A stretch of 64,000 nt of DNA from an uncultured virus (IMG/VR IMGVR_UViG_3300027971_000053) (IMGVR_UViG_3300027971_000053); one strand, 5' to 3'. Numbered from the stretch's first letter, positions 1-64,000 are shown. The notes: generated by a model from the sequence alone, not told the origin. Translations and numbers: made by a program.

Positions 1-636
1 ATATTCCAAGATCACGAAGCGCATATCAAGGTACACACCTCTGCTATGCAAGATCCAACTGTTCAGCAACTCATTGGTCAGAACCCACAGGCTCAAGCAA
101 TTATGGGCGCAATGCAAGCACATATTGCCGAGCACGTTGGTTACGCATACAGAAACAAGATCGAGCTGGCATTAGGTGTAGCGTTGCCGAACCCAGAAGA
201 CGAATTGCCACCAGAAATGGAAAAAGAGATCAGTCGTCTCATGGCAGAAGCAGCACCACAAGTGCTTGCAGAATCCAAAGCAATGGCTGCCCAGCAACAA
301 GCTCAGCAAAACGCACAAGATCCTGTTCTTCAAATGCAACAGCAAGAATTGCAGATCAAACAGCAAGAGCTCCAGCTCAAGCAACAGAAACTCCAGCAAG
401 ATGCTCAGCTACAAGCGCAGAAAATGCAAATTGATGGCGCAGCTAAAGCCGATGAACTTAGCCTTAGAAAACAAGAGCTTGAGTCCAGAATGGAGATGGA
501 TATGGTCAAACTTACCGAAGAGACAAAGCGTAAAGATAAAGAAGCGCAAGCCAGAGAGCAGATAGAAGGTACCAAAATTGGCGTTGACATCGCTAAAACA
601 AGGCATCAAATAAACAACACAAAAAACAAGGAGTAG
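1..636 (+). CDS. Portal protein, C-terminal part (5' truncated by window edge)
   Basis: Frame is open from base 1 (IFQDHEAHIKVH...); Gln-rich coiled-coil C-terminus as in barrel-type podovirus portals; lies upstream of GroES, scaffold and capsid. Confidence 0.75.
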   Translation: MFQDHEAHIKVHTSAMQDPTVQQLIGQNPQAQAIMGAMQAHIAEHVGYAYRNKIELALGVALPNPEDELPPEMEKEISRLMAEAAPQVLAESKAMAAQQQAQQNAQDPVLQMQQQELQIKQQELQLKQQKLQQDAQLQAQKMQIDGAAKADELSLRKQELESRMEMDMVKLTEETKRKDKEAQAREQIEGTKIGVDIAKTRHQINNTKNKE

Positions 637-639
637 TAA

Positions 640-846
640 ATGGATGTAATAACCATGAACGCATTGCAGGTATTACGCGATAAGTTTCGTGCAGATATGA
701 ACAATTTCACTGATGATTTGGCAAATGGTCAGTGCGCTTCCTTTGAGCAGTACAAAGAGCTTTGCGGGGTGATTCGAGGTCTAGCCTATGCAGAGCGCCA
801 CTTAATTGACCTTGCTGAAAATATAGAGAAAGACAACGATGAGTGA
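640..846 (+). CDS. Small conserved head-module hypothetical protein
   Basis: AAGGAG RBS; 68 aa; YxxLCGxIxGL motif; sits between portal and GroES-like gene. Confidence 0.7.
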   Translation: MDVITMNALQVLRDKFRADMNNFTDDLANGQCASFEQYKELCGVIRGLAYAERHLIDLAENIEKDNDE

Positions 847-1273
847 AACCATCGCATTACCGGAGTCAGCATTAATCCTGCCGCCGGGCGTTAAAAGCCC
901 ACAAGTGGACCAAGAGTACGAAGCAGCAACACCAGAAAACAAGGCAAAAGCACTGCCCGACCCTAAAGGTTGGCGTTTGTTATGCGCATTAATTGATCCT
1001 GATGATACGTACGAAAGTGGGCTTGCCAAAGCAGATAAAACCAAGGAAATCGAGGAGTTAACCTCGCCAGTGCTGTTTGTTATCAAACTGGGGCCTAGCG
1101 CCTATGACGCAGAAAAATTCCCAGAAGGTGCATGGTGTAAAGAAGGCGACTTCATTATTACCCGCCCGTATACAGGAACCCGTCTAAAAATCCACGGAAA
1201 AGAGTTTCGCTTGATCAATGACGATCAGGTTGAGGCAACTGTTGAAGACCCACGCGGCATTACACGCGTTTAA
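839..1273 (+). CDS. groES: GroES/Cpn10-like co-chaperonin
   Basis: PxGWRLL...ESGL...VIKLGP...KEGDFII...YTGTRLKIHGKEFRLINDDQV matches the Cpn10 pattern. Confidence 0.85.
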   Translation: MSETIALPESALILPPGVKSPQVDQEYEAATPENKAKALPDPKGWRLLCALIDPDDTYESGLAKADKTKEIEELTSPVLFVIKLGPSAYDAEKFPEGAWCKEGDFIITRPYTGTRLKIHGKEFRLINDDQVEATVEDPRGITRV

Positions 1274-1284
1274 AGGAGAAATAC

Positions 1285-2250
1285 ATGACAAATGACGATT
1301 ACAAATTCCCCCACGAAACAGAAGAAGATCAGGGTAAACCCGAAGTTGATTTTGATATAGACATTGACGCCGAAGGTGACGTTGATATTGAAATCGAAGA
1401 CGATACCCCTGAAAGAGACCGCTTAGCAAAGCCCCTTGATCATGAAGTTGAGGACCCTTCTGACGAAGAAATTGAAAGCTACTCTAGAGATGTTCAGAAT
1501 AGAATCAAGAAGTTAACTCACGCAAGGCACGATGAAAGACGTGCTAAAGATGCAGTTACTCGTGAAAAAGATGAGCTTGAGCGTATGGCTAAAGCTATCT
1601 TGGAAGAGAATCAGCGACTTAAAGAATACGTAAATAACGGACAAGCCACTTACGCACAAACCTTGCAAGCTAAGGCAGAAGCGGAAATGGAGATGGCACG
1701 CCGTAAATACAAAGAAGCACAAGAATCTTATGACTCTGATGCAATGTTAGAGGCACAAGAAAACTTGACAGATGCTAAGATGAAGTTAGAGTCCGCAAGA
1801 AATTTCCGTCCTACCCCTTTACAAATGGAAAATTCTAGTGTACAAATACAATCATCGTCCCAAGAAGCACCGAGACTTGACGATAAAACCTTGCGCTGGC
1901 AAGCAAAAAACCAGTGGTTCGGGTCTCCGGGATATGAAGAAATGACAGCCTTTGCGCTAGGGCTGCACCAAAAACTAGTGGCTACGGGCGTAGATCCCCG
2001 CTCTGAAGACTATTTCGCTCGTGTTGATGGGCGCTTAAAGCAGGTGTTCCCTGAGTTATTGGGCATTTCTGAGTCGGCTGACAGAAAGGCTGATCCAGTT
2101 AAGAAACCCGCAACTGTAGTGGCCTCTTCTTCTCGCTCTACTGGAGCAAAGAAAGTAGTCAAACTAACTACAACCCAACAAAGGTTGGCAGATAAATTTG
2201 GCTTATCCCACAAACAATATGCACAAGAAGTTCTTAAACTGGAGATTTAA
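1285..2250 (+). CDS. Putative capsid scaffolding protein
   Basis: Acidic N-terminus, long coiled coil, C-terminal LTxxQxxxAxKFGL helix; upstream of capsid. Confidence 0.65.
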   Translation: MTNDDYKFPHETEEDQGKPEVDFDIDIDAEGDVDIEIEDDTPERDRLAKPLDHEVEDPSDEEIESYSRDVQNRIKKLTHARHDERRAKDAVTREKDELERMAKAILEENQRLKEYVNNGQATYAQTLQAKAEAEMEMARRKYKEAQESYDSDAMLEAQENLTDAKMKLESARNFRPTPLQMENSSVQIQSSSQEAPRLDDKTLRWQAKNQWFGSPGYEEMTAFALGLHQKLVATGVDPRSEDYFARVDGRLKQVFPELLGISESADRKADPVKKPATVVASSSRSTGAKKVVKLTTTQQRLADKFGLSHKQYAQEVLKLEI

Positions 2251-2252
2251 AA

Positions 2253-2705
2253 ATGGCTAATAAACGTACACCACGGGATTTAGAAACCCGCGAAAAAACC
2301 GAAACTCGTTATGTTTACAAACCACCGAGCTCGTTGCCTGATCCAACACCAGACCCGGATTACAAGTTTCACTGGGTAGCAACAGCGATCGCTGGACAAC
2401 CGAACGACACTAACGTGTCTCAGAAGTTCCGTGACCACTGGGTGCCATGTAAGGCAGTGGACCATCCTGAATTGCAGATTCAAGCAAATAAAGATGGAAA
2501 TGTTGAAATTGGTGGCTTGCTTTTATGTAAGAAACCAAGAAAGATGGCTGAAGCTAGAGATGAATATTACGATCAAAAAGCTCGTAATCAAATGGAATCT
2601 GTGGACAACAGCTTTTTACGTAATAGTGATGCCCGCATGCCCCTGTTTAGTGATCGCAAAAGCACAACAACTAAAGGTAGTGGGTTTGGTAATGGTAGTA
2701 AATAA
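2253..2705 (+). CDS. Conserved head-module hypothetical protein
   Basis: 150-aa ORF with GGAG RBS; VEIGGLLLCK motif; in operon. Confidence 0.7.
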   Translation: MANKRTPRDLETREKTETRYVYKPPSSLPDPTPDPDYKFHWVATAIAGQPNDTNVSQKFRDHWVPCKAVDHPELQIQANKDGNVEIGGLLLCKKPRKMAEARDEYYDQKARNQMESVDNSFLRNSDARMPLFSDRKSTTTKGSGFGNGSK

Positions 2706-2727
2706 CTTTAATTTTTAGGAGATATAA

Positions 2728-3354
2728 ATGGCTTATCCAACCGTTTCAGCTCCCTACGGCTTAGTTCCAATTAACCGTGTAGATGGTATGCCGTATGCAG
2801 GCGCGATTCGTCAATTACCGATCGCATCCACATACAACACAGCTATTTATAACGGAGATATTGTTCGTATAGCCGCAGGTGGTAATATTCAAAAATCAAC
2901 TGTAACTGTTGACTCTACTACAGCAGCCGCAAACAACACTTATGGTGTGTTTATGGGTGTTCAGTATGTAAACAGCCAAGGTCAACTTATCCAGTCCCAA
3001 TACTATCCAGGTAATGCCGCTGCTACTAGCGCTGTTGCTTATGTAGTTGACGATCCTATGGCTGCTTTTAAAGTAGCTGTAACTTTCAGCGGTAATGCTA
3101 CTGTAACTACAGTTAATCAAAGCATCGTTGGTACTAACATGTCTGTACGTCAAGGTACTGGCAGCACTACTACTGGTGACTCTGCTGTTTCTGTGTATGC
3201 AACTGATGCACAAGGTAATGCAGCAGCACTGCCAGTTCGTGTAGTTGAAGTAGTTCCAGCAACAGCTACTGGCGCAAATGCCTTCACTGAAGTAGTAGTG
3301 AAGTTAAACAACCCACAAATTCTCCGAACCACTGGTTTGGATTACGCAGCTTAA
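2728..3354 (+). CDS. Putative capsid decoration/minor head protein
   Basis: AGGAG RBS; Ala/Thr/Val-rich, beta-like; immediately precedes the capsid gene. Confidence 0.6.
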   Translation: MAYPTVSAPYGLVPINRVDGMPYAGAIRQLPIASTYNTAIYNGDIVRIAAGGNIQKSTVTVDSTTAAANNTYGVFMGVQYVNSQGQLIQSQYYPGNAAATSAVAYVVDDPMAAFKVAVTFSGNATVTTVNQSIVGTNMSVRQGTGSTTTGDSAVSVYATDAQGNAAALPVRVVEVVPATATGANAFTEVVVKLNNPQILRTTGLDYAA

Positions 3355-3366
3355 GGAGCTAAGTAA

Positions 3367-4281
3367 ATGGCTATTTCACGCGCACAACTACTAAAAGAGT
3401 TGCTCCCGGGCTTAAACGCATTGTTTGGATTAGAGTACAAGCGTTACGGCGAAGAGCATAAAGAGATCTACGAAACAGAGAAATCTGAGCGTAGCTTCGA
3501 AGAAGAGACAAAGCTGTCCGGTTTCTCTGCTGCACCAGTCAAGAACGAGGGCTCAGCCATCGCTTACGACAATGCACAAGAGGCATTTACAGCTCGCTAC
3601 AACCACGAAACAATCGCTTTGGGCTTCTCAGTAACTGAAGAAGCAATCGAAGATAACTTGTATGACTCATTGTCTGCTCGTTATACCAAAGCATTAGCTC
3701 GTGCAATGGCGTACACAAAGCAGGTTAAAGCTGCTGCGGTATTGAACAACGGTTTCACCAACTCTGCCCAATATTACGGCGGCGACGGCGTTCCACTTTT
3801 CTCTACAGCACACCCATTGGTATCTGGCGGTACTAACAGCAACACGCCTGCAACTCCTGCAGACTTGAATGAAACTTCGTTGGAAAACGCTGTTATTCAA
3901 ATCGCTGCTTGGACTGACGAGCGTGGTCTGTTAATTGCTGCAATGCCACGTAAATTGGTTATCCCACCAGCACTGCAATTCGTTGCAACCCGCTTGTTGG
4001 AAACTAACTTGCGCGTAGGTACAAATGACAACGACATCAACGCATTGAAGAACAACGGTTCAATCCCAGAAGGTTACGCAATTAACCACTACTTGACCGA
4101 CACAAATGCTTGGTTCTTGACAACTGACGTACCTAACGGCATGAAACACTTTGAGCGTATGCCTTTGGCTAACTCTATGGACGGCGACTTTGATACTGGT
4201 AACGTACGTTACAAGTCTCGTGAGCGTTATTCATTCGGCTGGTCTGATCCACTCGGAATGTTTGGTTCCCCAGGCGCTTAA
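3367..4281 (+). CDS. Major capsid protein (Mu gpT-like, HK97 fold)
   Basis: MAISRAQLLKELLPGL start, GGDGVPLFSTAHP, KLVIPPAL, RERYSFGWSD end; strong RBS and downstream terminator. Confidence 0.9.
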   Translation: MAISRAQLLKELLPGLNALFGLEYKRYGEEHKEIYETEKSERSFEEETKLSGFSAAPVKNEGSAIAYDNAQEAFTARYNHETIALGFSVTEEAIEDNLYDSLSARYTKALARAMAYTKQVKAAAVLNNGFTNSAQYYGGDGVPLFSTAHPLVSGGTNSNTPATPADLNETSLENAVIQIAAWTDERGLLIAAMPRKLVIPPALQFVATRLLETNLRVGTNDNDINALKNNGSIPEGYAINHYLTDTNAWFLTTDVPNGMKHFERMPLANSMDGDFDTGNVRYKSRERYSFGWSDPLGMFGSPGA

Positions 4282-4296
4282 TAAGCACCTGTATGT

Positions 4297-4330
4297 AAAA
4301 ACCCCGCTCACAAGGCGGGGTTTTTCTTTT
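4297..4330. terminator. Bidirectional intrinsic terminator after capsid gene
   Basis: AAAAACCCCGC-TCACAAG-GCGGGGTTTTT followed by CTTTT. Confidence 0.85.
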
Positions 4331-4661
4331 CTGTGTAGTGGTGGATTCGGTGGCAGTTTGCACACAATACGATACATTTTTTAACTTCTTTCATTGCCGC
4401 AGCAAAGCAACCGTTGCTGACTAGTTTGCTGACTAGGTTTTCTTTTTTACTTGGGTTTGTGTGATGAAAATCTAAAGCTGCTGGATGGTTAAATCCGCAT
4501 TGTGTACATTTAAGTGTACGTTTAAAAGTGTCCCACTTAGCTTTTCCCAGTGCCCTTTGTGCTTTTACTGCAAGCAGCACCTTATCTTTATTTTCTAGGT
4601 AGTGTTTGCGGCTTTTTTCTTTGTGGTACGCCTTGCGTACTTCGGGGTCTTTATACGGCAT
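4308..4661 (-). CDS. HNH endonuclease
   Basis: CxxCG...LDFHH...CIVLCANCHRIHH. Confidence 0.85.
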   Translation of the reverse strand: MPYKDPEVRKAYHKEKSRKHYLENKDKVLLAVKAQRALGKAKWDTFKRTLKCTQCGFNHPAALDFHHTNPSKKENLVSKLVSNGCFAAAMKEVKKCIVLCANCHRIHHYTEKKNPAL

Positions 4662-5082
4662 CGTTTAACTGATACGTCTTAATAGGCTCGCTACTATTCG
4701 CATCTACATTACACGCCCATTTAACTGCTTCTTCTGCTGTCAACCCCATTCGCATACAGACTTCTGCTGCCATTGCCCCAGAACCAATTGCCATAAACGT
4801 TCGTACACGTTCCCATTCTAGGTCGTCTCCACAGGCAAACAGCCCGTCTTTAGTAAGTTTAAGAAACGAGCTGTCAGATTTTAACTTTGGTTTAGTTTTG
4901 TTCTTTTTGCTTAGGTAGTCCAAAACCTTTTCGGCATCGCAGTAGTTACCTGCTACGCCCATCCAACCGCCGTCTATTGGAAACACCTTGTCTTCAAAGT
5001 ATTTAATACCTGAGTCAGAGTCTGTAAACTGGCTGTCTGCAACCAGTATTTTTCTGTTCCAATCACCAATGATTGTCGTCAT
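4651..5082 (-). CDS. HslV/proteasome-beta-like Ntn peptidase
   Basis: N-terminal MTT nucleophile, ADSQ, downstream Lys, GVAG and AIGSGA motifs. Confidence 0.7.
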   Translation of the reverse strand: MTTIIGDWNRKILVADSQFTDSDSGIKYFEDKVFPIDGGWMGVAGNYCDAEKVLDYLSKKNKTKPKLKSDSSFLKLTKDGLFACGDDLEWERVRTFMAIGSGAMAAEVCMRMGLTAEEAVKWACNVDANSSEPIKTYQLNDAV

Positions 5083-5194
5083 TTCTATGGTACCTGTCGT
5101 TTGGGTTTTTAAGCATTGATGCTAATAGTTCGTCTATGTTCTTAAACCACTGAATAACTTTCATGCCATCATGCTGCATGATTGTAAAACTCAT
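5063..5194 (-). CDS. Small hypothetical protein (43 aa, not in ORF track)
   Basis: MSFTIMQHDGMKVIQWFKNIDELL...; ATGA-coupled to the upstream gene. Confidence 0.55.
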   Translation of the reverse strand: MSFTIMQHDGMKVIQWFKNIDELLASMLKNPNDRYHRNDDNHW

Positions 5195-5346
5195 GGGTTT
5201 TCTTGCCCAACAACTTTATATACTTGATTAACTATGTTTAGAACGTGTTTTATGTCTTCTGGGGTTAACTGACCCATTAATTGCAATATTTTTATTACAG
5301 CAACATCGTTGTTTAGCGGAACAGGTTTAACTAAGTTTTCAATCAT
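5191..5346 (-). CDS. Small hypothetical protein (51 aa)
   Basis: MIENLVKP...; ATGA overlaps on both sides. Confidence 0.55.
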   Translation of the reverse strand: MIENLVKPVPLNNDVAVIKILQLMGQLTPEDIKHVLNIVNQVYKVVGQENP

Positions 5347-5489
5347 TTTGTAGCCATTAAATAGAGCCCTACGTTTCCAAAAGCGTAGCCTGCATAGCAA
5401 ATCGCCATGCCTATGTTTCCCTTATAGCCTTGCTCTGCGGCTATGTAGGTATAGATTACACCTGTAAGAATAATAAGCCAAGAACTCAT
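5343..5489 (-). CDS. Small two-helix membrane protein (48 aa, not in ORF track)
   Basis: MSSWLIILTGVIYTYIAAEQGYKGNIGMAICYAGYAFGNVGLYLMATK; GAGG RBS. Confidence 0.65.
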   Translation of the reverse strand: MSSWLIILTGVIYTYIAAEQGYKGNIGMAICYAGYAFGNVGLYLMATK

Positions 5490-5524
5490 AATTTCCTCTT
5501 TTTTACATTCTAACCAAAAAAGTA

Positions 5525-5552
5525 TTACACATTGTTAAAAATGTAGTAAGAT
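5525..5552 (+). promoter_or_regulatory. Putative sigma70-like promoter restarting the structural operon
   Basis: TTACAC-N16-TAAGAT; a divergent TAGAAT (5507-5512, - strand) could drive the antisense island. Confidence 0.45.
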
Positions 5553-5560
5553 AACGGAAA

Positions 5561-5627
5561 CTGGGTGAATGGCTTATCAAACTGCCCCAGCAGACGCATA
5601 CACGATTGATAAGCTGAACTTTGTATG
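5561..5627 (+). ncRNA. Double-pseudoknot RNA, candidate Mu-gpT-DE-like motif
   Basis: CTGGG(5561-65)/CCCAG(5586-90); GCTTATCAA(5572-80)/TTGATAAGC(5606-14); CATACA(5597-5602)/TGTATG(5622-27); helices cross; downstream of a gpT-like capsid gene. Confidence 0.6.
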
Positions 5628-5641
5628 AAGGACAATTTATC

Positions 5642-6130
5642 ATGGCATTATCTACTACCCAATCAGTATGGCGTTCTGGCGGTGGCGATCAAACTCGTAC
5701 CGCAATCTGTGGCTCTATGAAAATGGCAGCCCCTTTCTATATCGCTAACTTAGCAGCAACTGCAAACGTAACTAACGTTTCTGGCGGTTCAGCTTTATTC
5801 CTACCAGCTGGCGCTGTTGTAACAGACGTTGTTATCTCTGCTGTTGGTACAGGTTCTGTTGACTTAGGGTTTACCCCACTAATCAACGTTGGTCCTGGTC
5901 AAACAACAACTTTGGGCACAAACGTTCCACAGGCTTTCTTAGCTAACGCTTCTACAGCTACACGCGTAACTGTTGATGTTGGTTCTACAGGCGGCGGCGC
6001 TTCTTTAGGCAACGTAGCTAACGCAACTAACTTAGTTGTTGTTACTTCTAAAGCCAACGGCGTATCTTCTGGTACTGTTACAGGTATTATTGAATACTAC
6101 GTTTACGATAACGGCGCACAAAACGTCTAA
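5642..6130 (+). CDS. Putative virion structural protein
   Basis: AAGGA RBS before ATG 5642; LPAGAVVTDV beta-sandwich-like; Ala/Gly/Thr/Val-rich. Confidence 0.65.
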   Translation: MALSTTQSVWRSGGGDQTRTAICGSMKMAAPFYIANLAATANVTNVSGGSALFLPAGAVVTDVVISAVGTGSVDLGFTPLINVGPGQTTTLGTNVPQAFLANASTATRVTVDVGSTGGGASLGNVANATNLVVVTSKANGVSSGTVTGIIEYYVYDNGAQNV

Positions 6131-6137
6131 TTAATCA

Positions 6138-6157
6138 GGGGGTTACGGCCCCCGTTT
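6138..6157 (+). terminator. GC hairpin, possible weak terminator or processing site
   Basis: GGGGGT-TACG-GCCCCC followed by GTTT. Confidence 0.4.
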
Positions 6158-6177
6158 AACCTTATTGGAGATTAATT

Positions 6178-6690
6178 ATGACAATGCAATATGATGTAAA
6201 ACAAGCGCACTTAAACGCTAGTGGTATTTTTGTGCCGTTTGGTACCCGTATTAAAGCTATCTCACTGACTGGCACGGCTTCTGCTGGCCAATTAACTATG
6301 TTTGATACGCTTACAGCCCCAGTAACAACGGCTTCTTATGGTCGCTCTGGAACTACTGTTACTATTAGCTCTACAGCGCACGGTTTGACAACTGGACAAG
6401 TTATTGGCATTGACTTTGCTGCAGGTACAGGCGGTACAGCTACTAATGGAAACTATGCAGTTACGGTTACAAACGCAAATACTTTTACTATAACTGATAT
6501 TAATAGCGGAACTATTAGCGCCTCACCAACGCTTGTATATTCAACTGGTAAATGGTTGATGACATATGATGTAGCTGCTGGAGATTATTTCAATAATGCA
6601 CCGTTAATTCCTGGCGAAGGTGTAAAAGCCAATGTTGGCGTGTATGGTTATATAACAAACTTAGCCGCAGCAAATATTTACTATGGCTAA
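6178..6690 (+). CDS. Putative virion structural protein with inserted beta domain
   Basis: GGAG RBS; TVTISSTAHGLTTG...NGNYAVT...NTFTI module typical of phage tail proteins. Confidence 0.6.
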   Translation: MTMQYDVKQAHLNASGIFVPFGTRIKAISLTGTASAGQLTMFDTLTAPVTTASYGRSGTTVTISSTAHGLTTGQVIGIDFAAGTGGTATNGNYAVTVTNANTFTITDINSGTISASPTLVYSTGKWLMTYDVAAGDYFNNAPLIPGEGVKANVGVYGYITNLAAANIYYG

Positions 6691-6940
6691 GAAAAAAGGT
6701 CCTTCTCTAGCCGTTGGTCGTGGTGAAAAGCTGCCTGTATCTAAGGGTGCTGGGCTTACTGCCAAAGGTCGTGCTAAGTACAATGCTGCTACAGGCTCAA
6801 AACTAAAGGCTCCACAGCCCGAAGGTGGTGCCCGTAAGCGTTCTTTCTGCGCACGTATGTCTGGTATGCCCGGTCCGATGAAAGATGAAAATGGCAAGCC
6901 TACTAGAAAGGCAGCCTCTCTAAAGAGGTGGAAATGTTAG
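6683..6940 (+). CDS. Small basic protein (DUF6321-like)
   Basis: GLTAKGRAKYN...RKRSFCARM...SLKRWKC. Confidence 0.65.
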   Translation: MAKKKGPSLAVGRGEKLPVSKGAGLTAKGRAKYNAATGSKLKAPQPEGGARKRSFCARMSGMPGPMKDENGKPTRKAASLKRWKC

Positions 6941-7170
6941 ATATGATGGAGCTGTGGACGGGCGGGCTAACAATATTTGTAGCCTTAATCGGATATATGA
7001 TGCACGAAAAATTCAATGATTTAAAACGCATTGATATTTTGTTAAATAAAACAAGAGAAGAGGTAGCTCGTGATAACGTTACTAAAGCAGAAGTTGATCG
7101 CATTATGGAACACATTGACGCAAGGTTTAACAAGCTTGAAAGCAAAATTGACCAACTTATTCAAAAGTGA
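6934..7170 (+). CDS. Small membrane-anchored coiled-coil protein
   Basis: N-terminal hydrophobic helix, then coiled coil. Confidence 0.6.
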   Translation: MLDMMELWTGGLTIFVALIGYMMHEKFNDLKRIDILLNKTREEVARDNVTKAEVDRIMEHIDARFNKLESKIDQLIQK

Positions 7171-7176
7171 GAAAAA

Positions 7177-7362
7177 ATGAAACACGATGACATTAAACAA
7201 GATATGCCCATGATGAAAAAAGTGGCTAAGCAAGAAGTTAAAGCGCATGAGAAATCAATGCACAAAATGGCTAAGGGCGGTGTAACCCGTGCTGATGGCT
7301 GCGTTACTAAAGGTCACACTAAAGGCAAGATGATTGCTATGTGTGGCGGCGGAAAGATGTAA
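7177..7362 (+). CDS. Small basic protein, GG/RADG-KGxTKG family
   Basis: MAKGGVTRADGCVTKGHTKG. Confidence 0.65.
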   Translation: MKHDDIKQDMPMMKKVAKQEVKAHEKSMHKMAKGGVTRADGCVTKGHTKGKMIAMCGGGKM

Positions 7363-7364
7363 TC

Positions 7365-7646
7365 GTGGCTGATAAGATCTGGGATACGGTTGCTCCAGTA
7401 TGGCAAAAAGCTTTTGACGAAAAAGCAGCTAAAGAAGCCGCCGAAGAAAAAGCAGCCAAAGAAAGTCGCAAAGAGAGTGGTAAAGCGGCTGTTAAAGGCA
7501 TGAAAGAAGGTCGTATGGATGCTATGGGCAACGCCTATAAAAAAGGCGGTAAAGTATCGTCCGCCTCAAGCCGTGCAGACGGCTGTTGTGTTAAAGGCAA
7601 GACTAAAGGAAAAATGATTGCTATGAAAAACGGCGGAGCCTGCTAG
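7365..7646 (+). CDS. Small basic protein, GG/RADG-KGKTKG family
   Basis: GTG start 2 nt after previous stop; YKKGGKVSSASSRADGCCVKGKTKG. Confidence 0.6.
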   Translation: MADKIWDTVAPVWQKAFDEKAAKEAAEEKAAKESRKESGKAAVKGMKEGRMDAMGNAYKKGGKVSSASSRADGCCVKGKTKGKMIAMKNGGAC

Positions 7647-7930
7647 TATGAATAAAGAAGGTTTAAAATACGCAGGCGGTATGGGCGCCGGTTTAGCCAC
7701 TGTGTTAGGTGCGGGTTATGCAGATTTACAACAATCTAAACGGGCGTTAGAAAAAGAGCGTGAAGATAAAAACGCTGACAAAATTGAAGAGATGAAACGT
7801 AAGCAAGAACCGTCTGGTGGCGGTAGCGGTGAAGCAACAGCCCGTCCAAAAGTAATGAAAAAAGGCGGTAAAGTATCATCTGCTTCTTCTCGTGCAGACG
7901 GCTGTTGTGTTAAAGGCAAGACTAAAGGAA
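7538..7930 (+). repeat. ~70-bp direct repeat (about 7538-7611 and 7857-7930) encoding the shared C-terminal module
   Basis: AAAAAAGGCGGTAAAGTATC...CGTGCAGACGGCTGTTGTGTTAAAGGCAAGACTAAAGGA in both copies. Confidence 0.85.
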
Positions 7931-7941
7931 GATTTGTATAA
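7648..7941 (+). CDS. Small basic protein, GG/RADG-KGKTKG family
   Basis: MKKGGKVSSASSRADGCCVKGKTKG. Confidence 0.65.
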   Translation: MNKEGLKYAGGMGAGLATVLGAGYADLQQSKRALEKEREDKNADKIEEMKRKQEPSGGGSGEATARPKVMKKGGKVSSASSRADGCCVKGKTKGRFV

Positions 7942-8327
7942 TGAAAGCGTCTCGTGGAATGGGGGCAGTAATGCCAAGTAAGATGCCTAAAGGGGTTAAA
8001 AAAGCCCGTAGGGATAATACTGATTTCACGCAGTTTGCTAAAGGCGGTAAGGTAGGTAAAGGTGTTACTGTTACTAAAGGTGGCACTGCTTCTGCTATGG
8101 CAAAGAAGTTGCTACAAAGCCCCGGTTCGTTAACAGCCGCTGATATGTACAAAGATGGTGGCAAGGTTAATGCGGCTGGTAATTACACCAAACCAGAGAT
8201 GCGCAAGCGTATCGTTTCCGCAGTTAAAGCAGCAGCAACACAAGGTACTGGCGCAGGTCAGTGGTCGGCTCGTAAAGCCCAATTAGTAGCTAAAAAATAT
8301 AAGGCGGCTGGTGGTGGATATAAATGA
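7941..8327 (+). CDS. Basic protein; C-terminus resembles first half of DUF5872-like proteins
   Basis: FAKGGKV, YKDGGKV, then NYTKP...GQWSARKAQL...YKAAGGGY. Confidence 0.65.
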   Translation: MKASRGMGAVMPSKMPKGVKKARRDNTDFTQFAKGGKVGKGVTVTKGGTASAMAKKLLQSPGSLTAADMYKDGGKVNAAGNYTKPEMRKRIVSAVKAAATQGTGAGQWSARKAQLVAKKYKAAGGGYK

Positions 8328-8575
8328 GTGGATTGGCAAAGTCACAACGTTCTTTAAAAGCTTGGGGCGATCAAAAGTGGACAACCAAGTCGGGCAAGAA
8401 GTCGTCCGAGACGGGGGAGCGATACCTGCCAAAGAAAGCAATACAAGCGTTAAGCCCACAAGAGTACGCAGCAACAACACGGGCAAAACGAGCAGGAAAA
8501 GCACAGGGACAGCAGTTCGTGCCGCAGCCGCAAAAGGTAAAAGCAAAAGTAAAACCATATCGAAAGGTTAAGTAA
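8324..8575 (+). CDS. Basic protein resembling second half of DUF5872-like proteins
   Basis: SLKAWGDQKWTTKSG...ERYLPKKA; ATGA overlap. Confidence 0.65.
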   Translation: MSGLAKSQRSLKAWGDQKWTTKSGKKSSETGERYLPKKAIQALSPQEYAATTRAKRAGKAQGQQFVPQPQKVKAKVKPYRKVK

Positions 8576-8754
8576 TGGCTACTAAAAATTGGATTCAAAA
8601 AGCTATTAAGAAACCCGGTGCTCTACACAAAGATTTAGGTGTGCCTGCTGGCAAAAAGATTCCGTCAGCAAAATTAGCTGCAGCTGCAAAGAAACCCGGC
8701 AAGGTGGGTAAGCGAGCTAGGCTGGCGGAAACCCTAAAAGGGTTTAAAAAATAA
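8575..8754 (+). CDS. Small basic protein (59 aa, not in ORF track)
   Basis: MATKNWIQKAIKKPGALHKDLGVPAGKKIP...RARLAETLKGFKK; TAATG coupling at both ends. Confidence 0.75.
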   Translation: MATKNWIQKAIKKPGALHKDLGVPAGKKIPSAKLAAAAKKPGKVGKRARLAETLKGFKK

Positions 8755-9704
8755 TGGCTGTTAGCGGAATATCGGACTTTAACCTAGATCTCACAGAGAT
8801 TATTGAAGAGGCGTTTGAGCGTTGTGGCTCAGAGTCTCGTACGGGTTATGACATAAAAACCGCACGCCGTTCGCTTAATTTGTTGTTTGCGGATTGGGCT
8901 AATCGTGGCGTTAACATGTGGACGTTTGAAGAGGGGCAGATACCGCTAATTCAAGGCGTGACTACCTATGCCCTACCTAACGACACAGTTGACCTCCTAG
9001 AGCACGTAATCCGTACAAACGCAAACGTACAGAACACACAGGCAGACTTAACAATTACACGTATTAGCGTTTCTACATACGCTACACTCCCCAACAAATT
9101 GCAGCAGGCTCGTCCTATTCAGGTCTGGATACAGCGTTTAGATAGCGCAGTATACGTAGTAGCCTCTACTGTAACGGCAACTGTTTCGGCTAATGCTACA
9201 ACTATTTATCTTAGCAACGTCACGGCTCTTCCAGCGGCGGGCTTTATCCAGCTAGGTAGCGAAGTTATTAGTTATGGGGCTACTGCACAAACAAACCCTA
9301 ATTCTCCAGCTGGTTCGCTGATTAACTGCGGTCGTGGTCAACAAAACACTTATGCGGCAACTCATGCTATTGGCGATGTGGTTACGAAACTACAACCCCC
9401 CTCGGTGACCGTATGGCCTACCCCTGATCAAGGAACAGCAGCTGAGCCGTACTACACGTTTGTGTACTGGAGATTACGTCGCATTAATAACGCTGGTGAA
9501 GGTGTAAACACGTTTGATGTGCCGTTCCGCTTCTTGCCTTGCTTAGTAGCTGGTTTGGCTTATTACATGGCACTAAAGATTCCGGGAGCTGATGCTCGCT
9601 TGCCAGTACTAAAACAACAGTACGATGAGGCTTGGAATAGCGCAGCTAACGAAGACCAAGATAAAGCCTCAGTTCGATTTGTGCCCCGTCGCATGTTCAT
9701 TTAA
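8754..9704 (+). CDS. Putative head-tail adaptor/tail tubular protein
   Basis: EIIEEAFERCG...ARRSLNLL...VWPTPD...FLPCLVAGLAYY pattern; position after head genes. Confidence 0.6.
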   Translation: MAVSGISDFNLDLTEIIEEAFERCGSESRTGYDIKTARRSLNLLFADWANRGVNMWTFEEGQIPLIQGVTTYALPNDTVDLLEHVIRTNANVQNTQADLTITRISVSTYATLPNKLQQARPIQVWIQRLDSAVYVVASTVTATVSANATTIYLSNVTALPAAGFIQLGSEVISYGATAQTNPNSPAGSLINCGRGQQNTYAATHAIGDVVTKLQPPSVTVWPTPDQGTAAEPYYTFVYWRLRRINNAGEGVNTFDVPFRFLPCLVAGLAYYMALKIPGADARLPVLKQQYDEAWNSAANEDQDKASVRFVPRRMFI

Positions 9705-9713
9705 GGACATGTT

Positions 9714-10142
9714 ATGGCTAATAAGTTCTCTTCTGGCAAATTTGCGATTTCACAGTGCGATCGCTGTGGATTTAGGTTTAAGTTAAAGGTTTTAAAGTCA
9801 GAGATTATTAAAACCAAGAAGTATGATTTACTGGTTTGCCCTACTTGTTGGGACCCAGATCAGCCGCAGTTGCAGTTAGGTATGTACCCAGTTGATGATC
9901 CGCAAGCAGTACGCAACCCAAGACCGGATAATACATACTACCAAGCGGGATATACAGGTTTGCAACTAAACCAGAATGCAGGGGCTACTGTTCAAGGTAA
10001 CGGTGATCCTACAGGCGGTAGTAGGGTGTTTCAGTGGGGGTGGGCCCCGGTTGGTGGTGCTAGTCAATTTGACAGCGTTTTAACACCAAATTACTTGATT
10101 GCAGTAGGACAAGTAGGTACAGTAACAGTATCTACAACATAG
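9714..10142 (+). CDS. Cys-motif (Zn-binding) morphogenesis protein
   Basis: CDRCGF...VCPTCWD...DPQAVRNPRPD. Confidence 0.65.
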   Translation: MANKFSSGKFAISQCDRCGFRFKLKVLKSEIIKTKKYDLLVCPTCWDPDQPQLQLGMYPVDDPQAVRNPRPDNTYYQAGYTGLQLNQNAGATVQGNGDPTGGSRVFQWGWAPVGGASQFDSVLTPNYLIAVGQVGTVTVSTT

Positions 10143-10151
10143 GAGAAAAGT

Positions 10152-10361
10152 ATGACATTTAAATCAGGCGCAGACGGAATTACCAAACAAGGTAAAACCA
10201 AAGGCAAAAATCTAGGTGACTCAGGTCCAAACATTGGCTTGCAAAAAGGCGGTAAGAAAAGCTCGGGCGTAACTAATGAGTCATTAAAATCAATGGGTCG
10301 TAACATGGCTCGTGTGGCTAACCAAGGCACTATGAAAAAATCTGCCGGAAGAGGACGTTAA
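10152..10361 (+). CDS. Small basic protein, ADG-GKTKG family
   Basis: AGGAG RBS; GADGITKQGKTKG. Confidence 0.65.
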   Translation: MTFKSGADGITKQGKTKGKNLGDSGPNIGLQKGGKKSSGVTNESLKSMGRNMARVANQGTMKKSAGRGR

Positions 10362-10362
10362 T

Positions 10363-10587
10363 ATGGCTATCGAAAACAAACCAGCAAGCGTATACGCTAA
10401 GAACGGCACTTCTGTTGCTAATGGCGAAAGCGCTGTTGTTGATAAAGGCAACAAGATGGATTCATTGCGGATTGCCGTTGGCAGTATTAGTAAAGGTAAC
10501 GATCGTCCAACTAAAACAGATGGCATTAAGATTCGTGGAACTGGCGCTGCTACTAAGGGCGTTATGGCTAGAGGCCCAATGGCGTGA
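10363..10587 (+). CDS. Small basic protein
   Basis: C-terminal GIKIRGTGAATKG...RGPMA. Confidence 0.65.
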   Translation: MAIENKPASVYAKNGTSVANGESAVVDKGNKMDSLRIAVGSISKGNDRPTKTDGIKIRGTGAATKGVMARGPMA

Positions 10588-11519
10588 GTCTTAATTACCT
10601 GCAACTTTATCAAGCGATTCAGGATTACTCTGAAAATACAGAGTCGTCGTTTGTAACCAATATTCCCCGCTTTGTTCAAGAAGCTGAGGATAGGATTTAC
10701 AATTCGGTTCAAATTCCATCGCTTCGTAAAAATGTAACAGGTACGCTAACAGCATCAAACCCTTATTTGTCAACGCCAAATGACTATCTTTCTACTTTTT
10801 CTTTGGCGGTAATAAGGGCAAATAATTCGTACGAATATCTTTTAAACAAAGATGTCAACTTTATTAGAGCAGCGTATCCTACCCCAACAAGCACAGGCGA
10901 ACCCCGCTACTATGCGCTTTTTGGTAATCAGTACTCTGTTCCTAATGAGTTGTCGTTTATTGTTGGACCTACCCCTGATGCCAGCTATAACGTAGAGCTG
11001 CATTACTATTACTACCCTGTATCTATTGTTCAAGGCGTAATTGCTACTCTAGCCACCACCTCTCTAGTAGGCGGTATTAACTACACTAATGGGGTTTACC
11101 CTAATGTGGCTTTAACTGGCGGCACTGGAAACGGGGCGATTGCAAGTATTGTTGTTTCTGGCAATGCGGTTACAAGCGTTACCATCAAAAACGGTGGCAG
11201 CTTTTACGTTGCGGGAGATATTCTTAGCGCAGCGGCGTCAAGTTTAGGTACGGCGGGTACAGGTTCTGGCTTTACTATCCCTGTAGCATCTATTAATAAC
11301 GCTAGCGGCACATCATGGTTAGGTGATAACTATGACCCAGTCTTGTTTTATGGTGCAATGCGGGAAGCAATGCTCTTTATGAAGGGCGAACAAGATTTAA
11401 TAAAGTACTACGAAGAGAAGTACATGGAAGCGCTACAACAGCTCAATCGCCTTGGAACTGGTCTTGAGCGTGGTGATGCGTACCGTGACGGGCAAGCTAA
11501 GATTAAGGTTAATCCATAA
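10584..11519 (+). CDS. Putative adaptor/connector protein with inserted beta domain
   Basis: LYQAIQDY...FVQEAEDRI...GPTPD...YYYYP, Gly/Thr-rich insert, WLGDN...LFYG tail. Confidence 0.6.
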   Translation: MSLNYLQLYQAIQDYSENTESSFVTNIPRFVQEAEDRIYNSVQIPSLRKNVTGTLTASNPYLSTPNDYLSTFSLAVIRANNSYEYLLNKDVNFIRAAYPTPTSTGEPRYYALFGNQYSVPNELSFIVGPTPDASYNVELHYYYYPVSIVQGVIATLATTSLVGGINYTNGVYPNVALTGGTGNGAIASIVVSGNAVTSVTIKNGGSFYVAGDILSAAASSLGTAGTGSGFTIPVASINNASGTSWLGDNYDPVLFYGAMREAMLFMKGEQDLIKYYEEKYMEALQQLNRLGTGLERGDAYRDGQAKIKVNP

Positions 11520-11947
11520 TGGCTATTCAGCAAGGGCTTTGCACTGTCTTTAAAAAGAACTGCTTGAGCGGTTTAGAGAACTTTGCTGTTGGTACACCCT
11601 ATGTCTATAAGATAGCGTTGTACACGTCGTTTGCCACTATTGGACCGAATACCTTGGCTTATACGGCAGATAACGAAGTTTCAGGGACAGGCTACACCGC
11701 TACCGGCAAAACGTTAACTGTTATACCACCCGTATCGGACGACCAAACGCTAACAGCATATGTGTCTTTTGCTAATGTAACTTGGAATCCAGCATCCTTT
11801 ACTGCTAGGGGTGCTTTAATTTACAATAGTACAACCGGTGCGGCAGTTGCAGTACTAGACTTTGGCAGCGATAAAGCAGCATCAAACAGTTTTACAGTAA
11901 CTTTCCCAACGGCGAACGCAACAAACGCCATTATTCGTTTTAGTTAA
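11519..11947 (+). CDS. Putative tail structural protein
   Basis: YKIALYTS...NEVSGTGY...TARGALIYN...VLDFGSDK. Confidence 0.65.
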   Translation: MAIQQGLCTVFKKNCLSGLENFAVGTPYVYKIALYTSFATIGPNTLAYTADNEVSGTGYTATGKTLTVIPPVSDDQTLTAYVSFANVTWNPASFTARGALIYNSTTGAAVAVLDFGSDKAASNSFTVTFPTANATNAIIRFS

Positions 11948-11956
11948 GGAGTATTT

Positions 11957-12535
11957 ATGAGCAATGAAAAAACAAAATTTGGTGATAGTTGCGACGCAAC
12001 CGTTACTCGTGGCGCTGGTCAAACCGAGATTCTTGGTTTAGAAGGCATTTATACAGCTGATTGCTATGACGCTCAAGGCAACTTGAAGTGGTCTGATACT
12101 TTCAAAAACCTGACAACTAACGTTGGTCGTGCAAACTTGATGAACTCATACTTTGCTAACACTGGCGGTGGTGCTATTGTTATGGGCTTAAAAGGTACAG
12201 GTACAGCGGCTTACGCAGACACACAAGCAAGTCACGCTACATGGTTAGAAGTCGGTGCTGCTAATGCTCCTACATATTCTGGTACACGTAAGACTCCAGC
12301 GTTTAGTGCAGCTACAACAGCTAACCCATCAGTTTTATCAACAAGCGCTGCGGTTACGTTTAGCATGACTAGTTCTGGTACTGTTGCCGGTGCGTTTATT
12401 AACGTTGGTGGTACATCTGCAATTGATAACACTACAGGCGTTTTATTTAGTGCTGGCGACTTTACTGCTGGTTCAAAGACAGTTGCTTCTGGTGACACAA
12501 TTAACGTTAGCTATACCTTATCAGCAGCTGGCTAA
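11957..12535 (+). CDS. Putative tail structural protein
   Basis: AAGGAG RBS; W...NLTTNVG...GDTINVSYT. Confidence 0.6.
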   Translation: MSNEKTKFGDSCDATVTRGAGQTEILGLEGIYTADCYDAQGNLKWSDTFKNLTTNVGRANLMNSYFANTGGGAIVMGLKGTGTAAYADTQASHATWLEVGAANAPTYSGTRKTPAFSAATTANPSVLSTSAAVTFSMTSSGTVAGAFINVGGTSAIDNTTGVLFSAGDFTAGSKTVASGDTINVSYTLSAAG

Positions 12536-12547
12536 TAGGAGCCTAAT

Positions 12548-13609
12548 ATGGCATTAATACTAGCGGATCGCGTCCAACAGAACGGGACGGCAAATACCAC
12601 AGTTAGCTTTACTTTAACGAGTACGGCTACTGGGTATCAGTCGTTTGCGGCTGTTGGAAACGGGAACACAACTTACTATAGCGCTTTTGATGCCACTGGT
12701 AATTGGGAAGTAGGTATTGGTACCTATTCAACAACAGGCCCTACGTTAACTCGCACAACCATTTTATCTTCTAGTAACTCTGGAAGCGCAGTTACTTTCT
12801 CTGGTGCAGTAACAGTATTTATTACATATCCATCAGGAAAGTCTATTAATTTAGACGCTGCTGGTAATGTTAATGCTCTTGGTACAGTTACTTCCGCTAC
12901 GTTAACTAATGCTACTGGACTACCGCTTACTACTGGTGTTACAGGTACGCTGCCTGTTGCTAATGGCGGTACAGGATTAACAACGGTTACTACTGGGTAT
13001 GTTCCTTACGGCAACGGCACTTCAGCTCTTAGCACTTCTTCTGCACTGGCTTATAACGGAGCAAATTTAACATCGCCAGCGTATGTAGCTACACAGTCTA
13101 TTAGTCCAAGCGCTTCTTCTGGGGCGTATGCTATTGGGTCTTTACTTTATTCCGACACAAACATAGCTGCTTCTTACGCAACAAATGCAAATAGTTACAC
13201 TCAAGTAATTATAGAAAACAAAAACTCGGGTACAGCAGCTTCAGCCGACTTTATTGTAAGTAATAACCTAGGTACAGCAACAACGTACTATGGTGACTAT
13301 GGAATGAACAGTTCCAATTTTACTGGTACAAGTAATTTAAATGCGCCAAACACTGTTTATCTGTACTCCGTTAATACAAAACTAGCTATTGGTACAACAT
13401 CGTCAAACCCAATTCATATTGTAACTAATAGCAATGCAACTGACGCTATGACAATTGACCCAACTAATGCTATTGCGTTTAATGGCTCTTATGGTTCGTC
13501 TGGGCAAGTTTTAACATCGGCTGGCTCAAGTGCTCCTCCAACTTGGTCTACCCCAAGCGGTACTACTAAAGCGGCAGCAATAGCTTACGCAATGACACTC
13601 GGCTTTTAG
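12548..13609 (+). CDS. Tail fibre-like protein
   Basis: MALILADRV...WEVGIGTY...TLTRTTILSSSN anchor; TLPVANGGTG; GQVLTSAG. Confidence 0.7.
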   Translation: MALILADRVQQNGTANTTVSFTLTSTATGYQSFAAVGNGNTTYYSAFDATGNWEVGIGTYSTTGPTLTRTTILSSSNSGSAVTFSGAVTVFITYPSGKSINLDAAGNVNALGTVTSATLTNATGLPLTTGVTGTLPVANGGTGLTTVTTGYVPYGNGTSALSTSSALAYNGANLTSPAYVATQSISPSASSGAYAIGSLLYSDTNIAASYATNANSYTQVIIENKNSGTAASADFIVSNNLGTATTYYGDYGMNSSNFTGTSNLNAPNTVYLYSVNTKLAIGTTSSNPIHIVTNSNATDAMTIDPTNAIAFNGSYGSSGQVLTSAGSSAPPTWSTPSGTTKAAAIAYAMTLGF

Positions 13610-13620
13610 GAAAATTAAAA

Positions 13621-14025
13621 ATGGCAAATCCAAATATTGCAGCACTAACTACTATATATGGCAACACTGCTTATGTAGCACCATCTACAACTAGCGCAAC
13701 AACTACTTGGACATATAACGGTTCAACGGCACTGACTGGTTTAACCCCAGCTGCGGGTACTGTTAATAAAATTACTGGGTTAGTTGTGTCAAACACAACC
13801 GCTTCTGCGGCTTACGCTACAGTTGGTGTAGGTAATAACGCTACGTTTGGTTCTGCAACATTGGTTGGGTACTTAGCCTATCAGATCTCTGTCCCTGCTA
13901 ACGCAACATTAATTATTACCGATAAGACTACAGACGTTTACATTACTGAAAACCAATCGGTTGGTGTTACATCCGGTACGGCAAGCGCTTTAACATTTAC
14001 CGCTACATTTGAAGCAATAACTTAA
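13621..14025 (+). CDS. Putative tail-fibre-associated protein
   Basis: MANPNI...ISVPANATLII; lies in fibre cluster. Confidence 0.6.
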   Translation: MANPNIAALTTIYGNTAYVAPSTTSATTTWTYNGSTALTGLTPAAGTVNKITGLVVSNTTASAAYATVGVGNNATFGSATLVGYLAYQISVPANATLIITDKTTDVYITENQSVGVTSGTASALTFTATFEAIT

Positions 14026-14034
14026 GGACACACA

Positions 14035-14946
14035 ATGTCCCAGCGTTACCTTGGCGGTTTTATATCGGCTTCATATAATGCCCTAAATGCAACCTTTCCG
14101 CCTATTTTGGTGGACTACTTAGTAGTTGCTGGTGGTGGTGGTGGACCTTCTGCTTATGGCGGTGGCGGCGGTGCGGGAGGATTGCTTTCTGGGTCTATAA
14201 CAAATCCATCTGGTGTGTATACGATTACAGTCGGTGGTGGGGGTACGGGTGGAGCTGTAGGGCAACAAAGCATTGGAACTTCAGGAGAAAACTCGGTTCT
14301 GTCTGGAACAGGATTAACTACTGTTACTGCTGTTGGTGGTGGTTTTGGTGGTACTGGCGGTCAAAGTGGTGGTACTGGAACTGGCGCTGGCGGTAATGGT
14401 GGCTCAGGCGGTGGAGCAACAGTTTACAACAATACTGTTGGTACAGGAACTTCTGGGCAAGGAAACAATGGCGGTACTGGTGCTACTAGCGGTTCTTATG
14501 GCGGTGGCGGTGGTGGTGGAGCTGGAGGTACAGGTGCAAATGCAACAATAGTTAATAGTGGTAATGGTGGCGTAGGCGTTCAATCATCTATAACAGGAAC
14601 TGCAACCTATTATGCTGGCGGTGGTGGTGGTGGTGTTTATTATGGTGGTGGGCCATACACAACTGGAACTGGCGGTCTAGGTGGTGGTGGTAATTCAGGT
14701 GCATATAACGTACCAACTGGGTCTGCTGGTAGTGCAGGGACTGCAAATACAGGTGGCGGTGGCGGTGCGGCAATGAGAGGAACCGACTATGCAGAATATT
14801 ACAAAGCTGGTGGTAATGGTGGTTCTGGTGTAGTTATAATCTCATCCACTATAGCAGCAACATCCACAACAGGCTCTCCAGTCGTAACAACATCAGGCGG
14901 TAGAACAATCTACCAATTTAACTCTTCTGGATCTATTACTTTCTAA
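14035..14946 (+). CDS. Glycine-rich fibre/receptor-binding protein
   Basis: DYLVVAGGGGG, YYAGGGGG, GGSGVVII. Confidence 0.75.
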   Translation: MSQRYLGGFISASYNALNATFPPILVDYLVVAGGGGGPSAYGGGGGAGGLLSGSITNPSGVYTITVGGGGTGGAVGQQSIGTSGENSVLSGTGLTTVTAVGGGFGGTGGQSGGTGTGAGGNGGSGGGATVYNNTVGTGTSGQGNNGGTGATSGSYGGGGGGGAGGTGANATIVNSGNGGVGVQSSITGTATYYAGGGGGGVYYGGGPYTTGTGGLGGGGNSGAYNVPTGSAGSAGTANTGGGGGAAMRGTDYAEYYKAGGNGGSGVVIISSTIAATSTTGSPVVTTSGGRTIYQFNSSGSITF

Positions 14947-14948
14947 TT

Positions 14949-15821
14949 ATGGCTGTCTCAGGATCATTCACACTACAACAACAGATGCAAGCTAAGGCTG
15001 CAGGAACTTGGCCCTCTGCAAGCCCATATATGAATGCGTCTGCAACTGGTGCAACTGTAACTACTAGCGGTGATTACTATATTGCAGTATTTACTGGTTC
15101 TGGTTCTTTTACTGTTAATGAAGTTGGTAACGATACAACTTACGGCTCTAAAGTTGAATATTTAGTTGTTGCTGGTGGTGGTTCTGGTTCTGGATCAACT
15201 AGCGCCCCAGGTGGTGGTGGAGCTGGAGGAATGAAAACCGCTACTGGATTAACGGTTACAGCTACTGCATACACAGTTACAGTTGGCGCAGGGGGTGCAT
15301 CAGTTACAAACGTAATTGGACTTTCTGGAAACGACTCATCAATTGGTTCGTTAGTTTCTTGTACTGGTGGCGGTTATGGCGCAAGGGCAAGTTCTACTGG
15401 TGGCGATGGTGGGTCTGGTGGTGGTGGTGGCTCTAATACAAATGGTGGAACAGGAATTTCTGGTCAAGGAAAAAATGGGGGACGAGGAATAAGCTATAAG
15501 GATTCTGCTGGTGGAGGTGGCGGTGGAGCTGGTACTGCTGGTACGCAAGCATACAATAGCGGATATGTTGGTGGTGATGGAGGAAACGGATTAGCATCTT
15601 CAATTACTGGAACATCCGTTTATTATGCGGGTGGTGGTGGTGGATCTGGCTATACTGGTACGGGTGCTGGAGGACTAGGTGGTGGTGGAAACGGAAACGC
15701 ATTTTCCCCAACTAGCGGAGCAGCGAATAAAGGTGCTGGTGGCGGTGGAACAAAATCTTCTAGTACCGCTAGTGGTGCTGGTGGTTCAGGTATTGTTGTA
15801 ATTAAATGGAAGTTTCAATAA
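14949..15821 (+). CDS. Glycine-rich fibre/receptor-binding protein (paralogue)
   Basis: EYLVVAGGGSG, YYAGGGGG, GGSGIVVI. Confidence 0.75.
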   Translation: MAVSGSFTLQQQMQAKAAGTWPSASPYMNASATGATVTTSGDYYIAVFTGSGSFTVNEVGNDTTYGSKVEYLVVAGGGSGSGSTSAPGGGGAGGMKTATGLTVTATAYTVTVGAGGASVTNVIGLSGNDSSIGSLVSCTGGGYGARASSTGGDGGSGGGGGSNTNGGTGISGQGKNGGRGISYKDSAGGGGGGAGTAGTQAYNSGYVGGDGGNGLASSITGTSVYYAGGGGGSGYTGTGAGGLGGGGNGNAFSPTSGAANKGAGGGGTKSSSTASGAGGSGIVVIKWKFQ

Positions 15822-16156
15822 TGGCTTATTTTGCAGAATTGGACTTAAACAATATTGTTATACGGGTTTTGTCCGTAGATAATGCTATGCTAAAGAACGA
15901 GCAGGGTAACGAACAAGAGCAACTTGGTATTGACTTCTTAAAATCTTTGTTTGGCGCTAATACCGTTTGGAAACAGACAAGCTATAACGGGAACCTAAGA
16001 AAAAACTATGCTGGCATAGGACATACATATGATCACAACCGTGATGCTTTTGTAGCGCCAAAACCAGATGGCGATGGTTGGATTTTTGAAGAAGATAAGT
16101 GCATTTGGCGTAATCCCGCACAAGAAGCCACAAAGATTGGAGTAACTCGTGTCTAA
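15821..16156 (+). CDS. Fibre-associated hypothetical protein
   Basis: MAYFAEL...WKQTSYN...RKNYAGIG...DAFVAPKP; TAATG coupling. Confidence 0.7.
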   Translation: MAYFAELDLNNIVIRVLSVDNAMLKNEQGNEQEQLGIDFLKSLFGANTVWKQTSYNGNLRKNYAGIGHTYDHNRDAFVAPKPDGDGWIFEEDKCIWRNPAQEATKIGVTRV

Positions 16157-16508
16157 CCCAACAACAGATTTAAAAATTGTAGATAACGTATTTGTTAAGC
16201 TACATTACTTTATGGCATCTGGTGATACACACGAAGGTCATTCTCATGCTTTTGACCACATTACTTTATTGGCTTATGGTTCTGTTAAAATGGTGCACGA
16301 TAAAGGTGAGGCAGAATACAAAGCTCCACATCTTATTGTTACCCCAAAAGGGGTTACGCATCAATTTACGGCTTTAGAACCCAATACAGTGTTTTGCTGT
16401 ATTCATGCAATTCGTGATGGTGATGGTGTAGATGACGTGGCTTCTCAGGATATTACCCCAGAGCAAGCTTTTGATTTAATGACTAAATACTCTCTTACGG
16501 CAACTTAA
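16149..16508 (+). CDS. Cupin-fold protein
   Basis: GHSHAFDHITLLAYGSV...PKGVTHQFTALE two-motif cupin pattern. Confidence 0.7.
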   Translation: MSNPTTDLKIVDNVFVKLHYFMASGDTHEGHSHAFDHITLLAYGSVKMVHDKGEAEYKAPHLIVTPKGVTHQFTALEPNTVFCCIHAIRDGDGVDDVASQDITPEQAFDLMTKYSLTAT

Positions 16509-19250
16509 ATGAGCGAACGTTGGCCTGGCGGCTTAATTAACAAAACAGCACCTGTACCTAGTGGAACGTACCAAGATAGTACGGCTCCTGGCATTTGGAC
16601 TATGGATCAACAAGCCTATTGGAAACAACAAGGTCTTTGGCCCATTCCAGGTAACATTAACCCAAGCGCATTTATTGAAAACTTGTTTAGCACTTATTTG
16701 TATACAGGTACGGGCGCAGCTCAAACAATTACCAACGGCATTCAATTAGGTGATGGTTATGTAAGCGGCGGCACTGGAGGTAGCGGTTTATTTAACGGTA
16801 CTACGGGTTATTTATCTGTTCCAACGGGGTCGGCTTTAAACTTATCTGGTGATTTTACAGTTGAATGCTATGTGTACCAAACAAATAGCGTAGGCTATCA
16901 AGGAATATTTGGTAATGGAGAATACCCAAGCAGTGGACAAGTAGTTATTGGAATAGCAGATGGAAACCCAATATTTTATATGAGTGGCGGGAGTAGCTGG
17001 GCAACATTTATTACACCAACTACCATTATCCCAAATTATAGCTGGACCCATATGGCTGTTACTTGTTCTGGTTCAACATTTACTATGTGGATAAATGGAG
17101 TAAGTGTAGGAACATCTACCTATTCAGGAACAAGAGCTACCCCTAATTCTACAAGCGTAATTGGTCGTTTATATCCAGTTACTGGTGGTTTTTATATAAA
17201 TGGGTATCTTTCTAATTTAAGAGTTGTTAAAGGCACGGCTCTATATACCAGCACATTTACACCATCATCTTCTGCCCTAACCGCAGTATCAGGAACACAA
17301 TTACTTTGCTTGCAGGGTACAACACCGTTTGTAGACAATTCTACTAATGCTTTAACTATTACAGTTAATGGTGGTACTACTGCTAGTACATCTGGTCCTT
17401 TCCCTTATTCCTATACAGCGGGTAAAGGTGGTCTTACTTGGATAAAAAGTAGAAGTGGCGCAACAGGGCATCGTCTTACAGATACAGTAAGAGGCGCAAC
17501 AAAATCACTTGCGTCAAATTCTACAGACGCAGAAGCAACTGAAAGTACAGGTTTGACTGCTTTTGGTTCTACAGGATTTACTATTGGTGCAGATACAGAT
17601 TACAACACAAGCGCAGCAACATATTGCTCTTGGACATTTCGTGAACAACCTAAGTTCTTTGATGTAGTTACTTATACTGGTAATGGTAGCGGTAGTAATA
17701 GAACTATAAGTCATAGCCTTGGCTCTGCGCCAGGTATGATAATTTTAAAAGTTACAAACTTGGCTGGTGATGATTGGTATGTGTACCACAGAAGTATCCC
17801 AACTAGAGTATTAGCTTTAAATTCTACAAATATTACAGACCCATCACCAGCGCAATTTGTTTTTGGAAATGGAACAACTGTTGTTGCGCCTACAAGCACA
17901 AATTTTACTATTGGTAGCACAGTAAACCCCAACGGTTACACATTTGTAGCCTACCTATTCGCCCATGACGCTGGTGGTTTTGGTACAGCAGGAACAGATA
18001 ATGTGATTACTTGTGGTAGTTTTACTACTGATGCAAATGGTAATGCAACAGTCAATCTTGGTTATGAACCACAGTATTTAATGTATAAATCTTCATCCGC
18101 TGTTGGAAGCTGGACTGTATTAGACACAATGCGTGGATTTTGTGCGACTAACCAATCATCAAATAGATTGGCAGTTCAGTCAACTAGTGCTGAAAGTGCA
18201 GGTCTTGGTGGCTCACCTTCTGCTACAGGATTTTATGGGGATGATGCAAACTATTTTGCAGCTTCTAATACAACCTACATCTACATGGCAATCCGTAGAC
18301 CAATGGCAGTCCCAACTGTTGGTACAAGTGTGTTTATGCCTGTAGCTAGAACTGGAAACGGCTCAAGCAATACAACCGTTACAGCTGGTTTTCCTGTTGA
18401 TATGATTTGGAACGGTATTCGCAATTTTGCTGGAGAATACCCAGCTTATTATGACCGTCTAAGAGGCAACAATAGAATTTTATACTCTAACGCTACAAAT
18501 GCAGAATTTTCAACTGCATCTGTAGAAGTTGCGTTTAACCCTAGTAACGCTAACACAGGAATTACGCTTGGGATAAACAATAATCAAATTAATGGTAATG
18601 GCTACGGCTATGTAAATCATTTTTTCCGCAGAGCATCAGGATTCTTTGATGAGGTTTGTTATACAGGAACAGGAAGTTCAACTACACAAGCGCACAATCT
18701 TGGTGTAATTCCCCAAATGATAATTTATAAGCCAAGAACAACTGACTCAGCAACTGGGGGTCAATGGGCTGCTCTGACTAGTAATAATAGTGGGGTTTAT
18801 TATTTCCAACTTCTTAACTCAACTCTTGGTAATATCGGCACAGACACAGCAGCTAATTATGGTTTGACTGCTTCAACATTTAATCCTAATATAGTAAACT
18901 GGAATACATCTGGGGTATCTTATGTATCCTACTTATTTGCTACTTGTCCTGGCGTATCTAAAGTTGGCTCTTACACAGGCACAGGCGCTACTCAAACTAT
19001 TGACTGTGGATTCACTGGTGGCGCTAGATATGTATTAATTAAACGCACCGACTCTGCAGGCAATTGGTGGGTTTGGGATACAGCTCGTGGAATGATAAGC
19101 GGTACAGACCCTAAATTAGCATTGAACGATACAGCCGCAGAAACCAACGCAAACTGGGTATACACCGCAACTACAGGATTCCAAATCGTTACGACAGATG
19201 CTACCGTAAATGTCTCTGGTGGAAGTTACATCTTCTTGGCGATTGCATAA
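16509..19250 (+). CDS. Tail fibre/receptor-binding protein with LamG/ConA-like domain and internal repeats
   Basis: DFTVECYV...WTHMAV...MWING...NGYLSNLRVVKG; duplicated FDxVxYTG...HxLGxxPxMIIxK blocks. Confidence 0.75.
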   Translation: MSERWPGGLINKTAPVPSGTYQDSTAPGIWTMDQQAYWKQQGLWPIPGNINPSAFIENLFSTYLYTGTGAAQTITNGIQLGDGYVSGGTGGSGLFNGTTGYLSVPTGSALNLSGDFTVECYVYQTNSVGYQGIFGNGEYPSSGQVVIGIADGNPIFYMSGGSSWATFITPTTIIPNYSWTHMAVTCSGSTFTMWINGVSVGTSTYSGTRATPNSTSVIGRLYPVTGGFYINGYLSNLRVVKGTALYTSTFTPSSSALTAVSGTQLLCLQGTTPFVDNSTNALTITVNGGTTASTSGPFPYSYTAGKGGLTWIKSRSGATGHRLTDTVRGATKSLASNSTDAEATESTGLTAFGSTGFTIGADTDYNTSAATYCSWTFREQPKFFDVVTYTGNGSGSNRTISHSLGSAPGMIILKVTNLAGDDWYVYHRSIPTRVLALNSTNITDPSPAQFVFGNGTTVVAPTSTNFTIGSTVNPNGYTFVAYLFAHDAGGFGTAGTDNVITCGSFTTDANGNATVNLGYEPQYLMYKSSSAVGSWTVLDTMRGFCATNQSSNRLAVQSTSAESAGLGGSPSATGFYGDDANYFAASNTTYIYMAIRRPMAVPTVGTSVFMPVARTGNGSSNTTVTAGFPVDMIWNGIRNFAGEYPAYYDRLRGNNRILYSNATNAEFSTASVEVAFNPSNANTGITLGINNNQINGNGYGYVNHFFRRASGFFDEVCYTGTGSSTTQAHNLGVIPQMIIYKPRTTDSATGGQWAALTSNNSGVYYFQLLNSTLGNIGTDTAANYGLTASTFNPNIVNWNTSGVSYVSYLFATCPGVSKVGSYTGTGATQTIDCGFTGGARYVLIKRTDSAGNWWVWDTARGMISGTDPKLALNDTAAETNANWVYTATTGFQIVTTDATVNVSGGSYIFLAIA

Positions 19251-19259
19251 AGGACTAGT

Positions 19260-19916
19260 ATGTTTGGAATAACCGCATTCGCCCAGTCGCCATTTGCCGC
19301 ATTAGGTGGGGCTGTTTTTGGAGTAGACGTATCCGAGTCGTTTACTTCTACTGATGTGTTTGCGGGGTCTGCTGTGTTTTCTGGTGTTTATGCCGATTCT
19401 ACTGGAATAACAGACGACGTTCCAAACCAATTTAACTTCTTCTTAAATATTACAGAAAGCTACTCAGCTGAAGAGGCGCTGGGCAATATCAGCGTTTACG
19501 ACCTGGCCCTTGTTGATGCGTTTACGGCAACAGACTCGCTTTTGTTTGGGTTTGTATATCCATTAAGCCTAGCTGATTCTTTATCATTAACCGATGCACA
19601 AAATGTAACGTCGTTGTTTATTACAACCGTAGCGGAAACGATGACCGTAACAGAGGCTTTAACAGGCGGCTTCTTCTACGGCGTGACTAGAGCAGAAACT
19701 GCTACGTTTACAGATGCAACTACAGCGCAATACGCTTTTGGGCCAACTGTTGCAGAAGCAATAACTGCCATAGATACATTACCAGCAACCGCTATATACA
19801 GACCAACAGTCTCAGACACAATGACGTTAACAGACGCCCCAATTGGACGTGGTTGGTTTAAAATTGTGGATGACCAAACCCCTAACTGGGTTCAAATTAA
19901 TAACGACCAGGCTTAA
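19260..19916 (+). CDS. Tail-associated protein
   Basis: MFGITAFAQSPFAAL start, periodic E/D-S/T-x-x-x-x-D repeats, C-terminal W..I...Q.PNW. Confidence 0.6.
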   Translation: MFGITAFAQSPFAALGGAVFGVDVSESFTSTDVFAGSAVFSGVYADSTGITDDVPNQFNFFLNITESYSAEEALGNISVYDLALVDAFTATDSLLFGFVYPLSLADSLSLTDAQNVTSLFITTVAETMTVTEALTGGFFYGVTRAETATFTDATTAQYAFGPTVAEAITAIDTLPATAIYRPTVSDTMTLTDAPIGRGWFKIVDDQTPNWVQINNDQA

Positions 19917-19925
19917 AGGACAACC

Positions 19926-21368
19926 ATGCCAACAACGTACTCAAGCAACCTAAAAATTACCTTAATTGGCGATGGTGAACAAACCAACGTCTGGGGCGGC
20001 ACAACAAACACAAACCTAGGCACTCTTTTAGAGCAAGCTATTACAGGGGTTAGTGGCGTAGGTGCGGGCAATACTGCTATTACTATGACGGGTTCGGCAG
20101 ACTATGTGCTAACAAATAACGATGGTGCAGTAAACCAAGCACGTAATGCGGTGTTGGTAGTCAATGGCGCTAGTAGTGGAGGGTACGCTGTTGTTACTCC
20201 GGCTGGTCAGCAAAAAGTGTATATCGTTAATAACAAGCTAACAACCGGTGCGGTTATTGTTAAGCCAAGCGGTGGTACAGGTGTATCTGTCCCCAACGCC
20301 ACAACAATGATTCTTTACACAGACGGCACAACTACACAGGCGGTTAACTACGCCCCCCCTGCCAGCACAGCAACAAACTTAGCAGGCGGAACAGCAAACG
20401 CTATTCCTTACCAATCAGGCCCCGACAGTACAACGTTTTTAAGTAGCGTTTCTGGCGATGCTGGTAAGGTATTAACAAGTAACGGAACGTCTGCCCCTTC
20501 TTGGACTACTGTTTCTGGTGGTGGCGGAACAGCGAACGCTATTGTTGGTGGTAGTGCTGGACAGGTTTTATACCAATCAGGTACAAGCGCAACAAACTTT
20601 ACTTCAATTGGTTCTAGTGGGGCGCTTTTACAAGCCAACAGCACATCGCCACCAACTTGGACTACTAACCTTTCTTTAACTAGCGCCGCTTTTAGTGGTG
20701 CGGTAAGTGCTTCAACTTACTATGTTGGTAACGCAAGTAATTATATTAACCAAACCAGTAACGAAGTTTTTGTTATTGCAGGTGGTACAACAAGCGCTAA
20801 GTTTGCTACTAATGGAATAGGCACATCTAATATTGTTGCAACTGGCGGTATTGGTTGCGGTAATGCTTTTTATGGTAATTACAACCTAACAGTAAAAGGC
20901 CAACCGTTTCAATCTGCAGCATATGTAGAAAACGGTTCTGGTGGGCAAGGTATAGCTGTCCTTGCTTCTGGTAGCGGGACTATTAACGCAATGGCTTTTT
21001 ACTACAACAACGTTGCAGTTGGTGTTGGAATTATTGCTGTAACTTCGGGTGGAACAAGCTATAACACATCATCAGATCGTAGACTTAAATCTAATATTGC
21101 TGACTTAAAAGATGTTGGGGCAACCATTGACGCGCTGCAACCAAGAACATATACATGGAATTCCACCAAAGAAAGCGCTAAAGGATTTATTGCTGATGAA
21201 TTGCAAAAAGTAATTCCTAGCGCAGTTCACGGAAAACCAGGTGCAGTAGATAAAGACGGTAAACCAGAATACCAAATGCTTGACGCTTCTACTCCAGAGA
21301 TGATAGCTTTGTTGGTTTGCGAATTACAGTCTTTACGTAAACGTGTTGCTGCGTTGGAAGCTAAATAA
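19926..21368 (+). CDS. Tail fibre/spike with C-terminal intramolecular chaperone (peptidase S74-like)
   Basis: WGGTTNTN N-terminus; TSSDRRLKSNI cleavage motif, GFIADE, terminal coiled coil. Confidence 0.8.
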   Translation: MPTTYSSNLKITLIGDGEQTNVWGGTTNTNLGTLLEQAITGVSGVGAGNTAITMTGSADYVLTNNDGAVNQARNAVLVVNGASSGGYAVVTPAGQQKVYIVNNKLTTGAVIVKPSGGTGVSVPNATTMILYTDGTTTQAVNYAPPASTATNLAGGTANAIPYQSGPDSTTFLSSVSGDAGKVLTSNGTSAPSWTTVSGGGGTANAIVGGSAGQVLYQSGTSATNFTSIGSSGALLQANSTSPPTWTTNLSLTSAAFSGAVSASTYYVGNASNYINQTSNEVFVIAGGTTSAKFATNGIGTSNIVATGGIGCGNAFYGNYNLTVKGQPFQSAAYVENGSGGQGIAVLASGSGTINAMAFYYNNVAVGVGIIAVTSGGTSYNTSSDRRLKSNIADLKDVGATIDALQPRTYTWNSTKESAKGFIADELQKVIPSAVHGKPGAVDKDGKPEYQMLDASTPEMIALLVCELQSLRKRVAALEAK

Positions 21369-21559
21369 TGTTTATATTTACTTGGTTGTTTGATAAGCTA
21401 GGTTACATGCCTAAAATTGATATGCAAATAGGTAAAGTCAATCTTAATGTAAAGCCTTGGCCTTTTCCAGAAGTAGAAATTAAATCTTTGGCGGAAGAAC
21501 CAGTACCTATTAAAAAACCAGCGGCAAAGAAAACTACCCGCACAAAGAAGGTGAAATAA
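21368..21559 (+). CDS. Small hypothetical protein
   Basis: Coupled ORF with WPFP motif and Lys-rich tail. Confidence 0.55.
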   Translation: MFIFTWLFDKLGYMPKIDMQIGKVNLNVKPWPFPEVEIKSLAEEPVPIKKPAAKKTTRTKKVK

Positions 21560-21568
21560 AAGTGTGCT

Positions 21569-22021
21569 ATGTCCGACCCATTTGGTTTATCCGAAGGAGT
21601 AAAAACTCTTAGTGGAAGCCTAGATGCAAGTCGGGAGGCTAGTAAAGGGCTATCTAAAAGTATTGAAGATGTACAGCACGATGCAGTAGATGTAGCCCAA
21701 AAGCAAGCTAACGAACGTATTAGAGCAAGAAGAGAAGCAGAAGCAAGAAAAGAAATAGCGTTGATTAAAGCGCTTGAGTCCTGGAAGCATAAGAAACAGA
21801 TCTCTGATGAAGAGGCAAAATTAAAAATTGATTTTGTTAGGAAGTATGGCGCTAAAGAATGGGAAGCGGTGCTTAAAATTAAACTAGATATTGAAAACAT
21901 GCAAAGAAAAGACAACGAAGAGTATCAGCATGATTTAAAAGCTGTTAGGCGGGTACAGTTGTACTGTTTTGCACTTGCAGCATTAATTGCGTGGTATTTA
22001 ACTTGGGGTTATAAAGGGTAA
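21569..22021 (+). CDS. Coiled-coil protein with C-terminal membrane anchor
   Basis: LYCFALAALIAWYLTW tail; adjacent to lysis genes. Confidence 0.6.
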   Translation: MSDPFGLSEGVKTLSGSLDASREASKGLSKSIEDVQHDAVDVAQKQANERIRARREAEARKEIALIKALESWKHKKQISDEEAKLKIDFVRKYGAKEWEAVLKIKLDIENMQRKDNEEYQHDLKAVRRVQLYCFALAALIAWYLTWGYKG

Positions 22022-22026
22022 ATAAT

Positions 22027-22521
22027 ATGGATTGGCTTAAACAAATTGCACCTACTATCGCTACTTGCTTGGGCGGCCCTCTTGCGGGTCTTGCTGTCAC
22101 AGCAATTTCTAAAGTATTGGGAGTTGATGAAAATAAAGTCCAAGATGTTATTGACAGCGGTAAATTAAACGCTGACCAAATCGCTAGTTTGAAACAGGCA
22201 GAAATTGAATTAAAAGATCATGCACAACAACTAGGTTTAAATTTTGAACAGTTAGCCGTTCAAGATCGTGCGTCTGCCCGTGACTTACAAAAAGAAACTA
22301 AATCAATAGTTCCACCAGTGTTATCTATCTTGGTAACTGTTGGGTTCTTTAGCATTTTGATCGGGTTGATGTCTGGCAAGATTATGACTTCCGATGCCCT
22401 AATGTTAATGCTAGGCTCTTTAGGTACAGCATGGACAGGAATTATTGCTTTCTATTTTGGTAGCTCTGCAAGTAGTCAAGCCAAAGACCAAATGATTCAT
22501 AACAGTACACCAATAAAATGA
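22027..22521 (+). CDS. Putative holin
   Basis: APTIATCLGGPLAG, DRASAR, two C-terminal TM helices ending FYFGSS; precedes endolysin. Confidence 0.65.
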   Translation: MDWLKQIAPTIATCLGGPLAGLAVTAISKVLGVDENKVQDVIDSGKLNADQIASLKQAEIELKDHAQQLGLNFEQLAVQDRASARDLQKETKSIVPPVLSILVTVGFFSILIGLMSGKIMTSDALMLMLGSLGTAWTGIIAFYFGSSASSQAKDQMIHNSTPIK

Positions 22522-22949
22522 CACAACTATCAGTACACTTTACCCTTGAAGAGCTAACTCACACGGACCACCGTGAGTTTGACAACACCCCAAATTCTGC
22601 AGAAACCGCTAACCTTATTCGTTTGGCTGGGCTTTTAGAAGACGTCAAGAGCGTTCTTGGCGGCAAACCAATCATGGTTAACAGCGCCTTTAGATCAAAA
22701 CAAGTCAATGATGCTGTGGGTTCTAAAGACACTAGTCAGCACCGTATTGGTTGTGCGGCAGATATTCGTGTGCCCGGTATGACGCCAGATGAGGTAGTTA
22801 AAGCAGTGATTGCTTCTGGTCTTGGATACGATCAAATCATTCGTGAGTTTGACAGGTGGACGCATATCAGCGTACCTAACACAAAAGACATGACACCACG
22901 CCGCCAAGCGCTTATCATTGATAAATTAGGAACACGCGTCTACGCCTAG
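22518..22949 (+). CDS. Endolysin, peptidase M15A family
   Basis: HFTLEEL...NSAFRS...SQHRIGCAADI...WTHIS. Confidence 0.85.
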   Translation: MTQLSVHFTLEELTHTDHREFDNTPNSAETANLIRLAGLLEDVKSVLGGKPIMVNSAFRSKQVNDAVGSKDTSQHRIGCAADIRVPGMTPDEVVKAVIASGLGYDQIIREFDRWTHISVPNTKDMTPRRQALIIDKLGTRVYA

Positions 22950-22960
22950 GGTTAACCCGT

Positions 22961-25009
22961 ATGCCATTACAGAAACTACAATTTAAACCCGGAGTCAACA
23001 GAGAGTCTACAAACTACGCTAATGAAGGTGGTTACTACGACTGCGATAAAATTCGTTTCCGTTCTGGTCAGCCAGAAAAACTTGGGGGGTGGACTAGGTT
23101 TTCTTCCAATCAGTATTTGGGTATTTGCCGTTCATTGTGGAATTGGTCTACTTTAGGTGGCGCTAACTACTTGGGTTTAGGTACAAGCAAAAAATACTAT
23201 ATTGAATACGGCTCAACGTATTACGATGTTACACCTCATATTTACAGCGATAGCCCCGCATTAACTGGGCCGTTTTCAGCAAGCGTTGCTAACGGAGCTA
23301 CCATAACTGTTACTGATGGTCAATACACGCCAAACGTAGGCGACTACATTAATATTACTGGGGCTGTTGGGCTGGGCGGAAACATTACAGCTGCTGTCTT
23401 AAATAAAGAATACGTAGTTACGCAAGTAGGTTCAGGTACTTATAAAGTTGTAGCTTATTCTTCTCAAGTTAGGGCTGGCTCATTTGTTATTGGTCAGAGC
23501 TACACAATTCAGTATTTTGGTACTACAGACTTTACTTTATATGGCGCTGCATCTAATACTTTAGGTTTAACTTTTACTGCTACTGGTGTAGGTGTTGGCT
23601 CTGGGATTGCTGGTGTTCCAGTATTGGCTAATGCAAGTGATACTGGTACTGGCGGTTCTGCGGTGGTTGTTAAATATCAATATCCTGTTGGTAACGACTT
23701 TTCTACAGTAGGTAATGGTTGGGGTACAGGCCCTTGGAGCCGTGGTGGTTGGGGTTCTGGGTATACGTCAGGTATTGTGCAACAGCTTCGCCTTTGGTCT
23801 AACGACAACTACGGGCAAGATTTAGTTATTGCCCCACGAGGTGGCGCTATCGCATACTGGTCAAGCGCCGGTACAGTAAATACTCGAGCTGTTCCACTAA
23901 CTACGTTGGCTGGGGTTTACGCTCCGTTGGCAACAAATCAAGTTGTAGCTTCGGCTATTCAGCGCTTTGTTATTGCTATGGGGGCAAACCCCTATATACC
24001 GGGTACGCCAAACACAACGTTTGATCCGATGCTAGTTCGTTGGTCAGATCAAGAAGACCCGCTTGAGTGGGTTCCGGCAGCAGTAAACCAAGCAGGAGAG
24101 TTCCGTCTTAGTAATGGTTCTTTCATCATGCAGTCAATTGCTACCCGCCAAGAAATTTTAATTTGGACGGATTCTGCTTTATATTCAATGCAGTATTTAG
24201 GCGCTCCTTATGTGTGGGGCTTTAATATATTGGCAGACAACATTTCCAGCATGTCGCCTAAATCAGCTATTACAGTAAACAACGTAACGTACTGGATGGG
24301 TAAAGATAAGTTTTATGTGTATAGCGGGCGTGTTGAAACCTTGCCTTGCACACTGCGCCAGTACGTATTTAACGATATTAATCAAGACCAGGCGTTCCAA
24401 GTATTTGCAGGTAGCAACGAAGGATACAACGAAGTATGGTGGTTCTATTGTTCAGCAAATTCAAATGTTGTTGACAAATACGTTATCTACAACTACCTAG
24501 ACAATGCGTGGTACTACGGCACTATGGGTAGAACAGCATGGTTAGATTCTGGTATTCAACCATATCCAATTGCCGCAAACTATGAAGATCGTCTTCTTAA
24601 CCACGAGCAAGGTACAGACGACGTATCTGGTACACAACCACTTCCGATTGTTGCCTATGTGCAGTCTTCAGATTTTGATATTGGAGACGGCTATAACTTT
24701 GGATTTGTGTGGCGTATTCTGCCAGACGTTAACTTTAACGGTTCTACCGAAAACAACCCCTCTGTAACGATGACAATAAAACCTCGTCAAAACTCAGGCA
24801 CTCCTTATGGAGCTGCCGATAACCCGCAAGTTATTAGTGATGATGAGTACAAAAATCAAAGAGCATACAACATCCAGCTATTTACTGGGCAGGTATATAC
24901 CCGTATTAGAGGGCGACAAATGGCTTTTAGGATTGAATCAACTGGCATAGGGGTGGCTTGGCAGTTAGGCAGCCCACGTATTGATATTCGACCAGACGGA
25001 CGTAGATAA
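22961..25009 (+). CDS. Tail nozzle / P22 gp10-like stabilisation protein
   Basis: FKPGVNRE start, VRWSDQED, ILIWTD, beta-propeller-like repeats, RPDGRR end. Confidence 0.65.
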   Translation: MPLQKLQFKPGVNRESTNYANEGGYYDCDKIRFRSGQPEKLGGWTRFSSNQYLGICRSLWNWSTLGGANYLGLGTSKKYYIEYGSTYYDVTPHIYSDSPALTGPFSASVANGATITVTDGQYTPNVGDYINITGAVGLGGNITAAVLNKEYVVTQVGSGTYKVVAYSSQVRAGSFVIGQSYTIQYFGTTDFTLYGAASNTLGLTFTATGVGVGSGIAGVPVLANASDTGTGGSAVVVKYQYPVGNDFSTVGNGWGTGPWSRGGWGSGYTSGIVQQLRLWSNDNYGQDLVIAPRGGAIAYWSSAGTVNTRAVPLTTLAGVYAPLATNQVVASAIQRFVIAMGANPYIPGTPNTTFDPMLVRWSDQEDPLEWVPAAVNQAGEFRLSNGSFIMQSIATRQEILIWTDSALYSMQYLGAPYVWGFNILADNISSMSPKSAITVNNVTYWMGKDKFYVYSGRVETLPCTLRQYVFNDINQDQAFQVFAGSNEGYNEVWWFYCSANSNVVDKYVIYNYLDNAWYYGTMGRTAWLDSGIQPYPIAANYEDRLLNHEQGTDDVSGTQPLPIVAYVQSSDFDIGDGYNFGFVWRILPDVNFNGSTENNPSVTMTIKPRQNSGTPYGAADNPQVISDDEYKNQRAYNIQLFTGQVYTRIRGRQMAFRIESTGIGVAWQLGSPRIDIRPDGRR

Positions 25010-25314
25010 TGGCTGTTCAATTAAAAAACACACTGCTGCGTGGAACTAAAGCGCCTAACTTACCTACCTCGCCAACAGGGTACGACTCCCGGTTTCAAGA
25101 GCAATTTAGTAATGCCCTGCGCCTTTACTTTACGCAGATAGATAACTTTAGCCAAGCTATGGCTGTACCCCTTTCCGGGACAACCGCAGAAAGACCTGTT
25201 CAATCGGTACAAGTTCCCTTACAAATAGGGCAGTATTACTACGACACCACGCTAGACAGACCTATATTTTGGAACGGAACTGTGTGGAAAAAAGCTGACG
25301 GAACAACCGTTTAA
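25009..25314 (+). CDS. Tail-associated hypothetical protein
   Basis: APNLP...LRLYF...GTTAERP...YDTTLDRPIFWNGTVW. Confidence 0.6.
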   Translation: MAVQLKNTLLRGTKAPNLPTSPTGYDSRFQEQFSNALRLYFTQIDNFSQAMAVPLSGTTAERPVQSVQVPLQIGQYYYDTTLDRPIFWNGTVWKKADGTTV

Positions 25315-25352
25315 ATGATAAACTTGACACCAAATAACCCCAAGGTACGCTT

Positions 25353-26882
25353 ATGAGCTTACACACCCTAGCTAAACACGTCCAACAAAAAGGACGTGGC
25401 AAAGACCAGATGCTTGTACATATGTCCCCTAGAGAGGTACAGGGGTTACAGGCGCTTGCTAAAGCCAGTGGCGGTAGCTTAACAATTAACCCAGAAACAG
25501 GGTTAGCAGAAGCAGGGTTTTTAGAACAGGTTCTTCCTATTGTGGCTATGGCTGCGGCAACTTATTTTACGGCTGGTGCTGCTGCCCCTGCTCTTAGCGC
25601 TGCTTTGGGTAGTACGATGGCTGGTGGTATTGCCGCGGGTACGCTAGCTGGTGCTGGTGTCGGTGCTATTGGCGCTGCTGCTCAAGACAAAGACGTTGGT
25701 CAAGGTGCCCTTTATGGTGGTCTTGGCGGCGCTATTTCAGGTGGTATGGGCGCTTATGGCGACGCCAATGTGTTTTCTGGTGCTGGCGCTACTCCTAGCC
25801 CTGATGTAGTTAACAAAGTCGCATTAGATGCTTCTGTTACAGGACAAATCCCCGGTCAAAGTGGAGCTGCATTAACTCCTGTTGAACAAGCGACTATGGA
25901 TCCAAATGCGGGTTTAGCTGGTACAACACCTGGAATGCCTACTCCACCCCCTCCTCCTACACAAGCAGGGTTAGATGCTGCGGCACAAAGTGGACAAGCT
26001 AGAATTGATGCTCTTAATAAGTTAGATCCTTCAGCCAATGCGTTTGGTAGTACTCCTGGTCGTGGTGCTGAGCAGGCTTTGTATCAAGCTGAAAACTTAG
26101 CTAGACCAACGGAAGTAGGCAACATCTACCCAGACCTTAAAGCTCCACCAGGAGCAGAGCCAAGCTACTACAGCACAATGAGTACCCCCGGTAAACTATT
26201 AACTCAGACTTTGCCGGGCATGACTGCCGATATGGGCATGAACACACCCGAAGGACCTCCTGGACCTGAAGCCTATGTAAGTTCGGCTACGCTATCACCT
26301 AATTTTAAAGGCTATACCCCAGAGCCACCAGACCCACGATATAGAGCGCAGTACACACGTTACGCCGCTGATGGTGGTTTGATGGCTTTAGCAGGTGGTG
26401 GTATGCCAGAAGATATTAAAAAGAAAAAACAACGCGCTAGCTTAACTTCTGATAGAACTATGGCGGCTATGAATGCTGATCAAGCTGGGTTAGCAATGCT
26501 TAACAACGCCCGCTATGGCGCTAATATGACTGGCGCACCCCCAATGTCTTCTATGACTCTTGGTGATTTGCCTACTCCTGTTGGTGCGGCTGGTGGCGGT
26601 TTAGCTGATTTAGGCGGTTACTCAGATGGCGGTCGTTTATTGAAAGGTCCTGGCGATGGTATGTCGGATAATATCCCTGCTCAAATCGGTCGTAAGCAGC
26701 CAGCACGTTTGGCTGACGGCGAGTTTGTTGTACCTGCTGATGTTGTGTCTCATCTTGGTAATGGTTCCACTGATGCAGGCGCTAAACGTTTATACAGCAT
26801 GATGGATAAAGTGCGTCAAGCACGTACAGGCAAAAAGAAACAAGCGCCTGCAGTTAACACAAATAGATACTTACCGGTATAG
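25353..26882 (+). CDS. Putative internal virion/DNA ejection protein
   Basis: GRGKDQMLVH...INPETGL, Gly/Ala hydrophobic stretch, GPGDGMSDNIPA...LADGEFVVPADVV. Confidence 0.65.
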   Translation: MSLHTLAKHVQQKGRGKDQMLVHMSPREVQGLQALAKASGGSLTINPETGLAEAGFLEQVLPIVAMAAATYFTAGAAAPALSAALGSTMAGGIAAGTLAGAGVGAIGAAAQDKDVGQGALYGGLGGAISGGMGAYGDANVFSGAGATPSPDVVNKVALDASVTGQIPGQSGAALTPVEQATMDPNAGLAGTTPGMPTPPPPPTQAGLDAAAQSGQARIDALNKLDPSANAFGSTPGRGAEQALYQAENLARPTEVGNIYPDLKAPPGAEPSYYSTMSTPGKLLTQTLPGMTADMGMNTPEGPPGPEAYVSSATLSPNFKGYTPEPPDPRYRAQYTRYAADGGLMALAGGGMPEDIKKKKQRASLTSDRTMAAMNADQAGLAMLNNARYGANMTGAPPMSSMTLGDLPTPVGAAGGGLADLGGYSDGGRLLKGPGDGMSDNIPAQIGRKQPARLADGEFVVPADVVSHLGNGSTDAGAKRLYSMMDKVRQARTGKKKQAPAVNTNRYLPV

Positions 26883-26891
26883 GAGAACAAA

Positions 26892-27644
26892 ATGGCAGGT
26901 GGCGGCGGATTTAATAGTAGCGCAGTTCAACAAATTGGAGATCAGATAGGGCAACAGAATCAAGGTCAAGGATTTCCAGTAAATCCGTACAACAGTGGCG
27001 GACCAAATTTTGGTGGCGGTTTTGGGTCAGGTTTTGAAAACTATAATGGTGGTAGCGGTGCTCCTGCTCCGGGTGGTCCTGCGCCTTATCCTGGTCCTGC
27101 GCCTTACCCTGGTTCTAGCCCTTATCAGCAAAATAATCCGTATCAGCAGCCGCAACAGCAACAGATGCAGCCTCAACAGTTCCAACAAATGTCTAACATA
27201 AATGACATGTACACAAACATTTTGGGGCGTCAGGCAGATCAAGGCGGTTTAAAGTATTGGCAAGACCAAGTAGGTAAAGGCATGTCTTTAGCTGATGTGC
27301 AAAAAAACATTTTAGGTTCAGATGAATTTAAAAATAAACCACAACAAATGTTACAACAGCAGCAACAAATGCCGCAGCAAATGTCACAGCAACCGCCTAG
27401 AGGTTATGGTATGGGTAGTGGGTTAATGGGTTTATTTGGTGGAAGACGTGATCAGTTTGAAAACAACCCTTTTGCAGGTGGTGGGTTAAGCGGTTTAAAT
27501 CCTTATAGCGGGTCTAGCTATAGACCAGATATGTCAAACCAGTTATCCATGTTAAAAAATATAGCTCCTTTCTATACTCCTCCTGCACCAGAAGCACCGG
27601 CTGCACCAGACACTAATAGATTTAGTGGTCCTAGTGGCGATTAA
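26892..27644 (+). CDS. Low-complexity virion protein with DUF4214-like domain
   Basis: YTNILGRQADQGGLKYW...ILGSDEF; PAPYPG repeats; Gln-rich. Confidence 0.6.
   Translation: MAGGGGFNSSAVQQIGDQIGQQNQGQGFPVNPYNSGGPNFGGGFGSGFENYNGGSGAPAPGGPAPYPGPAPYPGSSPYQQNNPYQQPQQQQMQPQQFQQMSNINDMYTNILGRQADQGGLKYWQDQVGKGMSLADVQKNILGSDEFKNKPQQMLQQQQQMPQQMSQQPPRGYGMGSGLMGLFGGRRDQFENNPFAGGGLSGLNPYSGSSYRPDMSNQLSMLKNIAPFYTPPAPEAPAAPDTNRFSGPSGD
27074..27124 (+). repeat. 18-bp tandem repeat (GPAPYP), two full copies plus a degenerate one
   Basis: GGTCCTGCGCCTTATCCT GGTCCTGCGCCTTACCCT GGTTCTAGCCCTTAT. Confidence 0.7.
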
Positions 27645-27649
27645 GCATA

Positions 27650-28063
27650 ATGAATTTAACTATTAAAGTCGTCTTTACTGCACAGTTTCATCAAGCATGG
27701 CCTGATGTAGAAGGTTTTTTAGCAGACGCTCTTAAATGGGGTGAAGACGACTACACTGCAGAACAGGCTAAGGTTTACCTATCTTCTGGGCAGTGGATGT
27801 TAGTAGTAGCAGTAGACGAAGAAAACAAAATTCATGGTGCAGCGGCAATTAATTTTATGAATATGCCTAATGATAGGGTTGCGTTTGTGGTGGCAATTGG
27901 TGGCAAATTAATTAGTAACCAAAACACTTATGCACAATTTACGGCTTTACTTAAGGCACATGGCGCCACTAAAATACAAGGTGCCGCAAGAGAATCTATT
28001 GCACGGTTGTGGACTAGATACGGGTTTAAAGAACGCTACAGAATTGTAGAGGCAAAAATATGA
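27650..28063 (+). CDS. Hypothetical protein, possibly GNAT-like
   Basis: 137 aa, VVAIGG...GATKIQG...ARLWTRYGF; lies before ejection genes. Confidence 0.5.
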   Translation: MNLTIKVVFTAQFHQAWPDVEGFLADALKWGEDDYTAEQAKVYLSSGQWMLVVAVDEENKIHGAAAINFMNMPNDRVAFVVAIGGKLISNQNTYAQFTALLKAHGATKIQGAARESIARLWTRYGFKERYRIVEAKI

Positions 28064-29166
28064 GATATACGTTAGATTCAATGCTGCCCGAACGGGCTTT
28101 TTCTCCACGCTTAGGTCGTGGTTTTGGCGCTGGTGGTATGACGCTTGAAGGTGGTTCAGGTGGTGGCGGTGGTCCAACTAACACTACTACGCAGACATCT
28201 AACATTCCAGAATACGCTCGTCCGTATGTGGAAAACATGCTTCAGTCTACACAGAAGCAGATCTACAATGATGACCAAACAGGCTTTCGCCCATATACCC
28301 CGTATAGTAAAAACCCTAATGACTACGTAGCGGGGTTCTCTCCACTACAACAGCAAGCGCAAGAAGCGACTGCTAGATTACAAACGCCCGGTCAATATGC
28401 GGCAGGTAGTCGTATGGCAAACATGTCTGGTATGGGCTCTTTAAATACGGCAGGGCAAGCTACAGGTGTAGCAAACCAAGCTATGGGTGCAGGAAGTCGT
28501 TACGCACAACAAGCCACAGACCCAGGTTCTGTACAAGCGTACATGTCTCCTTACATGCAAAACGTAGTTGACTATCAAAAAGGTCAGGCGCTACGTGATT
28601 ACAATATTGGACAGCAAACTTTAAAAGGGCAAGCAGCTAGAGCCGGTGCTTTTGGTGGTAGCCGTCAAGCTATTCAAGAGTCAGAAGCCCAGCGTGCTTT
28701 AGGCAGTCAGCTACAAGGTATTGCCGCTACAGGTTCACAGAACGCATTCCAAAATGCTCAGCAAGCACAACAGTTTGGCGCTAACCTAGGTTTACAAGGT
28801 TACGGCACAGCACTACAAGGTTATGGCACAGCGTTGCAAGGTTATGGACAAGGCACACAAGCGGCTAACGCTTTAGGCCAGTTAGGTAGTCAGCAACTTG
28901 CTGCTAATAAAAGCATCATTGACCTTAAGTCTCAAGCAGGCGCACAACAACAAGCGCAAGAACAACAGAAAATTAATCAGTCTATTCAAGACTATGCTAC
29001 AGCGCAGCAATATCCGTACATGCAGCTTGGTATTATGAACTCTATGATTAGGGGTTTACCACTACAGTCTTCAACAACTCAGATGTATCAGGCACAACCA
29101 AGCACTGGTCAGCAGTTAATGGGTTATGGTCTTGGCGCCTTAGGCGCTTACAAAGCATTTGGTTAA
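28060..29166 (+). CDS. Putative DNA pilot/ejection protein
   Basis: IPEYARPY, YMSPYMQNVV, GAFGGSRQ, Gln/Gly-rich, hydrophobic Gly tail. Confidence 0.65.
   Translation: MRYTLDSMLPERAFSPRLGRGFGAGGMTLEGGSGGGGGPTNTTTQTSNIPEYARPYVENMLQSTQKQIYNDDQTGFRPYTPYSKNPNDYVAGFSPLQQQAQEATARLQTPGQYAAGSRMANMSGMGSLNTAGQATGVANQAMGAGSRYAQQATDPGSVQAYMSPYMQNVVDYQKGQALRDYNIGQQTLKGQAARAGAFGGSRQAIQESEAQRALGSQLQGIAATGSQNAFQNAQQAQQFGANLGLQGYGTALQGYGTALQGYGQGTQAANALGQLGSQQLAANKSIIDLKSQAGAQQQAQEQQKINQSIQDYATAQQYPYMQLGIMNSMIRGLPLQSSTTQMYQAQPSTGQQLMGYGLGALGAYKAFG
28792..28848 (+). repeat. 21-bp degenerate tandem repeat (LQGYGTA, about 2.7 copies)
   Basis: TTACAAGGTTACGGCACAGCA CTACAAGGTTATGGCACAGCG TTGCAAGGTTATGGA. Confidence 0.7.
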
Positions 29167-29175
29167 GGAATAAAT

Positions 29176-30756
29176 ATGACACCATCTATGGGTATGGCTG
29201 CTCCAAAAGGTACGACAGCTCCTCAAGCAGGACTCGCCGCTATTGCACAACCGGCTACTGGCGCTAAAGGTATGTCGTCTGGAAATATGGCGCAGGTTAT
29301 GTCATTGGCTCGCAAGATGAGCGATGCCCAGTTAGCGGAAGTGCTTCAAGGTAAGAGTCTTGACGTTCCACAATACGTTGCTATGACTGAAGCTATGGGT
29401 CGTAAACAGTTACGCACTGCTATGCAAGGCCAACAAGCGCAACAACAAGCTCAACAACCTAATCTCAAAAACAAACTTCTTGGTGAATACCAACAAACGC
29501 AACAACCACAGATGCCTCCACAGGGTATGCCCCCACAACAGCCCGTAATGGCGGCTGAAGGCGGTTTGATGTATGCAGACGGCGGTTCTATTGATATGAA
29601 CGAGTCAGCTAATGCTGGCGGTGGTCTTGCTGAATTGCCTGCTCCTAACATGATGCCTATGACTATGGCAGGTGGTGGTATTGTTGCGTTTGATGAAGGT
29701 GGTGAAGTACCTCGTTTTAATGAAGGCGGTAATTGGTTTACAGAGTTACGAGACAGTTTATATAGCCCTGAAGAAAGACGTCTTGAAGCAATGAAACGTG
29801 GTAGAGCTGCAGACGAACCAACAGATGCGCTTTCGCAAAACCAAATAAATTCAGTTCTTAGAGGTAAGACTCCCGGTCCTGCTGAAGCGCCAATGCCCCC
29901 TGCAAGCATGCAAAAAGAAATAGACGATTCTAAAATGCGTTTGTTTAAGCAAGAGATGGCGGATAAAGAAGCTGCAGCTAACGTTAAGCCTGTAAGTGTT
30001 GGGCCTACTCAAGCGCAAATAGATGCTTTAAATGCTAGACCTAGAGTTGGTGTCGGTGCGCCTAATGAAAAAGCTGGGCTTGGTGCTACTGACGAGTTTA
30101 AGTCGTACATGGACACGGTTAAAAAGAACAAAGAAGAGTTTTTAGGTAAGCTAGAAGGCATGGGCGCTAAACAGCGTGAGGGTCTTGCGGCTCTTAAAAA
30201 CCAAGGTTTGGGCGATTTTTTAATGAACATATCTCAAGGTTTATTAAGTAAACGCGGATTGGCTGCTGGTACAGCCGCTGGTTTACCCGGAGCAACTGCC
30301 GCCGCTGCCGCATCTCGTAAAGAACAACGTGCTGTTGAACAAGGCGCTAATGAGATGGACTTTAATCTTGCTAAGGCTAGAGAAGCTGCTTCTAGGGGCG
30401 ATATGGAATCTGCGCTTATGTTTAAAAAGATGGCAGACGAATCTAAATATAGAGCAGACGATCTTTCAATAAAGCGTGCAGCATTGGGTCAAGAACCAGA
30501 CATGCTACGCACTTTAAAAGGTATTGCAGGTAATCCACAGCTTGAAGCGTTATATGGCAAAACAGGTAAAACAAACCAGATGTCGTTAACTGATGCGGCT
30601 AAGCAATGGAATGACATGCCAAAAGAGAATAGAAAGTATTACAAAGAGCTACAAAGCATGGGTATTAATAGCGAACAAGATTACTATAAGTTTGTAAATG
30701 GTCAGTTATTGTCTGCTACAATTCCCGGACAAGGCGCACAAACAAGACCATACTAG
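29176..30756 (+). CDS. Putative internal virion/DNA ejection protein
   Basis: Helical, Ala/Gln-rich; cluster of xxGG motifs (MAGGGIVAFDEGG). Confidence 0.6.
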   Translation: MTPSMGMAAPKGTTAPQAGLAAIAQPATGAKGMSSGNMAQVMSLARKMSDAQLAEVLQGKSLDVPQYVAMTEAMGRKQLRTAMQGQQAQQQAQQPNLKNKLLGEYQQTQQPQMPPQGMPPQQPVMAAEGGLMYADGGSIDMNESANAGGGLAELPAPNMMPMTMAGGGIVAFDEGGEVPRFNEGGNWFTELRDSLYSPEERRLEAMKRGRAADEPTDALSQNQINSVLRGKTPGPAEAPMPPASMQKEIDDSKMRLFKQEMADKEAAANVKPVSVGPTQAQIDALNARPRVGVGAPNEKAGLGATDEFKSYMDTVKKNKEEFLGKLEGMGAKQREGLAALKNQGLGDFLMNISQGLLSKRGLAAGTAAGLPGATAAAAASRKEQRAVEQGANEMDFNLAKAREAASRGDMESALMFKKMADESKYRADDLSIKRAALGQEPDMLRTLKGIAGNPQLEALYGKTGKTNQMSLTDAAKQWNDMPKENRKYYKELQSMGINSEQDYYKFVNGQLLSATIPGQGAQTRPY

Positions 30757-30786
30757 TTCCGCCAGCTAGTTAACTGAATAAAAAAT

Positions 30787-33700
30787 ATGCCATATTTGCG
30801 CTTACCTGATGGTTCCTACATGGACGTACCCGAAGGGGTATCACAGCGCGAAGCATTAGCGCACGCAAAAGAGAAGTACAAAGATTTATTTCAACCTGTT
30901 GAAAAACCCGACACTGGGCTAACTGGCGCAGCTAAAGCAAGCTATCAAACGCTTAAAGGTGACGTTGCCGCTTTAGCTGGGCGTGCTGGTTTGATGGACG
31001 TAGGTGAAGCTGAGAAATATCAGAAAGAGCGTCAAGCCGAAGCTCAAAGAGTATTTAAACCAACTGAAGAAGGATGGACAGAAGCTCCATTCTTAAAAGC
31101 CCGTGAGCTTATTGGTGGTTCTTTGCCTTATATGGCAGCTCCTATTGCTGTTGGTGGTGCGGCTGCTTTAGGTGGGGCTCCAGTTGCAGCTGGTGCTGGT
31201 TTGGCTGGTTTAGCGTCTGGTTTACAGTTTACTGGTTCGAACTTATCCCGTCAGATGAATACGGGCAAAGCCCTTAAAGATACCGACCTTATGGCTGCAG
31301 GCGCTGCGGCTATTCCACAGGCTGCGTTAGATGTAGTTGGCTTTAGATTCTTGCCCGGCGTACAAAAGATATTTAAATCTGCCGGTGTTGAGCTTTCAGA
31401 ACAAGCGGCTAAAAAAGTTATTGAAGCTGGCACACTTAAGACTGCTGGGCAATACGTTGTAGGCGGTGCAAAAATTGGTGGTATTGAAGGCGCTACTGAA
31501 GCAGGTCAACAGTTCTTTGAGCGACTACAAGCTGGCTTAAACATTGGTGACGAGCAAGCCCGTAAAGAATACCTTGAAAGTTTTATTGGCGGCGCTGTTC
31601 TTGGCGGTATTGCTTCTCCGTTTGGTGTTGCCGGTAAACGTGGCGAAGCTAAAGATGTTATTGCTAAAGAGCAGGCAAAACGTGATTTAGAAGCGTCAAA
31701 ACTAGCTGAAGAACAACAGCTTGCTGACATACAAGCTAAAAAAGATGCTGAACTTCAAGCCGTACAAGAGCGCAAAACTAAGATTGAGCAGATGGGTCTA
31801 GAGCTTTATCAAGCAAAGCCAGACCTTTTAAAGAAACTAGAAGAACTAAATACCCAAGCACAAAGAGTAACAGACTTAGACGAGCTAGCTACACTTAGTC
31901 AGCAAGCACAAGATGTGCAAGCACAACTTAACAATTTAGATCCAGAGTTAGTAGGCGCTAACCTCAAAAAGTTAAAGAAAGAAAACGACGCTTTAAAAGG
32001 GCAAATTAACAAAGCTGAAAAAGACGGCAACGAAGACTTACGTACTGAGCTTAGCACTAAGTACAACGAAAACGCTGCGGCTATTGAAGAAAAGGCTTTG
32101 CGTTTAGAAGCGTTGAAGTACAAGCCAATTGTCCCGCCCGATGTACAAAAAATTCAAGAAAAGTTAAATGCCGCACAAAAGCAATTACAGAAAGCCAAAG
32201 AGCAAGGCGACCTTGTGTCTGTTGGTAGGATTGTTGCCAAGATTAAAGAGTATCAATCTATTCCTGAGTATCAAGAGTATGCTGCGGAACAGAAGCGTAT
32301 AGGAGAAGAAAGAAGCAAACGTGCTGCAACGTCAGCAGACATACTTGCCCAAGAAGAACAAGCCAACCAAGCTAATGAAGAAATTGAGGCCGGTAATGTA
32401 GTAACAATGCGCAAGCCGCCAAAGAAAAAGTATGTTGACTTACCTCGTTTACAACAATACTACAACAGCTCTGTTGAACAGTTAAACGCCAAGCTAGCTG
32501 AGTCTAGTAAAGCTCCAGCATTAGAAATTCCAGAAGGTCAGTCTGCGCAAGAAACAATTGCAATGGTGCAGCAGAAGTTTCCAGAGGCGTTTATGTCGCC
32601 CGAGCAAAGAAAAAATGCAAATATTAATTTGCCGCCTGCAGACCCAGAAGTTCAAAAACTAATTAAGAAAGTACAAGATGCTAAAGATATGTTGGAAGAA
32701 CATCGTCCAGTTACGTACTCTAGAGAACAAGCAAAGCCTGATCTTGCACAACAACTTGTAGATAAATTTACAGCACCTGAGCAAAAGCTACCTACAGAAC
32801 TTACGCCAGAACAAAAGAAAGCCGAGAGCGCACGACTAGCTAAGCTAGACGGACTCAAAAAAGATTACTACGATTCGTTTGATGCTTACAAAAAGATCAT
32901 TGACGAAAGCGAAGCAGCTAGCCAAGGTACAGGAAAAGGTAAGCGCTTATACGGATATAACGGGCGCCCACTACAGGCTAGCGAAAAAGCTATTGAGGCG
33001 TTTAATAAATACGTTGAGGCTAAGAATGCCTACTTGCAAGTTATGAGCGAAGGTACACCAACGCCTGCCAATGCTATTAAGGGTTTAGAAGCTGCACAAG
33101 ACGTTGCCTTGCTAGACCTTACCGACACCATTGACAGCATGCGTAAGGGCGAGTTTTTTGGTGGACCTAACCCAGCAGCAGCCAGCAGTTTCTTAGGTAC
33201 TTTGGCACAGAAAGCCCGTACAGAATTAGAGAAATACAAAGAAGCAACGCTTAGTCAAATAGATTACGTGCGTCAAGGCAGGGGCATGGATGCCCTAACC
33301 GAAGATGCTAAGGCTGAAATTAATGGGCAACTTGAAAGTTTATTGGCTGGAAAAATTGAACGTGCTACAGGTAAACTAGCTCGTGTATTAAAAGCTGGAG
33401 AGAAAGCGGCTCCAGAAGATACTGCCATACGTGCCGCGTTTGAAAAGGCTGGCTTTAAATTTGAGCCTATTGCTACTGGCGAAAAAGAAATCCTTACTGG
33501 CTTTAGCCGTGAAGAACTTGCCGATGTTAAAGACGCCGTTAACAAAATCAAAGATAAAGCGTTACAAAAAGAACGTAAATTTGGTAAGTTAACTCGTGAA
33601 TCTACAGGCGATTTGTTTACTGAAGGTCGCATTAAAAATACCAAAAAAGCACGTAAGACTGACGTTGAACTTGACGATGCTGAACAAGCTGTTCGTGGTG

Positions 33701-36700
33701 TAAATGCAATTCTTGATACAGCTCTTTCTTCTAAAGACCGCACAACATTTGAAGAAGCCAAACGTTTACTAGAAGAAGGCGTTAAAACTCGTGATACTAC
33801 TGACTACTCAGCCAGCGGTGTTGCTAAAGTTATGCCGGGCTTGGTAGACGCTATTAATGAACAAGCATATAGGGCGTCTTTAGGTAGAGAAATAGAAGCT
33901 AAAGAAACTTCACAAGCTATTGCCCGTGTTAAAGATGCGTTTGCTTCTCCAGTACAAACTGGTCCTAAAGGTAAAACCACTACTCAGCTAGAGTTTTTCC
34001 CGGGCGAAACAGCTACTATCAGGGCAGATGAAAAGAATTTAAGCCGCCTTGGGCAGCTTCGTAACGCTCGTGGTGCCGATGCTATTTCGTCAGGGCGTAA
34101 GTATTTTGCTGAGAAAGCTACTGGTGCGTTTAGACCAGCGGCTATGCTTAAGTATTTTGAAAGCCCTGAATTAGCCCAACTGCTTGACACTGCACAAGAG
34201 CTGCAAGCTGAAGGTAAAAAATACGCAAGCAAAGCAAAAGTGCTTAAGCGGCAGTCTACTAAAGATAAATACCGTGCAATGGCAGATGAAGCCTTTGCTA
34301 TGTACGACGAGACTATGGTAGAAGTTAACGAGTACGTTGACTTTATTGAAGATTACGCACGTAAAGCTATAGAAAAAGCAGACAAGCCAGCTGCTTTTAT
34401 TGCTGCGTTTGAAACACAAAAACAAACGGTACAAAAAGAACTTAGCAACGCTAAAAAAGTAATAGCTGCGCAAGAAGCTAAAGAGGCTGCTGCCGTAGAA
34501 GAAAAACTTACTGTTGCAAGAGCCAAACTTAAAAAAGCTAAAACAAGCGAAGAGCGAAACTTTTTGCTCGATGAAATTTCTGCTTTAGAAAAAACTAAAA
34601 GACCTGACATAGTAGACGAATTAGCCGCAGCTGAAAGAAAAGTGCGGGGCGCTAAAACGCTTAAACAAAAAATTGAAGCCCGTGCTGAGGTGCTTAAAAT
34701 TCAAAGTAACGCTTTAGATAACGTTATTAAAGACACCAAAGAGCGTATTGCTGAAGAACAAGCTAGCGCTGCACAACAAACTGGATTAGGCTTACCGGGT
34801 ACTAGAACTCAATTTAAAACACTGCCTCGTATGGAGGCAGAACTACCAAACCGTTTTCCAACAATTCAATCTAAATTTGAATTTGCTCGTACGTACTACA
34901 AAGAAATGCTTGCTGCTCGCAGCATGACTATGAACACTAAGCAGCGCCAAGCGCTTGTTGAAAAACGTAAAAAGTATGAAGACGCTGTAGTTAGTTTAGA
35001 TAAAGCGTTTAAGCAGAACAACGTAGACAGCCGGATTGCCACCGTGATGCGCAACATGGTTACGATGGAAGAAGGTACGCCTCAGTACAGAAAAGCTGAG
35101 AATTTAATACTAAGTATTGAAGAGCGTATTCAACAAGCTATTGCTGGTCTTAAACCTAAAACAGAAACTATTGCCATAAAAGGCGTAGAAACTAAAGAAG
35201 CTGTTGAAAACGAGGCTAAAGTAAAAGAAGTAATTGGAGAGTACTCATACGAAAGCGTTAAACCATCAGGTCCTGAACAAACCGCTGCTGAGAAAGCTGT
35301 TGGTCGCATATCTGAAACAGAACTGGCTAAGTTACGTAAAGTAAAACAAACCCGCTTTGACTTTGTTACCAAGCGTTTGGCAGATCAAAAAGCTCCAGTT
35401 GCAGATCGTGCTGCTCTTGTTGACGAATTACAGCGCAAAGAAAAAGGACCTAACGGACAAGAAATAACTGTTGGTCTTGAAGCTGAAATTAAAGCTATTG
35501 ATGAAATTCTTAACGCACGCCGTATTGGTATGGTTGTCGGTCAAGCGCAAGAAGAAAAAGGCTCTAAGAAGTACAAGGCAACTGTTACTGAAAAAGAAAT
35601 GGAGAAAGCCGGTAAGTTTGATAAAGCCGGTGTGCACCCAGAGTCTTATAGTCTTGTAGCTAAAGCATACAAAGACCGCACTGCTGACAAACAAAAACGA
35701 GAAGCAAATAAAACCCCAGCAGCTGTAACAAAACTGATTAAAGAAATTGCAGCGCTTCAAACTGAAATTCAATACGACAACTTACCTGCTCCTAAAATAG
35801 TTGAGAAGATGGCGTTAATTTCCGATAAAAGAGCTCAAGTTGAACGTGCTACTTTAGAGTTTACCGAAACGCTAGAAGCCAAAAAAATGGGTATCAGCGT
35901 TGAAGAGTACCGTCGTATCTTTAACTTTATGAACGCTGGTGAGTTTGTTTTTGACGCTGATGTCAGTCTTACTAAAGACCAAGTAGAAAAAGAAAACGCT
36001 AGAAGACGCAAAGAATCTGATGTTGATTTTCGTGTAGGTAGCGGTAAGTCTGTTGGTTTGCAAATGCTTAGAGCGGACGCTAAAGCTGTTGTTGACAAGA
36101 TTAAGTTACCTAAAGGGCTTGACATTACTGTTATACAAGAGCTTTCTCCAATGGTTAAAGAGTACATCCGTACTCGAGGCGTTGACCCTGAGAGCGTTAA
36201 AGGCTTTGTAACTAACAACGGCTCTGTAGTTATTGTTGCAGGCAAGCACGAAAATGCCAAAGACGTTGAAGCTACTGTTGCCCACGAAGTTATTGGTCAC
36301 TTGGGCGTTGAGCAAACGCTTGGTCAAGCCGGTATGGAAAAGCTGGTACAGCATATCACCGCACAAAAGGGCGGTGTAATGGGTCTTGCTTCTAAGCTAG
36401 GTGTTTGGAAAGAAGCCTATGGCGCATATGCTGCGGCTCTTAACTCAGGCAAAACCAAAGAAGAAGCCCAAGCCGATGCCGTGCATGAAATGATTGCGCA
36501 CGTTGAAGAAAAACGTCCGGGCAGAAGTGGCTTTGAAGACTTTAAGGTTTTTGTTAAGGCGTTGGTTGGTGTATTGCGTGCGGCTTTGCGTAAGTTCAAC
36601 ATTAACCTTGACATTGATACAAACGACATCTACAAGATTTTGCGTGATGCTCGTAAGAATTTTGACGCTGTGTCTCCCGGTCTTTACAAAAAAGAGAACG

Positions 36701-39339
36701 GCGAAATGCAATTTAACAGCACGCCTGCTGTGTTTGGTCCGGGTGGAGAGGCTTTCCAGCGTGCGGCTGATGCGCTTATGATTAAACAAAGACCGCTTAA
36801 AGATCGTTTTTTTCCAACTAATATTGGCTTAACGATTGAGCAAAAGTTTATTAAAGCGTCTGCTGGTTTAATGCGTGTTTACGAGAACACGGGTCTTTCT
36901 AAGACTGCTGATGCACTACAAACTCAATACTACATACAAAACCATAACCAACGATTTGCTTGGACTTCACAAGCTACAGCTCGTGGCGTACCAATTCTAC
37001 GCAAAGAAGAAGGCGGTAAGGGGTTTGTTCTTGAATCTAAAGAAGGCCCTAGCTTAAAGAAACTTGCTGAAATTTTAGGCAAAGCTAACTGGGGAAATGC
37101 AGAAGGCGTACGTAACGCATATAGCCTGTACAGAATAAGTAAGCGTGCTAAACGTGTTGGGCTATCTAAACTTGGCTTTAAGAAAGAAGAAGTCACAGAA
37201 AAGATGCTCAAGGATGTGGACGCAGCGGTATCTGCTAACAAACAACTAGCAGACATTTTTAAAGAAGCAGACGCTGTGTACGATCAGTACAACAAAAACT
37301 TAATGAACTTGTTGGTACAGACAGGGCGTATGTCTCAGAAAGTAGCTGACGACCTTACCAAACATAACGATTACATTCCGTTTTATAGGCAAGAAGCTAA
37401 TGGCGATGTATACCTAGAAATTGGCGGTGCGCCTCGTATACAAGTTGGTAACTTAAAAGATCAGCCTTATTTAAATGAGTTGGTTGGTAGCGACGAACGT
37501 ATCGTAGACATTTACCAAGGCGCTCTACAAAATACCAACATGGTTATGGATATGGCTTTGCGTAACCTAGCCACCCGTAATACCGCTTACTCTTTGGGCA
37601 AAATGGGTTTCCTTGAAAAAGGTAAGAACAAAGATGGTATTGGTATTCGCAAGGGTTTTGGAGAAACTAAAAATAATGTAATTCGTTTCTACGTACAGCC
37701 TGTTGACGAAAGCGATGATGGCAAACGTCATGTTATTTTGAAAGAAGATGTGGCTGGCGTACCTGCACAGTTTATTATTGAGGGCTTGGCTGGCGTTAAT
37801 ACATCTGTGCCGACGTTGATTAGTATGATGGGCGCTCCGGCAAGATTGTTACGCTCTTGGGTTACAAGAAGCCCTGTGTATGCTGCACGGCAGGTTGTTC
37901 GTGACCCGTTCATTGCTGTTATGGCTAACGGTGTTGATGTTGGTGGTGCGTTGAAGGCTTTTAAGATTATGGGTCAAGCCATTACTGGCAAGCCTGTAGA
38001 AGATGAGATTGGTCGTCTTGGTTTGATTGGTAGCAACGTGTTTACCGGAACCAATGAAGATGTGCAGAAAATCATGTTACAGATTACCAGCGGTAAAAAA
38101 GGCTGGGAATCTTACTTGGCTAAAGCAGATATGCTTGCGTTGCAAGGCGATGCAGCAACTCGTACAGCCGCATTTAATAACTTCCGTAAGCAAGGCTTAA
38201 GCGAAATAGAAGCAATTATTGCCACCTACGAACTGATGCCGTTTACTCAGCGTGGTACATCGTCTAGCTTGTATTTGCTTTCTACAATGGTGCCATTTAT
38301 GAACGCTCAAATACAGGGACTAAATGTCTTGTACAAAGCGTTTACAGGAAAGTCTACTTTCCAAGAGAAGTTGCGTATTAAAGAAAAGCTATGGCAGCGA
38401 GGTATGTTGATGTTTGGTATGTCTATGGCATACGCTATATTGATGAGCGAAGACGAAGCATACCAGAACGCTAACGACGATGAAAGACTTAACAACTGGT
38501 TTGTATATGTGCCGGGTGTTGATGAGCCAGTACGTGTACCTATTCCATTTGAATTAGGTATTGTGTTTAAAGCGTTGCCTGAGACAATTGTTAACATAGC
38601 AAGAGGCGACAGAACTGCTGCCGAAGGTATCAAGGGGTTGGGTAAGATGCTTGCTAACGCTGCGCCTATTGGACCAAGCTCAATACCGCAAGCCGTTAAA
38701 GCGCCGTTTGAAGTCATGGTAGATTACTCATTCTTTACACAACGAAGTATTGTTGGCGATCGTTTAAAAGATGTCGACCCTTCCGAGCGTTTTAATGCTA
38801 ACACTTCTGAAATTGCCAAATTTATTGGTAAAGGCACAGGTCAAATCCCTATCCTTGGTGAGTACCTATCACCTGTTCAGATTGAGTACTTGGTTCGTGG
38901 GTACACAGGCAGCTTGCCATTAGCCGTAGCTTCATTAACTAATCCGTTGTTTGGTAGCGAAGCCGGAGAAAAACCTACTTCTCGTGCTAGCGATTTACCT
39001 GTTGTTGGTTCTTTATTCCAACCTAAAGATGCCGGTGGTCTTATCAATCGTGCATACAAAGATATGGAAAGCGTTAACAGAGCTAAAGGGACTTACGACA
39101 AGCTGCTTGACGAAGGGCGTGAAAAAGAAGCTGACTCTTATGCAGATCGTTTTGCGGACATGCTTGATCTTGCGCCGCTTGCTGGGGACTTCCGTTCACG
39201 TATGGGGCAACTTGCTAAAGAAGAACGTGAGATTAAAGCGGATCCAAGTCTGTCAGGTCCCGAGAAACGCCGTCAACTTGATGAGATTCGTCAAGAACGC
39301 ATTGAACGCGCTAAAGAGTTTATTAGCGAACGCGGGTAA
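30787..39339 (+). CDS. Giant polyvalent internal virion protein (zincin-like motif plus LPD38-like C-terminus)
   Basis: 2850 aa; N-terminal Gly/Ala hydrophobic region, long coiled coil, VAHEVIGHLG (HEVIGH at 36283-36300) then HEMIAH, C-terminal RVPIPFELG. Confidence 0.75.
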   Translation: MPYLRLPDGSYMDVPEGVSQREALAHAKEKYKDLFQPVEKPDTGLTGAAKASYQTLKGDVAALAGRAGLMDVGEAEKYQKERQAEAQRVFKPTEEGWTEAPFLKARELIGGSLPYMAAPIAVGGAAALGGAPVAAGAGLAGLASGLQFTGSNLSRQMNTGKALKDTDLMAAGAAAIPQAALDVVGFRFLPGVQKIFKSAGVELSEQAAKKVIEAGTLKTAGQYVVGGAKIGGIEGATEAGQQFFERLQAGLNIGDEQARKEYLESFIGGAVLGGIASPFGVAGKRGEAKDVIAKEQAKRDLEASKLAEEQQLADIQAKKDAELQAVQERKTKIEQMGLELYQAKPDLLKKLEELNTQAQRVTDLDELATLSQQAQDVQAQLNNLDPELVGANLKKLKKENDALKGQINKAEKDGNEDLRTELSTKYNENAAAIEEKALRLEALKYKPIVPPDVQKIQEKLNAAQKQLQKAKEQGDLVSVGRIVAKIKEYQSIPEYQEYAAEQKRIGEERSKRAATSADILAQEEQANQANEEIEAGNVVTMRKPPKKKYVDLPRLQQYYNSSVEQLNAKLAESSKAPALEIPEGQSAQETIAMVQQKFPEAFMSPEQRKNANINLPPADPEVQKLIKKVQDAKDMLEEHRPVTYSREQAKPDLAQQLVDKFTAPEQKLPTELTPEQKKAESARLAKLDGLKKDYYDSFDAYKKIIDESEAASQGTGKGKRLYGYNGRPLQASEKAIEAFNKYVEAKNAYLQVMSEGTPTPANAIKGLEAAQDVALLDLTDTIDSMRKGEFFGGPNPAAASSFLGTLAQKARTELEKYKEATLSQIDYVRQGRGMDALTEDAKAEINGQLESLLAGKIERATGKLARVLKAGEKAAPEDTAIRAAFEKAGFKFEPIATGEKEILTGFSREELADVKDAVNKIKDKALQKERKFGKLTRESTGDLFTEGRIKNTKKARKTDVELDDAEQAVRGVNAILDTALSSKDRTTFEEAKRLLEEGVKTRDTTDYSASGVAKVMPGLVDAINEQAYRASLGREIEAKETSQAIARVKDAFASPVQTGPKGKTTTQLEFFPGETATIRADEKNLSRLGQLRNARGADAISSGRKYFAEKATGAFRPAAMLKYFESPELAQLLDTAQELQAEGKKYASKAKVLKRQSTKDKYRAMADEAFAMYDETMVEVNEYVDFIEDYARKAIEKADKPAAFIAAFETQKQTVQKELSNAKKVIAAQEAKEAAAVEEKLTVARAKLKKAKTSEERNFLLDEISALEKTKRPDIVDELAAAERKVRGAKTLKQKIEARAEVLKIQSNALDNVIKDTKERIAEEQASAAQQTGLGLPGTRTQFKTLPRMEAELPNRFPTIQSKFEFARTYYKEMLAARSMTMNTKQRQALVEKRKKYEDAVVSLDKAFKQNNVDSRIATVMRNMVTMEEGTPQYRKAENLILSIEERIQQAIAGLKPKTETIAIKGVETKEAVENEAKVKEVIGEYSYESVKPSGPEQTAAEKAVGRISETELAKLRKVKQTRFDFVTKRLADQKAPVADRAALVDELQRKEKGPNGQEITVGLEAEIKAIDEILNARRIGMVVGQAQEEKGSKKYKATVTEKEMEKAGKFDKAGVHPESYSLVAKAYKDRTADKQKREANKTPAAVTKLIKEIAALQTEIQYDNLPAPKIVEKMALISDKRAQVERATLEFTETLEAKKMGISVEEYRRIFNFMNAGEFVFDADVSLTKDQVEKENARRRKESDVDFRVGSGKSVGLQMLRADAKAVVDKIKLPKGLDITVIQELSPMVKEYIRTRGVDPESVKGFVTNNGSVVIVAGKHENAKDVEATVAHEVIGHLGVEQTLGQAGMEKLVQHITAQKGGVMGLASKLGVWKEAYGAYAAALNSGKTKEEAQADAVHEMIAHVEEKRPGRSGFEDFKVFVKALVGVLRAALRKFNINLDIDTNDIYKILRDARKNFDAVSPGLYKKENGEMQFNSTPAVFGPGGEAFQRAADALMIKQRPLKDRFFPTNIGLTIEQKFIKASAGLMRVYENTGLSKTADALQTQYYIQNHNQRFAWTSQATARGVPILRKEEGGKGFVLESKEGPSLKKLAEILGKANWGNAEGVRNAYSLYRISKRAKRVGLSKLGFKKEEVTEKMLKDVDAAVSANKQLADIFKEADAVYDQYNKNLMNLLVQTGRMSQKVADDLTKHNDYIPFYRQEANGDVYLEIGGAPRIQVGNLKDQPYLNELVGSDERIVDIYQGALQNTNMVMDMALRNLATRNTAYSLGKMGFLEKGKNKDGIGIRKGFGETKNNVIRFYVQPVDESDDGKRHVILKEDVAGVPAQFIIEGLAGVNTSVPTLISMMGAPARLLRSWVTRSPVYAARQVVRDPFIAVMANGVDVGGALKAFKIMGQAITGKPVEDEIGRLGLIGSNVFTGTNEDVQKIMLQITSGKKGWESYLAKADMLALQGDAATRTAAFNNFRKQGLSEIEAIIATYELMPFTQRGTSSSLYLLSTMVPFMNAQIQGLNVLYKAFTGKSTFQEKLRIKEKLWQRGMLMFGMSMAYAILMSEDEAYQNANDDERLNNWFVYVPGVDEPVRVPIPFELGIVFKALPETIVNIARGDRTAAEGIKGLGKMLANAAPIGPSSIPQAVKAPFEVMVDYSFFTQRSIVGDRLKDVDPSERFNANTSEIAKFIGKGTGQIPILGEYLSPVQIEYLVRGYTGSLPLAVASLTNPLFGSEAGEKPTSRASDLPVVGSLFQPKDAGGLINRAYKDMESVNRAKGTYDKLLDEGREKEADSYADRFADMLDLAPLAGDFRSRMGQLAKEEREIKADPSLSGPEKRRQLDEIRQERIERAKEFISERG

Positions 39340-39514
39340 AAAGAACACCGAGTTTGCCCTGTACGGTACCAAACTCGGCTTTACCTATAATGCGGTGGTG
39401 AGTGGCGGCGCTTAGCCCCTCACTTTTTGTTTCTTCTAACCGCAACGTTGGTACAAAAAACTTCTGTTTAATCTCTAGCTTTTGCCACGGGTAGTGCACT
39501 TTAACTTTCTTCAT
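39323..39514 (-). CDS. Small hypothetical protein
   Basis: YPWQKLE...FFVPTL...GVLFTR; follows primase. Confidence 0.6.
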   Translation of the reverse strand: MKKVKVHYPWQKLEIKQKFFVPTLRLEETKSEGLSAATHHRIIGKAEFGTVQGKLGVLFTRVR

Positions 39515-42377
39515 CGTCAGGTGTTATTGGTCTAGTAATCTGCATCACGTTGACCCGCATGCTAGGACCACGAGTCTTGGTTAACATATCCTTACGCACA
39601 TACTTAACCTTGTAGTTGGGCATCGCCTCGATAGCTTCTTTAAAATCCTTGTAACCAAAACTCATTGATACACAGTGCTGTTTAAGTAGTTGCTCTTCAA
39701 TAAAGTAATCAATGTGCCCCGGTGTGAAGCCTTTTTCTACACGCCCTGCAATGTCCGATCGAGTTAGCGACTCATCTACTGCTTCCGTGCCACCCAGACT
39801 AGCTATTAGTTTGCCTTCAATAGACAGCTTAACCATAACAAACTTACCATAATACTCACGGGTGTAGGCGTTTAATACATCTTCAGCCGTACGCTCGCTG
39901 CTATGGATAATCCCACGGGCGCTGTATACCATCATGCGCAGAACTTCTACAATAGGTTTAACTGGAATGTCGATGATGTTGGCATACTTTTTACCAAGCA
40001 GTTGTACAACAGCAATAATGCAACTATTGCCTGCCGTCCAGTAACGCTCATCCTCATTGGACTCAAACTCTACCTTGAGCTTATCTTTGGTTTCAGCCAA
40101 TACCCGCTTGGCAGTTTCTCTGTTACGCACTATCCAACGGATTAACTCACGCCCTGCTACACCAAAGTTCTTTTTGAGTAAGGACAAGGCTTCTGCTTCT
40201 TCGGAAGTCCACTTCAGCTTCTTGTTCATCTGCAACTCAAGGATACGGAACATCTCAGCCTGTGATGCGTGTTTACGAGCGCCTGATAAGAAATCCATGA
40301 CGTGCGTATTGGATGAAAAGAGCACCAGCAGTTTCCAAGTAGTGTCGTTAATCCGCTCTTCGTTAGAGCCCTGCTTCATACGATCTTTACCCTTACCCTG
40401 CGTTAAATCTAGCAGGAACTCAGGCAACCACTCGAAGTCATCACGACTCTTGTTGGTAGTCTCGTCAATAATAAACGGCAAGCTATTCAGTAAACCCTGA
40501 CGTTGTTGCGATGCAACAATAGATGTACTCTGCGTTACACGATACCGCTCAGGATGCCCAAAGAAACTAGCCGCTAGTTCAAGCGCCAACGACTTACCCA
40601 TACCTGATTTAGAAGAACCCAAGTGATATACACAGCCGTTGTAGCCTGTAAAGTCCATCAAGACAGAAGCTGGACCAACTAAAGACATAGCCAAGACTTG
40701 CCACTCACCCTTGGCAATCAACATGTTAAAGACTTTTTTCCAGTTATCTAAAGAGCCAGTAGGCTTGGTAGACTGATTGATATTGTCTAACGCTGGGGTT
40801 GGTACGTATATTTCTGTGCCATCAGGTGCAAATATACGACTGTTATACACAAATGTTTCGTCTTCTTGCCAGCCACAACTGTTTGGTATAGGTATAGCCT
40901 TCTTATTGGCACTAATAAACTCCACACAACCACGTACATAGTCAAACAAGTTCTTGTCATTACCAGCGCCAAAGGCGGCAATGATGTTTTGATTGGCTAG
41001 TGCCTTAACGGTTTCTTCTTTGCTAACAATGGATTTCTGAGGGATTAAAACATCAATTGCACCATCAGGACGAAAAGCCATTAGGTGAACTATGTGATCT
41101 CCTTTATTATTAAGAATATCTACTGCGAACAAATCGTAGGGGAGAAGCATTACCTGCTTGCGTGATTTACCGCCCTGCTCGTCCTCCACCATCCTGTCCA
41201 TAAACACACCGCCGTTAGTGCCAAAGCCGAATCCTTTGGGTGGAGTTGGGCGTGTAATTTTGACTGGTTCTGTCTCGTCATTGAGATTGGCTGATACTTC
41301 TTTCTCTTGTATCCGATCGACTACAACTTCTTTTGGCTCATTATCTACCTTGATTTCCCGACCTAATGCTAGGGGATTAGTAATCTTGCCGTAGTGTGGG
41401 CAAGCGATACAGATACCGGGGTTTGCTTCATCCAGCTTGAGGCATTTGTATGGCCCTTTGATCTGATTCCACTTGGTGTTGTGGCGGTCTAAATCATAGG
41501 GGTGCATAGCCGATAACGCCAAGCCTTCTTCTACCCCGTCAGTACATGACTTAGCTATGCTGAGGATGCCACGCCACAAGGGTTCCATGCCGTCTTCTGT
41601 TGCGTGTTCACGGTAGTAGTTAATCTGACCGCATTTATCCCCGATAGTTTTAAAGTATGTAACGCTGTTTTCCATTAGCTTAACGCTATTGGCATTGGGC
41701 GGTAGTTTAGGGCGGTTTCCGGGCAGTTGTAGTGCAGGTAAGCCTTCGTATGCCGCAACCCCAATCTCTTCTTTAAGGTGGCTCGCAAGGGTCTCAAAAT
41801 CGAACGTAGTGCCTGCTAATTTAATGACTACTTTGCGTGGCTTTTCTTGCTTGTAGTTGTGTGTATCAGGCACACGCAGAATACGTGCGGCATCCCCTGT
41901 AACGGAAAAGTCGATGTTGAACTTGAGCTTCTTGCACAACCGCTTTAAGTTCTCTGCAACAGGTTTCCAAGTGGCAATATCTACTTCTTCGGTAAACGGA
42001 AAGTAAACGTGCAACCCCCCACCGCTAGAAATAATCCAAGGATTACCTAATTCTTTAAGGCGTGAGTCCTCTAAAAACTGATCCAATGCACGAGCGGCTT
42101 CGGCTTTGCTTTCGTAGTCCTTACCTACTGCACAATCAATATCCAAGAACAAAGACTTAATCTTTACCGCATTATCGGCAAGACGTTTCTTCTCGTCATT
42201 AAACGTAGCTAGTGCATAGAAAGTGTTGTACTTCTTCTCATCAAACTGTATAGCGGCGCTATACAACTCTTCAATCGTATTTACAAATACGTGTTCTTTT
42301 TTAGCTGTGCTAATTTCTACGGCGCAATAAATACCCGAAGTCGGTAGCACAGTCGCTAGGAATTCCTGCGACGTCAT
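39501..42377 (-). CDS. Primase-helicase (AEP-type primase, DUF927-like region, P-loop ATPase)
   Basis: FLDIDC and SSGGGLHVYF primase motifs, RILRVPDT, Cys cluster, SGMGKS Walker A, IIDE Walker B. Confidence 0.85.
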   Translation of the reverse strand: MTSQEFLATVLPTSGIYCAVEISTAKKEHVFVNTIEELYSAAIQFDEKKYNTFYALATFNDEKKRLADNAVKIKSLFLDIDCAVGKDYESKAEAARALDQFLEDSRLKELGNPWIISSGGGLHVYFPFTEEVDIATWKPVAENLKRLCKKLKFNIDFSVTGDAARILRVPDTHNYKQEKPRKVVIKLAGTTFDFETLASHLKEEIGVAAYEGLPALQLPGNRPKLPPNANSVKLMENSVTYFKTIGDKCGQINYYREHATEDGMEPLWRGILSIAKSCTDGVEEGLALSAMHPYDLDRHNTKWNQIKGPYKCLKLDEANPGICIACPHYGKITNPLALGREIKVDNEPKEVVVDRIQEKEVSANLNDETEPVKITRPTPPKGFGFGTNGGVFMDRMVEDEQGGKSRKQVMLLPYDLFAVDILNNKGDHIVHLMAFRPDGAIDVLIPQKSIVSKEETVKALANQNIIAAFGAGNDKNLFDYVRGCVEFISANKKAIPIPNSCGWQEDETFVYNSRIFAPDGTEIYVPTPALDNINQSTKPTGSLDNWKKVFNMLIAKGEWQVLAMSLVGPASVLMDFTGYNGCVYHLGSSKSGMGKSLALELAASFFGHPERYRVTQSTSIVASQQRQGLLNSLPFIIDETTNKSRDDFEWLPEFLLDLTQGKGKDRMKQGSNEERINDTTWKLLVLFSSNTHVMDFLSGARKHASQAEMFRILELQMNKKLKWTSEEAEALSLLKKNFGVAGRELIRWIVRNRETAKRVLAETKDKLKVEFESNEDERYWTAGNSCIIAVVQLLGKKYANIIDIPVKPIVEVLRMMVYSARGIIHSSERTAEDVLNAYTREYYGKFVMVKLSIEGKLIASLGGTEAVDESLTRSDIAGRVEKGFTPGHIDYFIEEQLLKQHCVSMSFGYKDFKEAIEAMPNYKVKYVRKDMLTKTRGPSMRVNVMQITRPITPDDEES

Positions 42378-42392
42378 GTGAAACCTTTCGAA

Positions 42393-42560
42393 TTAATAAC
42401 TGCGTGTTTGTACTATTTTGTCAGCAAAGCGGCGAACTAACTCTATTTGAAAATTCTTAGGCAAGCCTTGTGTATATACAAAATCTTCAGCAAAACGTAA
42501 CAGTTCAAGATCACTAAGGGATGAGGCATGGATTGGGGTTTCTATTGGTGTTTGTTGCAT
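42393..42560 (-). CDS. Small hypothetical protein (55 aa, not in ORF track)
   Basis: MQQTPIETP...LSDLELLRFA...FQIELVRRF; fills the gap in the operon. Confidence 0.55.
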   Translation of the reverse strand: MQQTPIETPIHASSLSDLELLRFAEDFVYTQGLPKNFQIELVRRFADKIVQTRSY

Positions 42561-42808
42561 TGTCTTAGTGCCTCTTCTGATGTCTTGCTTGATTGGAGTA
42601 TGTTCAACAAGGACTGCACACGCATCTTATATGCGTTGGTTACTTCGGTTCCGCTGAACCAGTTGTACACAGTTTGTCTTGTTGCGCCTGTAAATTTTGC
42701 TACTTCTATTACTGGGAAATCTAAGCTGATCGCCCACCGCCCCAACTGGTTGCCCAGCGTCTTAGGTGCGTTCTTTGTGGTGTTTCTAATTTCTTCTGAA
42801 TAAGCCAT
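42542..42808 (-). CDS. Cro/XRE-like HTH protein
   Basis: VIEVAKFTGATRQTVYNWFSG. Confidence 0.75.
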   Translation of the reverse strand: MAYSEEIRNTTKNAPKTLGNQLGRWAISLDFPVIEVAKFTGATRQTVYNWFSGTEVTNAYKMRVQSLLNILQSSKTSEEALRQCNKHQ

Positions 42809-42898
42809 GATTTTCTCGTTAAGTTGTGGGCGGGGGTACTGGTGCGATGTATGTGAAGCATCGGGTTATTAAACCATCCACGTTCCCCCCAAAACTAA

Positions 42899-43783
42899 TT
42901 ACTCGTCATCCCACTCATCAACAGTAGCGGCTAGGCTACCGGCTTTCTTCTGTGGTACTGCGCTTGCCTTAACTGCTGGCTTGCGCTTCTCAGGCTCATC
43001 AAATGACTCAGCTTCTTCTGCTTTAGCTTTTGGCTTAGCACCTTCTATCTGAAGTGGCTTTTCAGTAGGCTTAGCGACTGACATTGTAATAGCATTTTTA
43101 GCTGGAGTAGAAGCGCCTTTCTCTACTGCTACTGCGTACTCATCATCCTCTAACCAACGTAATGGTTGGAAGAACAACTTGGGTACTGCGGCTTTTGTGT
43201 CGAAACGTAGGCGTGTAACCAATGTTTCAGGGTTAATGCTTTGTGCCGCAAGGTAACGAGCATAAGCTTGTAGTGGGCGTTTGTCGCCTTCTTCTTTACC
43301 AAAGATTGATGTAGCCGCTAGAGTTAATTGCATTACATCGCCTTGAATATCATTGGCTAACACTACAGCAAGACGTTGTGAGAAACGGCAAGCCTTGGAA
43401 TCGCCCTGACCTGAGCCCTTAACATTCATTGGGCATGATGCGCAATTTGATGCTTGCGGTGTATCAATACTAGCATCAGGTGTTTCGCCGTCAGCAGACC
43501 AGCAGTTAGGCGCTGAAGTATTTCCTTCTTCGTATGTGCCAGCGTAGTATGTACGGCTGATCTTTGGTGCGGCATTGACGATAACAACGTCAAGGTGGCG
43601 ATCATCAATAGAGGTAATCTCTTTGCCGTCAGCCATCAAACGGAATACACCGCCCTTGATAGAAATACGTTTGCCACCGCCACCTACACCGCCCCCTGCG
43701 AGGCTTTTGGCTAGTGATGATAATTCCGCTTTGCGTGCGAAAGATGGTGCTTGTGTTGCATTAAAGTTGGCTAGTTCGCCCAT
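42899..43783 (-). CDS. Putative ssDNA-binding/annealing protein
   Basis: RISIKGGVF, CWSADG, CASCP, acidic WDDE tail; in replication module. Confidence 0.6.
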   Translation of the reverse strand: MGELANFNATQAPSFARKAELSSLAKSLAGGGVGGGGKRISIKGGVFRLMADGKEITSIDDRHLDVVIVNAAPKISRTYYAGTYEEGNTSAPNCWSADGETPDASIDTPQASNCASCPMNVKGSGQGDSKACRFSQRLAVVLANDIQGDVMQLTLAATSIFGKEEGDKRPLQAYARYLAAQSINPETLVTRLRFDTKAAVPKLFFQPLRWLEDDEYAVAVEKGASTPAKNAITMSVAKPTEKPLQIEGAKPKAKAEEAESFDEPEKRKPAVKASAVPQKKAGSLAATVDEWDDE

Positions 43784-43793
43784 GTTACTGCTC

Positions 43794-44204
43794 CTATTTG
43801 GTTGGTTTACGTACTGTTACTGCATACTCGGACATCGAATTGAGACCGGCTGGCACCATGCCGGGGTTCTCATCTAAAAACATAGACATATTCTTCTGCG
43901 CTATGCGCTTCTCAAACAGATCTAGTGCGTCATGCTCCACAACAAACGTTTTGAAAGAATCCCAATCGTCTGTGTAGTAGCGTGTCTTTTGCGACAAAAT
44001 AATAGTGCCTTCATCTGTACGCACAGAGCTACTGCCCAATGCCAACATTTGATCTTTCATAGCGTTCTTAATTTCGTCTTGCTTCGCTTTAAGTTCTTCG
44101 ATCTGACTCTCATACTCCTTGGTCAATTCTTGAACTTTTGTGTATATCTTGCGATACACCCTTGCTAGTTTATCTAGCGGTATTACTTCATCTTCGTTTG
44201 GCAT
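43794..44204 (-). CDS. Conserved replication-module protein
   Basis: AAGGAG RBS before MPNED; coiled coil, then SVRTDEGT...DWDSF...PAGL. Confidence 0.65.
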   Translation of the reverse strand: MPNEDEVIPLDKLARVYRKIYTKVQELTKEYESQIEELKAKQDEIKNAMKDQMLALGSSSVRTDEGTIILSQKTRYYTDDWDSFKTFVVEHDALDLFEKRIAQKNMSMFLDENPGMVPAGLNSMSEYAVTVRKPTK

Positions 44205-44226
44205 TTTTATGCTCCTTTGTAAAATA

Positions 44227-44254
44227 TTATACATCAGTAAAGCTGATTAGTAAC
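44227..44254 (-). promoter_or_regulatory. Putative promoter with inverted repeat in spacer
   Basis: - strand TTACTA-ATCAGCTTTACTGATG-TATAAT. Confidence 0.5.
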
Positions 44255-44271
44255 CCGACATAGGGTTTTCC

Positions 44272-45831
44272 TTACGAATTAATTTCCTCCTTGTATAAGT
44301 TCAAGAGTATGTCGTGCCCTGCAACACGTTTCTCTAGTTGCTTAAACATCTTCTTCTCAATTTCACTACCTTGCAAGTGTATCACCGTCACATTGGTGGA
44401 CGTCTGACCAATACGATCTGCTCGAGCAATACATTGTAAATACGTCTCCACCGACATTACAGGACCATAAAATATCACAGTATCGGCGGCTGTGAGGGTT
44501 ACACCATGCGATGCGGCTTGCGGTTGCACCACCAGTATGCGAGGCTCAGGCAAAGTTTGAAAGCGCTTAAATATATCGGTTCGTTTATTAACTGATACAT
44601 CGCCATGAATAACTTCGCTTGCTATGTTGTGCTTTAGTAAATAGGTTTGAATAGTTTCTATGCTATGTCTAAACGGCGCAAACACAATTACCTTACGGCT
44701 AGTCTCTTCTAACACCTCAAGTAGCACGTTCAAACGTGGCATACAGTCGAACTCAACAACCTCGTGGTCATCTGTATACGCCGCACCAGCAGAGATTTGT
44801 AGCAACTTACTTACACCAGCCGCCGCATTAACTGCGGTGATTGTCTCGCCCGATGCTTGCATAACCATGCGGTCTTTGAGCATGCGGTAGTACTTAACTT
44901 GTTGAGGCGTAAGGGGAATTTCTCGTGTTTCTGTAAGTACAGGGGGTAGGTCAGTACACTCTTCTTTTGTATAACGTATTGCTGGTTGAAGAGCATCGTA
45001 TACCGCTTGCGCCGCACCTGACTTTGGCACCCACTTAAATTTAGTTAGCTTAGCCATTACCTTGTCACGCCATGCAGTAGCAAATTTCGGCACACCTGAA
45101 GGATTCACTAGCTTAGCCAAACCATAGGCGTCCACAGGCGATTGTGCGGAAGGCGTACCCGTCATCATCCACAGCATAGTGTCAGGCTTTAAAATTTTGT
45201 TGAGTGACTTCCAGCGCTTCGTTGATGGATTCTTGTATGCGTTTGCTTCGTCCACAATAACTAGATCGAACTTGCCGTTGGCAATGACTTCTTCAGCAAT
45301 TAAATTCAAGCCATCATAGTTCACCACAACGAATTCGTAATTGCCTTGTACCATTTCAACACGTCTTGATGCTTGTACATGGTGCGCCGCAACAACTGAA
45401 CGATGAATAACACTCTTACCAATACTGCTTACCCAAGCATCGTGCATGATGGATAGCGGACACAGAATTAAACAACGGCGTACATGCCCTAAAGCCATCA
45501 AGTAATCAGCCGCCCATAATGCGGAGAAAGTTTTGCCAGTTCCGGGGTCGTTAAATACAAACGCTCTGCGGTTCATTGTCAAGAAAGATGCCGTATCTAT
45601 CTGATGTGCAAAGGGTTTATGACGACCGGGCCAACTGTATTTAGCTTCAATGGGTGATGGCGTATTCTTAACACCTAGGTTGCGGAGCACACGCACTTCA
45701 TCTAATCCCCAGTACACCGCTACTTCAAACGTGCCGTTGTCTTCGCTAACAACTTTGCTTCTTGGTATGATGCTGTACTTAGATGGGTTGCGTGTCTTAA
45801 ACAGCAACGCTTTGTTTTCTATGATCTGCAT
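44272..45831 (-). CDS. SNF2-family (SF2) helicase
   Basis: DPGTGKT, IVDEA, MTGTP, HGVTLT, QCIARADRIGQ. Confidence 0.9.
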   Translation of the reverse strand: MQIIENKALLFKTRNPSKYSIIPRSKVVSEDNGTFEVAVYWGLDEVRVLRNLGVKNTPSPIEAKYSWPGRHKPFAHQIDTASFLTMNRRAFVFNDPGTGKTFSALWAADYLMALGHVRRCLILCPLSIMHDAWVSSIGKSVIHRSVVAAHHVQASRRVEMVQGNYEFVVVNYDGLNLIAEEVIANGKFDLVIVDEANAYKNPSTKRWKSLNKILKPDTMLWMMTGTPSAQSPVDAYGLAKLVNPSGVPKFATAWRDKVMAKLTKFKWVPKSGAAQAVYDALQPAIRYTKEECTDLPPVLTETREIPLTPQQVKYYRMLKDRMVMQASGETITAVNAAAGVSKLLQISAGAAYTDDHEVVEFDCMPRLNVLLEVLEETSRKVIVFAPFRHSIETIQTYLLKHNIASEVIHGDVSVNKRTDIFKRFQTLPEPRILVVQPQAASHGVTLTAADTVIFYGPVMSVETYLQCIARADRIGQTSTNVTVIHLQGSEIEKKMFKQLEKRVAGHDILLNLYKEEINS

Positions 45832-46196
45832 TATTCAATAATCCTATACACAGCGTCGTATTGATTAGCTAGGTTGTGCTTCTCCAGCCTACTAGCACCC
45901 GTTAAGCGAATCAAAGCTAACCGCCAAAAGTCCTCTTCTCTGAATTTGGCTTCGCTAACCCACTCTCCTCCCCAACGCATTGTCCACATGTCAATCAACG
46001 CAGATAGCGGAGCCCTCATAGCTTCGTGTTGTAGGTCTTCTTCGTTTAGAGTTTTAATTCCTCTAGCACCTGCCCGTTGTGCTTTTAGCAGTACTTCTTC
46101 TAGTGTTTCTTGTTTTGTTTGTGACCCTATCAGCGCTATCTGATGCACTCTTTGGTGCTCTAGTGCGTTAGCGTAGTCCTCGTCTGATATTCCCAT
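45831..46196 (-). CDS. Hypothetical protein
   Basis: 121 aa; TAATG-coupled on both sides. Confidence 0.6.
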   Translation of the reverse strand: MGISDEDYANALEHQRVHQIALIGSQTKQETLEEVLLKAQRAGARGIKTLNEEDLQHEAMRAPLSALIDMWTMRWGGEWVSEAKFREEDFWRLALIRLTGASRLEKHNLANQYDAVYRIIE

Positions 46197-46453
46197 TACT
46201 TGATTGCCCCCTTGGATGTACGTTTGTACGAGCGGTTCTTGCTAGCTGGTATGGCTTTTAGATTAGAACGTGTTGTTGTACCGCCCTTGCTTAGTGGCTT
46301 CTTGTGGTCAACGTCCATGCCGTCACCCTTGTGTACCACACCTTCACGCTCTAACATACGGCGTGCTTTGTTGCGCTGAGCACGTTTCTTCTTTACTTTC
46401 TCTGTGCCATCGTATGTTGCGTATTCTTGTGCGTAGTTGCGTTTCGTTGCCAT
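46196..46453 (-). CDS. Small HNH-like protein
   Basis: DVDHKKPLSKGG...SNL...SKNRS. Confidence 0.7.
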   Translation of the reverse strand: MATKRNYAQEYATYDGTEKVKKKRAQRNKARRMLEREGVVHKGDGMDVDHKKPLSKGGTTTRSNLKAIPASKNRSYKRTSKGAIK

Positions 46454-46461
46454 GATTGTCC

Positions 46462-47127
46462 TTAGTGCTTGGGGTTAAATTCACAACCCTTCACTTGGCA
46501 CCATCCGCATAGCGGTGTGCTGGTCGGGTTCCAAATGTCATTATCGTAGGATGCTGCCAGTTTTGCTACCCTCTCCCTGTATAGCTGCCAATGGAAATCC
46601 TTCTCTTCTACGGTCATCGTTTGCGTGACCATCGTGTTCTTGACAACAAACAGCAGAGCAGAATTAACTTGGCGTATGTGGGGGAAGTGGGCAAACACCA
46701 TCAAAGACATTAGGGTTAGCTGATCTCGGTCGGGGTACTTGTTGTTGCCTGTCTTGTAGTCCACCACCCTAGCCTTAAACCCATCGTCATCAATGATCAG
46801 TAAGTCAGCAATACCACGAACCCATACGTCAGGTGAATCAAAGGCACAGGGTTGTAAGTCTTCAGTCAGCCCCATCTCGTGCTCAGTTAGTTTGCGCCCT
46901 GTCTTTTTGAGTAGTGCGTCCAGCGTGGGCTTCATAAATTCGTGCTCGGGGGGTAGGGGTGTGCCGTCCTTGATATAGTGTTCAGCAGACTCGTGCACTT
47001 GCTTGCCATATATGGTGTGAACTGTGTCAGTAAACGGGTAGTTCTTCAGCACCTTTACTTCGTGGAAACGTCTTGCACAGCCCTCGTAGTCCTTAAGTCC
47101 TGAGTGCGACCATTTAAATTTAGGCAT
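46462..47127 (-). CDS. PD-(D/E)XK exonuclease (Cas4/RecB-like)
   Basis: WSHS...C, GxxVH, RGIADL, VVDYKTG, C-terminal CGWC...C; start reassigned to MPKFKW. Confidence 0.85.
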   Translation of the reverse strand: MPKFKWSHSGLKDYEGCARRFHEVKVLKNYPFTDTVHTIYGKQVHESAEHYIKDGTPLPPEHEFMKPTLDALLKKTGRKLTEHEMGLTEDLQPCAFDSPDVWVRGIADLLIIDDDGFKARVVDYKTGNNKYPDRDQLTLMSLMVFAHFPHIRQVNSALLFVVKNTMVTQTMTVEEKDFHWQLYRERVAKLAASYDNDIWNPTSTPLCGWCQVKGCEFNPKH

Positions 47128-47335
47128 TGTGTTTAGTCCAGTAGTTAAATGCTTTGCGGATTGCTTCGTACTCGGTGTCTGCGGTAAAAAGATGGGATTG
47201 TGGATTATCGGGGGCATAAAGGTGAATGCTTGTGTATTCCTTATTGATGTCTTCACCAACCACATACCCATTCAGCTTCATCATATCAATCATGGTCTGC
47301 TCTTCAGCACTCCAGCGTGGCTCGTAGTAACCCAT
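47120..47335 (-). CDS. Hypothetical protein
   Basis: 71 aa; coupled in operon. Confidence 0.55.
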   Translation of the reverse strand: MGYYEPRWSAEEQTMIDMMKLNGYVVGEDINKEYTSIHLYAPDNPQSHLFTADTEYEAIRKAFNYWTKHNA

Positions 47336-47640
47336 TAGAATTTCGCAGTCTTAATAGCTTGGTCTAGGCGATCGGAGAACTCAGTAACAAACTTCTCATT
47401 GTGGGTCAGCGTACAGCCCATGTCGTACAAGATTGCGTGAGTAAGCTCGTGCCAAAACGTGTTAGCGCGTTCGTGTGTATCGTACACATAACCCCGAAGT
47501 GGGTTGCCCTTGGCTATGGTAATGGTGTGAGTTTCCTCGTCAAAAGACCCATGACATACGGTGTTTCCTACAACTACACTTTTTTTCGTGCATATCTGGT
47601 GGGGGGTATTACCTATGACAACTTCTTTTGGTATCTTCAT
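47335..47640 (-). CDS. Small HExxH metallopeptidase-like protein
   Basis: TFWHELTHAIL...NEKFV. Confidence 0.65.
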   Translation of the reverse strand: MKIPKEVVIGNTPHQICTKKSVVVGNTVCHGSFDEETHTITIAKGNPLRGYVYDTHERANTFWHELTHAILYDMGCTLTHNEKFVTEFSDRLDQAIKTAKF

Positions 47641-49622
47641 TTAGCTTCTCCATATCGTTTGTTGCATCCTGTTTCGGCATCTAGTGGTATGCCGGGCATG
47701 TACGAGGGGTCTTTAACCATCTGCTCCAAAACCCATTGCTCAGCTTCTTTGGCTTCGTCTTCGGGTACTAGGCACACAACCTCATCGTGCACAGTCAATA
47801 CGCAGGAATACCTCTTCTGTATCCTGAGCATGCCATCCGTCATCACACATCTTGCTATTGCTTGTACTACGTTCTCTACAATCTTACCGCCATACAGCTT
47901 GCGCCTAGACTTCTCATCGACGCCATAAACCCACTGAATACGCCCTTTGTTATCGGCTTCTCCAGTCAAAGCAGGGTACTTTAAAGCAAGTCCACTAGGT
48001 AATAGTATACGCTCTTTGTCAAAAGTTAGGCATTTATGTACATAGGGTTTACCCTGATACATACTATTTCTCACCAACGAGTTGCACAGCTCCCATAGAT
48101 CGACCACAGGGCTAGCGGCTTCTCGGTATTTATCAATGATTTTCTTGGCGGCAAGACAATGTATCAGCAATTCTTTCTCCGAACAGGTATGCGGTATGGC
48201 ACGCATCATTTCCATGTTCTTCTCCCAACCAATGAAATCATTTACATCTTGCGTAGTTACACCCAACTGCTTGGCAAACGCTTTGTCGTACATGGTAGGT
48301 GGCGCACCTAGAAAGCCTGTAAGTAGTTGTGCAGAGAAGCTAGCCCAACCCATGCCGTAACCACAACCTAGTAGTGCCGACTTAGCGCTTTGCCTGAGAT
48401 CGGGGTGGGAATTTTTTGTGAGTGTAGGGATGTCGAACATCTGAGCGCCGAACGACGCATAGGCGTCTTTACCCGATGAGAAGATCTCAAGAAGCGCTTG
48501 ATAGTCGGCGAGATAAGCCAAGACCCGAGGCTCGATTTGTGAGAGGTCACAGACCACCAAGGTATAACCTTTCGGGGCTTGGATAGCTTTACGTAGGAAA
48601 GACCCTCGTTTGAGGTTTTGCAGATTAAGCCCCGAACCCTTTGACGCTGACCAACGACCTGTGTGTGCGCCGTAGTAGTTGAGCGGGACAGGAAGCGTAC
48701 CTCGTTGTGATATATCAACGAATCTCTGCGCTCTTGTGCGTTCAAGCGTTGATTTAACTTTGAGCCTTGCTTCGCACAGTAGGGCAACATCCTCGTTATC
48801 GCTGTTAAGTAACGCTTGGAAGAGTGCGTCGTTTTTAGCAAACGCAAAAGCTTCTTTATTGGTCGTTTTACTGATTTTCTTTGGAGGCACGACCCCAAGT
48901 TCAGTAAGTACTCTAGCAAACTGGTCATTACTAGCAAGCGCCGTTTCGTCAACGTTAATTTTTGCAAGTAATGCTTCACGTTTTTGCTTCTCATCTTTAA
49001 TCGCTTCACTTAACATCTCCTCGTCTAGTTCTAATACAGGGTTAGTAAACATCTTGAGCGTCATGTCAATCAACTTAAGCTCTTTCAACGGAAAGCCACC
49101 ATCAACTTCCATCATTAGGTTCTCAAAGATACTTTCGCATAGCACAACGTCGTGTGCACAGTAGGCGGCTAACTCTTGCTCGACTTCATACGGCAACTCA
49201 CTCATACCATTGGTGCTGTGTACTGCGTTGCCCTTTGGTGGTAGCCCATACACCTCAGCTAGTTTCATTAGGCTGTTGCCTACTTCCACACCCCTAAGAG
49301 CACGAGCCATAGATAGAGAGTCAAAAATAAAGCAAGGACTCGCCCCATAAACCCAGCTAAGGATTGAAATATCGAACTGCGCATTATGCGCAAGCACCGC
49401 CGTCCGGCTCCAATCAACCGAGTTAACCCAGTTTTGTAAGTCATCATGTGATACCCATTGTGGTGGTACATCTACGTCTAGTTGTTTAAAGCACAAGCCA
49501 AAGGCTTTGAAGCGAGGATCTCTGACGTACTCTTCTGTCGTCATCTTAGATAGCGTGTACTCCTTGCTATCCCACCTCGTCTCGAAGTCAATGACAAGTA
49601 TCTTGTCGAATGGTGCGCTCAT
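47637..49622 (-). CDS. polA: DNA polymerase, family A
   Basis: IDFET and AHNAQFD exonuclease motifs; TGRWS, NLQNL, DLSQIEPR, KSALLGCGYG, VHDE. Confidence 0.92.
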   Translation of the reverse strand: MSAPFDKILVIDFETRWDSKEYTLSKMTTEEYVRDPRFKAFGLCFKQLDVDVPPQWVSHDDLQNWVNSVDWSRTAVLAHNAQFDISILSWVYGASPCFIFDSLSMARALRGVEVGNSLMKLAEVYGLPPKGNAVHSTNGMSELPYEVEQELAAYCAHDVVLCESIFENLMMEVDGGFPLKELKLIDMTLKMFTNPVLELDEEMLSEAIKDEKQKREALLAKINVDETALASNDQFARVLTELGVVPPKKISKTTNKEAFAFAKNDALFQALLNSDNEDVALLCEARLKVKSTLERTRAQRFVDISQRGTLPVPLNYYGAHTGRWSASKGSGLNLQNLKRGSFLRKAIQAPKGYTLVVCDLSQIEPRVLAYLADYQALLEIFSSGKDAYASFGAQMFDIPTLTKNSHPDLRQSAKSALLGCGYGMGWASFSAQLLTGFLGAPPTMYDKAFAKQLGVTTQDVNDFIGWEKNMEMMRAIPHTCSEKELLIHCLAAKKIIDKYREAASPVVDLWELCNSLVRNSMYQGKPYVHKCLTFDKERILLPSGLALKYPALTGEADNKGRIQWVYGVDEKSRRKLYGGKIVENVVQAIARCVMTDGMLRIQKRYSCVLTVHDEVVCLVPEDEAKEAEQWVLEQMVKDPSYMPGIPLDAETGCNKRYGEAK

Positions 49623-50359
49623 GTTCTTACCAACTGTCCTGTAAAGCTATACGTGCCGTTGTGTTCTAGTTGTACCCAAGGTGCCGCCCAAACTCTAAAG
49701 CCTGCCTTGCGTGCGATCTTACAGAAGTGATAGTCCTCAGATAACAAGCGACCACCTGACTCTTCGTCAATACTTGTTGCAAAGAACTCTTTAATAAACT
49801 TTGGCTTGTACTCATCCGTTGCACGCCACATGTCGTTCTTATACTCAGGCACTAGTGGGGCTAACTTCTCAAACACCTCACGTTTAATTAGCATAAAGCC
49901 TGTGCCACCGTTTTCAATCTCCATTGGTTCATACAACATACCTTCTTGATGTAGCGCACCGCCTACTAAGTTAACTACAAACGCTCCTGTATGTAAGTGG
50001 AGTTCTTGCATAGGCACGCCAGCTTTGACTGCTTCTTCTACCTTGGGCCAATTAATTTCTTTCTTAGGATAGATACCACAGATGATGTCTTTGTCAGCTT
50101 CAACCATAGTTGGAACATCCTCGGGGTTAAAGCCAATGTCTGCATCAATAAACATCAAGTGTGTGCAATCAGTATCCAAGAAGTCGTACGCTAAACTGTT
50201 GCGCCCTCGTGTGATAAGTGATTCGTTGGTCATGTATGCGTACCTAAATGACATTTGTTTACTGCTCATAGCCGATGCCATTTGAATCATGCCGACTGTG
50301 TACGTCCCATTACACACACCACCATACATAGGTGTTGCTACAAGTAAGTTAGCTTTCAT
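49619..50359 (-). CDS. GT-A fold glycosyltransferase-like protein
   Basis: ATPMYGG, ESLITRGRN, FIDAD (DxD), GTGFMLIKR, SEDYHFC. Confidence 0.75.
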   Translation of the reverse strand: MKANLLVATPMYGGVCNGTYTVGMIQMASAMSSKQMSFRYAYMTNESLITRGRNSLAYDFLDTDCTHLMFIDADIGFNPEDVPTMVEADKDIICGIYPKKEINWPKVEEAVKAGVPMQELHLHTGAFVVNLVGGALHQEGMLYEPMEIENGGTGFMLIKREVFEKLAPLVPEYKNDMWRATDEYKPKFIKEFFATSIDEESGGRLLSEDYHFCKIARKAGFRVWAAPWVQLEHNGTYSFTGQLVRT

Positions 50360-50556
50360 TTCTTTTCTTTCTTTGCTGTTAGTTTTTTACGTAGCTTGAT
50401 ACCAGCTTGAGCGTTTTTGTTTTGCTCGATGACCTGCGTAATCACCGCCAGTATTCCCTCTTGTACTAAAAACTCCAAACCTTCTTTATCAAAGTTAACA
50501 ATAGCGTCTGCTGACCCATTTTTATTTTCTTTAACTACCTTTAATGTAATTTCCAT
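50356..50556 (-). CDS. Hypothetical protein
   Basis: MEITLKVVKENKNGSA; coupled start. Confidence 0.55.
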   Translation of the reverse strand: MEITLKVVKENKNGSADAIVNFDKEGLEFLVQEGILAVITQVIEQNKNAQAGIKLRKKLTAKKEKK

Positions 50557-50738
50557 TATTTGCCACTCCCGATAATGCCCGGTGTCCACACGCTTGGTAT
50601 TTCTCTAAACGCTTCAAGGCGCTTGATGAATGGGTGTGGTGTTGGTACGTATGGTTTGAAGTTGTTGCCTGTGCGTGATTGTGCGATGGCAAACTCGTTT
50701 GGTTTTGCTTTGTATGTTTCAAATTTAGCTGGTTTCAT
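50556..50738 (-). CDS. Hypothetical protein
   Basis: 60 aa; ATGA/TAATG coupling. Confidence 0.5.
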   Translation of the reverse strand: MKPAKFETYKAKPNEFAIAQSRTGNNFKPYVPTPHPFIKRLEAFREIPSVWTPGIIGSGK

Positions 50739-50974
50739 TGTAAAGTCCTGTTCTTGATTAGATTTTTAATGCGATCACTTACTTCTGCGGCGGTTTCTAG
50801 TAGTAGCATTGGTAACTCCATCTCATCCATATTCAACCCATATACCTTGACGGTTTCTGTTTCGTTGTTGACTATGATTACTGCGGCTGAGTGAATTGCG
50901 TTATCTACTGTGCATAGGTTTAACTGCTGTTGCACTTCGTCATATGCTTGCTCCTTGGTTCGGTCTTTAATCAT
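50735..50974 (-). CDS. Hypothetical protein
   Basis: 79 aa; ATGA coupling. Confidence 0.55.
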   Translation of the reverse strand: MIKDRTKEQAYDEVQQQLNLCTVDNAIHSAAVIIVNNETETVKVYGLNMDEMELPMLLLETAAEVSDRIKNLIKNRTLQ

Positions 50975-51273
50975 GGCATTAGCCCTTTATCAATGATGTC
51001 GAATACTTCTTGTACGTCGGCAATGTTATCTTCGTTTACTACCCTAACAAACCCCTGTGTCTGCCTGATCTTGTCCATCTCTGCCTCTTGTAATGCGGTT
51101 GGCTTGTTACTGCCAGCTTTACACTCAATAGCAACGAACATACCCCGATAACAACACACAATATCAGGAACCCCACTACGCCCATAGCCACCAGTAGCAG
51201 GGAAAAAATAGTAAGCACCGTTCTTTTTAATAACATCGACAACTTTTTTTTTAACTTTGGCTTCGGGTGTCAT
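50971..51273 (-). CDS. VRR-NUC domain nuclease (resolvase-like)
   Basis: PEAKVK, GVPDIV, AIECKA, PTALQ. Confidence 0.85.
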   Translation of the reverse strand: MTPEAKVKKKVVDVIKKNGAYYFFPATGGYGRSGVPDIVCCYRGMFVAIECKAGSNKPTALQEAEMDKIRQTQGFVRVVNEDNIADVQEVFDIIDKGLMP

Positions 51274-51454
51274 AGCGTTTCCTTACCTCGTCAAGACGTT
51301 GCAGACAGATTACGATTTTATTTAGTTGTTGGTTAAGAATCTGTTGATCGCCAACTTGATACGACTTGAGCGCAACAATAACCTCAGCTTCAAGGTTACA
51401 TAGTGCGGCGTTCTCACGCATCATCAATAGAACTTCACCTTCCGACATGGGCAT
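51251..51454 (-). CDS. Hypothetical protein
   Basis: 67 aa; AAGGAG RBS. Confidence 0.5.
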   Translation of the reverse strand: MPMSEGEVLLMMRENAALCNLEAEVIVALKSYQVGDQQILNQQLNKIVICLQRLDEVRKRYDTRSQS

Positions 51455-51737
51455 CTTTAATCTCCTTTAAAAACGATTGACCTTTAGCGCCGACAAAAAG
51501 ATCTACACCCCGTCTGTCGTCTCTGTCTTGTTTCTCAAGCACAAACTTCTTGGCAATGAGTTTGTGTAAGTACTTGTGCGTGGTGGCTGGTGACATAACT
51601 GCTTGTGCTTCAGCTATCTTCAGTACTGACATTGTACCTAGCGGTGCTTCTGCATTAACCATGCCTAGTACATACTCTTCTTGCCACGATATTTTGTGGC
51701 GGTTTCGTACTACTTGTGTATCGTATGCGTTACTCAT
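51435..51737 (-). CDS. MarR-like winged-HTH protein
   Basis: SPATTHKYLHKLIAKKFV...DDRRGV. Confidence 0.7.
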   Translation of the reverse strand: MSNAYDTQVVRNRHKISWQEEYVLGMVNAEAPLGTMSVLKIAEAQAVMSPATTHKYLHKLIAKKFVLEKQDRDDRRGVDLFVGAKGQSFLKEIKDAHVGR

Positions 51738-52023
51738 CTTCTTGCTCCTTTGGTTCTTCATCACACCTTTCAATTAGTGCGGCATAGCCACACATATCTA
51801 CTAAGTTATCTCTATGGTCGGGGTCGTTGGCAAACCTAGCCACCTTAACTAACACCATCATTGCGGCAACATCTTTTGGTGTGATGGTTGAGTCTAAGTG
51901 CTTACGTGCATTTAAATACGCATCCCACATCACAGCTATGGTTTGCAAGTTCTTAGCTGGATGACCATACGTCTTCTCTCTGTCGCCATAGATAAGAGCA
52001 TTAGCTTCTTTTAATACGCTCAT
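51730..52023 (-). CDS. DUF6378-like (nucleotide pyrophosphohydrolase-related) protein
   Basis: GDREKTYGHP...W..YL...KVAR...DNLVDMCGYAA. Confidence 0.7.
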   Translation of the reverse strand: MSVLKEANALIYGDREKTYGHPAKNLQTIAVMWDAYLNARKHLDSTITPKDVAAMMVLVKVARFANDPDHRDNLVDMCGYAALIERCDEEPKEQEDE

Positions 52024-52024
52024 A

Positions 52025-52216
52025 CTACTTCTCCAAAAAAGGTATGCTTGGTGTTTGCTTTGTCAGTGCGTAGTAATCTAATTGCACCTTAGCGGAGTTA
52101 ATCATCTTGCCTGCGATGTTGGCTAACTCAGCCGCATCTGTGTGCTTGACGGTACCACCACGTAGATCACTAAACACTTGTGACAACTGCTCTCTTAACT
52201 CAGTTACATTTTTCAT
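52025..52216 (-). CDS. Small conserved helical protein
   Basis: LRxxL...A..GKMINSAKVQLDY. Confidence 0.6.
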   Translation of the reverse strand: MKNVTELREQLSQVFSDLRGGTVKHTDAAELANIAGKMINSAKVQLDYYALTKQTPSIPFLEK

Positions 52217-52860
52217 TTCTCTAACTCCCTTTTAATCATTAGTTGTAAACGTTTTGCTTCAATCAGTTCTTTTGGTATGGCACTTGCGTGCAACCTAAAC
52301 CCTGTACTCTTTGATAACAGATATGCAACATAGTTATCTCTTACTTCTGTTACTAACTTGCCGTTTGACTTGCGTATGTACTCTCTACGCTTTTGCAAAT
52401 ATCCTTCGGGGTCTTTTACCAGTAGCCTTTGTTTTGCTTCTTGGCGTTGCGCCCTTACCTTCTCAGGATTCTCGGCAAACCTACGCTGTGCCGCTTTTTT
52501 TGCTGTTTGCCTTACGTGTTCTTTGTTGTTATCTCTATACTTTTTCTGTAACTCCTTCCATCTCTCAGGGTTTGCCTTTCGCCACGCTTTAGAGCGCGCA
52601 CGCATGCGCTCTTTGTTGTAGTTCTCTTGGTGCCACTCCTTACTATAAGCGTTGCTCTTTTCTTTATTGGCTTGGTAATATGCACGCCGATACTCTCGTT
52701 TATATTCTTCCGTCCATTTTGTTTTCTTAGGTTGAGGTGGGTGCGCTTGGGCATATCGCTCTCTAGCTTTGGCTCGCATTTCCTCCAAGTTCTTTTCACG
52801 ATACACTTTGTTTTTCTTTCTGTTGCACTCACGTCGTTTCTCAGGATCTTTGTAAGGCAT
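52213..52860 (-). CDS. Basic repetitive helical protein (HNH-arm-like, no nuclease domain)
   Basis: MPYKDPE start; repeated (Y/W)xxxN(K/P)E units; IPKELIEAKR end. Confidence 0.6.
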   Translation of the reverse strand: MPYKDPEKRRECNRKKNKVYREKNLEEMRAKARERYAQAHPPQPKKTKWTEEYKREYRRAYYQANKEKSNAYSKEWHQENYNKERMRARSKAWRKANPERWKELQKKYRDNNKEHVRQTAKKAAQRRFAENPEKVRAQRQEAKQRLLVKDPEGYLQKRREYIRKSNGKLVTEVRDNYVAYLLSKSTGFRLHASAIPKELIEAKRLQLMIKRELEK

Positions 52861-52869
52861 GTTACCCCC

Positions 52870-53742
52870 TTAGAAATTAAACTTAGATAAGATGTCATCG
52901 ACCTGAGTCTTAACATCGGTACGTGCACCCACATCCTTGCGTAAGTCTTTCACATCAATACCACCGATGGCTTTCTTTAGCGCCTTGCGTGCGTCATCTA
53001 GCTGTGGATCGTTGATTATATTCAAACTGCTAGCCAAGTCGCACAAATCATGAGCACCATCTAGCAACGAGTCGTGGAACTTGCGGGGCTTAGCCTCACC
53101 ACTAACATAGTCAATAGACAGGCGATCAGACATACGCTTGAGGTGCTCAAGTAATCTACCCTTGATGTCCTTCATCGCATACTCAACTCGCTCGTCAGCA
53201 AGGCTTGACAACTTCTTGCGGAGTTCTTCTTGCGCATCATTGCCGATGTCCACCCTAAAGTCACCCGATGCAGGCACAGGCATGTAGTTCACATTGAAGT
53301 TGAACCGATGCTCGATGTCGTTAGGGTTAGGGTAGTCGTTGCGGTTGAACATATCACCGAGAGCCATAGCTTGTGCAGTAATCAGCGATGGGTACACAGT
53401 AACGAACTCAGTAACCAGCCCATGAAATCTATCCTCTGCTTGTTGTAGCTTAGTATTAAATTCCATAAACTTAGCGCTTGGCAATAGTCGTATACCCGAG
53501 TCACTCCAAGGCAACGTATTGTCATACACATAGCTACGTGTTTCTGTAACGTGCTGACCTACTACTTCCAACTCGCTACGCCCTGCGAATAGGTTCTTGT
53601 TAACTCGAGCCGCACCCTTAGCCTGTGCATGCTTGTTACTAACCAACTCGTCAGTAGTCGAGCGATCTAGCTTGCGTGCAGTCCATTGTGATACGTTGAG
53701 TTCTACTAGTAATGCGCATGTGTCAATGTTATAGCGTGTCAT
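52870..53742 (-). CDS. Conserved protein of AAA/vWA module (DUF3150-like)
   Basis: WTARKLD, TLPWSDSGIRLLP, LGDMFNRNDYP, GDFRVDI. Confidence 0.6.
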   Translation of the reverse strand: MTRYNIDTCALLVELNVSQWTARKLDRSTTDELVSNKHAQAKGAARVNKNLFAGRSELEVVGQHVTETRSYVYDNTLPWSDSGIRLLPSAKFMEFNTKLQQAEDRFHGLVTEFVTVYPSLITAQAMALGDMFNRNDYPNPNDIEHRFNFNVNYMPVPASGDFRVDIGNDAQEELRKKLSSLADERVEYAMKDIKGRLLEHLKRMSDRLSIDYVSGEAKPRKFHDSLLDGAHDLCDLASSLNIINDPQLDDARKALKKAIGGIDVKDLRKDVGARTDVKTQVDDILSKFNF

Positions 53743-53751
53743 ACATCCCCC

Positions 53752-54150
53752 TTAGTTAATGCCTAGTTGTTTGAATAAATCATCAAGGTCATCCATCTTC
53801 TCGGTGCGTGTGATGAGTACAAAGCGCTTGTCATCTGATGCACCTACCTTATGACATTGCTTACCCCACAACACAGTAGCCGTTGATGACGCTGAACCAT
53901 ACACAGTTTCTAAATCGTATGGTGATACCGGTATGCGTGCCGTCTGATTAACCGCTATGTGATCAAGGTAAGGCTTGATGTGCTTACGAATGACGCCGTA
54001 CGGATACTTCGCTGGTCTGCGTTTGGATTTGGAAACGACTTCCAACTCGCCGTACTTCTTAAGATCAACGTCGATGATGGCATACTTAGCGCCGATTGCG
54101 TTTAACAATTTAACTGCGTTGGTCAATGCTTTTGTATGAACAGTATTCAT
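53752..54150 (-). CDS. Hypothetical protein
   Basis: 132 aa; AAGGAG RBS. Confidence 0.6.
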   Translation of the reverse strand: MNTVHTKALTNAVKLLNAIGAKYAIIDVDLKKYGELEVVSKSKRRPAKYPYGVIRKHIKPYLDHIAVNQTARIPVSPYDLETVYGSASSTATVLWGKQCHKVGASDDKRFVLITRTEKMDDLDDLFKQLGIN

Positions 54151-54164
54151 AGTTGTAGTGCTCC

Positions 54165-55355
54165 TTAGTTTGAGTAGATACGAACTGCTTTGCCTTGCGG
54201 TGGTTTGAAGTGGTCGTTGTCAACTACGCCCCATAATGCAGGCACATCGACGCACGCATTGCTACCATCTAAATACCCATCGGTTAACCACACAACACCT
54301 TTGGGTTTGTACTTCTTGTCACGAATGTATTGCACAACGCACTCAGGGGAAGTGCCACCGCCACCCTGTGGGGAAAGAAGATGACCGATGTTCACAAACT
54401 GCTCGGGCTTGAACAACTGCTCACCGCACACAGCACTATCCCACCACACGACACGCACAGAGTCAGGTCGTACATTCTCTGCAATGCGGGCGATCTCACC
54501 AAACACAGTAGGCAAGATACCGCCCATAGAGCCTGATGTATCACACGCAACGATGAGCTCACCAGTAGCCTCAGAGAAGTGAGACGGCATGACAATGCCA
54601 AGAGGTAGCAAGCGCTTGTTGGGTGGCGCAAAGCGAGAGTACTCATCACCCTCACATAGTGCAGTAACCCACTCACGCAAGTGCTCACGCCAGTTGGTGT
54701 CACGCTTCTGTGTAGCACGATCGAGTGGGCTATTGCGAGAACCCTGACCAGCTAACTTGTCAGCTAACAACTTACCCTGACGACCGGCATCATCTAGCTG
54801 ACGACCTAGCTCGTTGGCTTCCTTACTGCCTAGCTCAACTGCCTTGTCGAACATATGCGTATCCATAGCACCGCCGTTTTGTTGCTGTTGCTGTTGTGGT
54901 GGGGGGTTACGCAACAAGTCTTGCAACACCTCGATGAAAGACCAACCTTGATACTTGACGTCGATCAATGGCGCAGGATCTACTATGCGCTCGACAAACG
55001 TGAAGTTGGGGTCGATCTCCTCGATGGTTGCATTGACTACATAGTCCATAGCCATGTTGCATAACTGTGGATACTTCTTGGATAGCTCCTTGTAGTTAGT
55101 GCAGTGCATCAACGCCTTGTGCAACGACTCGTGCGCAACAAGATAACGCAACTGCTTGCGGTTAAGACCACCGACAAACGCAGGGTCATACCATACATCA
55201 CGACCATCTGTACCTGCTGTGCCGATGTCCTCAAACTTGACGTCGCCGATATACACATAGCCTGATAGACCAGCGAAGTCCTTGTTGTTGCTGAAGTCAA
55301 CGTGTACTGCAATCACCCGATTGGGTGGGGTTAGTTTGTCCCATGTCTTAGACAT
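54165..55355 (-). CDS. Metallopeptidase-vWA protein (DUF2201-like)
   Basis: TAGTDG, HESLH, DTSGSM MIDAS, GGGT, LTDGY. Confidence 0.85.
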   Translation of the reverse strand: MSKTWDKLTPPNRVIAVHVDFSNNKDFAGLSGYVYIGDVKFEDIGTAGTDGRDVWYDPAFVGGLNRKQLRYLVAHESLHKALMHCTNYKELSKKYPQLCNMAMDYVVNATIEEIDPNFTFVERIVDPAPLIDVKYQGWSFIEVLQDLLRNPPPQQQQQQNGGAMDTHMFDKAVELGSKEANELGRQLDDAGRQGKLLADKLAGQGSRNSPLDRATQKRDTNWREHLREWVTALCEGDEYSRFAPPNKRLLPLGIVMPSHFSEATGELIVACDTSGSMGGILPTVFGEIARIAENVRPDSVRVVWWDSAVCGEQLFKPEQFVNIGHLLSPQGGGGTSPECVVQYIRDKKYKPKGVVWLTDGYLDGSNACVDVPALWGVVDNDHFKPPQGKAVRIYSN

Positions 55356-55366
55356 TTGCTTTCTCC

Positions 55367-56482
55367 TTATTTGGTTGAGAAGTAAATCTTGTTGTCATTC
55401 ATCAATGCTTGGAACGGCTTGACTGTGACGAACAATGCGGCACGAGTAGAGTTAGCAATGTTGTTAGCGAACATAGACTGCAACTCCTTGCGGTTACGCA
55501 TGACGTACTCGGTGCATGCCTCGGCTTCCTCTCGTGTGCTTGTATCCGTAACACACTTGAGCACAGTAATGATCTGCGCCACAGGATTGCTAGGGATAGG
55601 GCAAGTAGATGGTGAGCTAACTATTCTGCTAAACGCAGGCGTCTCGTCACCGAAGCGAATGAACGCACCCAATTCCTCAGCACCAGCACGACCGATCGTA
55701 CCCTCGAGTAGACCCTGCAACGTATCGGTATCCATGAACTCACGCTCTTTGACAATGTCTGACGCAGAGTGTAGTGAGCGAGGTGTGATGTAAGCCTGCT
55801 GAGATAACAACGGATTGAAGATAACGTCATTCTCCTTAGACTGATCACGACCTGCATACTTACCGCCATCTTGATAGTCAAGGAAGCTATCGAACCATTT
55901 CGTGTGTCGCTCGGTGCATGCCAAGATGATAGAGTCGATGCCGTTGTCGATACCCCAGTTGTACCACTCAGGTTGCGTAGGCTTACGCATAGTCAAGAAC
56001 ACAAGACGATTACGCAAGTGCGCCTGTATCGAATCACCCAAGCCCTCGACCGCAAGGTTAGTACCAGCGAACACGACTGAACCCTCAGCCATCTGATAGT
56101 TACCAACGGCACGCTCGTACACAATCGGAGCAAGTACGTCTTTGATGTACTGCTTAGCCTTAGCCAACTCATCGAGGAACACAAGCGATGGGCGAGCACC
56201 ATTGATACCCCTTTGATTAGCCTTGCTGACACCGAAGCGCTCGTTGGGTAGCTCACGAGATACGCCTGCATCACGATCAATGTCAGGCATCCACACAGAA
56301 CCATCAGACATCTGAGTACAGTCGAGCTTGACCGCAACGTGATTGGCGAAGTGTGGGTCACGCTCAAGGGTGTGATAAATACCAGTCTTACCGATACCAT
56401 TCTCACCTTGAACAATGATGGTGCGCTTGTGACCAATCATCTTGATTGCGTTTGCTACTTGTAATGAATTAAGTAATTTCAT
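55367..56482 (-). CDS. MoxR-like AAA+ ATPase
   Basis: GENGIGKT, FLDE, LRNR, TPRS; adjacent to vWA partner. Confidence 0.85.
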   Translation of the reverse strand: MKLLNSLQVANAIKMIGHKRTIIVQGENGIGKTGIYHTLERDPHFANHVAVKLDCTQMSDGSVWMPDIDRDAGVSRELPNERFGVSKANQRGINGARPSLVFLDELAKAKQYIKDVLAPIVYERAVGNYQMAEGSVVFAGTNLAVEGLGDSIQAHLRNRLVFLTMRKPTQPEWYNWGIDNGIDSIILACTERHTKWFDSFLDYQDGGKYAGRDQSKENDVIFNPLLSQQAYITPRSLHSASDIVKEREFMDTDTLQGLLEGTIGRAGAEELGAFIRFGDETPAFSRIVSSPSTCPIPSNPVAQIITVLKCVTDTSTREEAEACTEYVMRNRKELQSMFANNIANSTRAALFVTVKPFQALMNDNKIYFSTK

Positions 56483-56525
56483 GGTGTTTATATCCTCGTT
56501 TGATTAGTACTACTGTTTTTTAGAA

Positions 56526-56553
56526 ATTGTAACATACTACTTTATAGAAACAA
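56526..56553 (-). promoter_or_regulatory. Putative extended -10 promoter for the AAA/vWA operon
   Basis: - strand TTGTTT-N13-TGT-TACAAT. Confidence 0.5.
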
Positions 56554-56560
56554 CAACTAC

Positions 56561-57544
56561 TTAACCTCCTTTCTTGTTGGCACGGGTGTAATAAGTTCTC
56601 GGCAACGTCTTGTCAAACTGTGGCAGGGCTATTGAATCTGTACCCTTGGATAGCCCAGCAAACGACATCAGCCTAGCTACCAATGACTTCTTGAACTCGT
56701 CAGCGGTAATGGCTTGTACTATGTCATCAGCCTTTTCCTGCGCATCGTCAGCCTCGGCAGGGTTGCGTGACCTAGCCCAACCACTCATCTTGTGGAACAG
56801 ATTGCCGCTATGCTCGTTGTACACCTTCTTACTAGCTAGCATGTCGAAGCAATCCTGCGCTACCTCGTCAAAGGTCTGCATAAAAGCCGTTGACTCAAGG
56901 GGTAGGGGTAGGTTAAACAGCGCATCCATCATGGTTGACTGAAGGGCATACCCTAGGCGTGACTCACCAAACGGCTTGCCCATGTTAGACGATAGGTTGA
57001 CACACTCCTTAAGCGTGGGTAGCTTGAACATCTGAAGCGTGACGTAGGCATCGAGTTCTTTCTTGATGTCCTTGCGCTTTTGCTTGTCACCCTCGTTTGA
57101 GGCAAGGCGGTATATATCTGCATGCCATGACTTCTCCGCAATGAGTTGGTGAGAGCTGTTGTAGGTAAGCAAAGCCGAGAAGTCTTTGCCCTGCTCCTTG
57201 TAGTGTGGGTTGAGTGGCAAGCGAACTGCATCGCCTGTGGTAGTGCGTAAGCCAATGCCGTTGTAGTAGCCTGTGAACTTGTACTGTAGTTGTATGTCAT
57301 AAGTACCATACAAGCCAATGACTGCTACCTCGTACTCACCCTGATCATTTGGTTCATACACCCTGACGACATCTACGCCGTTGACCTTGTACACATAGCT
57401 GTGTGCGTCCTTCTGAAGCATGAGGTTGTACTCGGATACCCTGCGTAGGGGTCGTTGGAACTCGTTGTACCGCTTACTGCGTGGTGGCTTCTTGGTCTTG
57501 TTGAATTGATCTTGTGCTGATTGGTAGGTTACTGTTGTGTACAT
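56561..57544 (-). CDS. Hypothetical early protein
   Basis: 327 aa; AAGGAG RBS. Confidence 0.7.
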   Translation of the reverse strand: MYTTVTYQSAQDQFNKTKKPPRSKRYNEFQRPLRRVSEYNLMLQKDAHSYVYKVNGVDVVRVYEPNDQGEYEVAVIGLYGTYDIQLQYKFTGYYNGIGLRTTTGDAVRLPLNPHYKEQGKDFSALLTYNSSHQLIAEKSWHADIYRLASNEGDKQKRKDIKKELDAYVTLQMFKLPTLKECVNLSSNMGKPFGESRLGYALQSTMMDALFNLPLPLESTAFMQTFDEVAQDCFDMLASKKVYNEHSGNLFHKMSGWARSRNPAEADDAQEKADDIVQAITADEFKKSLVARLMSFAGLSKGTDSIALPQFDKTLPRTYYTRANKKGG

Positions 57545-57561
57545 ATTGATTCTCCTTTGGT

Positions 57562-58416
57562 TTACTTGCTGATTGAAATAGTTGCATTGCTTAGGTACGA
57601 GTCAACCGCACCATCGATCTTGTCGCTGACCACATCATCAATGCGATCGCCAACTGCATCACTCACCGCATCATCGAAGTCGAAGTGGTAGCTTGGGTCA
57701 AAGTTATTCTCGAAGTAAGACTCAACCTCACTCTCCACAACTTCTTGCACAGCGTCTTTGGCTAGGTCTTCGATGCCTGCCCCGATCAACTCATGTCGCA
57801 CCAAGTCTTTGAACCAGTCTGCTTGTTGTAGTGTGAGTGATACGCATTCTTGGAGAGAATTCTCTCCAGCCTCGGGTTGGGCTTTAGATTGGCTGATGAC
57901 CGAAGTAAGAAGCTGAAGCTGGGTACAGATGTTGTTGATGATGTCGGCTAGGGTTGGGGTAGCCTGTGGTTCGGGTGCGCCGAGTGTACCCCCGTGTGTG
58001 TACTGAATTGCATCAGGGTTTGGTAGGCGTATGTTGTCTACTATGTCCTGCATTGTTGGTTCGGGTATAGCCCTGTTCTCCACAAGTGAGTGCAATACTT
58101 CCTTGGTTTCTCTCGGCACTTCGGGTGCGTTAAGGTGGTCGAGTAATAGTTCTTTCAATCCGATATTTTCCATCTGCTTAAACTCCTCGTCTTGTTCGTG
58201 GGTTGTAGGTACTGCGTTGTTAAGGTCTTGCATTGTGAATGTGGTCATGCTGTTTCTCCTTGTGGTAATGGTTCGATTGATTTCATCTACTTCGGCGATA
58301 ACCCACTCATCTGTGGGCTCAAAGATTTCCATAGCTATTTCGCAGGCATCTTCGGGACTCTCTGCCTCAACTAACTCAACGGAATAGCTAGCTACTACAA
58401 CTCGGTACTCTTTCAT
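57562..58416 (-). CDS. Acidic hypothetical early protein (second strong start at 58248)
   Basis: 284-aa ORF; internal AAGGAGAAACAGC-ATG; very acidic C-terminus. Confidence 0.65.
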   Translation of the reverse strand: MKEYRVVVASYSVELVEAESPEDACEIAMEIFEPTDEWVIAEVDEINRTITTRRNSMTTFTMQDLNNAVPTTHEQDEEFKQMENIGLKELLLDHLNAPEVPRETKEVLHSLVENRAIPEPTMQDIVDNIRLPNPDAIQYTHGGTLGAPEPQATPTLADIINNICTQLQLLTSVISQSKAQPEAGENSLQECVSLTLQQADWFKDLVRHELIGAGIEDLAKDAVQEVVESEVESYFENNFDPSYHFDFDDAVSDAVGDRIDDVVSDKIDGAVDSYLSNATISISK

Positions 58417-58868
58417 ACGCTTTCTCCTATCGCTTGGTTGAACTGCTCGGATACACCTACTTCTACTTCTTCGCTACTATGCTTACTTCTAATCGTTACA
58501 TACGCACCACCATCTGTGATGGCTATTTCCTGATGTCCTATACCACCCCACCCATTTTCTATATCACAGTCAATACCTAAATGAAACACGATTGATTGCG
58601 CCCCTTGAAGGGACTTGACTAGCCCTCGTGCCATCTTGTACTCCAATATGTAGTCGTCTTTGATCGTGACATCAATCCATACAGGCAGGTCGGTGTACTC
58701 GCTGTTGGTGTACATATCCTCGGTAAACTCGATGGGGTGTGAGCAGTCTTTCTTTAGCTCAGCCCATGCTTGCGCCCAATCTTCTTGCGTATCAGGGTCT
58801 GTTGGTGGTTCGCTAAGCCACTCGTTGTCCCCACTATGTAAGTACATGTATCGTCTGCTGTTACTCAT
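58413..58868 (-). CDS. Acidic hypothetical early protein
   Basis: Start reassigned to MSNSRR after AGGA; ATGA overlap downstream. Confidence 0.6.
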   Translation of the reverse strand: MSNSRRYMYLHSGDNEWLSEPPTDPDTQEDWAQAWAELKKDCSHPIEFTEDMYTNSEYTDLPVWIDVTIKDDYILEYKMARGLVKSLQGAQSIVFHLGIDCDIENGWGGIGHQEIAITDGGAYVTIRSKHSSEEVEVGVSEQFNQAIGESV

Positions 58869-58870
58869 CT

Positions 58871-59005
58871 CTATTTCCTTTCTCCTAGTTCGCATAGTTT
58901 GGCTATGCACCATAACAACCCAGCAAATAACCCAAAGGTAAGACCAACGGATATAAGCCAAGCACCTATCTCCAACAACCAATACGCCCAATCAATTGCT
59001 TCCAT
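58871..59005 (-). CDS. Small membrane protein (44 aa, not in ORF track)
   Basis: MEAIDWAYWLLEIGAWLISVGLTFGLFAGLLWCIAKLCELGERK; GGAG RBS. Confidence 0.55.
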   Translation of the reverse strand: MEAIDWAYWLLEIGAWLISVGLTFGLFAGLLWCIAKLCELGERK

Positions 59006-59249
59006 GACTAAACTCCGAGTAGCCACAGTTCTCAACTAAATGGCGTGCCATATCACTAATGAGGGTTTCAATCTCATCTAGCACTTCGCCACCATACTTA
59101 AACTCCCACTCAGTCAACGCACTACTTACTTCGTTAATGCGTTCCCACTCAGCTACGCTATCGTCTCGTGCTGGTGGTGCGGTAAGGCAATGAATGATGT
59201 TAGGTAAGTCTTCTTCTAATGCGGTTTCATACTCTGTGTAGTAACTCAT
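58992..59249 (-). CDS. Acidic hypothetical early protein
   Basis: 85 aa; GAGGAG RBS. Confidence 0.6.
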   Translation of the reverse strand: MSYYTEYETALEEDLPNIIHCLTAPPARDDSVAEWERINEVSSALTEWEFKYGGEVLDEIETLISDMARHLVENCGYSEFSHGSN

Positions 59250-59611
59250 ACCAACTCCTCCTCTCGTGCTAATACGCCTTCAATAAACCCATTAACAAAG
59301 CTAGGCAAGCCATCATCAACGGGGTCGTGATCTTTTAGGTATAGCTTTGTAGCGTGTGCCTCTAACTCTTGTATGTACTCATCGTCATACACCCAGTCGT
59401 ATGTCTCAACAGGGCGAATGATGTACAGGTAGTTTGTGGTATCAACGCCATCTTTTGCGAACTTGAACTTCATGCGGTCGATCTCCGCTTTCGCTTCTTC
59501 TACATACAGATAGCCATACTTGGCATACACACATTTGCCAGCCAACCCACCATCGAATACATCTACTGTGTACGACTCGCCTTTCGGCACTTGCTTTAGT
59601 CTGCCTCTCAT
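59246..59611 (-). CDS. Hypothetical early protein
   Basis: 121 aa; AAGGAG RBS. Confidence 0.65.
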   Translation of the reverse strand: MRGRLKQVPKGESYTVDVFDGGLAGKCVYAKYGYLYVEEAKAEIDRMKFKFAKDGVDTTNYLYIIRPVETYDWVYDDEYIQELEAHATKLYLKDHDPVDDGLPSFVNGFIEGVLAREEELV

Positions 59612-59671
59612 AATGATTCTCCTTGTCTAATAGATTGTGCTAGTTGTTGGAGAGAATTCTCTCCGTCTCTT

Positions 59672-59779
59672 TTAAAACCACACCCACAACATAAAGGCAC
59701 GAAACATCTGTGCGATAAAGAAAAGTGCAACTAAAGCTAGCACCGCCCATATAAACCGATCTTCGTCCATCCATTTCAT
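59672..59779 (-). CDS. Small membrane peptide (35 aa, not in ORF track)
   Basis: MKWMDEDRFIWAVLALVALFFIAQMFRAFMLWVWF; ATGA overlap. Confidence 0.5.
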   Translation of the reverse strand: MKWMDEDRFIWAVLALVALFFIAQMFRAFMLWVWF

Positions 59780-60417
59780 AATGCACCTACCTTTCTTCGT
59801 TTGATTAACTCGTTGATTTTGATGCTTGGAGAGATTTCTCTCCCGTCCTTTGCTTGCTCAAGCAAGTCTTGTCTTATTCGTTTAGCCTCTGCGTAGTTGT
59901 AGCTATGTTGATCTAGCAAAGCGTGTTGTAGGGGTGTTGCGTCTTCGGGCATTTGATTCTTGTATGAGTAGTAGCGGCTAGCATACGCCGTGACCTGTTT
60001 TTGTAGGTTTGTTTTAAGTTCATCTTGCCACAGGGTTCGCTTCTTCTGCCAATACTCTTTCATTACCTTTGCCCTTTTCTTGGGCAGGGCTTCACGCTTC
60101 TCGGCTATCAGGGCTTCGCCTATCGTGGGGTTCATGTCCCCGCTACTTATTTTATTTCTTATCTCTTTGATGCTTAGCGGTGTTCTGCGTTTGCGTTGGT
60201 TTCTACAGTCTTTGCACAATGAGCTGTACAGCGTGTGCCGTGTGGTTAGGTTCGGTTTGCGTAGCAACGCTTTGCTCTGTGCAAGGGTGAGCACCCGATG
60301 GAAATCTTTTTTGGGTTTGGTTTCACCGCAAGTTTTGCACAGAAGAGTGATGACCGAAGTTGGGAGAGAATTCTCTCCGAGTTGTGTGTTGACGGATTTT
60401 CCCTTGTGCTGGTGCAT
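59776..60417 (-). CDS. Basic Zn-finger-containing early protein
   Basis: AAGGAG RBS before MHQHK; CKTCGETK...CKDC. Confidence 0.65.
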   Translation of the reverse strand: MHQHKGKSVNTQLGENSLPTSVITLLCKTCGETKPKKDFHRVLTLAQSKALLRKPNLTTRHTLYSSLCKDCRNQRKRRTPLSIKEIRNKISSGDMNPTIGEALIAEKREALPKKRAKVMKEYWQKKRTLWQDELKTNLQKQVTAYASRYYSYKNQMPEDATPLQHALLDQHSYNYAEAKRIRQDLLEQAKDGREISPSIKINELIKRRKVGAL

Positions 60418-60434
60418 GATGTTCTCCTTAAAAA

Positions 60435-60735
60435 TCTGCCAATAGTCTACCAATTCACTGCAGGTGGACGCAGTACTAGACGCCACGAGAAGTATACATT
60501 ATAAGGCTTGAGAGATATAGTGACCAAGATATATACGAGTCACAGAGTTTTATTAAAGTAACTAAGTTTTTCAACAAGATTACTCTGTCCACTTTTTTCT
60601 CTCTTATTATTATGTATTCTATTCTCTTTTATATATATATAGGTAGGTTGCCAAGTTGACGCAATCATATTCTATATACCTTTGGGGGTGTCCACTATGT
60701 GTCCACTAGTGCTCAAATGGTAGACTATTGGCAGA
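60435..60735. repeat. 18-bp perfect inverted repeat flanking an AT-rich non-coding core
   Basis: TCTGCCAATAGTCTACCA (60435-60452) / TGGTAGACTATTGGCAGA (60718-60735). Confidence 0.9.
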
Positions 60736-60805
60736 AAAGGGGGTAAAAGGTGTTCTCCACAATAGCTTGCAGAGAACCTATGTGATGGAGAGAATTCTCT
60801 CCGAG

Positions 60806-61021
60806 TCATGCCCACTTAGAGCGAGCCAATGCGACTGTTGTCACAATGAACCAACCATCTTGAAAGCCATCATTAGCACCTAACTTCTTGAGTGCATTGA
60901 GTGCTGTCTTGTAGTGGTCGTGGCATTTCATTGTGCCGTCAGTATCTCGTTGGAATGAACAGATAAGCCCGTCCTCTTTGTAGATAACATGATAGCCCGT
61001 TGGGTTGAGTTTCTTTTTCAT
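60806..61021 (-). CDS. Hypothetical early protein
   Basis: 71 aa; AAGGAG RBS. Confidence 0.6.
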   Translation of the reverse strand: MKKKLNPTGYHVIYKEDGLICSFQRDTDGTMKCHDHYKTALNALKKLGANDGFQDGWFIVTTVALARSKWA

Positions 61022-61025
61022 GGTG

Positions 61026-61184
61026 TTACTCCTTATGTTGTTTGTAAATGGTGATGCTGAACTGATTGAACGCTGACTGCATGGATACTTCTACCTCTAC
61101 TTCTTTGGGTTTTGTGCAGGGTTTCTGCACAACTTGTTGCTTAGCCTGAGCCTTAAGTAAGGCGCATTGTTGCTTGGTTAACAT
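61026..61184 (-). CDS. Hypothetical early protein (52 aa, not in ORF track)
   Basis: MLTKQQCALLKAQAKQQVV...; AAGGAG RBS. Confidence 0.55.
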   Translation of the reverse strand: MLTKQQCALLKAQAKQQVVQKPCTKPKEVEVEVSMQSAFNQFSITIYKQHKE

Positions 61185-61321
61185 GGTGATTCTCCTTTGT
61201 AGTGCTTCTGTAATATGGTTTCGATCTTTAGTACTGTGGTGCGTAGGTGCTTGGCAATGTATTCGGGAGATCGACCCTTGTGATACATCAAGCAGACGAT
61301 AAAGCTAGAGAACATAGTCAT
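61178..61321 (-). CDS. Small HTH-like early protein (47 aa, not in ORF track)
   Basis: MYHKGRSPEYIAKHLRTTVLKIETILQKHY fits an HTH pattern; GAGGAG RBS, ATGA overlap. Confidence 0.55.
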   Translation of the reverse strand: MTMFSSFIVCLMYHKGRSPEYIAKHLRTTVLKIETILQKHYKGESPC

Positions 61322-61542
61322 ACTTGCTCCTCGTATGTTCTGAACCAAAAGGCTAGGCTTTCGTGTGTGCCAGACCTATTATCAGACGGCTCGTTACTAA
61401 ACCGCAGTACATACTGATGGTCGCACTTGTACATATCCGCAGGCTCATACTTTTGAATAGGCACAAACACAGTACCCAAGAACTGACAGGCAGGACAATC
61501 GTGTTCGTACAAAGGTGTTGCTAAGTGTTTCATTGATGACAT
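61318..61542 (-). CDS. Hypothetical early protein with HDCxxC motif
   Basis: YEHDCPACQFLG; AAGGAG RBS. Confidence 0.65.
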   Translation of the reverse strand: MSSMKHLATPLYEHDCPACQFLGTVFVPIQKYEPADMYKCDHQYVLRFSNEPSDNRSGTHESLAFWFRTYEEQV

Positions 61543-61584
61543 GGTGTTTCTCCTTCGTTGGTTGGGAGAGAATTCTCTCCGAGG

Positions 61585-61812
61585 TTAACCCCACACAGAG
61601 ATGTGTGAAGTGAGTTCATACGACAAGCGATCGTGGAGATCGTCCCAATCATATGTGGTGAGCCTGTGCTTTTGATCTCTAGCCAACTCAATGAGTTTGG
61701 CAAGGTCTTGCGGAGACATGGACAATACAACGCTGTTCCGCTTGAACTCTTTGTAGTCAATGGCTATTGGCTTAGCCTTCTTTGGGATTGGTTTTGCTGG
61801 TGCTTTTTGCAT
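61585..61812 (-). CDS. Hypothetical early protein
   Basis: 75 aa; AGGAG RBS. Confidence 0.6.
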   Translation of the reverse strand: MQKAPAKPIPKKAKPIAIDYKEFKRNSVVLSMSPQDLAKLIELARDQKHRLTTYDWDDLHDRLSYELTSHISVWG

Positions 61813-61899
61813 GATTAACTCCTGTGTTGTGGTACTTGTTGGTGGGAAAGGGCAAGACTTGACACGAAACTAAACAGCCTTGAAGCCTCGCCCTCTCGG

Positions 61900-62322
61900 T
61901 TACTTGCGTGAAACACGCTTGAAAAACTTCTCCTGCTGAGCTTTAGTCATTGACTCAACCAAAGCCAAAGCCTGCTCCACAACATCTACCTGAGCTGATA
62001 CTGTTGCTGAGTCCTTCTTAGTCTCAGGGCGAATGATGTGATACCTAAAGTCAGAATAGGCTCTTGAATAGGCGTTGTTGTGCTCCTTGTTGCGTTGTGT
62101 ACGGCTCTTGGAGAGAATTCTCTCCGCAACTTGTTGCGTAACATCTAACTGACCCATCAAGTGTTGCGTGACCCACTCCTTGAGCCTGTCGGCTCGTGTT
62201 GTGCTGTCGGCTTTCTTGTACTCCAAATGCCACACAAGAGATGACTCACGCAACAAGCGGGCTTGAGTGCCTAGACCAAAGGCGAATTGTGAATAAGATA
62301 CAACGATTGAGTTTTGTTTCAT
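61900..62322 (-). CDS. First gene of the leftward (early) operon, hypothetical
   Basis: 140 aa; AAGGAG RBS; contains one palindrome copy. Confidence 0.7.
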   Translation of the reverse strand: MKQNSIVVSYSQFAFGLGTQARLLRESSLVWHLEYKKADSTTRADRLKEWVTQHLMGQLDVTQQVAERILSKSRTQRNKEHNNAYSRAYSDFRYHIIRPETKKDSATVSAQVDVVEQALALVESMTKAQQEKFFKRVSRK

Positions 62323-62344
62323 GGTATTACTCCTTGATTAAGAT

Positions 62345-62376
62345 AAAAAAAATCGGCTGAAAACTTCTCAACCGAT
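62345..62376 (-). terminator. Terminator-like hairpin in the early leader
   Basis: - strand ATCGGTTGA-GAAGTTT-TCAGCCGAT followed by a T-tract. Confidence 0.55.
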
Positions 62377-62382
62377 ACCTCT

Positions 62383-62388
62383 ATTATA
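62383..62388 (-). promoter_or_regulatory. Putative -10 box of early promoter
   Basis: Perfect TATAAT on - strand; no convincing -35. Confidence 0.45.
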
Positions 62389-62626
62389 AAGATTGGGGTA
62401 TTTTTTAAACGATTTGAACCCCACCCGATACCCACCAACCTGTTTGGTCGTCAAGCCTGCTTGTCCCCCAGATCACTGTTCCTCAGCCATTCCGTTGAAT
62501 TTTGTCAAATCTTGTATAAAAGCGATTTACCGGGGGGTATAAATTTTATAAAAAATGCTAGGGGTTATGTCAAACTTTATACAGAAAAGTGCATGAAATT
62601 TCAATAAAAAAACATGCAAAACTAAA

Positions 62627-62657
62627 TGATGCAGCGCAACAAAATGTGTAATATAAT
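62627..62657 (+). promoter_or_regulatory. Promoter with TGATGCAGCGCAACA dyad over the -35 region
   Basis: TATAAT at 62652-62657; imperfect dyad at 62627-62641. Confidence 0.5.
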
Positions 62658-62687
62658 ACACAAACTAATAACCTAAAGGAGAAAACC

Positions 62688-62804
62688 ATGTTTGATTTCA
62701 CTAAACAAACCAAGCAGTTCGAGCAGTTGGCAGAGCGCATCAAGGAAGTAAACGATTTTTGGATCGACGCTTTTATTTCAAGCATCAAGCAGTTCACTAA
62801 GTAA
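62688..62804 (+). CDS. 38-aa amphipathic peptide (not in ORF track)
   Basis: AAGGAG RBS; MFDFTKQTKQFEQLAERIKEVNDFWIDAFISSIKQFTK; own promoter; hairpin after stop. Confidence 0.7.
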   Translation: MFDFTKQTKQFEQLAERIKEVNDFWIDAFISSIKQFTK

Positions 62805-62891
62805 TAAAAAACCCCCACGTCTTAGGTGGGGGTTCAAAAAATGCCCTACTAATCAACACCAACGCCCAAACGAAGGAGGAAAAGCGCTGGT
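62805..62891 (-). ncRNA. Candidate ~87-nt sRNA with anti-Shine-Dalgarno loop
   Basis: TATAAT at 62898-62903 (-); 10-bp 5' stem with loop UUCCUCCUUCGUUU; 3' terminator with U-tract. Confidence 0.55.
62806..62834 (-). terminator. Intrinsic terminator (U-tract on - strand), probably shared with the convergent peptide gene
   Basis: AAAA-AACCCCCAC-GTCTTAG-GTGGGGGTT on +. Confidence 0.7.
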
Positions 62892-62974
62892 AAACAAATT
62901 ATACACAAAAACTAAAAAACAATATATACTCCAGCCATACGTGAGCACCACACGCAACCAAAGGGGAATAGCAT

Positions 62975-63553
62975 TTGTTTTTAGAACACCTAGTCACAGC
63001 ATCTGCAGCAGACTTTGTACCGGACATCCTGCCCGACAAGACCCCTTTCACTGAATTAAATACCACCACACCAGCGCAAACGCTAAACGCCCAGAAGAAA
63101 ACATCTGACTGGTTAGCCCAGTTTGACGACGATGACGAAGCAACGCTTACTAAAACCCAAGAAGAAAAAGTAACCGACACTTTCAACGCTTTAACCCGTG
63201 CAGACCCCAACGCAAAAAACAAATTACTACAGCTCGACCTGCCAGAAGAGATAAAAGCAGCTATTGGAATGGTGACGGCCTACCAGTGGAAGTTTGTTGA
63301 GCAGGCAGAAAACTTAAGAAGCCTTGCGGTATCGAAAATAGTAAAAGAAATTGAGCACCCCGACGCCCGTATCAGGCTTAAAGCATTGGAAATGCTAGGA
63401 AAAGTTACAGAAGTGGCGTTGTTCACCGACAGAGTCCAAGTAAAAACAGAAGAAATCAGTGACGAAGAGTTAGATAAACAGATCAAAGACAAACTTGAGC
63501 GGTACATGGGCGCTGTTGATGTAGTAGATGCCGATGTTAAGGATGTAGAGTAG
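62975..63553 (+). CDS. Putative terminase small subunit
   Basis: Directly upstream of TerL; RLKALEMLGK motif; TTG start after AAGGGG. Confidence 0.6.
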   Translation: MFLEHLVTASAADFVPDILPDKTPFTELNTTTPAQTLNAQKKTSDWLAQFDDDDEATLTKTQEEKVTDTFNALTRADPNAKNKLLQLDLPEEIKAAIGMVTAYQWKFVEQAENLRSLAVSKIVKEIEHPDARIRLKALEMLGKVTEVALFTDRVQVKTEEISDEELDKQIKDKLERYMGAVDVVDADVKDVE

Positions 63554-63555
63554 TC

Positions 63556-64000
63556 GTGGATTTAGATTTTTTAACTCCCGAAGAAGCCTTGGCAGCACAA
63601 AAGGCACTCAAAGACATGAATAAAGCGCAAAAGATTGCATATCTGAATCTTTTGGAGAAGAAAGAAGAGCGCGGTAATTTAAAACTAGCGCAGACAAGCC
63701 CGATAGAGTTCGCAAAACGCGTATATCCTGGGTTTAAAGTAGGCCCGCACCATAGAAGGTTAGCTAAAATCTTCCAAGACGTAGTCGATGGTAAGAAAAA
63801 GCGGGTTATTATTAATATTGCACCACGTATGGGTAAGTCGGAGTTCAGCTCTTACTTATTCCCCGCCTATTTTTTAGGCAACTTCCCCCATAAGAAGATC
63901 ATCATGGGAACCCATACGGCGTCTCTCTCCGAAGACTTTGGTCGACGGGTAAGGAACTTAATTGACTCAGAAGAATACAGAGAAATCTTCCCAGATACCG
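63556..64000 (+). CDS. terL: Terminase large subunit, N-terminal part (3' truncated)
   Basis: Open from GTG 63556; PHHRRL, RVIINIAPRMGKS Walker A, FGRRVRN. Confidence 0.88.
   Translation, partial: MDLDFLTPEEALAAQKALKDMNKAQKIAYLNLLEKKEERGNLKLAQTSPIEFAKRVYPGFKVGPHHRRLAKIFQDVVDGKKKRVIINIAPRMGKSEFSSYLFPAYFLGNFPHKKIIMGTHTASLSEDFGRRVRNLIDSEEYREIFPDT

What the first reader, a model, noticed from the sequence alone, without database searches (positions are those of the whole stretch)
57852..62125. Array of seven 16-bp palindromes confined to the early region, inside and between genes
Seen: GGAGAGAATTCTCTCC, a perfect palindrome, occurs six times exactly and once with one mismatch within 4.3 kb. I saw none in the remaining ~60 kb; the chance expectation for a given 16-mer in 64 kb is about 1.5e-5. 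Three copies are intergenic and four lie in ORFs, read in different frames (GENSL twice, ERILS, REIS), so selection is on the nucleic acid, not the protein. The copies bracket the AT-rich inverted-repeat element at 60.4-60.7 kb. Known: clustered 16-bp dyads in coding and non-coding DNA are the layout of parS/ParB and SlmA/Noc-type sites and of phage roadblock operators such as mycobacteriophage stoperators. This sequence is not canonical parS, and no ParB or integrase is visible. Inference: a binding-site array for an unidentified dimeric protein that silences, partitions or protects the early DNA. Candidate binders are the HTH ORFs at 61178-61321, 42542-42808 and 51435-51737, and the first early gene at 61900-62322, which carries a site itself.
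Basis: partly seen in the sequence, partly recalled or inferred. Interest (0 to 1): 0.88.

Follow-up and report, generated by a model that had tools for sequence, protein, structure and literature searches.

The report
Phage early-gene dyad array with cognate protein
Seven copies of a 16-bp palindrome in the early genes of an uncultured freshwater phage are most likely binding sites for a two-copy complex of the phage's first early protein, because related phages carry different palindromes at the same places and only that protein changes along with them.

Summary
GGAGAGAATTCTCTCC occurs 6 times exactly and once with one mismatch at 57852-62125, and nowhere else in 64 kb.

It is one case of a family-wide system. 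All 18 related loci that cover the early region carry their own recurrent dyad, and 13 dyad types are seen in all. The dyads sit at homologous positions, including inside conserved ORFs, and are confined to one 4-5 kb early block in three complete genomes. Arms are 7 bp. The 2-3 central bases are free and used without strand bias, which favours two-fold recognition of duplex DNA.

Of all shared proteins, only the first early gene product ("F4", window 61900-62322, minus strand) diverges in step with the dyad: Mantel r = 0.61, p = 0.0004, against controls of r -0.33 to 0.28. On 39 unique proteins r = 0.68.

F4 belongs to an unannotated family of about 140 aa. It folds confidently as an all-helical protein with no solved analogue, and is predicted to form a symmetric homodimer (0.82 against a best control of 0.00).

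No binding was measured, and DNA versus RNA recognition and the function (early shut-off by roadblock, in my reading) are inferred.

The parts
62110..62125 (.). Dyad 1, exact. It lies inside the F4 gene and encodes A-E-R-I-L-S in predicted helix 4.
61565..61580 (.). Dyad 2, exact and intergenic. Its end lies 22 nt upstream of the ATG of 61318-61542.
60787..60802 (.). Dyad 3, exact. It lies 3 nt after the stop of 60806-61021, upstream of the AT-rich region.
60363..60378 (.). Dyad 4, exact. It lies in the 5' end of gene 59776-60417 (family F5), about 40 nt after its ATG.
59828..59843 (.). Dyad 5, with a central mismatch (AA centre on the minus strand). It lies in the 3' end of gene 59776-60417. 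Relatives carry their own dyad at the homologous position.
59649..59664 (.). Dyad 6, exact and intergenic, upstream of the RBS of 59246-59611.
57852..57867 (.). Dyad 7, exact, inside gene 57562-58416 (family F3). Relatives carry their own dyad at the homologous position.
61900..62322 (-). F4, the first early gene (140 aa). It is the proposed cognate dyad-binding homodimer and has a variable N-terminal and central part with a conserved C-terminal two-helix module.
62383..62388 (-). TATAAT -10 element of the proposed early promoter. The sequence TATAATAGAGGTATCG is shared with relatives.
   Evidence: sequence reading; not experimentally mapped
62352..62376 (-). Leader hairpin followed by a T-run, between the -10 element and the F4 RBS. 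In most relatives a dyad sits next to, or forms, the equivalent hairpin.
60498..60526 (-). Second sigma-70-like promoter (TGGTCA-17-TATAAT), inside the AT-rich region bracketed by dyads 3 and 4.

Best explanation
The seven dyads are the cognate sites of a homodimer of F4, the product of the first early gene (61900-62322, minus strand). F4 is made first from a host-type early promoter and binds the 7+2+7 bp dyads as double-stranded DNA along the first ~4.5 kb of the early operon, including a site inside its own gene. In most relatives one site lies between the promoter and the F4 RBS. Bound dimers then damp or shut off early transcription, acting as elongation roadblocks and possibly by looping around the internal promoter at 60.5 kb.

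Each phage lineage has its own F4 specificity, and all of its sites have been retuned to match.

Shown: the array exists, it is confined to the early block, whole dyads are swapped between relatives, and the co-variation is exclusive to F4.
Predicted by models: the F4 fold and the homodimer.
Inferred: binding itself, duplex DNA as the bound form, and the roadblock or shut-off role.
For: 1. The array is real and confined. In three genomes rated 100% complete (G004, G007, G008), the dyads lie in one 4-5 kb early block only.

2. All 18 of the 18 ATPase-anchored loci with at least 5 kb upstream of the anchor have a recurrent dyad family. The 11 other loci have under 2.5 kb upstream.

3. At homologous positions, including inside ORFs of families F5 and F3 whose flanks align, the whole dyad is replaced by the type of that genome.

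4. In 134 unique sites, 99 have perfect 7-bp arms. Centres are AA 31, TT 27 and AT 21 on the sense strand, so there is no strand bias. Both orientations occur within one genome.

5. F4 subfamilies coincide with dyad classes {A,D}, {B,C,K}, {G,I} and {E}. Cross-class identity is 36% or less. F5, F3, F6, F7 and F1 show no such partition, and their cross-class identity reaches 71-92%.

6. Mantel test on 14 genomes: F4 r = 0.61, p = 0.0004. Controls on the same genomes: F5 0.22, F3 0.08, F6 0.07, F1 0.28, F2 0.28, F7 -0.33, all p > 0.08. On the enlarged set of 39 unique F4 proteins and 12 dyad types, r = 0.68, p = 0.0005. Within subfamilies r = 0.84 (15 proteins) and 0.68 (19 proteins).

7. One column, T[K/R]QWQR, separates GGGGACA (K in 10 of 10) and TGGGACA (K in 4 of 4) from GGGAACA (R in 5 of 5). 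The equivalent positions 89-90 of the window protein are fixed in all GGAGAGA proteins and differ in each other type.

8. In 22 of 23 B/C/K loci a dyad starts 36-39 nt upstream of the F4 start. F4 flanked by that genome's own dyads is also found in the most distant genomes, G007 and G008.

9. Homodimer prediction: score 0.82 against a best control of 0.00. The runs agree on at least 82% of contacts and the partner pLDDT is at least 79. That mark was reached by 20 of 30 proteins solved as pairs of one chain and by 1 of 23 proteins solved as single chains.

10. Host-type promoters are present upstream, at 62383-62388 and at 60498-60526.
Against: - No binding was measured.
- F4 matches no DNA-binding family. 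Nothing passes a Pfam cut-off, and the only hint is a sub-threshold HTH_AraC match (E = 0.0046) in 1 of 14 members. There is no PHROG hit and no PDB sequence hit (best E = 0.1).
- The confident model (pLDDT 93.4) has no structural analogue. Foldseek's best match is E = 0.67 at TM 0.20. VIA's best Z is 5.7, which is within the noise for helical proteins.
- The predicted dimer interface includes residues 87-88 and 90-92, the very column proposed to set specificity.
- The K/R association may rest on a single evolutionary event. The AU test does not reject one clade for the R-bearing proteins (p = 0.362). Only 1 independent pair lies on supported branches. In addition, 95 of 3003 label assignments give at least one separating column.
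- Two dyads flank or lie in F4, so part of the correlation is physical linkage. The Mantel tests do not correct for phylogeny.
- No dyad in the window overlaps a -35 or -10 element, so these are not classical operators.
- In some relatives the leader dyad is followed by a T-run and would form a terminator-like RNA hairpin. That keeps an RNA-level role open.
- Whole-genome tests found no other co-varying protein, but several type-B and type-C genomes are incomplete.
Confidence: 0.5

Rival explanations
1. F4 recognises the dyads as RNA hairpins in the early transcript (6-7 bp stem, small loop). It would then act like lambda N at boxB, or as a translational or attenuation regulator, rather than binding DNA.
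For: F4 is the first early gene, and in relatives a dyad sits in its leader between the promoter and the RBS. In one group of relatives the leader dyad is directly followed by a T-run, which makes it terminator-like. Every leader has a hairpin plus T-run. All sites lie within the early transcription unit, and 3 of 7 window sites are intergenic near an RBS or a stop codon. F4 has no recognisable DNA-binding fold. The N/boxB comparison is recalled, not tested.
Against: The stems are conserved while the loop is free, and AA and UU centres are used equally. That is the opposite of known loop-specific hairpin binders. G.U-compatible mismatches are not enriched on the sense strand: 8 G.T against 24 A.C/C.A, and away from the outermost position the counts are about equal. 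A 2-nt centre cannot form a loop unless the conserved A-T pair at position 7 opens. A symmetric homodimer fits a duplex dyad better than a single hairpin. Four of 7 sites lie inside ORFs, far from any RBS or terminator.
Confidence: 0.15
2. F4 does bind the dyads as DNA, but the role is in replication or genome handling rather than transcription. It could be an origin-recognition protein (like lambda O with its dyad iterons beside an AT-rich stretch) or a centromere or condensation protein (ParB/parS-like) that marks the first-entering DNA.
For: Dyads 3 and 4 bracket an AT-rich region with three direct AGTGGACA repeats and a 16-nt inverted repeat. F4 has a variable part plus a conserved C-terminal module, which could contact a conserved partner. 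16-bp palindromes lying partly inside genes resemble the parS layout. The lambda O and parS comparisons are recalled.
Against: The sites are spread over 4.3 kb rather than clustered at the AT-rich region. No ParB, ParA or integrase domain was found in the 42 ORFs scanned with Pfam or the 60 scanned with PHROGs. The most conserved site position in relatives is in the leader of F4, next to the early promoter, which points to transcription.
Confidence: 0.12
3. The dyads are bound by some other factor, such as a host protein or a phage protein outside the sampled regions. On this reading F4 tracks the dyad type only because it is physically linked to two of the sites.
For: F4 has no known nucleic-acid-binding fold. 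Two dyads flank or lie in F4, so cassette exchange would carry both together. The type-C arm contains GAAC-N4-GTTC, which I recall as the LexA box of Gram-positive bacteria.
Against: Dyads up to 5 kb away, embedded in genes F5 and F3 that do not track the type, still match F4. For example, the window and L009 share 70% identity in F5 yet have unrelated dyads with different centre lengths. Phages with 92-98% identical ATPase carry four different dyad types, which is hard to explain by a host factor. No other shared protein has whole-length identity or even one alignment column that partitions by type. The 2850-aa virion protein does not track type either.
Confidence: 0.13
4. The dyads are N4-type hairpin promoters, or terminators, for a virion-packaged RNA polymerase.
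For: A 2850-aa virion protein gene lies beside the ejection-protein genes. The array is in the first-transcribed region, and hairpin-forming sequences are present. The features of N4 promoters are recalled.
Against: The large protein has no DxDGD motif. It has an LPD38 domain, an HExxH motif and coiled coil, and gives no PDB or PHROG polymerase match. No T7-like RNA polymerase appears in 42 ORFs scanned with Pfam. Asymmetric centres occur in both orientations in one operon. Four of 7 sites are inside ORFs. Sigma-70-like promoters are present.
Confidence: 0.02
5. The dyads are purely structural elements with no sequence-specific partner, for example mRNA-stabilising hairpins, RNase sites or recombination linkers that are kept uniform by gene conversion.
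For: The cultured relative RHph_TM3_14A has more than 40 conserved-stem hairpins at gene junctions. The early region is highly mosaic.
Against: Structure alone does not require identical arms at all sites in a genome, nor a concerted change of all sites between close relatives, nor co-variation with one protein. Sixteen bp is short for homologous exchange. Four of 7 sites lie inside ORFs.
Confidence: 0.03

Closest known systems
Cluster A mycobacteriophage immunity repressor and stoperators (L5, Bxb1, Trixie)
   Same: Many copies of a short phage-specific site lie inside transcribed regions and are bound by a phage protein that blocks elongation. Repressor and site motif diverge together among relatives. 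Sources: PMC6550527, passages read; PMC9283540, abstract only, from the listing.
   Different: Stoperators are asymmetric, oriented with transcription, spread genome-wide and bound by a monomeric HTH repressor of temperate phages (same sources). Here the sites are two-fold symmetric and confined to one early block. The proposed binder is a predicted homodimer of an unannotated fold, encoded as the first early gene. No lysogeny genes were seen in the ORFs scanned.
Lambdoid Cro/CI with operators (imm lambda, imm434, immP22)
   Same: A small dimer, encoded first in an early operon, binds 14-18 bp two-fold symmetric sites with weakly specified central bases. Protein and sites co-vary between related phages. 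All of this is recalled, not tested.
   Different: Lambda operators overlap the promoters and number six in two clusters. In the window no dyad overlaps a -35 or -10 element, 4 of 7 sites are inside ORFs, and the sites span 4.3 kb. F4 shows no Cro or HTH match.
ParB/parS, Noc/NBS and KorB/OB arrays
   Same: 16-bp palindromes occur in several copies, some inside genes, clustered in one part of the replicon (recalled).
   Different: No ParB/Srx-type domain or ParA was found. F4 is 140 aa, all-helical and unrelated by sequence.
Lambda N with boxB (nut sites)
   Same: The first early gene product co-varies with a hairpin-forming site that lies between the early promoter and its own gene (recalled).
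   Different: In boxB the loop is specific and there are two sites per genome. Here the loop or centre is free, the arms are specific, and there are 6-9 sites per genome.

Membership tests
Stoperator system (Cluster A mycobacteriophages) | Asymmetric site of about 13 bp, oriented with the direction of transcription | tested here: not met
   The sites are perfect 7+2+7 dyads. Asymmetric centres occur in both orientations. The defining feature is taken from PMC6550527 passages.
Stoperator system (Cluster A mycobacteriophages) | Sites distributed across the whole genome | tested here: not met
   Sites are confined to 57852-62125 in the window and to one 4-5 kb block in the complete genomes G004, G007 and G008.
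Stoperator system (Cluster A mycobacteriophages) | Binding protein and site motif diverge together among related phages | tested here: met
   F4 Mantel r = 0.61, p = 0.0004, with non-significant controls. On 39 proteins r = 0.68.
Cro/CI-type repressor and operator | Two-fold symmetric site of 14-18 bp bound by a dimer | tested here: inconclusive
   The symmetry is met. The dimer is only predicted: 0.82 against a best control of 0.00, a mark reached by 20 of 30 proteins solved as pairs of one chain and 1 of 23 solved as single chains. Binding was not measured.
Cro/CI-type repressor and operator | Sites overlap the regulated promoter | tested here: not met
   No window dyad overlaps the promoter-like elements at 62383-62388 or 60498-60526. 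In relatives the leader dyad lies downstream of the -10 element.
Cro/CI-type repressor and operator | HTH (Cro/CI, HTH_3) DNA-binding domain | tested here: inconclusive
   No Pfam hit passes its cut-off. There is no significant structural match. A missing match does not exclude a divergent HTH.
ParB/parS | ParB (ParB/Srx N-terminal domain) protein encoded with the sites, usually together with ParA | tested here: not met
   None was found among the 42 ORFs scanned with Pfam or the 60 scanned with PHROGs. Short ORFs that were not scanned remain untested.
N4-like virion RNA polymerase with hairpin promoters | A virion-packaged RNA polymerase | tested here: inconclusive
   The 2850-aa protein has no DxDGD motif and gives no polymerase hit by Pfam, PHROGs or PDB sequence search. 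Its N-terminal 2100 residues were not folded.
N4-like virion RNA polymerase with hairpin promoters | Strand-specific hairpin with a defined 3-nt loop upstream of each start site | tested here: not met
   The window dyad has an even, self-complementary centre. Relatives use AA and TT centres equally on the sense strand. The defining feature is recalled.
Lambda N / boxB | RNA hairpin whose loop sequence is the recognition element | tested here: not met
   Central bases are free (26 different centres in 134 sites) while the arms are fixed. The defining feature is recalled.

The most novel reading that the evidence does not exclude
F4 and its dyads form a previously undescribed, rapidly re-specifiable 'private address' system of apparently virulent freshwater phages. 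A new fold of dimeric protein coats the first-entering 5 kb of its own genome at 6-9 sites. Lineages that are otherwise near-identical have switched specificity at least a dozen times, re-tuning every site, including those inside conserved genes. Such turnover would imply conflict between co-infecting relatives, a lytic-phage counterpart of heteroimmunity or superinfection exclusion, rather than simple housekeeping regulation. The K/R and residue 89-90 positions would give a readable protein-DNA recognition code for a new DNA-binding fold.
Probability: 0.25. Interest if true: 0.8.

Novelty: new variant of a known kind. Interest (0 to 1): 0.62.

Why it matters
If F4 binds these sites, this is a natural series of at least 12 matched protein-site pairs for a DNA-binding fold with no solved relative. 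The specificity-changing positions are already narrowed to a few residues. That would be useful for understanding how regulator and multi-site operator sets co-evolve, and as a source of orthogonal repressor-operator pairs.

It also shows that a site array can be retuned in concert even inside protein-coding sequence. Finally, it gives a functional handle on the otherwise unannotated early region of an abundant uncultured freshwater phage lineage.

Tried and rejected
- **Virion RNA polymerase.** The 2850-aa protein has LPD38, HExxH and coiled coil, no DxDGD motif and no PDB or PHROG polymerase hit. It is only 35-47% identical in the other type-A genome but 51-76% in type B and C genomes, so it does not track type.
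- **EcoRI or restriction-site idea.** GAATTC is not strongly avoided elsewhere, and dyad variants lack the site.
- **Whole-genome search for a co-varying protein by whole-length identity.** The only positive margins belong to short ORFs overlapping real genes.
- **Column test on 42 shared families.** It found 0 partitioning columns. F4 escaped both tests because its subfamilies are too divergent to cluster.
- **Independent K/R switches.** Not established: AU p = 0.362, and 1 supported independent pair.
- **F4 annotation.** Nothing from Pfam, a PDB profile search, tblastn against 50,697 phage records or the protein atlas (best score 0.83, within noise).
- **Structure searches.** No significant match.
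- **blastn of the region against cultured phages.** No match.
- **Rfam on 57500-63000.** Only one sub-threshold hit, 25 bits against a gathering score of 49.5.
- **Nearest cultured phages.** KPP25 has no dyad family and no F4. RHph_TM3_14A has a different, genome-wide dyad and no F4.
- **Literature.** No paper in the library holds any of the four dyad sequences. Concept searches found no description of this system.
- **Calls that returned nothing usable.** The window's own assembly is not held. The full F4 alignment was too divergent for a locus scan.

Full report
**Observation**

GGAGAGAATTCTCTCC occurs six times exactly (57852, 59649, 60363, 60787, 61565, 62110) and once with a central mismatch (59828). 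Allowing up to 3 mismatches finds nothing else in the 64 kb. Shuffled sequence gives a mean of 0.11 matches, and 0 of 100 shuffles reach 7. It is the only palindrome of 12 bp or more that recurs in the window.

Genes from 39.5 to 62.3 kb are on the minus strand. Three sites are intergenic and four lie in ORFs. The in-ORF sites are read in three frames, as AERILS, GENSL (twice) and GREIS.

**Context**

The window is most of a phage genome. It holds terminase genes at 62975-64000 (+), head, tail and ejection genes on the + strand, and a 2850-aa virion protein at 30787-39339. On the minus strand it holds a replication module with family A DNA polymerase, primase-helicase, SNF2 helicase and exonuclease.

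The nearest cultured phages are Rhizobium phage RHph_TM3_14A and Pseudomonas phages KPP25 and phiR18, at only 31-33% identity in the polymerase. The early region has no blastn match among 50,697 phage records. DNA runs that hold the region are freshwater metagenomes.

The dyads lie in the first ~4.5 kb of the leftward early operon. That operon starts at a non-coding region shared with the divergent terminase operon.

**Relatives carry different dyads in the same places**

I used the conserved ATPase (55367-56482) as an anchor and fetched 29 loci, 48-100% identical in that protein. All 18 loci with at least 5 kb upstream of the anchor carry a recurrent dyad family. The other 11 loci have under 2.5 kb upstream and do not cover the region.

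Eleven types appeared:
- GGAGAGA-NN-TCTCTCC (the window type)
- GGGGACA-NN-TGTCCCC
- GGGAACA-NN-TGTTCCC
- GGACGGA-NN-TCCGTCC
- TGGGACA-NN-TGTCCCA
- TGTGTG-N4-CACACA
- GCAGACA-NNN-TGTCTGC
- GTGGACA-NNN-TGTCCAC
- GAGGACA-NNN-TGTCCTC
- GGGGTGC-NNN-GCACCCC
- GTGCAG-N5-CTGCAC

Two more came from metagenome loci: GGACAGA and GGGGAGA.

Phages with 92-98% identical ATPase carry four different types. In three genomes rated 100% complete, the dyads are confined to one 4-5 kb early block.

An alignment of early regions shows the swap directly. At the in-ORF sites 59828 and 57852 the flanking coding sequence aligns, while the dyad is replaced as a unit by the type of each genome. Every site in a genome therefore changes together. 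This calls for a genome-specific trans-acting partner and excludes a purely structural element.

**Form of the recognised nucleic acid**

In 134 unique sites, 99 have perfect 7-bp arms. The central 2-3 bases are free, with 26 different centres, and are A/T-rich. AA (31) and TT (27) are used equally on the sense strand, and both orientations occur within one operon.

Mismatched pairs are A.C/C.A 24, G.T 8 and other 3. Twenty-one of the 35 are at the outermost position, where many type-B sites begin with A. Away from that position, A.C and G.T counts are about equal. There is thus no enrichment of G.U-compatible changes on the sense strand.

This pattern fits two-fold recognition of duplex DNA with uncontacted central bases. 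It gives no support for a strand-specific RNA or single-strand hairpin, but it does not exclude a hairpin binder that ignores the loop.

**Which factor?**

Whole-length identity across ten genomes and a per-column test on 42 shared families found no conserved protein that tracks dyad type. The 2850-aa protein does not track it either.

A gene-order map showed a conserved backbone:
- F4, the first early gene, with dyads in or beside it.
- F5, with a dyad at each end.
- F3, with a dyad inside.
- Then F1 and the ATPase F2.

F4 had escaped the earlier tests because its subfamilies are too divergent to cluster. When aligned, the F4 subfamilies coincide with dyad classes. These classes are {GGAGAGA, GGACGGA}, {GGGGACA, GGGAACA, TGGGACA}, {GTGGACA, GAGGACA} (both with 3-nt centres) and {TGTGTGA}. 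Cross-class identity is 36% or less.

The control families F5, F3, F6, F7 and F1 show no such partition. Their same-class and cross-class mean identities are 50/48, 50/48, 51/53, 53/58 and 66/51, and cross-class pairs reach 71-92%.

Mantel correlation between dyad distance and protein distance on the same 14 genomes gave:
- F4: r = 0.61, p = 0.0004
- F5: 0.22 (p = 0.08)
- F3: 0.08
- F6: 0.07
- F1: 0.28
- F2: 0.28
- F7: -0.33

I then fetched more F4-bearing loci, using F4 subfamily alignments as queries: 23 and 4 viral loci, and 19 metagenome loci. That gave 39 unique F4 proteins with 12 dyad types, for which r = 0.68, p = 0.0005. Within the two large subfamilies r = 0.84 and r = 0.68. These tests are not corrected for phylogeny.

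Linkage alone does not explain the result. Dyads embedded in F5 and F3, several kb away, match F4 even though those genes do not track type. For example, the window and L009 share 70% identity in F5 but have unrelated dyads.

**Candidate specificity positions**

In the B/C/K subfamily, exactly one column separates the types. In T[K/R]QWQR, K goes with GGGGACA (10 of 10 unique proteins) and TGGGACA (4 of 4), and R goes with GGGAACA (5 of 5).

In the window's subfamily, 11 positions are fixed in all GGAGAGA proteins and differ in every other type. Residues 89-90 are among them. They follow the near-invariant Ala88 and align with the K/R column.

Three caveats apply. First, 95 of 3003 label assignments give at least one separating column. 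Second, the AU test does not reject a single origin of the R-bearing proteins (p = 0.362). Third, only one independent pair sits on supported branches. Repeated independent switching is therefore not shown.

**What F4 is**

A profile search of 1.84 billion representative proteins found 82 family members at E of 0.001 or better. Nearly all are 126-152 aa. There is no Pfam, PHROG or PDB sequence match.

AlphaFold2 on an 87-row alignment gives mean pLDDT 93.4. The model has seven helices, with a flexible linker at 96-113 before a conserved C-terminal helix pair. Foldseek finds no match at E of 0.001 or better; the best is E = 0.67 at TM 0.20. The wide structural search gives a best Z of 5.7, which is within the noise for helical proteins.

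The homodimer test scored 0.82 against a best control of 0.00. The runs agreed on at least 82% of contacts and the partner pLDDT was at least 79. That mark was reached by 20 of 30 proteins solved as pairs of one chain and by 1 of 23 proteins solved as single chains. This supports pairing but does not show it.

Residues 61-78 (helix 4 and the loop KSRTQRN, with R74 and R77 conserved in the subfamily) are outside the listed interface. Residues 87-88 and 90-92 are inside it, which sits awkwardly with their proposed role in recognition.

**Regulatory setting**

Upstream of F4 the window has a TATAAT at 62383-62388, and the sequence TATAATAGAGGTATCG there is shared with relatives. A hairpin plus T-run follows at 62352-62376, then the RBS.

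In relatives the order is extended -10 promoter, leader hairpin plus T-run, dyad, RBS, F4. In one group the dyad itself precedes the T-run. In 22 of 23 B/C/K loci a dyad starts 36-39 nt before the F4 start.

The F4-plus-flanking-dyads unit is also present in the most distant genomes.

A second sigma-70-like promoter at 60498-60526 lies in the AT-rich region bracketed by dyads 3 and 4. No window dyad overlaps a promoter hexamer.

I therefore favour autoregulation and early shut-off by roadblock, possibly with looping. This step is inference.

**Comparison with known systems**

In logic, the nearest system is the Cluster A mycobacteriophage repressor-stoperator system. It has many sites in transcribed DNA, and protein and motif diverge together (PMC6550527, passages; PMC9283540, abstract). 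It differs in site symmetry, distribution, protein type and phage lifestyle.

Lambdoid Cro/CI-operator pairs, ParB/parS, lambda O with its iterons, and lambda N with boxB each share some features (all recalled) and fail others; see the membership table. None of the four dyad sequences appears in the searched literature.

**Verdict**

The array is real and is one member of a family-wide, co-evolving site-protein system. F4 as the cognate dimeric binder is the best-supported reading, at about 0.5 for the full mechanism and somewhat higher for F4 as the partner alone. The form bound and the biological role remain to be tested.

Noticed in passing
window 62418-62436 (minus strand); one copy in each of 43 fetched loci: The 19-mer GGTGGGTATCGGGTGGGGT is exactly conserved as a single copy, about 100-170 nt upstream of F4, in relatives of every dyad type. 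It is far more conserved than its surroundings. It could be a genome-end or packaging signal, or part of a leader or small RNA that ends at the hairpin at 62352-62376. There is no Rfam match.
   Followed up: partly
window 62352-62376 (minus strand) and equivalent leaders in L009, L017, L025, L068, L076, L080, L083, L086, L087: A terminator-like hairpin plus T-run sits between the early -10 element and the F4 RBS. In L065, L066, L070, L071, L075 and L081 the dyad itself is followed by the T-run. This may be an attenuator in front of F4.
   Followed up: partly
window 60436-60734: The AT-rich region holds three direct AGTGGACA repeats (60586, 60689, 60700, minus strand; 6 copies in the window against 1.8 expected), an (AT)n run and a 16-nt inverted repeat (60719-60734 and 60436-60451) around the promoter at 60498-60526. 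It may be an origin or a second regulatory site. GTGGACA is also the dyad arm of relative L017.
   Followed up: partly
L009, L011, L017, L025, L068, L076, L080, L083 upstream of F4; window 60753-60762: Early promoters in relatives carry their own palindrome, CCACAAnnnGTTGTGG, fused to TATAAT. TTCTCCACAA occurs 4 times each in L009 and L011. The window has one copy of the 10-mer in reverse orientation, just downstream of dyad 3.
   Followed up: no
L094 and L095 (Rhizobium phage RHph_TM3_14A, MN988472.1): More than 40 copies of GTTACCT-N4(3)-AGGTAAC are spread over the whole genome, mostly exactly at gene junctions on both transcription arms. The stems are conserved and the loops are free. There is no F4 homologue. 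I found no mention of this in the papers searched.
   Followed up: partly
window 62127-62136 and 61130-61139; L020, L023, L025: The palindrome CAACAAGTTG abuts dyad 1 and recurs in relatives as TGCCAACAAGTTGGCA-type sites. In the window the count is not significant: 3 matches against 1.0 expected.
   Followed up: no
L110 and L111: Genomes whose dyads are of the GGGGAG(A/G) type also carry one perfect GGGGACATATGTCCCC, the dyad of another type.
   Followed up: no
window 30787-39339: The 2850-aa virion protein has a C-terminal LPD38 domain, an HExxH motif near residue 1843 and long coiled-coil stretches. Its N-terminal ~2100 residues match nothing, and it is highly variable between close relatives.
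   Followed up: partly
protein P0026: An 1863-aa protein matches the N-terminal part of the F4 profile in four stretches (E = 1.5e-10). This suggests the F4 N-terminal module also occurs as a repeat in a large protein.
   Followed up: no
window 62110-62125 and L109 899-914: The dyad inside F4 encodes part of F4's own helix 4. The change from GGAGAGA to GGACAGA is absorbed as E67D plus a silent Leu codon change.
   Followed up: yes

What the first reader, a model, noticed from the sequence alone, without database searches (positions are those of the whole stretch)
62805..62903. Candidate phage sRNA displaying an anti-Shine-Dalgarno loop
Seen on the - strand: a perfect TATAAT (62903-62898), then 6 nt later a stem ACCAGCGCUU/GGGCGUUGGU. 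Its three non-Watson-Crick positions are G-U pairs on this strand but A-C mismatches on the other, which fixes the orientation. The loop is UUCCUCCUUCGUUU, and a GC-rich terminator with a U-tract ends near 62805. There is no ORF. CCUCCUU is the 16S anti-SD sequence. CUCCUUCGUU is a perfect 10-nt complement of the RBS region of the early gene starting at 61542 (AACGAAGGAG). UUUUC-CUCCUU also pairs, with one bulge, with the RBS of the adjacent 38-aa gene (AAGGAGAAAA). Inference: a trans-acting translational repressor of AAGGAG-led early genes or host mRNAs, or the antitoxin of a type I-like pair. The -35 is weak.
Basis: partly seen in the sequence, partly recalled or inferred. Interest (0 to 1): 0.8.

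Follow-up and report, generated by a model that had tools for sequence, protein, structure and literature searches.

The report
Conserved phage small RNA with anti-RBS loop
This is a real, previously uncatalogued small RNA gene shared by a large group of uncultured phages; its exposed loop is complementary to an unusual extended ribosome-binding site found on many of the phages' own early genes, so it probably dampens their translation.

Summary
On the - strand, TATAAT (62903-62898) is followed by a 10-bp hairpin (62891-62858) with the loop UUCCUCCUUCGUUU, and by an intrinsic terminator (62835-62806).

The element recurs at the same place, divergent from the small-terminase gene, in 73 of 80 related viral contigs (48 distinct sequences). 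The stems covary strongly: 14 of 18 pairs show double changes, 96.8% of cells are paired, and 0 of 500 shuffles reach the observed score. The loop stays constant. G-U pairs, the U-tract and the -10 box all fix the - strand.

No Rfam family reaches threshold; the best is anti-hemB at 25 bits against 49.5. Across the family the conserved loop core is UCCUUCGUUUGG, not the 16S-like CCUCCUU.

The complement of that core, ACGAA(A)GGA(G), is a recurrent ribosome-binding site of early genes on the sRNA's strand. Of 55 same-strand occurrences, 48 sit just before a start codon, ahead of about 28-35 different genes. Matches reach 16 nt and exceed mock loops.

Best reading: a trans-acting sRNA that masks these sites. 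Expression and repression are untested. The site is not kept in orthologues, and the window holds only one 10-nt site. The type I antitoxin idea is not supported.

The parts
62898..62903 (-). -10 box TATAAT of the sRNA promoter; the -35 is weak
   Evidence: TATAAT/TATACT-like boxes sit at the same distance from the stem in relatives. Three groups carry instead TTTACA-N17-TACAAT. The consensus scan does not call this promoter.
62805..62891 (-). Predicted sRNA transcript of about 87 nt. The 5' end at A62891 is inferred (7 nt after the -10 box); the 3' end lies in or after the U-tract.
   Evidence: Covariance model R1 scores it at 99.9 bits over 62805-62892.
62858..62891 (-). Hairpin 1: arms 62891-62882 and 62867-62858; loop 62881-62868, UUCCUCCUUCGUUU (the seed)
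   Evidence: Eight of 10 pairs show compensatory changes in 42 distinct sequences. Loop core UCCUUCGUUUGG is conserved. Most loop bases have unpaired probability of 0.9 or more.
62836..62857 (-). Linker. In 38 of 48 distinct relatives it carries one to three further CU motifs (UUCCUUG, CAUCCUC); the window's copy has none.
62806..62835 (-). Intrinsic terminator: stem 62835-62809 and U-tract 62811-62806. It also ends the convergent 38-aa gene.
   Evidence: Six of 8 pairs show compensatory changes. The U-tract is only on the - strand.
61540..61559 (-). Best candidate target in the window: AACGAAGGAG (61559-61550), then a 7-nt spacer and the ATG (61542-61540) of a 74-aa early gene
   Evidence: Duplex with the loop is -16.2 to -20.7 kcal/mol, against -8.8 for a plain anti-SD control. 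The extension is not kept in 3 orthologues.
62688..62804 (+). Convergent 38-aa gene. It is a neighbour, probably not a partner.
   Evidence: It is conserved in 14 of 84 searched sequences and is hydrophilic.
62902..62974 (+). Divergent late (TerS) promoter-like site TACACA-17-TATACT (62902-62930) and TerS leader with a conserved hairpin (62941-62955). This bounds the sRNA gene.

Best explanation
An 87-nt small RNA gene of a phage lies on the - strand between the early (- strand) and late (+ strand, TerS/TerL) gene blocks. It appears to be transcribed by the host RNA polymerase from its own -10 box and ended by an intrinsic terminator.

The RNA folds into a stable hairpin. Its 14- to 18-nt loop (family core UCCUUCGUUUGG) stays single-stranded. 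The loop is complementary to an extended ribosome-binding site, (CC)AAACGAA(A)GGAG, that precedes many early genes of these phages. In this window that site is the RBS of the 74-aa gene starting at 61542.

Pairing of the loop with such sites would cover the Shine-Dalgarno sequence and lower translation of a subset of early genes as the RNA accumulates.

Shown here: the gene's anatomy, its conservation, the covariation, its orientation, the conserved loop, and the excess of complementary RBSs.

Inferred: that it is transcribed, that it pairs in trans, that the effect is repression, and the timing.
For: (1) Conservation at a fixed place. The core motif lies 92-160 nt upstream of TerS on the opposite strand in 73 of 80 TerS-related viral loci. 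Four of the 7 misses have 81 nt or less of upstream DNA. There are 48 distinct sequences.

(2) Structure. On 42 distinct sequences, 96.8% of cells are paired and 14 of 18 pairs show double changes (143 cells). The covariation score is 0.55, against 0.196 for shuffles (0 of 500 reach it) and 0.03-0.09 for slid controls. RNAalifold finds the same two helices. Forty-two of 48 sequences fold more stably on the - strand.

(3) Orientation. Helix 1 has many G-U cells, which would be A-C on the + strand. The U-tract and the -10 box are on the - strand only.

(4) Seed. The loop core is constant while the stems change. In the L075-L081 variants the same motif sits single-stranded after a different hairpin.

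(5) Targets.
- Relatives carry 13-16-nt perfect complements of their own loop directly before start codons on the sRNA strand.
- In six genomes, 17 predicted RBSs have 10 nt or more, against 6.25 +/- 2.65 for loops with shuffled flanks (0 of 500). Ten have 11 nt or more, against 1.97 (0 of 500).
- Of the 28 sites with 9 nt or more, 27 are on the sRNA strand.
- ACGAA(A)GGA occurs 55 times on that strand, 48 times at RBS distance, before 35 different N-termini.
- 'ACG' before AAGGA occurs 14 times against 3.1 expected, and CGA before AAGGA 16 times against 2.1, in 234 RBSs.
- Loops with an extra U go with RBSs with an extra A: 16/9 against 1/6, Fisher p = 0.033 (matrix).

(6) Phage-specific. Thirty-two of 80 pattern hits in viral contigs are true copies by the model, against 0 of 80 in bacterial and archaeal genomes.

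(7) The nearest described RNAs, CU-rich double-hairpin sRNAs of Burkholderia, are reported to pair with RBS regions (PMC5688073, passages read).
Against: - No expression data. One run labelled metatranscriptomic but probably DNA holds contigs of relatives, which show neither strand nor ends.
- In this window only one site reaches 10 nt. About 1.2 chance 10-mers are expected in a 64-kb window (my estimate), and three were found, one at an RBS.
- The extension is not kept in orthologues. Three orthologues of the 74-aa gene have plain AAGGAG or AGGAG RBSs. The window's 140-aa gene lacks the 14-15-nt site that its orthologues in L005 and L056 have.
- The early-versus-late difference in predicted pairing is matched by a plain anti-SD control: window p = 4.6e-4 against 1.7e-4. 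The loops for G003-G006 were cut short in that call.
- The loop/RBS co-variation is weak (p = 0.033), is not corrected for relatedness, and has many exceptions: 9 class-A cases have the extra A.
- The six genomes are related, so the counts are not independent.
- Gene starts come from my own crude caller.
- The host is unknown.
Confidence: 0.55

Rival explanations
1. General anti-Shine-Dalgarno RNA aimed at the host. The loop mimics the 16S 3' tail and pairs with strong SD sequences of host mRNAs (host shut-off or reprogramming). Matches to phage RBSs are a by-product.
For: - The window's loop contains CCUCCUU.
- The best Rfam resemblances are to CU-rich Burkholderia sRNAs, one family of which is described as toxic when cloned in E. 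coli.
- Predicted pairing tracks plain SD strength.
- A host target conserved in one host genus would explain why the seed is constant while phage target sites move between genes.
Against: - CCUCC is not conserved: C at that position occurs in 8 of 38 class-A sequences, and many loops read UUUCCUUCG. The non-SD extension CGUUUGG is nearly invariant.
- The extension is matched by phage RBSs above mock-loop expectation.
- The host is unknown, so no host target could be examined.
Confidence: 0.2
2. Protein-binding decoy. The displayed loop is recognised by a host or phage protein (for instance one that handles the 16S 3' end, or Hfq-type chaperones), and the RNA titrates it.
For: A constant loop on a variable stem is also what a protein-recognition hairpin looks like. 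There is a U-rich stretch before the terminator.
Against: - No partner protein was identified.
- Neighbouring genes vary.
- The excess of complementary RBSs on the same strand would be unexplained.
- In L075-L081 the motif is kept but the hairpin context is lost.
Confidence: 0.08
3. Antitoxin of a type I-like pair with the adjacent convergent 38-aa gene.
For: The 38-aa gene is convergent and shares the terminator. Its RBS, AAGGAGAAAA, pairs with the loop with one bulge at -10.5 kcal/mol.
Against: - The 38-aa protein is hydrophilic: GRAVY -0.49, and the best 11-residue window is 1.04.
- The gene gives hits in 14 of 84 related sequences, while the sRNA is in 73 of 80 loci.
- Its predicted pairing is no better than for ordinary early RBSs.
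Confidence: 0.03
4. Not a trans-acting RNA. Either a + strand cis element (an RBS-like hairpin in a long TerS leader), a DNA-level inverted repeat, or merely a bidirectional terminator with a chance hairpin.
For: - On the + strand the loop reads as a perfect RBS (AAGGAGG).
- The terminator also closes the + strand 38-aa gene.
- The + strand fold is also below the shuffle mean, z = -1.88.
Against: - G-U pairs become A-C on the + strand.
- No start codon or conserved ORF follows the + strand SD. The stem arms covary and are not codon-like.
- The TerS promoter-like site lies downstream of the element on the + strand.
- An inverted repeat bound by a protein would keep its sequence, not covary.
Confidence: 0.04

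Closest known systems
Burkholderia 'double-hairpin' CU-rich sRNAs (Rfam RF02278, 'Betaproteobacteria toxic small RNA': ncS03, ncS05, ncS27, ncS62)
   Same: - Short RNA made almost entirely of a first hairpin plus a terminator hairpin.
[quoted passage not shown]
- Predicted interactions concentrated on RBS regions of many genes (PMC5688073 and PMC4603805, passages read).
   Different: - Scores 17.3 bits against a gathering score of 50, so it is not a member.
- It is phage-borne, not chromosomal.
- The conserved seed carries a specific extension (CGUUUGG).
- Its best complements are the phage's own early RBSs.
anti-hemB / ncS04 (Rfam RF02837, Burkholderia RNA 7)
   Same: The whole model (positions 1-81 of 81) aligns: a first hairpin with a UCCUCC-type loop, a middle part and a terminator. 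E = 0.012 in 6 kb.
   Different: - 25 bits against a gathering score of 49.5. Most of the score comes from the terminator and the CU loop.
- The middle helix is not matched.
- No relative reaches any Rfam gathering score: 19 loci were scanned and only a tRNA was found.
Phage and prophage RBS-masking antisense RNAs: P1/P7 c4 (RF01695), DicF, and lambda OOP / P22 sar (the last three recalled)
   Same: Phage-encoded small RNAs whose loops pair with the RBS region of a target mRNA and block translation. For c4 this is from the review PMC12197685, passages read.
   Different: - No Rfam match to C4 at E up to 10 in 58000-64000.
- Those RNAs act on one or a few targets (ant, ftsZ, cII) in temperate phages.
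- Here the complementary motif precedes dozens of different early genes in an apparently lytic-type genome layout.
T4 RegA-type translational repression of early mRNAs (recalled; a protein, not an RNA)
   Same: The proposed outcome is the same: one phage product that recognises a shared feature of several early RBSs and turns their translation down.
   Different: The effector here would be an RNA acting by base pairing. There is no homology, and the analogy is functional only.

Membership tests
Rfam RF02837 anti-hemB | Covariance-model score at or above the curated gathering score (49.5 bits) | tested here: not met
   25.0 bits, E = 0.012 (6 kb) or 0.00062 (301 nt).
Rfam RF02278 Betaproteobacteria toxic small RNA | Covariance-model score at or above the gathering score (50 bits) | tested here: not met
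   17.3 bits. Nineteen relatives gave no hit at gathering level.
Rfam RF02278 Betaproteobacteria toxic small RNA | Two-hairpin architecture with a CU-rich unpaired region complementary to RBSs | tested here: met
   The family description comes from PMC5688073.
Rfam RF02278 Betaproteobacteria toxic small RNA | Growth inhibition when expressed in E. coli or the host | not testable with these tools
   Needs a bench test.
Rfam RF01695 C4 antisense RNA (P1/P7) | Match to the C4 model | tested here: not met
   Not among matches at E up to 10 in 58000-64000 or 62700-63000.
Type I toxin-antitoxin pair | Adjacent small, hydrophobic, membrane-active toxin gene that co-occurs with the RNA | tested here: not met
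   The 38-aa product has GRAVY -0.49, and the best 11-residue window is 1.04. The gene gives hits in 14 of 84 related sequences, against the sRNA in 73 of 80 loci.
Trans-acting base-pairing sRNA (generic kind) | Own promoter and intrinsic terminator delimiting a short non-coding transcript | tested here: met
   Conserved -10 box and terminator with a U-tract. The promoter's activity itself is inferred.
Trans-acting base-pairing sRNA (generic kind) | Conserved single-stranded seed on a covarying scaffold | tested here: met
Trans-acting base-pairing sRNA (generic kind) | Seed-complementary sites at target RBSs above chance | tested here: met
   17 sites against 6.25 for mock loops at 10 nt or more, 0 of 500. 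Caveats: related genomes and crude gene starts.
Trans-acting base-pairing sRNA (generic kind) | Target sites conserved in orthologous genes | tested here: not met
   Three orthologues of the 74-aa gene lack the extension. The site of the 140-aa gene family is present in L005 and L056 but not in the window.
Trans-acting base-pairing sRNA (generic kind) | The RNA is expressed and changes target translation | not testable with these tools
   No RNA holder is on record. Only contigs from one ambiguous run were found.

The most novel reading that the evidence does not exclude
These phages use a private translation code. Dozens of early genes carry an 'ACG-extended' Shine-Dalgarno sequence, (CC)AAACGAA(A)GGAG, that the ribosome does not need. 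A single phage sRNA reads it through a conserved, co-evolving loop. The RNA would then act as an RNA counterpart of T4 RegA: a genome-wide early-gene shut-off or timer encoded in 87 nt. It would be widespread in an uncultured freshwater phage clade and absent from RNA family databases.
Probability: 0.3. Interest if true: 0.75.

Novelty: new member of a known kind. Interest (0 to 1): 0.6.

Why it matters
Few sRNAs of non-model phages have a mechanism that can be proposed from sequence alone.

This one offers three things:
- a well-delimited gene;
- a covariation-supported fold;
- a conserved seed with a recurrent complementary motif on the phage's own early genes.

Together these give a directly testable case of RNA-based control of the early programme in a large uncultured phage clade: at least 226 TerS relatives in the viral collection, and 32 of 80 pattern hits confirmed.

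It also yields a covariance model that can annotate the boundary between early and late genes in such contigs.

If the extended RBS motif is truly read by the RNA, it would show that phages can mark sets of genes for joint translational control with a few bases upstream of the SD.

Tried and rejected
- DNA search of named phages (blastn, 1301 nt): no match. A protein search with the primase/helicase gave only matches of 26% identity or less, to Rhizobium and Pseudomonas phages, so no host could be named.
- The window's own assembly is not held. The nearest record, G001, is identical over the region and adds nothing.
- MAFFT alignment of 46 sequences (A1) mis-registered the 5' arm and was dropped. 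It was replaced by a model-based alignment.
- Genome-collection scan with a 16-nt loop pattern: at least 120 hits in very diverse taxa, of which 80 were fetched. None matches the model; the best E-value is 0.11. These are chance or RBS-like matches.
- Sequencing runs: no RNA holder listed. One run (X1, labelled metatranscriptomic, probably DNA) holds contigs of relatives at 90-96% identity over 62474-62943. Contigs show neither strand nor ends.
- The pattern ACGAARGGA was mis-specified and served only to obtain handles.
- Duplex-energy comparison for G003-G006 used loops cut short by my extraction. Only the window and G002 figures are usable.
- The AACTTTACAAT promoter motif of some relatives is not enriched in the window: 2 matches against 2.8 expected.
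- Pairing of the loop with the TerS leader (-13.4 kcal/mol, interrupted) was judged unconvincing.
- Supplements of PMC10690425, the catalogue of 8,495 viral candidate structured RNAs: the readable tables hold no loop motif, but the zip files with alignments and models could not be read.

Full report
**What is there**

Read on the - strand, the region shows the following in order.
- TATAAT at 62903-62898, followed by six bases.
- A perfect 10-bp stem: ACCAGCGCUU (62891-62882) with GGGCGUUGGU (62867-62858). It has three G-U pairs.
- The stem closes the 14-nt loop UUCCUCCUUCGUUU (62881-62868).
- A 22-nt linker.
- A G+C-rich terminator hairpin (62835-62809; 10 pairs) and a U-tract (62811-62806).

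The 98-nt - strand RNA folds at -31.4 kcal/mol (z = -2.85; 0 of 200 shuffles as good). The + strand folds at -25.1 kcal/mol (z = -1.88; 7 of 200). Most loop bases are unpaired in the ensemble, with probability 0.9 or more; two positions are near 0.55.

**Setting**

The window is a phage genome.
- Structural and packaging genes are on the + strand. These are TerS at 62975-63553 and TerL from 63556 (PHROG hits), and a long + strand block at 1-39339.
- Replication and small 'early' genes are on the - strand at 62322-39501. They include a primase/helicase.
- The sRNA gene sits at the divergence point. It is back-to-back with a + strand promoter-like site (62902-62930) that precedes TerS.
- It is convergent with a 38-aa + strand gene (62688-62804).

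No named phage is close. There is no blastn match, and protein identity is at most 26% to Rhizobium and Pseudomonas phages. The host is unknown.

**Conservation and covariation**

The TerS protein finds 226 relatives in the viral collection. The best 80 loci were kept, at 60-99% identity.
- The loop core is found 92-160 nt upstream of TerS, on the opposite strand, in 73 of the 80 loci.
- Four of the 7 misses have 81 nt or less of upstream DNA. Three (L073, L074, L076) lack the motif.
- There are 48 distinct sequences.
- Almost every one folds on its own into the same hairpin with the motif in the loop. Forty-two of 48 fold more stably on the - strand than on the + strand.

A covariance model was built from 8 equal-length copies (A2, R1). 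It recovers the element in the window and in 68 of 79 loci. The only other matches are five weak ones at E of 0.2 or more.

On the model-based alignment of 43 sequences, 42 of them distinct (A4):
- 96.8% of cells pair.
- 14 of 18 pairs show changes on both sides, in 143 cells.
- The covariation score is 0.55, against 0.196 for shuffles (0 of 500 reach it) and 0.03-0.09 for partners slid by 1-3 columns.
- Hairpin 1 has compensatory changes in 8 of 10 pairs. The terminator has them in 6 of 8.
- RNAalifold independently returns the same two helices.

That alignment is fitted to the model, which favours pairing. The alignment-free single-sequence folds show the same thing. Many helix-1 cells are G-U and would be A-C on the + strand. 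Together with the U-tract and the -10 box, this fixes the - strand.

**What is conserved in the loop**

Across 38 distinct 'class A' sequences, the bases beyond the search anchor are nearly fixed.
- U before CC in 35 of 38.
- ...CGUUU, then G in 37 of 38, then G in 34 of 38.
- The C that would make the 16S-like CCUCC is present in only 8 of 38.

Ten 'class B' sequences carry one extra U (CCUUUCG). The family core is therefore UCCUUCGUUUGG. The only change seen at the G of UUCG is to A. In the L075-L081 variants the hairpin is different, and the same motif lies single-stranded between hairpin and terminator. Thirty-eight of 48 copies have one to three more CU motifs in the linker. The window's copy has none.

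**Known families**

- In Rfam 15 the best matches are sub-threshold. Anti-hemB scores 25 bits (gathering score 49.5) and 'Betaproteobacteria toxic small RNA' scores 17.3 bits (gathering score 50).
- No C4 match appears.
- Nineteen relatives give no gathering-level hit except a tRNA.
- The resemblance is one of architecture. Papers on Burkholderia cenocepacia describe RF02278 members as 'double-hairpin' RNAs. Their CU-rich unpaired stretches are reverse complements of RBSs and are predicted to cover RBS regions. Over-expression of ncS27 slows growth (PMC5688073 and PMC4603805, passages read).
- The element is phage-specific in my samples. Of 80 fetched pattern hits in viral contigs, 32 match the model at E of 0.01 or less, about half in contigs outside the TerS top 80. 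Of 80 fetched hits in bacterial and archaeal genomes, none matches; the best E-value is 0.11.

**Targets**

In the window the longest complements of the loop are three 10-mers. One is AACGAAGGAG at 61559-61550, 7 nt before the ATG of a 74-aa early gene. Its duplex energy is -16.2 to -20.7 kcal/mol, against -8.8 for a plain anti-SD control. Alone, this is not compelling.

The relatives change the picture. On the sRNA's strand, directly before start codons, they carry perfect complements of their own loops:
- 16 nt in L044.
- 15, 12 and 12 nt in L056.
- 14 and 11 nt in L005.
- 14 nt in L012.
- 13 and 10 nt in L040.
- 13 nt in L063, matching its variant loop.

In six genomes (the window and five long contigs fetched whole), counts at predicted RBSs compare with loops whose flanks were shuffled as follows.

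| Complement length | Observed | Mock loops | Mock runs reaching observed |
|---|---|---|---|
| 9 nt or more | 28 | 17.35 | 10 of 500 |
| 10 nt or more | 17 | 6.25 +/- 2.65 | 0 of 500 |
| 11 nt or more | 10 | 1.97 | 0 of 500 |

Twenty-seven of the 28 sites with 9 nt or more are on the sRNA strand.

Over all loci, ACGAA(A)GGA occurs 55 times on that strand. Forty-eight of these are 3-13 nt before a start codon opening 30 codons or more. They precede 35 different N-terminal octapeptides, about 28 after merging obvious orthologues by eye. The 73 occurrences on the other strand should mostly be the sRNA genes' own antisense; I did not check them one by one.

Among 234 distinct AAGGA-type RBSs, the three bases before AAGGA are ACG 14 times (3.1 expected) and CGA 16 times (2.1 expected). 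Pairing with the 16S tail does not explain this excess.

Loops with the extra U tend to go with RBSs with the extra A: 16/9 against 1/6, Fisher p = 0.033. The cross-genome matrix shows the same trend.

**Weak points**

- The genomes are related, so these counts are not independent.
- Gene starts come from my own simple caller.
- The co-variation test has many exceptions and is uncorrected.
- Early genes simply have stronger SDs than late genes, and a plain anti-SD control separates early from late as well as the loop does in the window (p = 1.7e-4 against 4.6e-4).
- Target sites are not kept in orthologues. Three orthologues of the 74-aa gene have ordinary RBSs. The window's 140-aa gene lacks the 14-15-nt site that its L005 and L056 orthologues have. 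The motif therefore moves between genes while the seed stays fixed. That fits a multi-target regulon with turnover. It equally leaves room for an unseen constant target in the host.
- Expression could not be tested.

**Rivals**

- The type I antitoxin idea fails. The 38-aa gene is real (conserved, with synonymous-type changes), but it is hydrophilic and appears in only 14 of 84 searched sequences.
- A + strand or DNA-level reading is contradicted by the G-U pairs, by the covarying arms and by the absence of any ORF after the + strand SD.
- A host-directed general anti-SD role, or a protein decoy, cannot be excluded.

**Novelty**

- The kind of element is known: a trans-acting sRNA whose CU-rich loop masks RBSs.
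- The family is not in Rfam 15.
- My literature searches found no description of it. These were (listings), plus passages of PMC12197685, PMC5688073, PMC4603805 and PMC10690425.
- The 2023 catalogue of 8,495 candidate structured RNAs from IMG/VR (PMC10690425) may contain it under a number. Its alignment files could not be read here.

I rate it a new member of a known kind. The bolder reading is an RNA-read 'extended SD code' that shuts off early genes.

Noticed in passing
L003, L006, L008, L012, L014, L020, L007, L011 (one copy) and L018, L022 (two tandem copies), immediately 3' of the sRNA terminator on the sRNA strand; absent from the window: A second conserved structured RNA candidate of about 75 nt sits behind its own TATACT box. 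It has a small hairpin with conserved loop UCACGU whose stem covaries (GUCC/GGAC against GCUC/GAGC), and a long G-rich stem (GGGGGUGGUAG with CUACUACCCCC). No Rfam gathering-level hit in the 19 loci, which include L003, L012, L018 and L022 of these.
   Followed up: partly
window about 62530-62340, - strand: The early leader RNA has stretches conserved in relatives (GGCUGAGGAACAGUG ... CAGGUUGGUGGGUAUCGGGUGGGGU). It ends in an intrinsic terminator (62376-62352) just before the RBS of the first early gene (ATG at 62322). This looks like an attenuator or antitermination-type leader. The only Rfam hit is a chance-level RsaOG match.
   Followed up: no
window 62941-62974, + strand: The TerS leader has a hairpin, CGUGAGCACCACACG, followed by CAACCAAAGGGG before a TTG start. 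It is conserved in nearly all relatives and its stem covaries (CGCG...CGCG in L055). It may be a translational operator or a packaging-related signal.
   Followed up: no
L025, L026, L039, L041, L063, L065, upstream of the sRNA: The usual sRNA promoter is replaced by two copies of AACTTTACAAT, which together form TTTACA-N17-TACAAT, a full sigma-70-type promoter. The motif is not enriched in the window: 2 one-mismatch matches against 2.8 expected.
   Followed up: partly
window 62688-62804, + strand: A 38-aa hydrophilic protein gene with a strong RBS is convergent with the sRNA. It is conserved at 38-92% identity in 14 of 84 related sequences. Its function is unknown.
   Followed up: partly
window 62322-54000, - strand: Early genes have a stereotyped strong RBS, AAGGAG[A/U]A...ACC ATG, on A/C-rich leaders such as CCAACCAACG. 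Late + strand genes mostly have shorter SDs such as UAAGGA or AAAGGA.
   Followed up: partly
window 30787-39339, + strand: A 2850-aa ORF whose C-terminal part matches only PHROGs of unknown function.
   Followed up: no
L073, L074 (TerS 62% identical): These relatives lack the sRNA upstream of TerS and carry different DNA there. L073 has a tRNA gene at 2373-2445.
   Followed up: no
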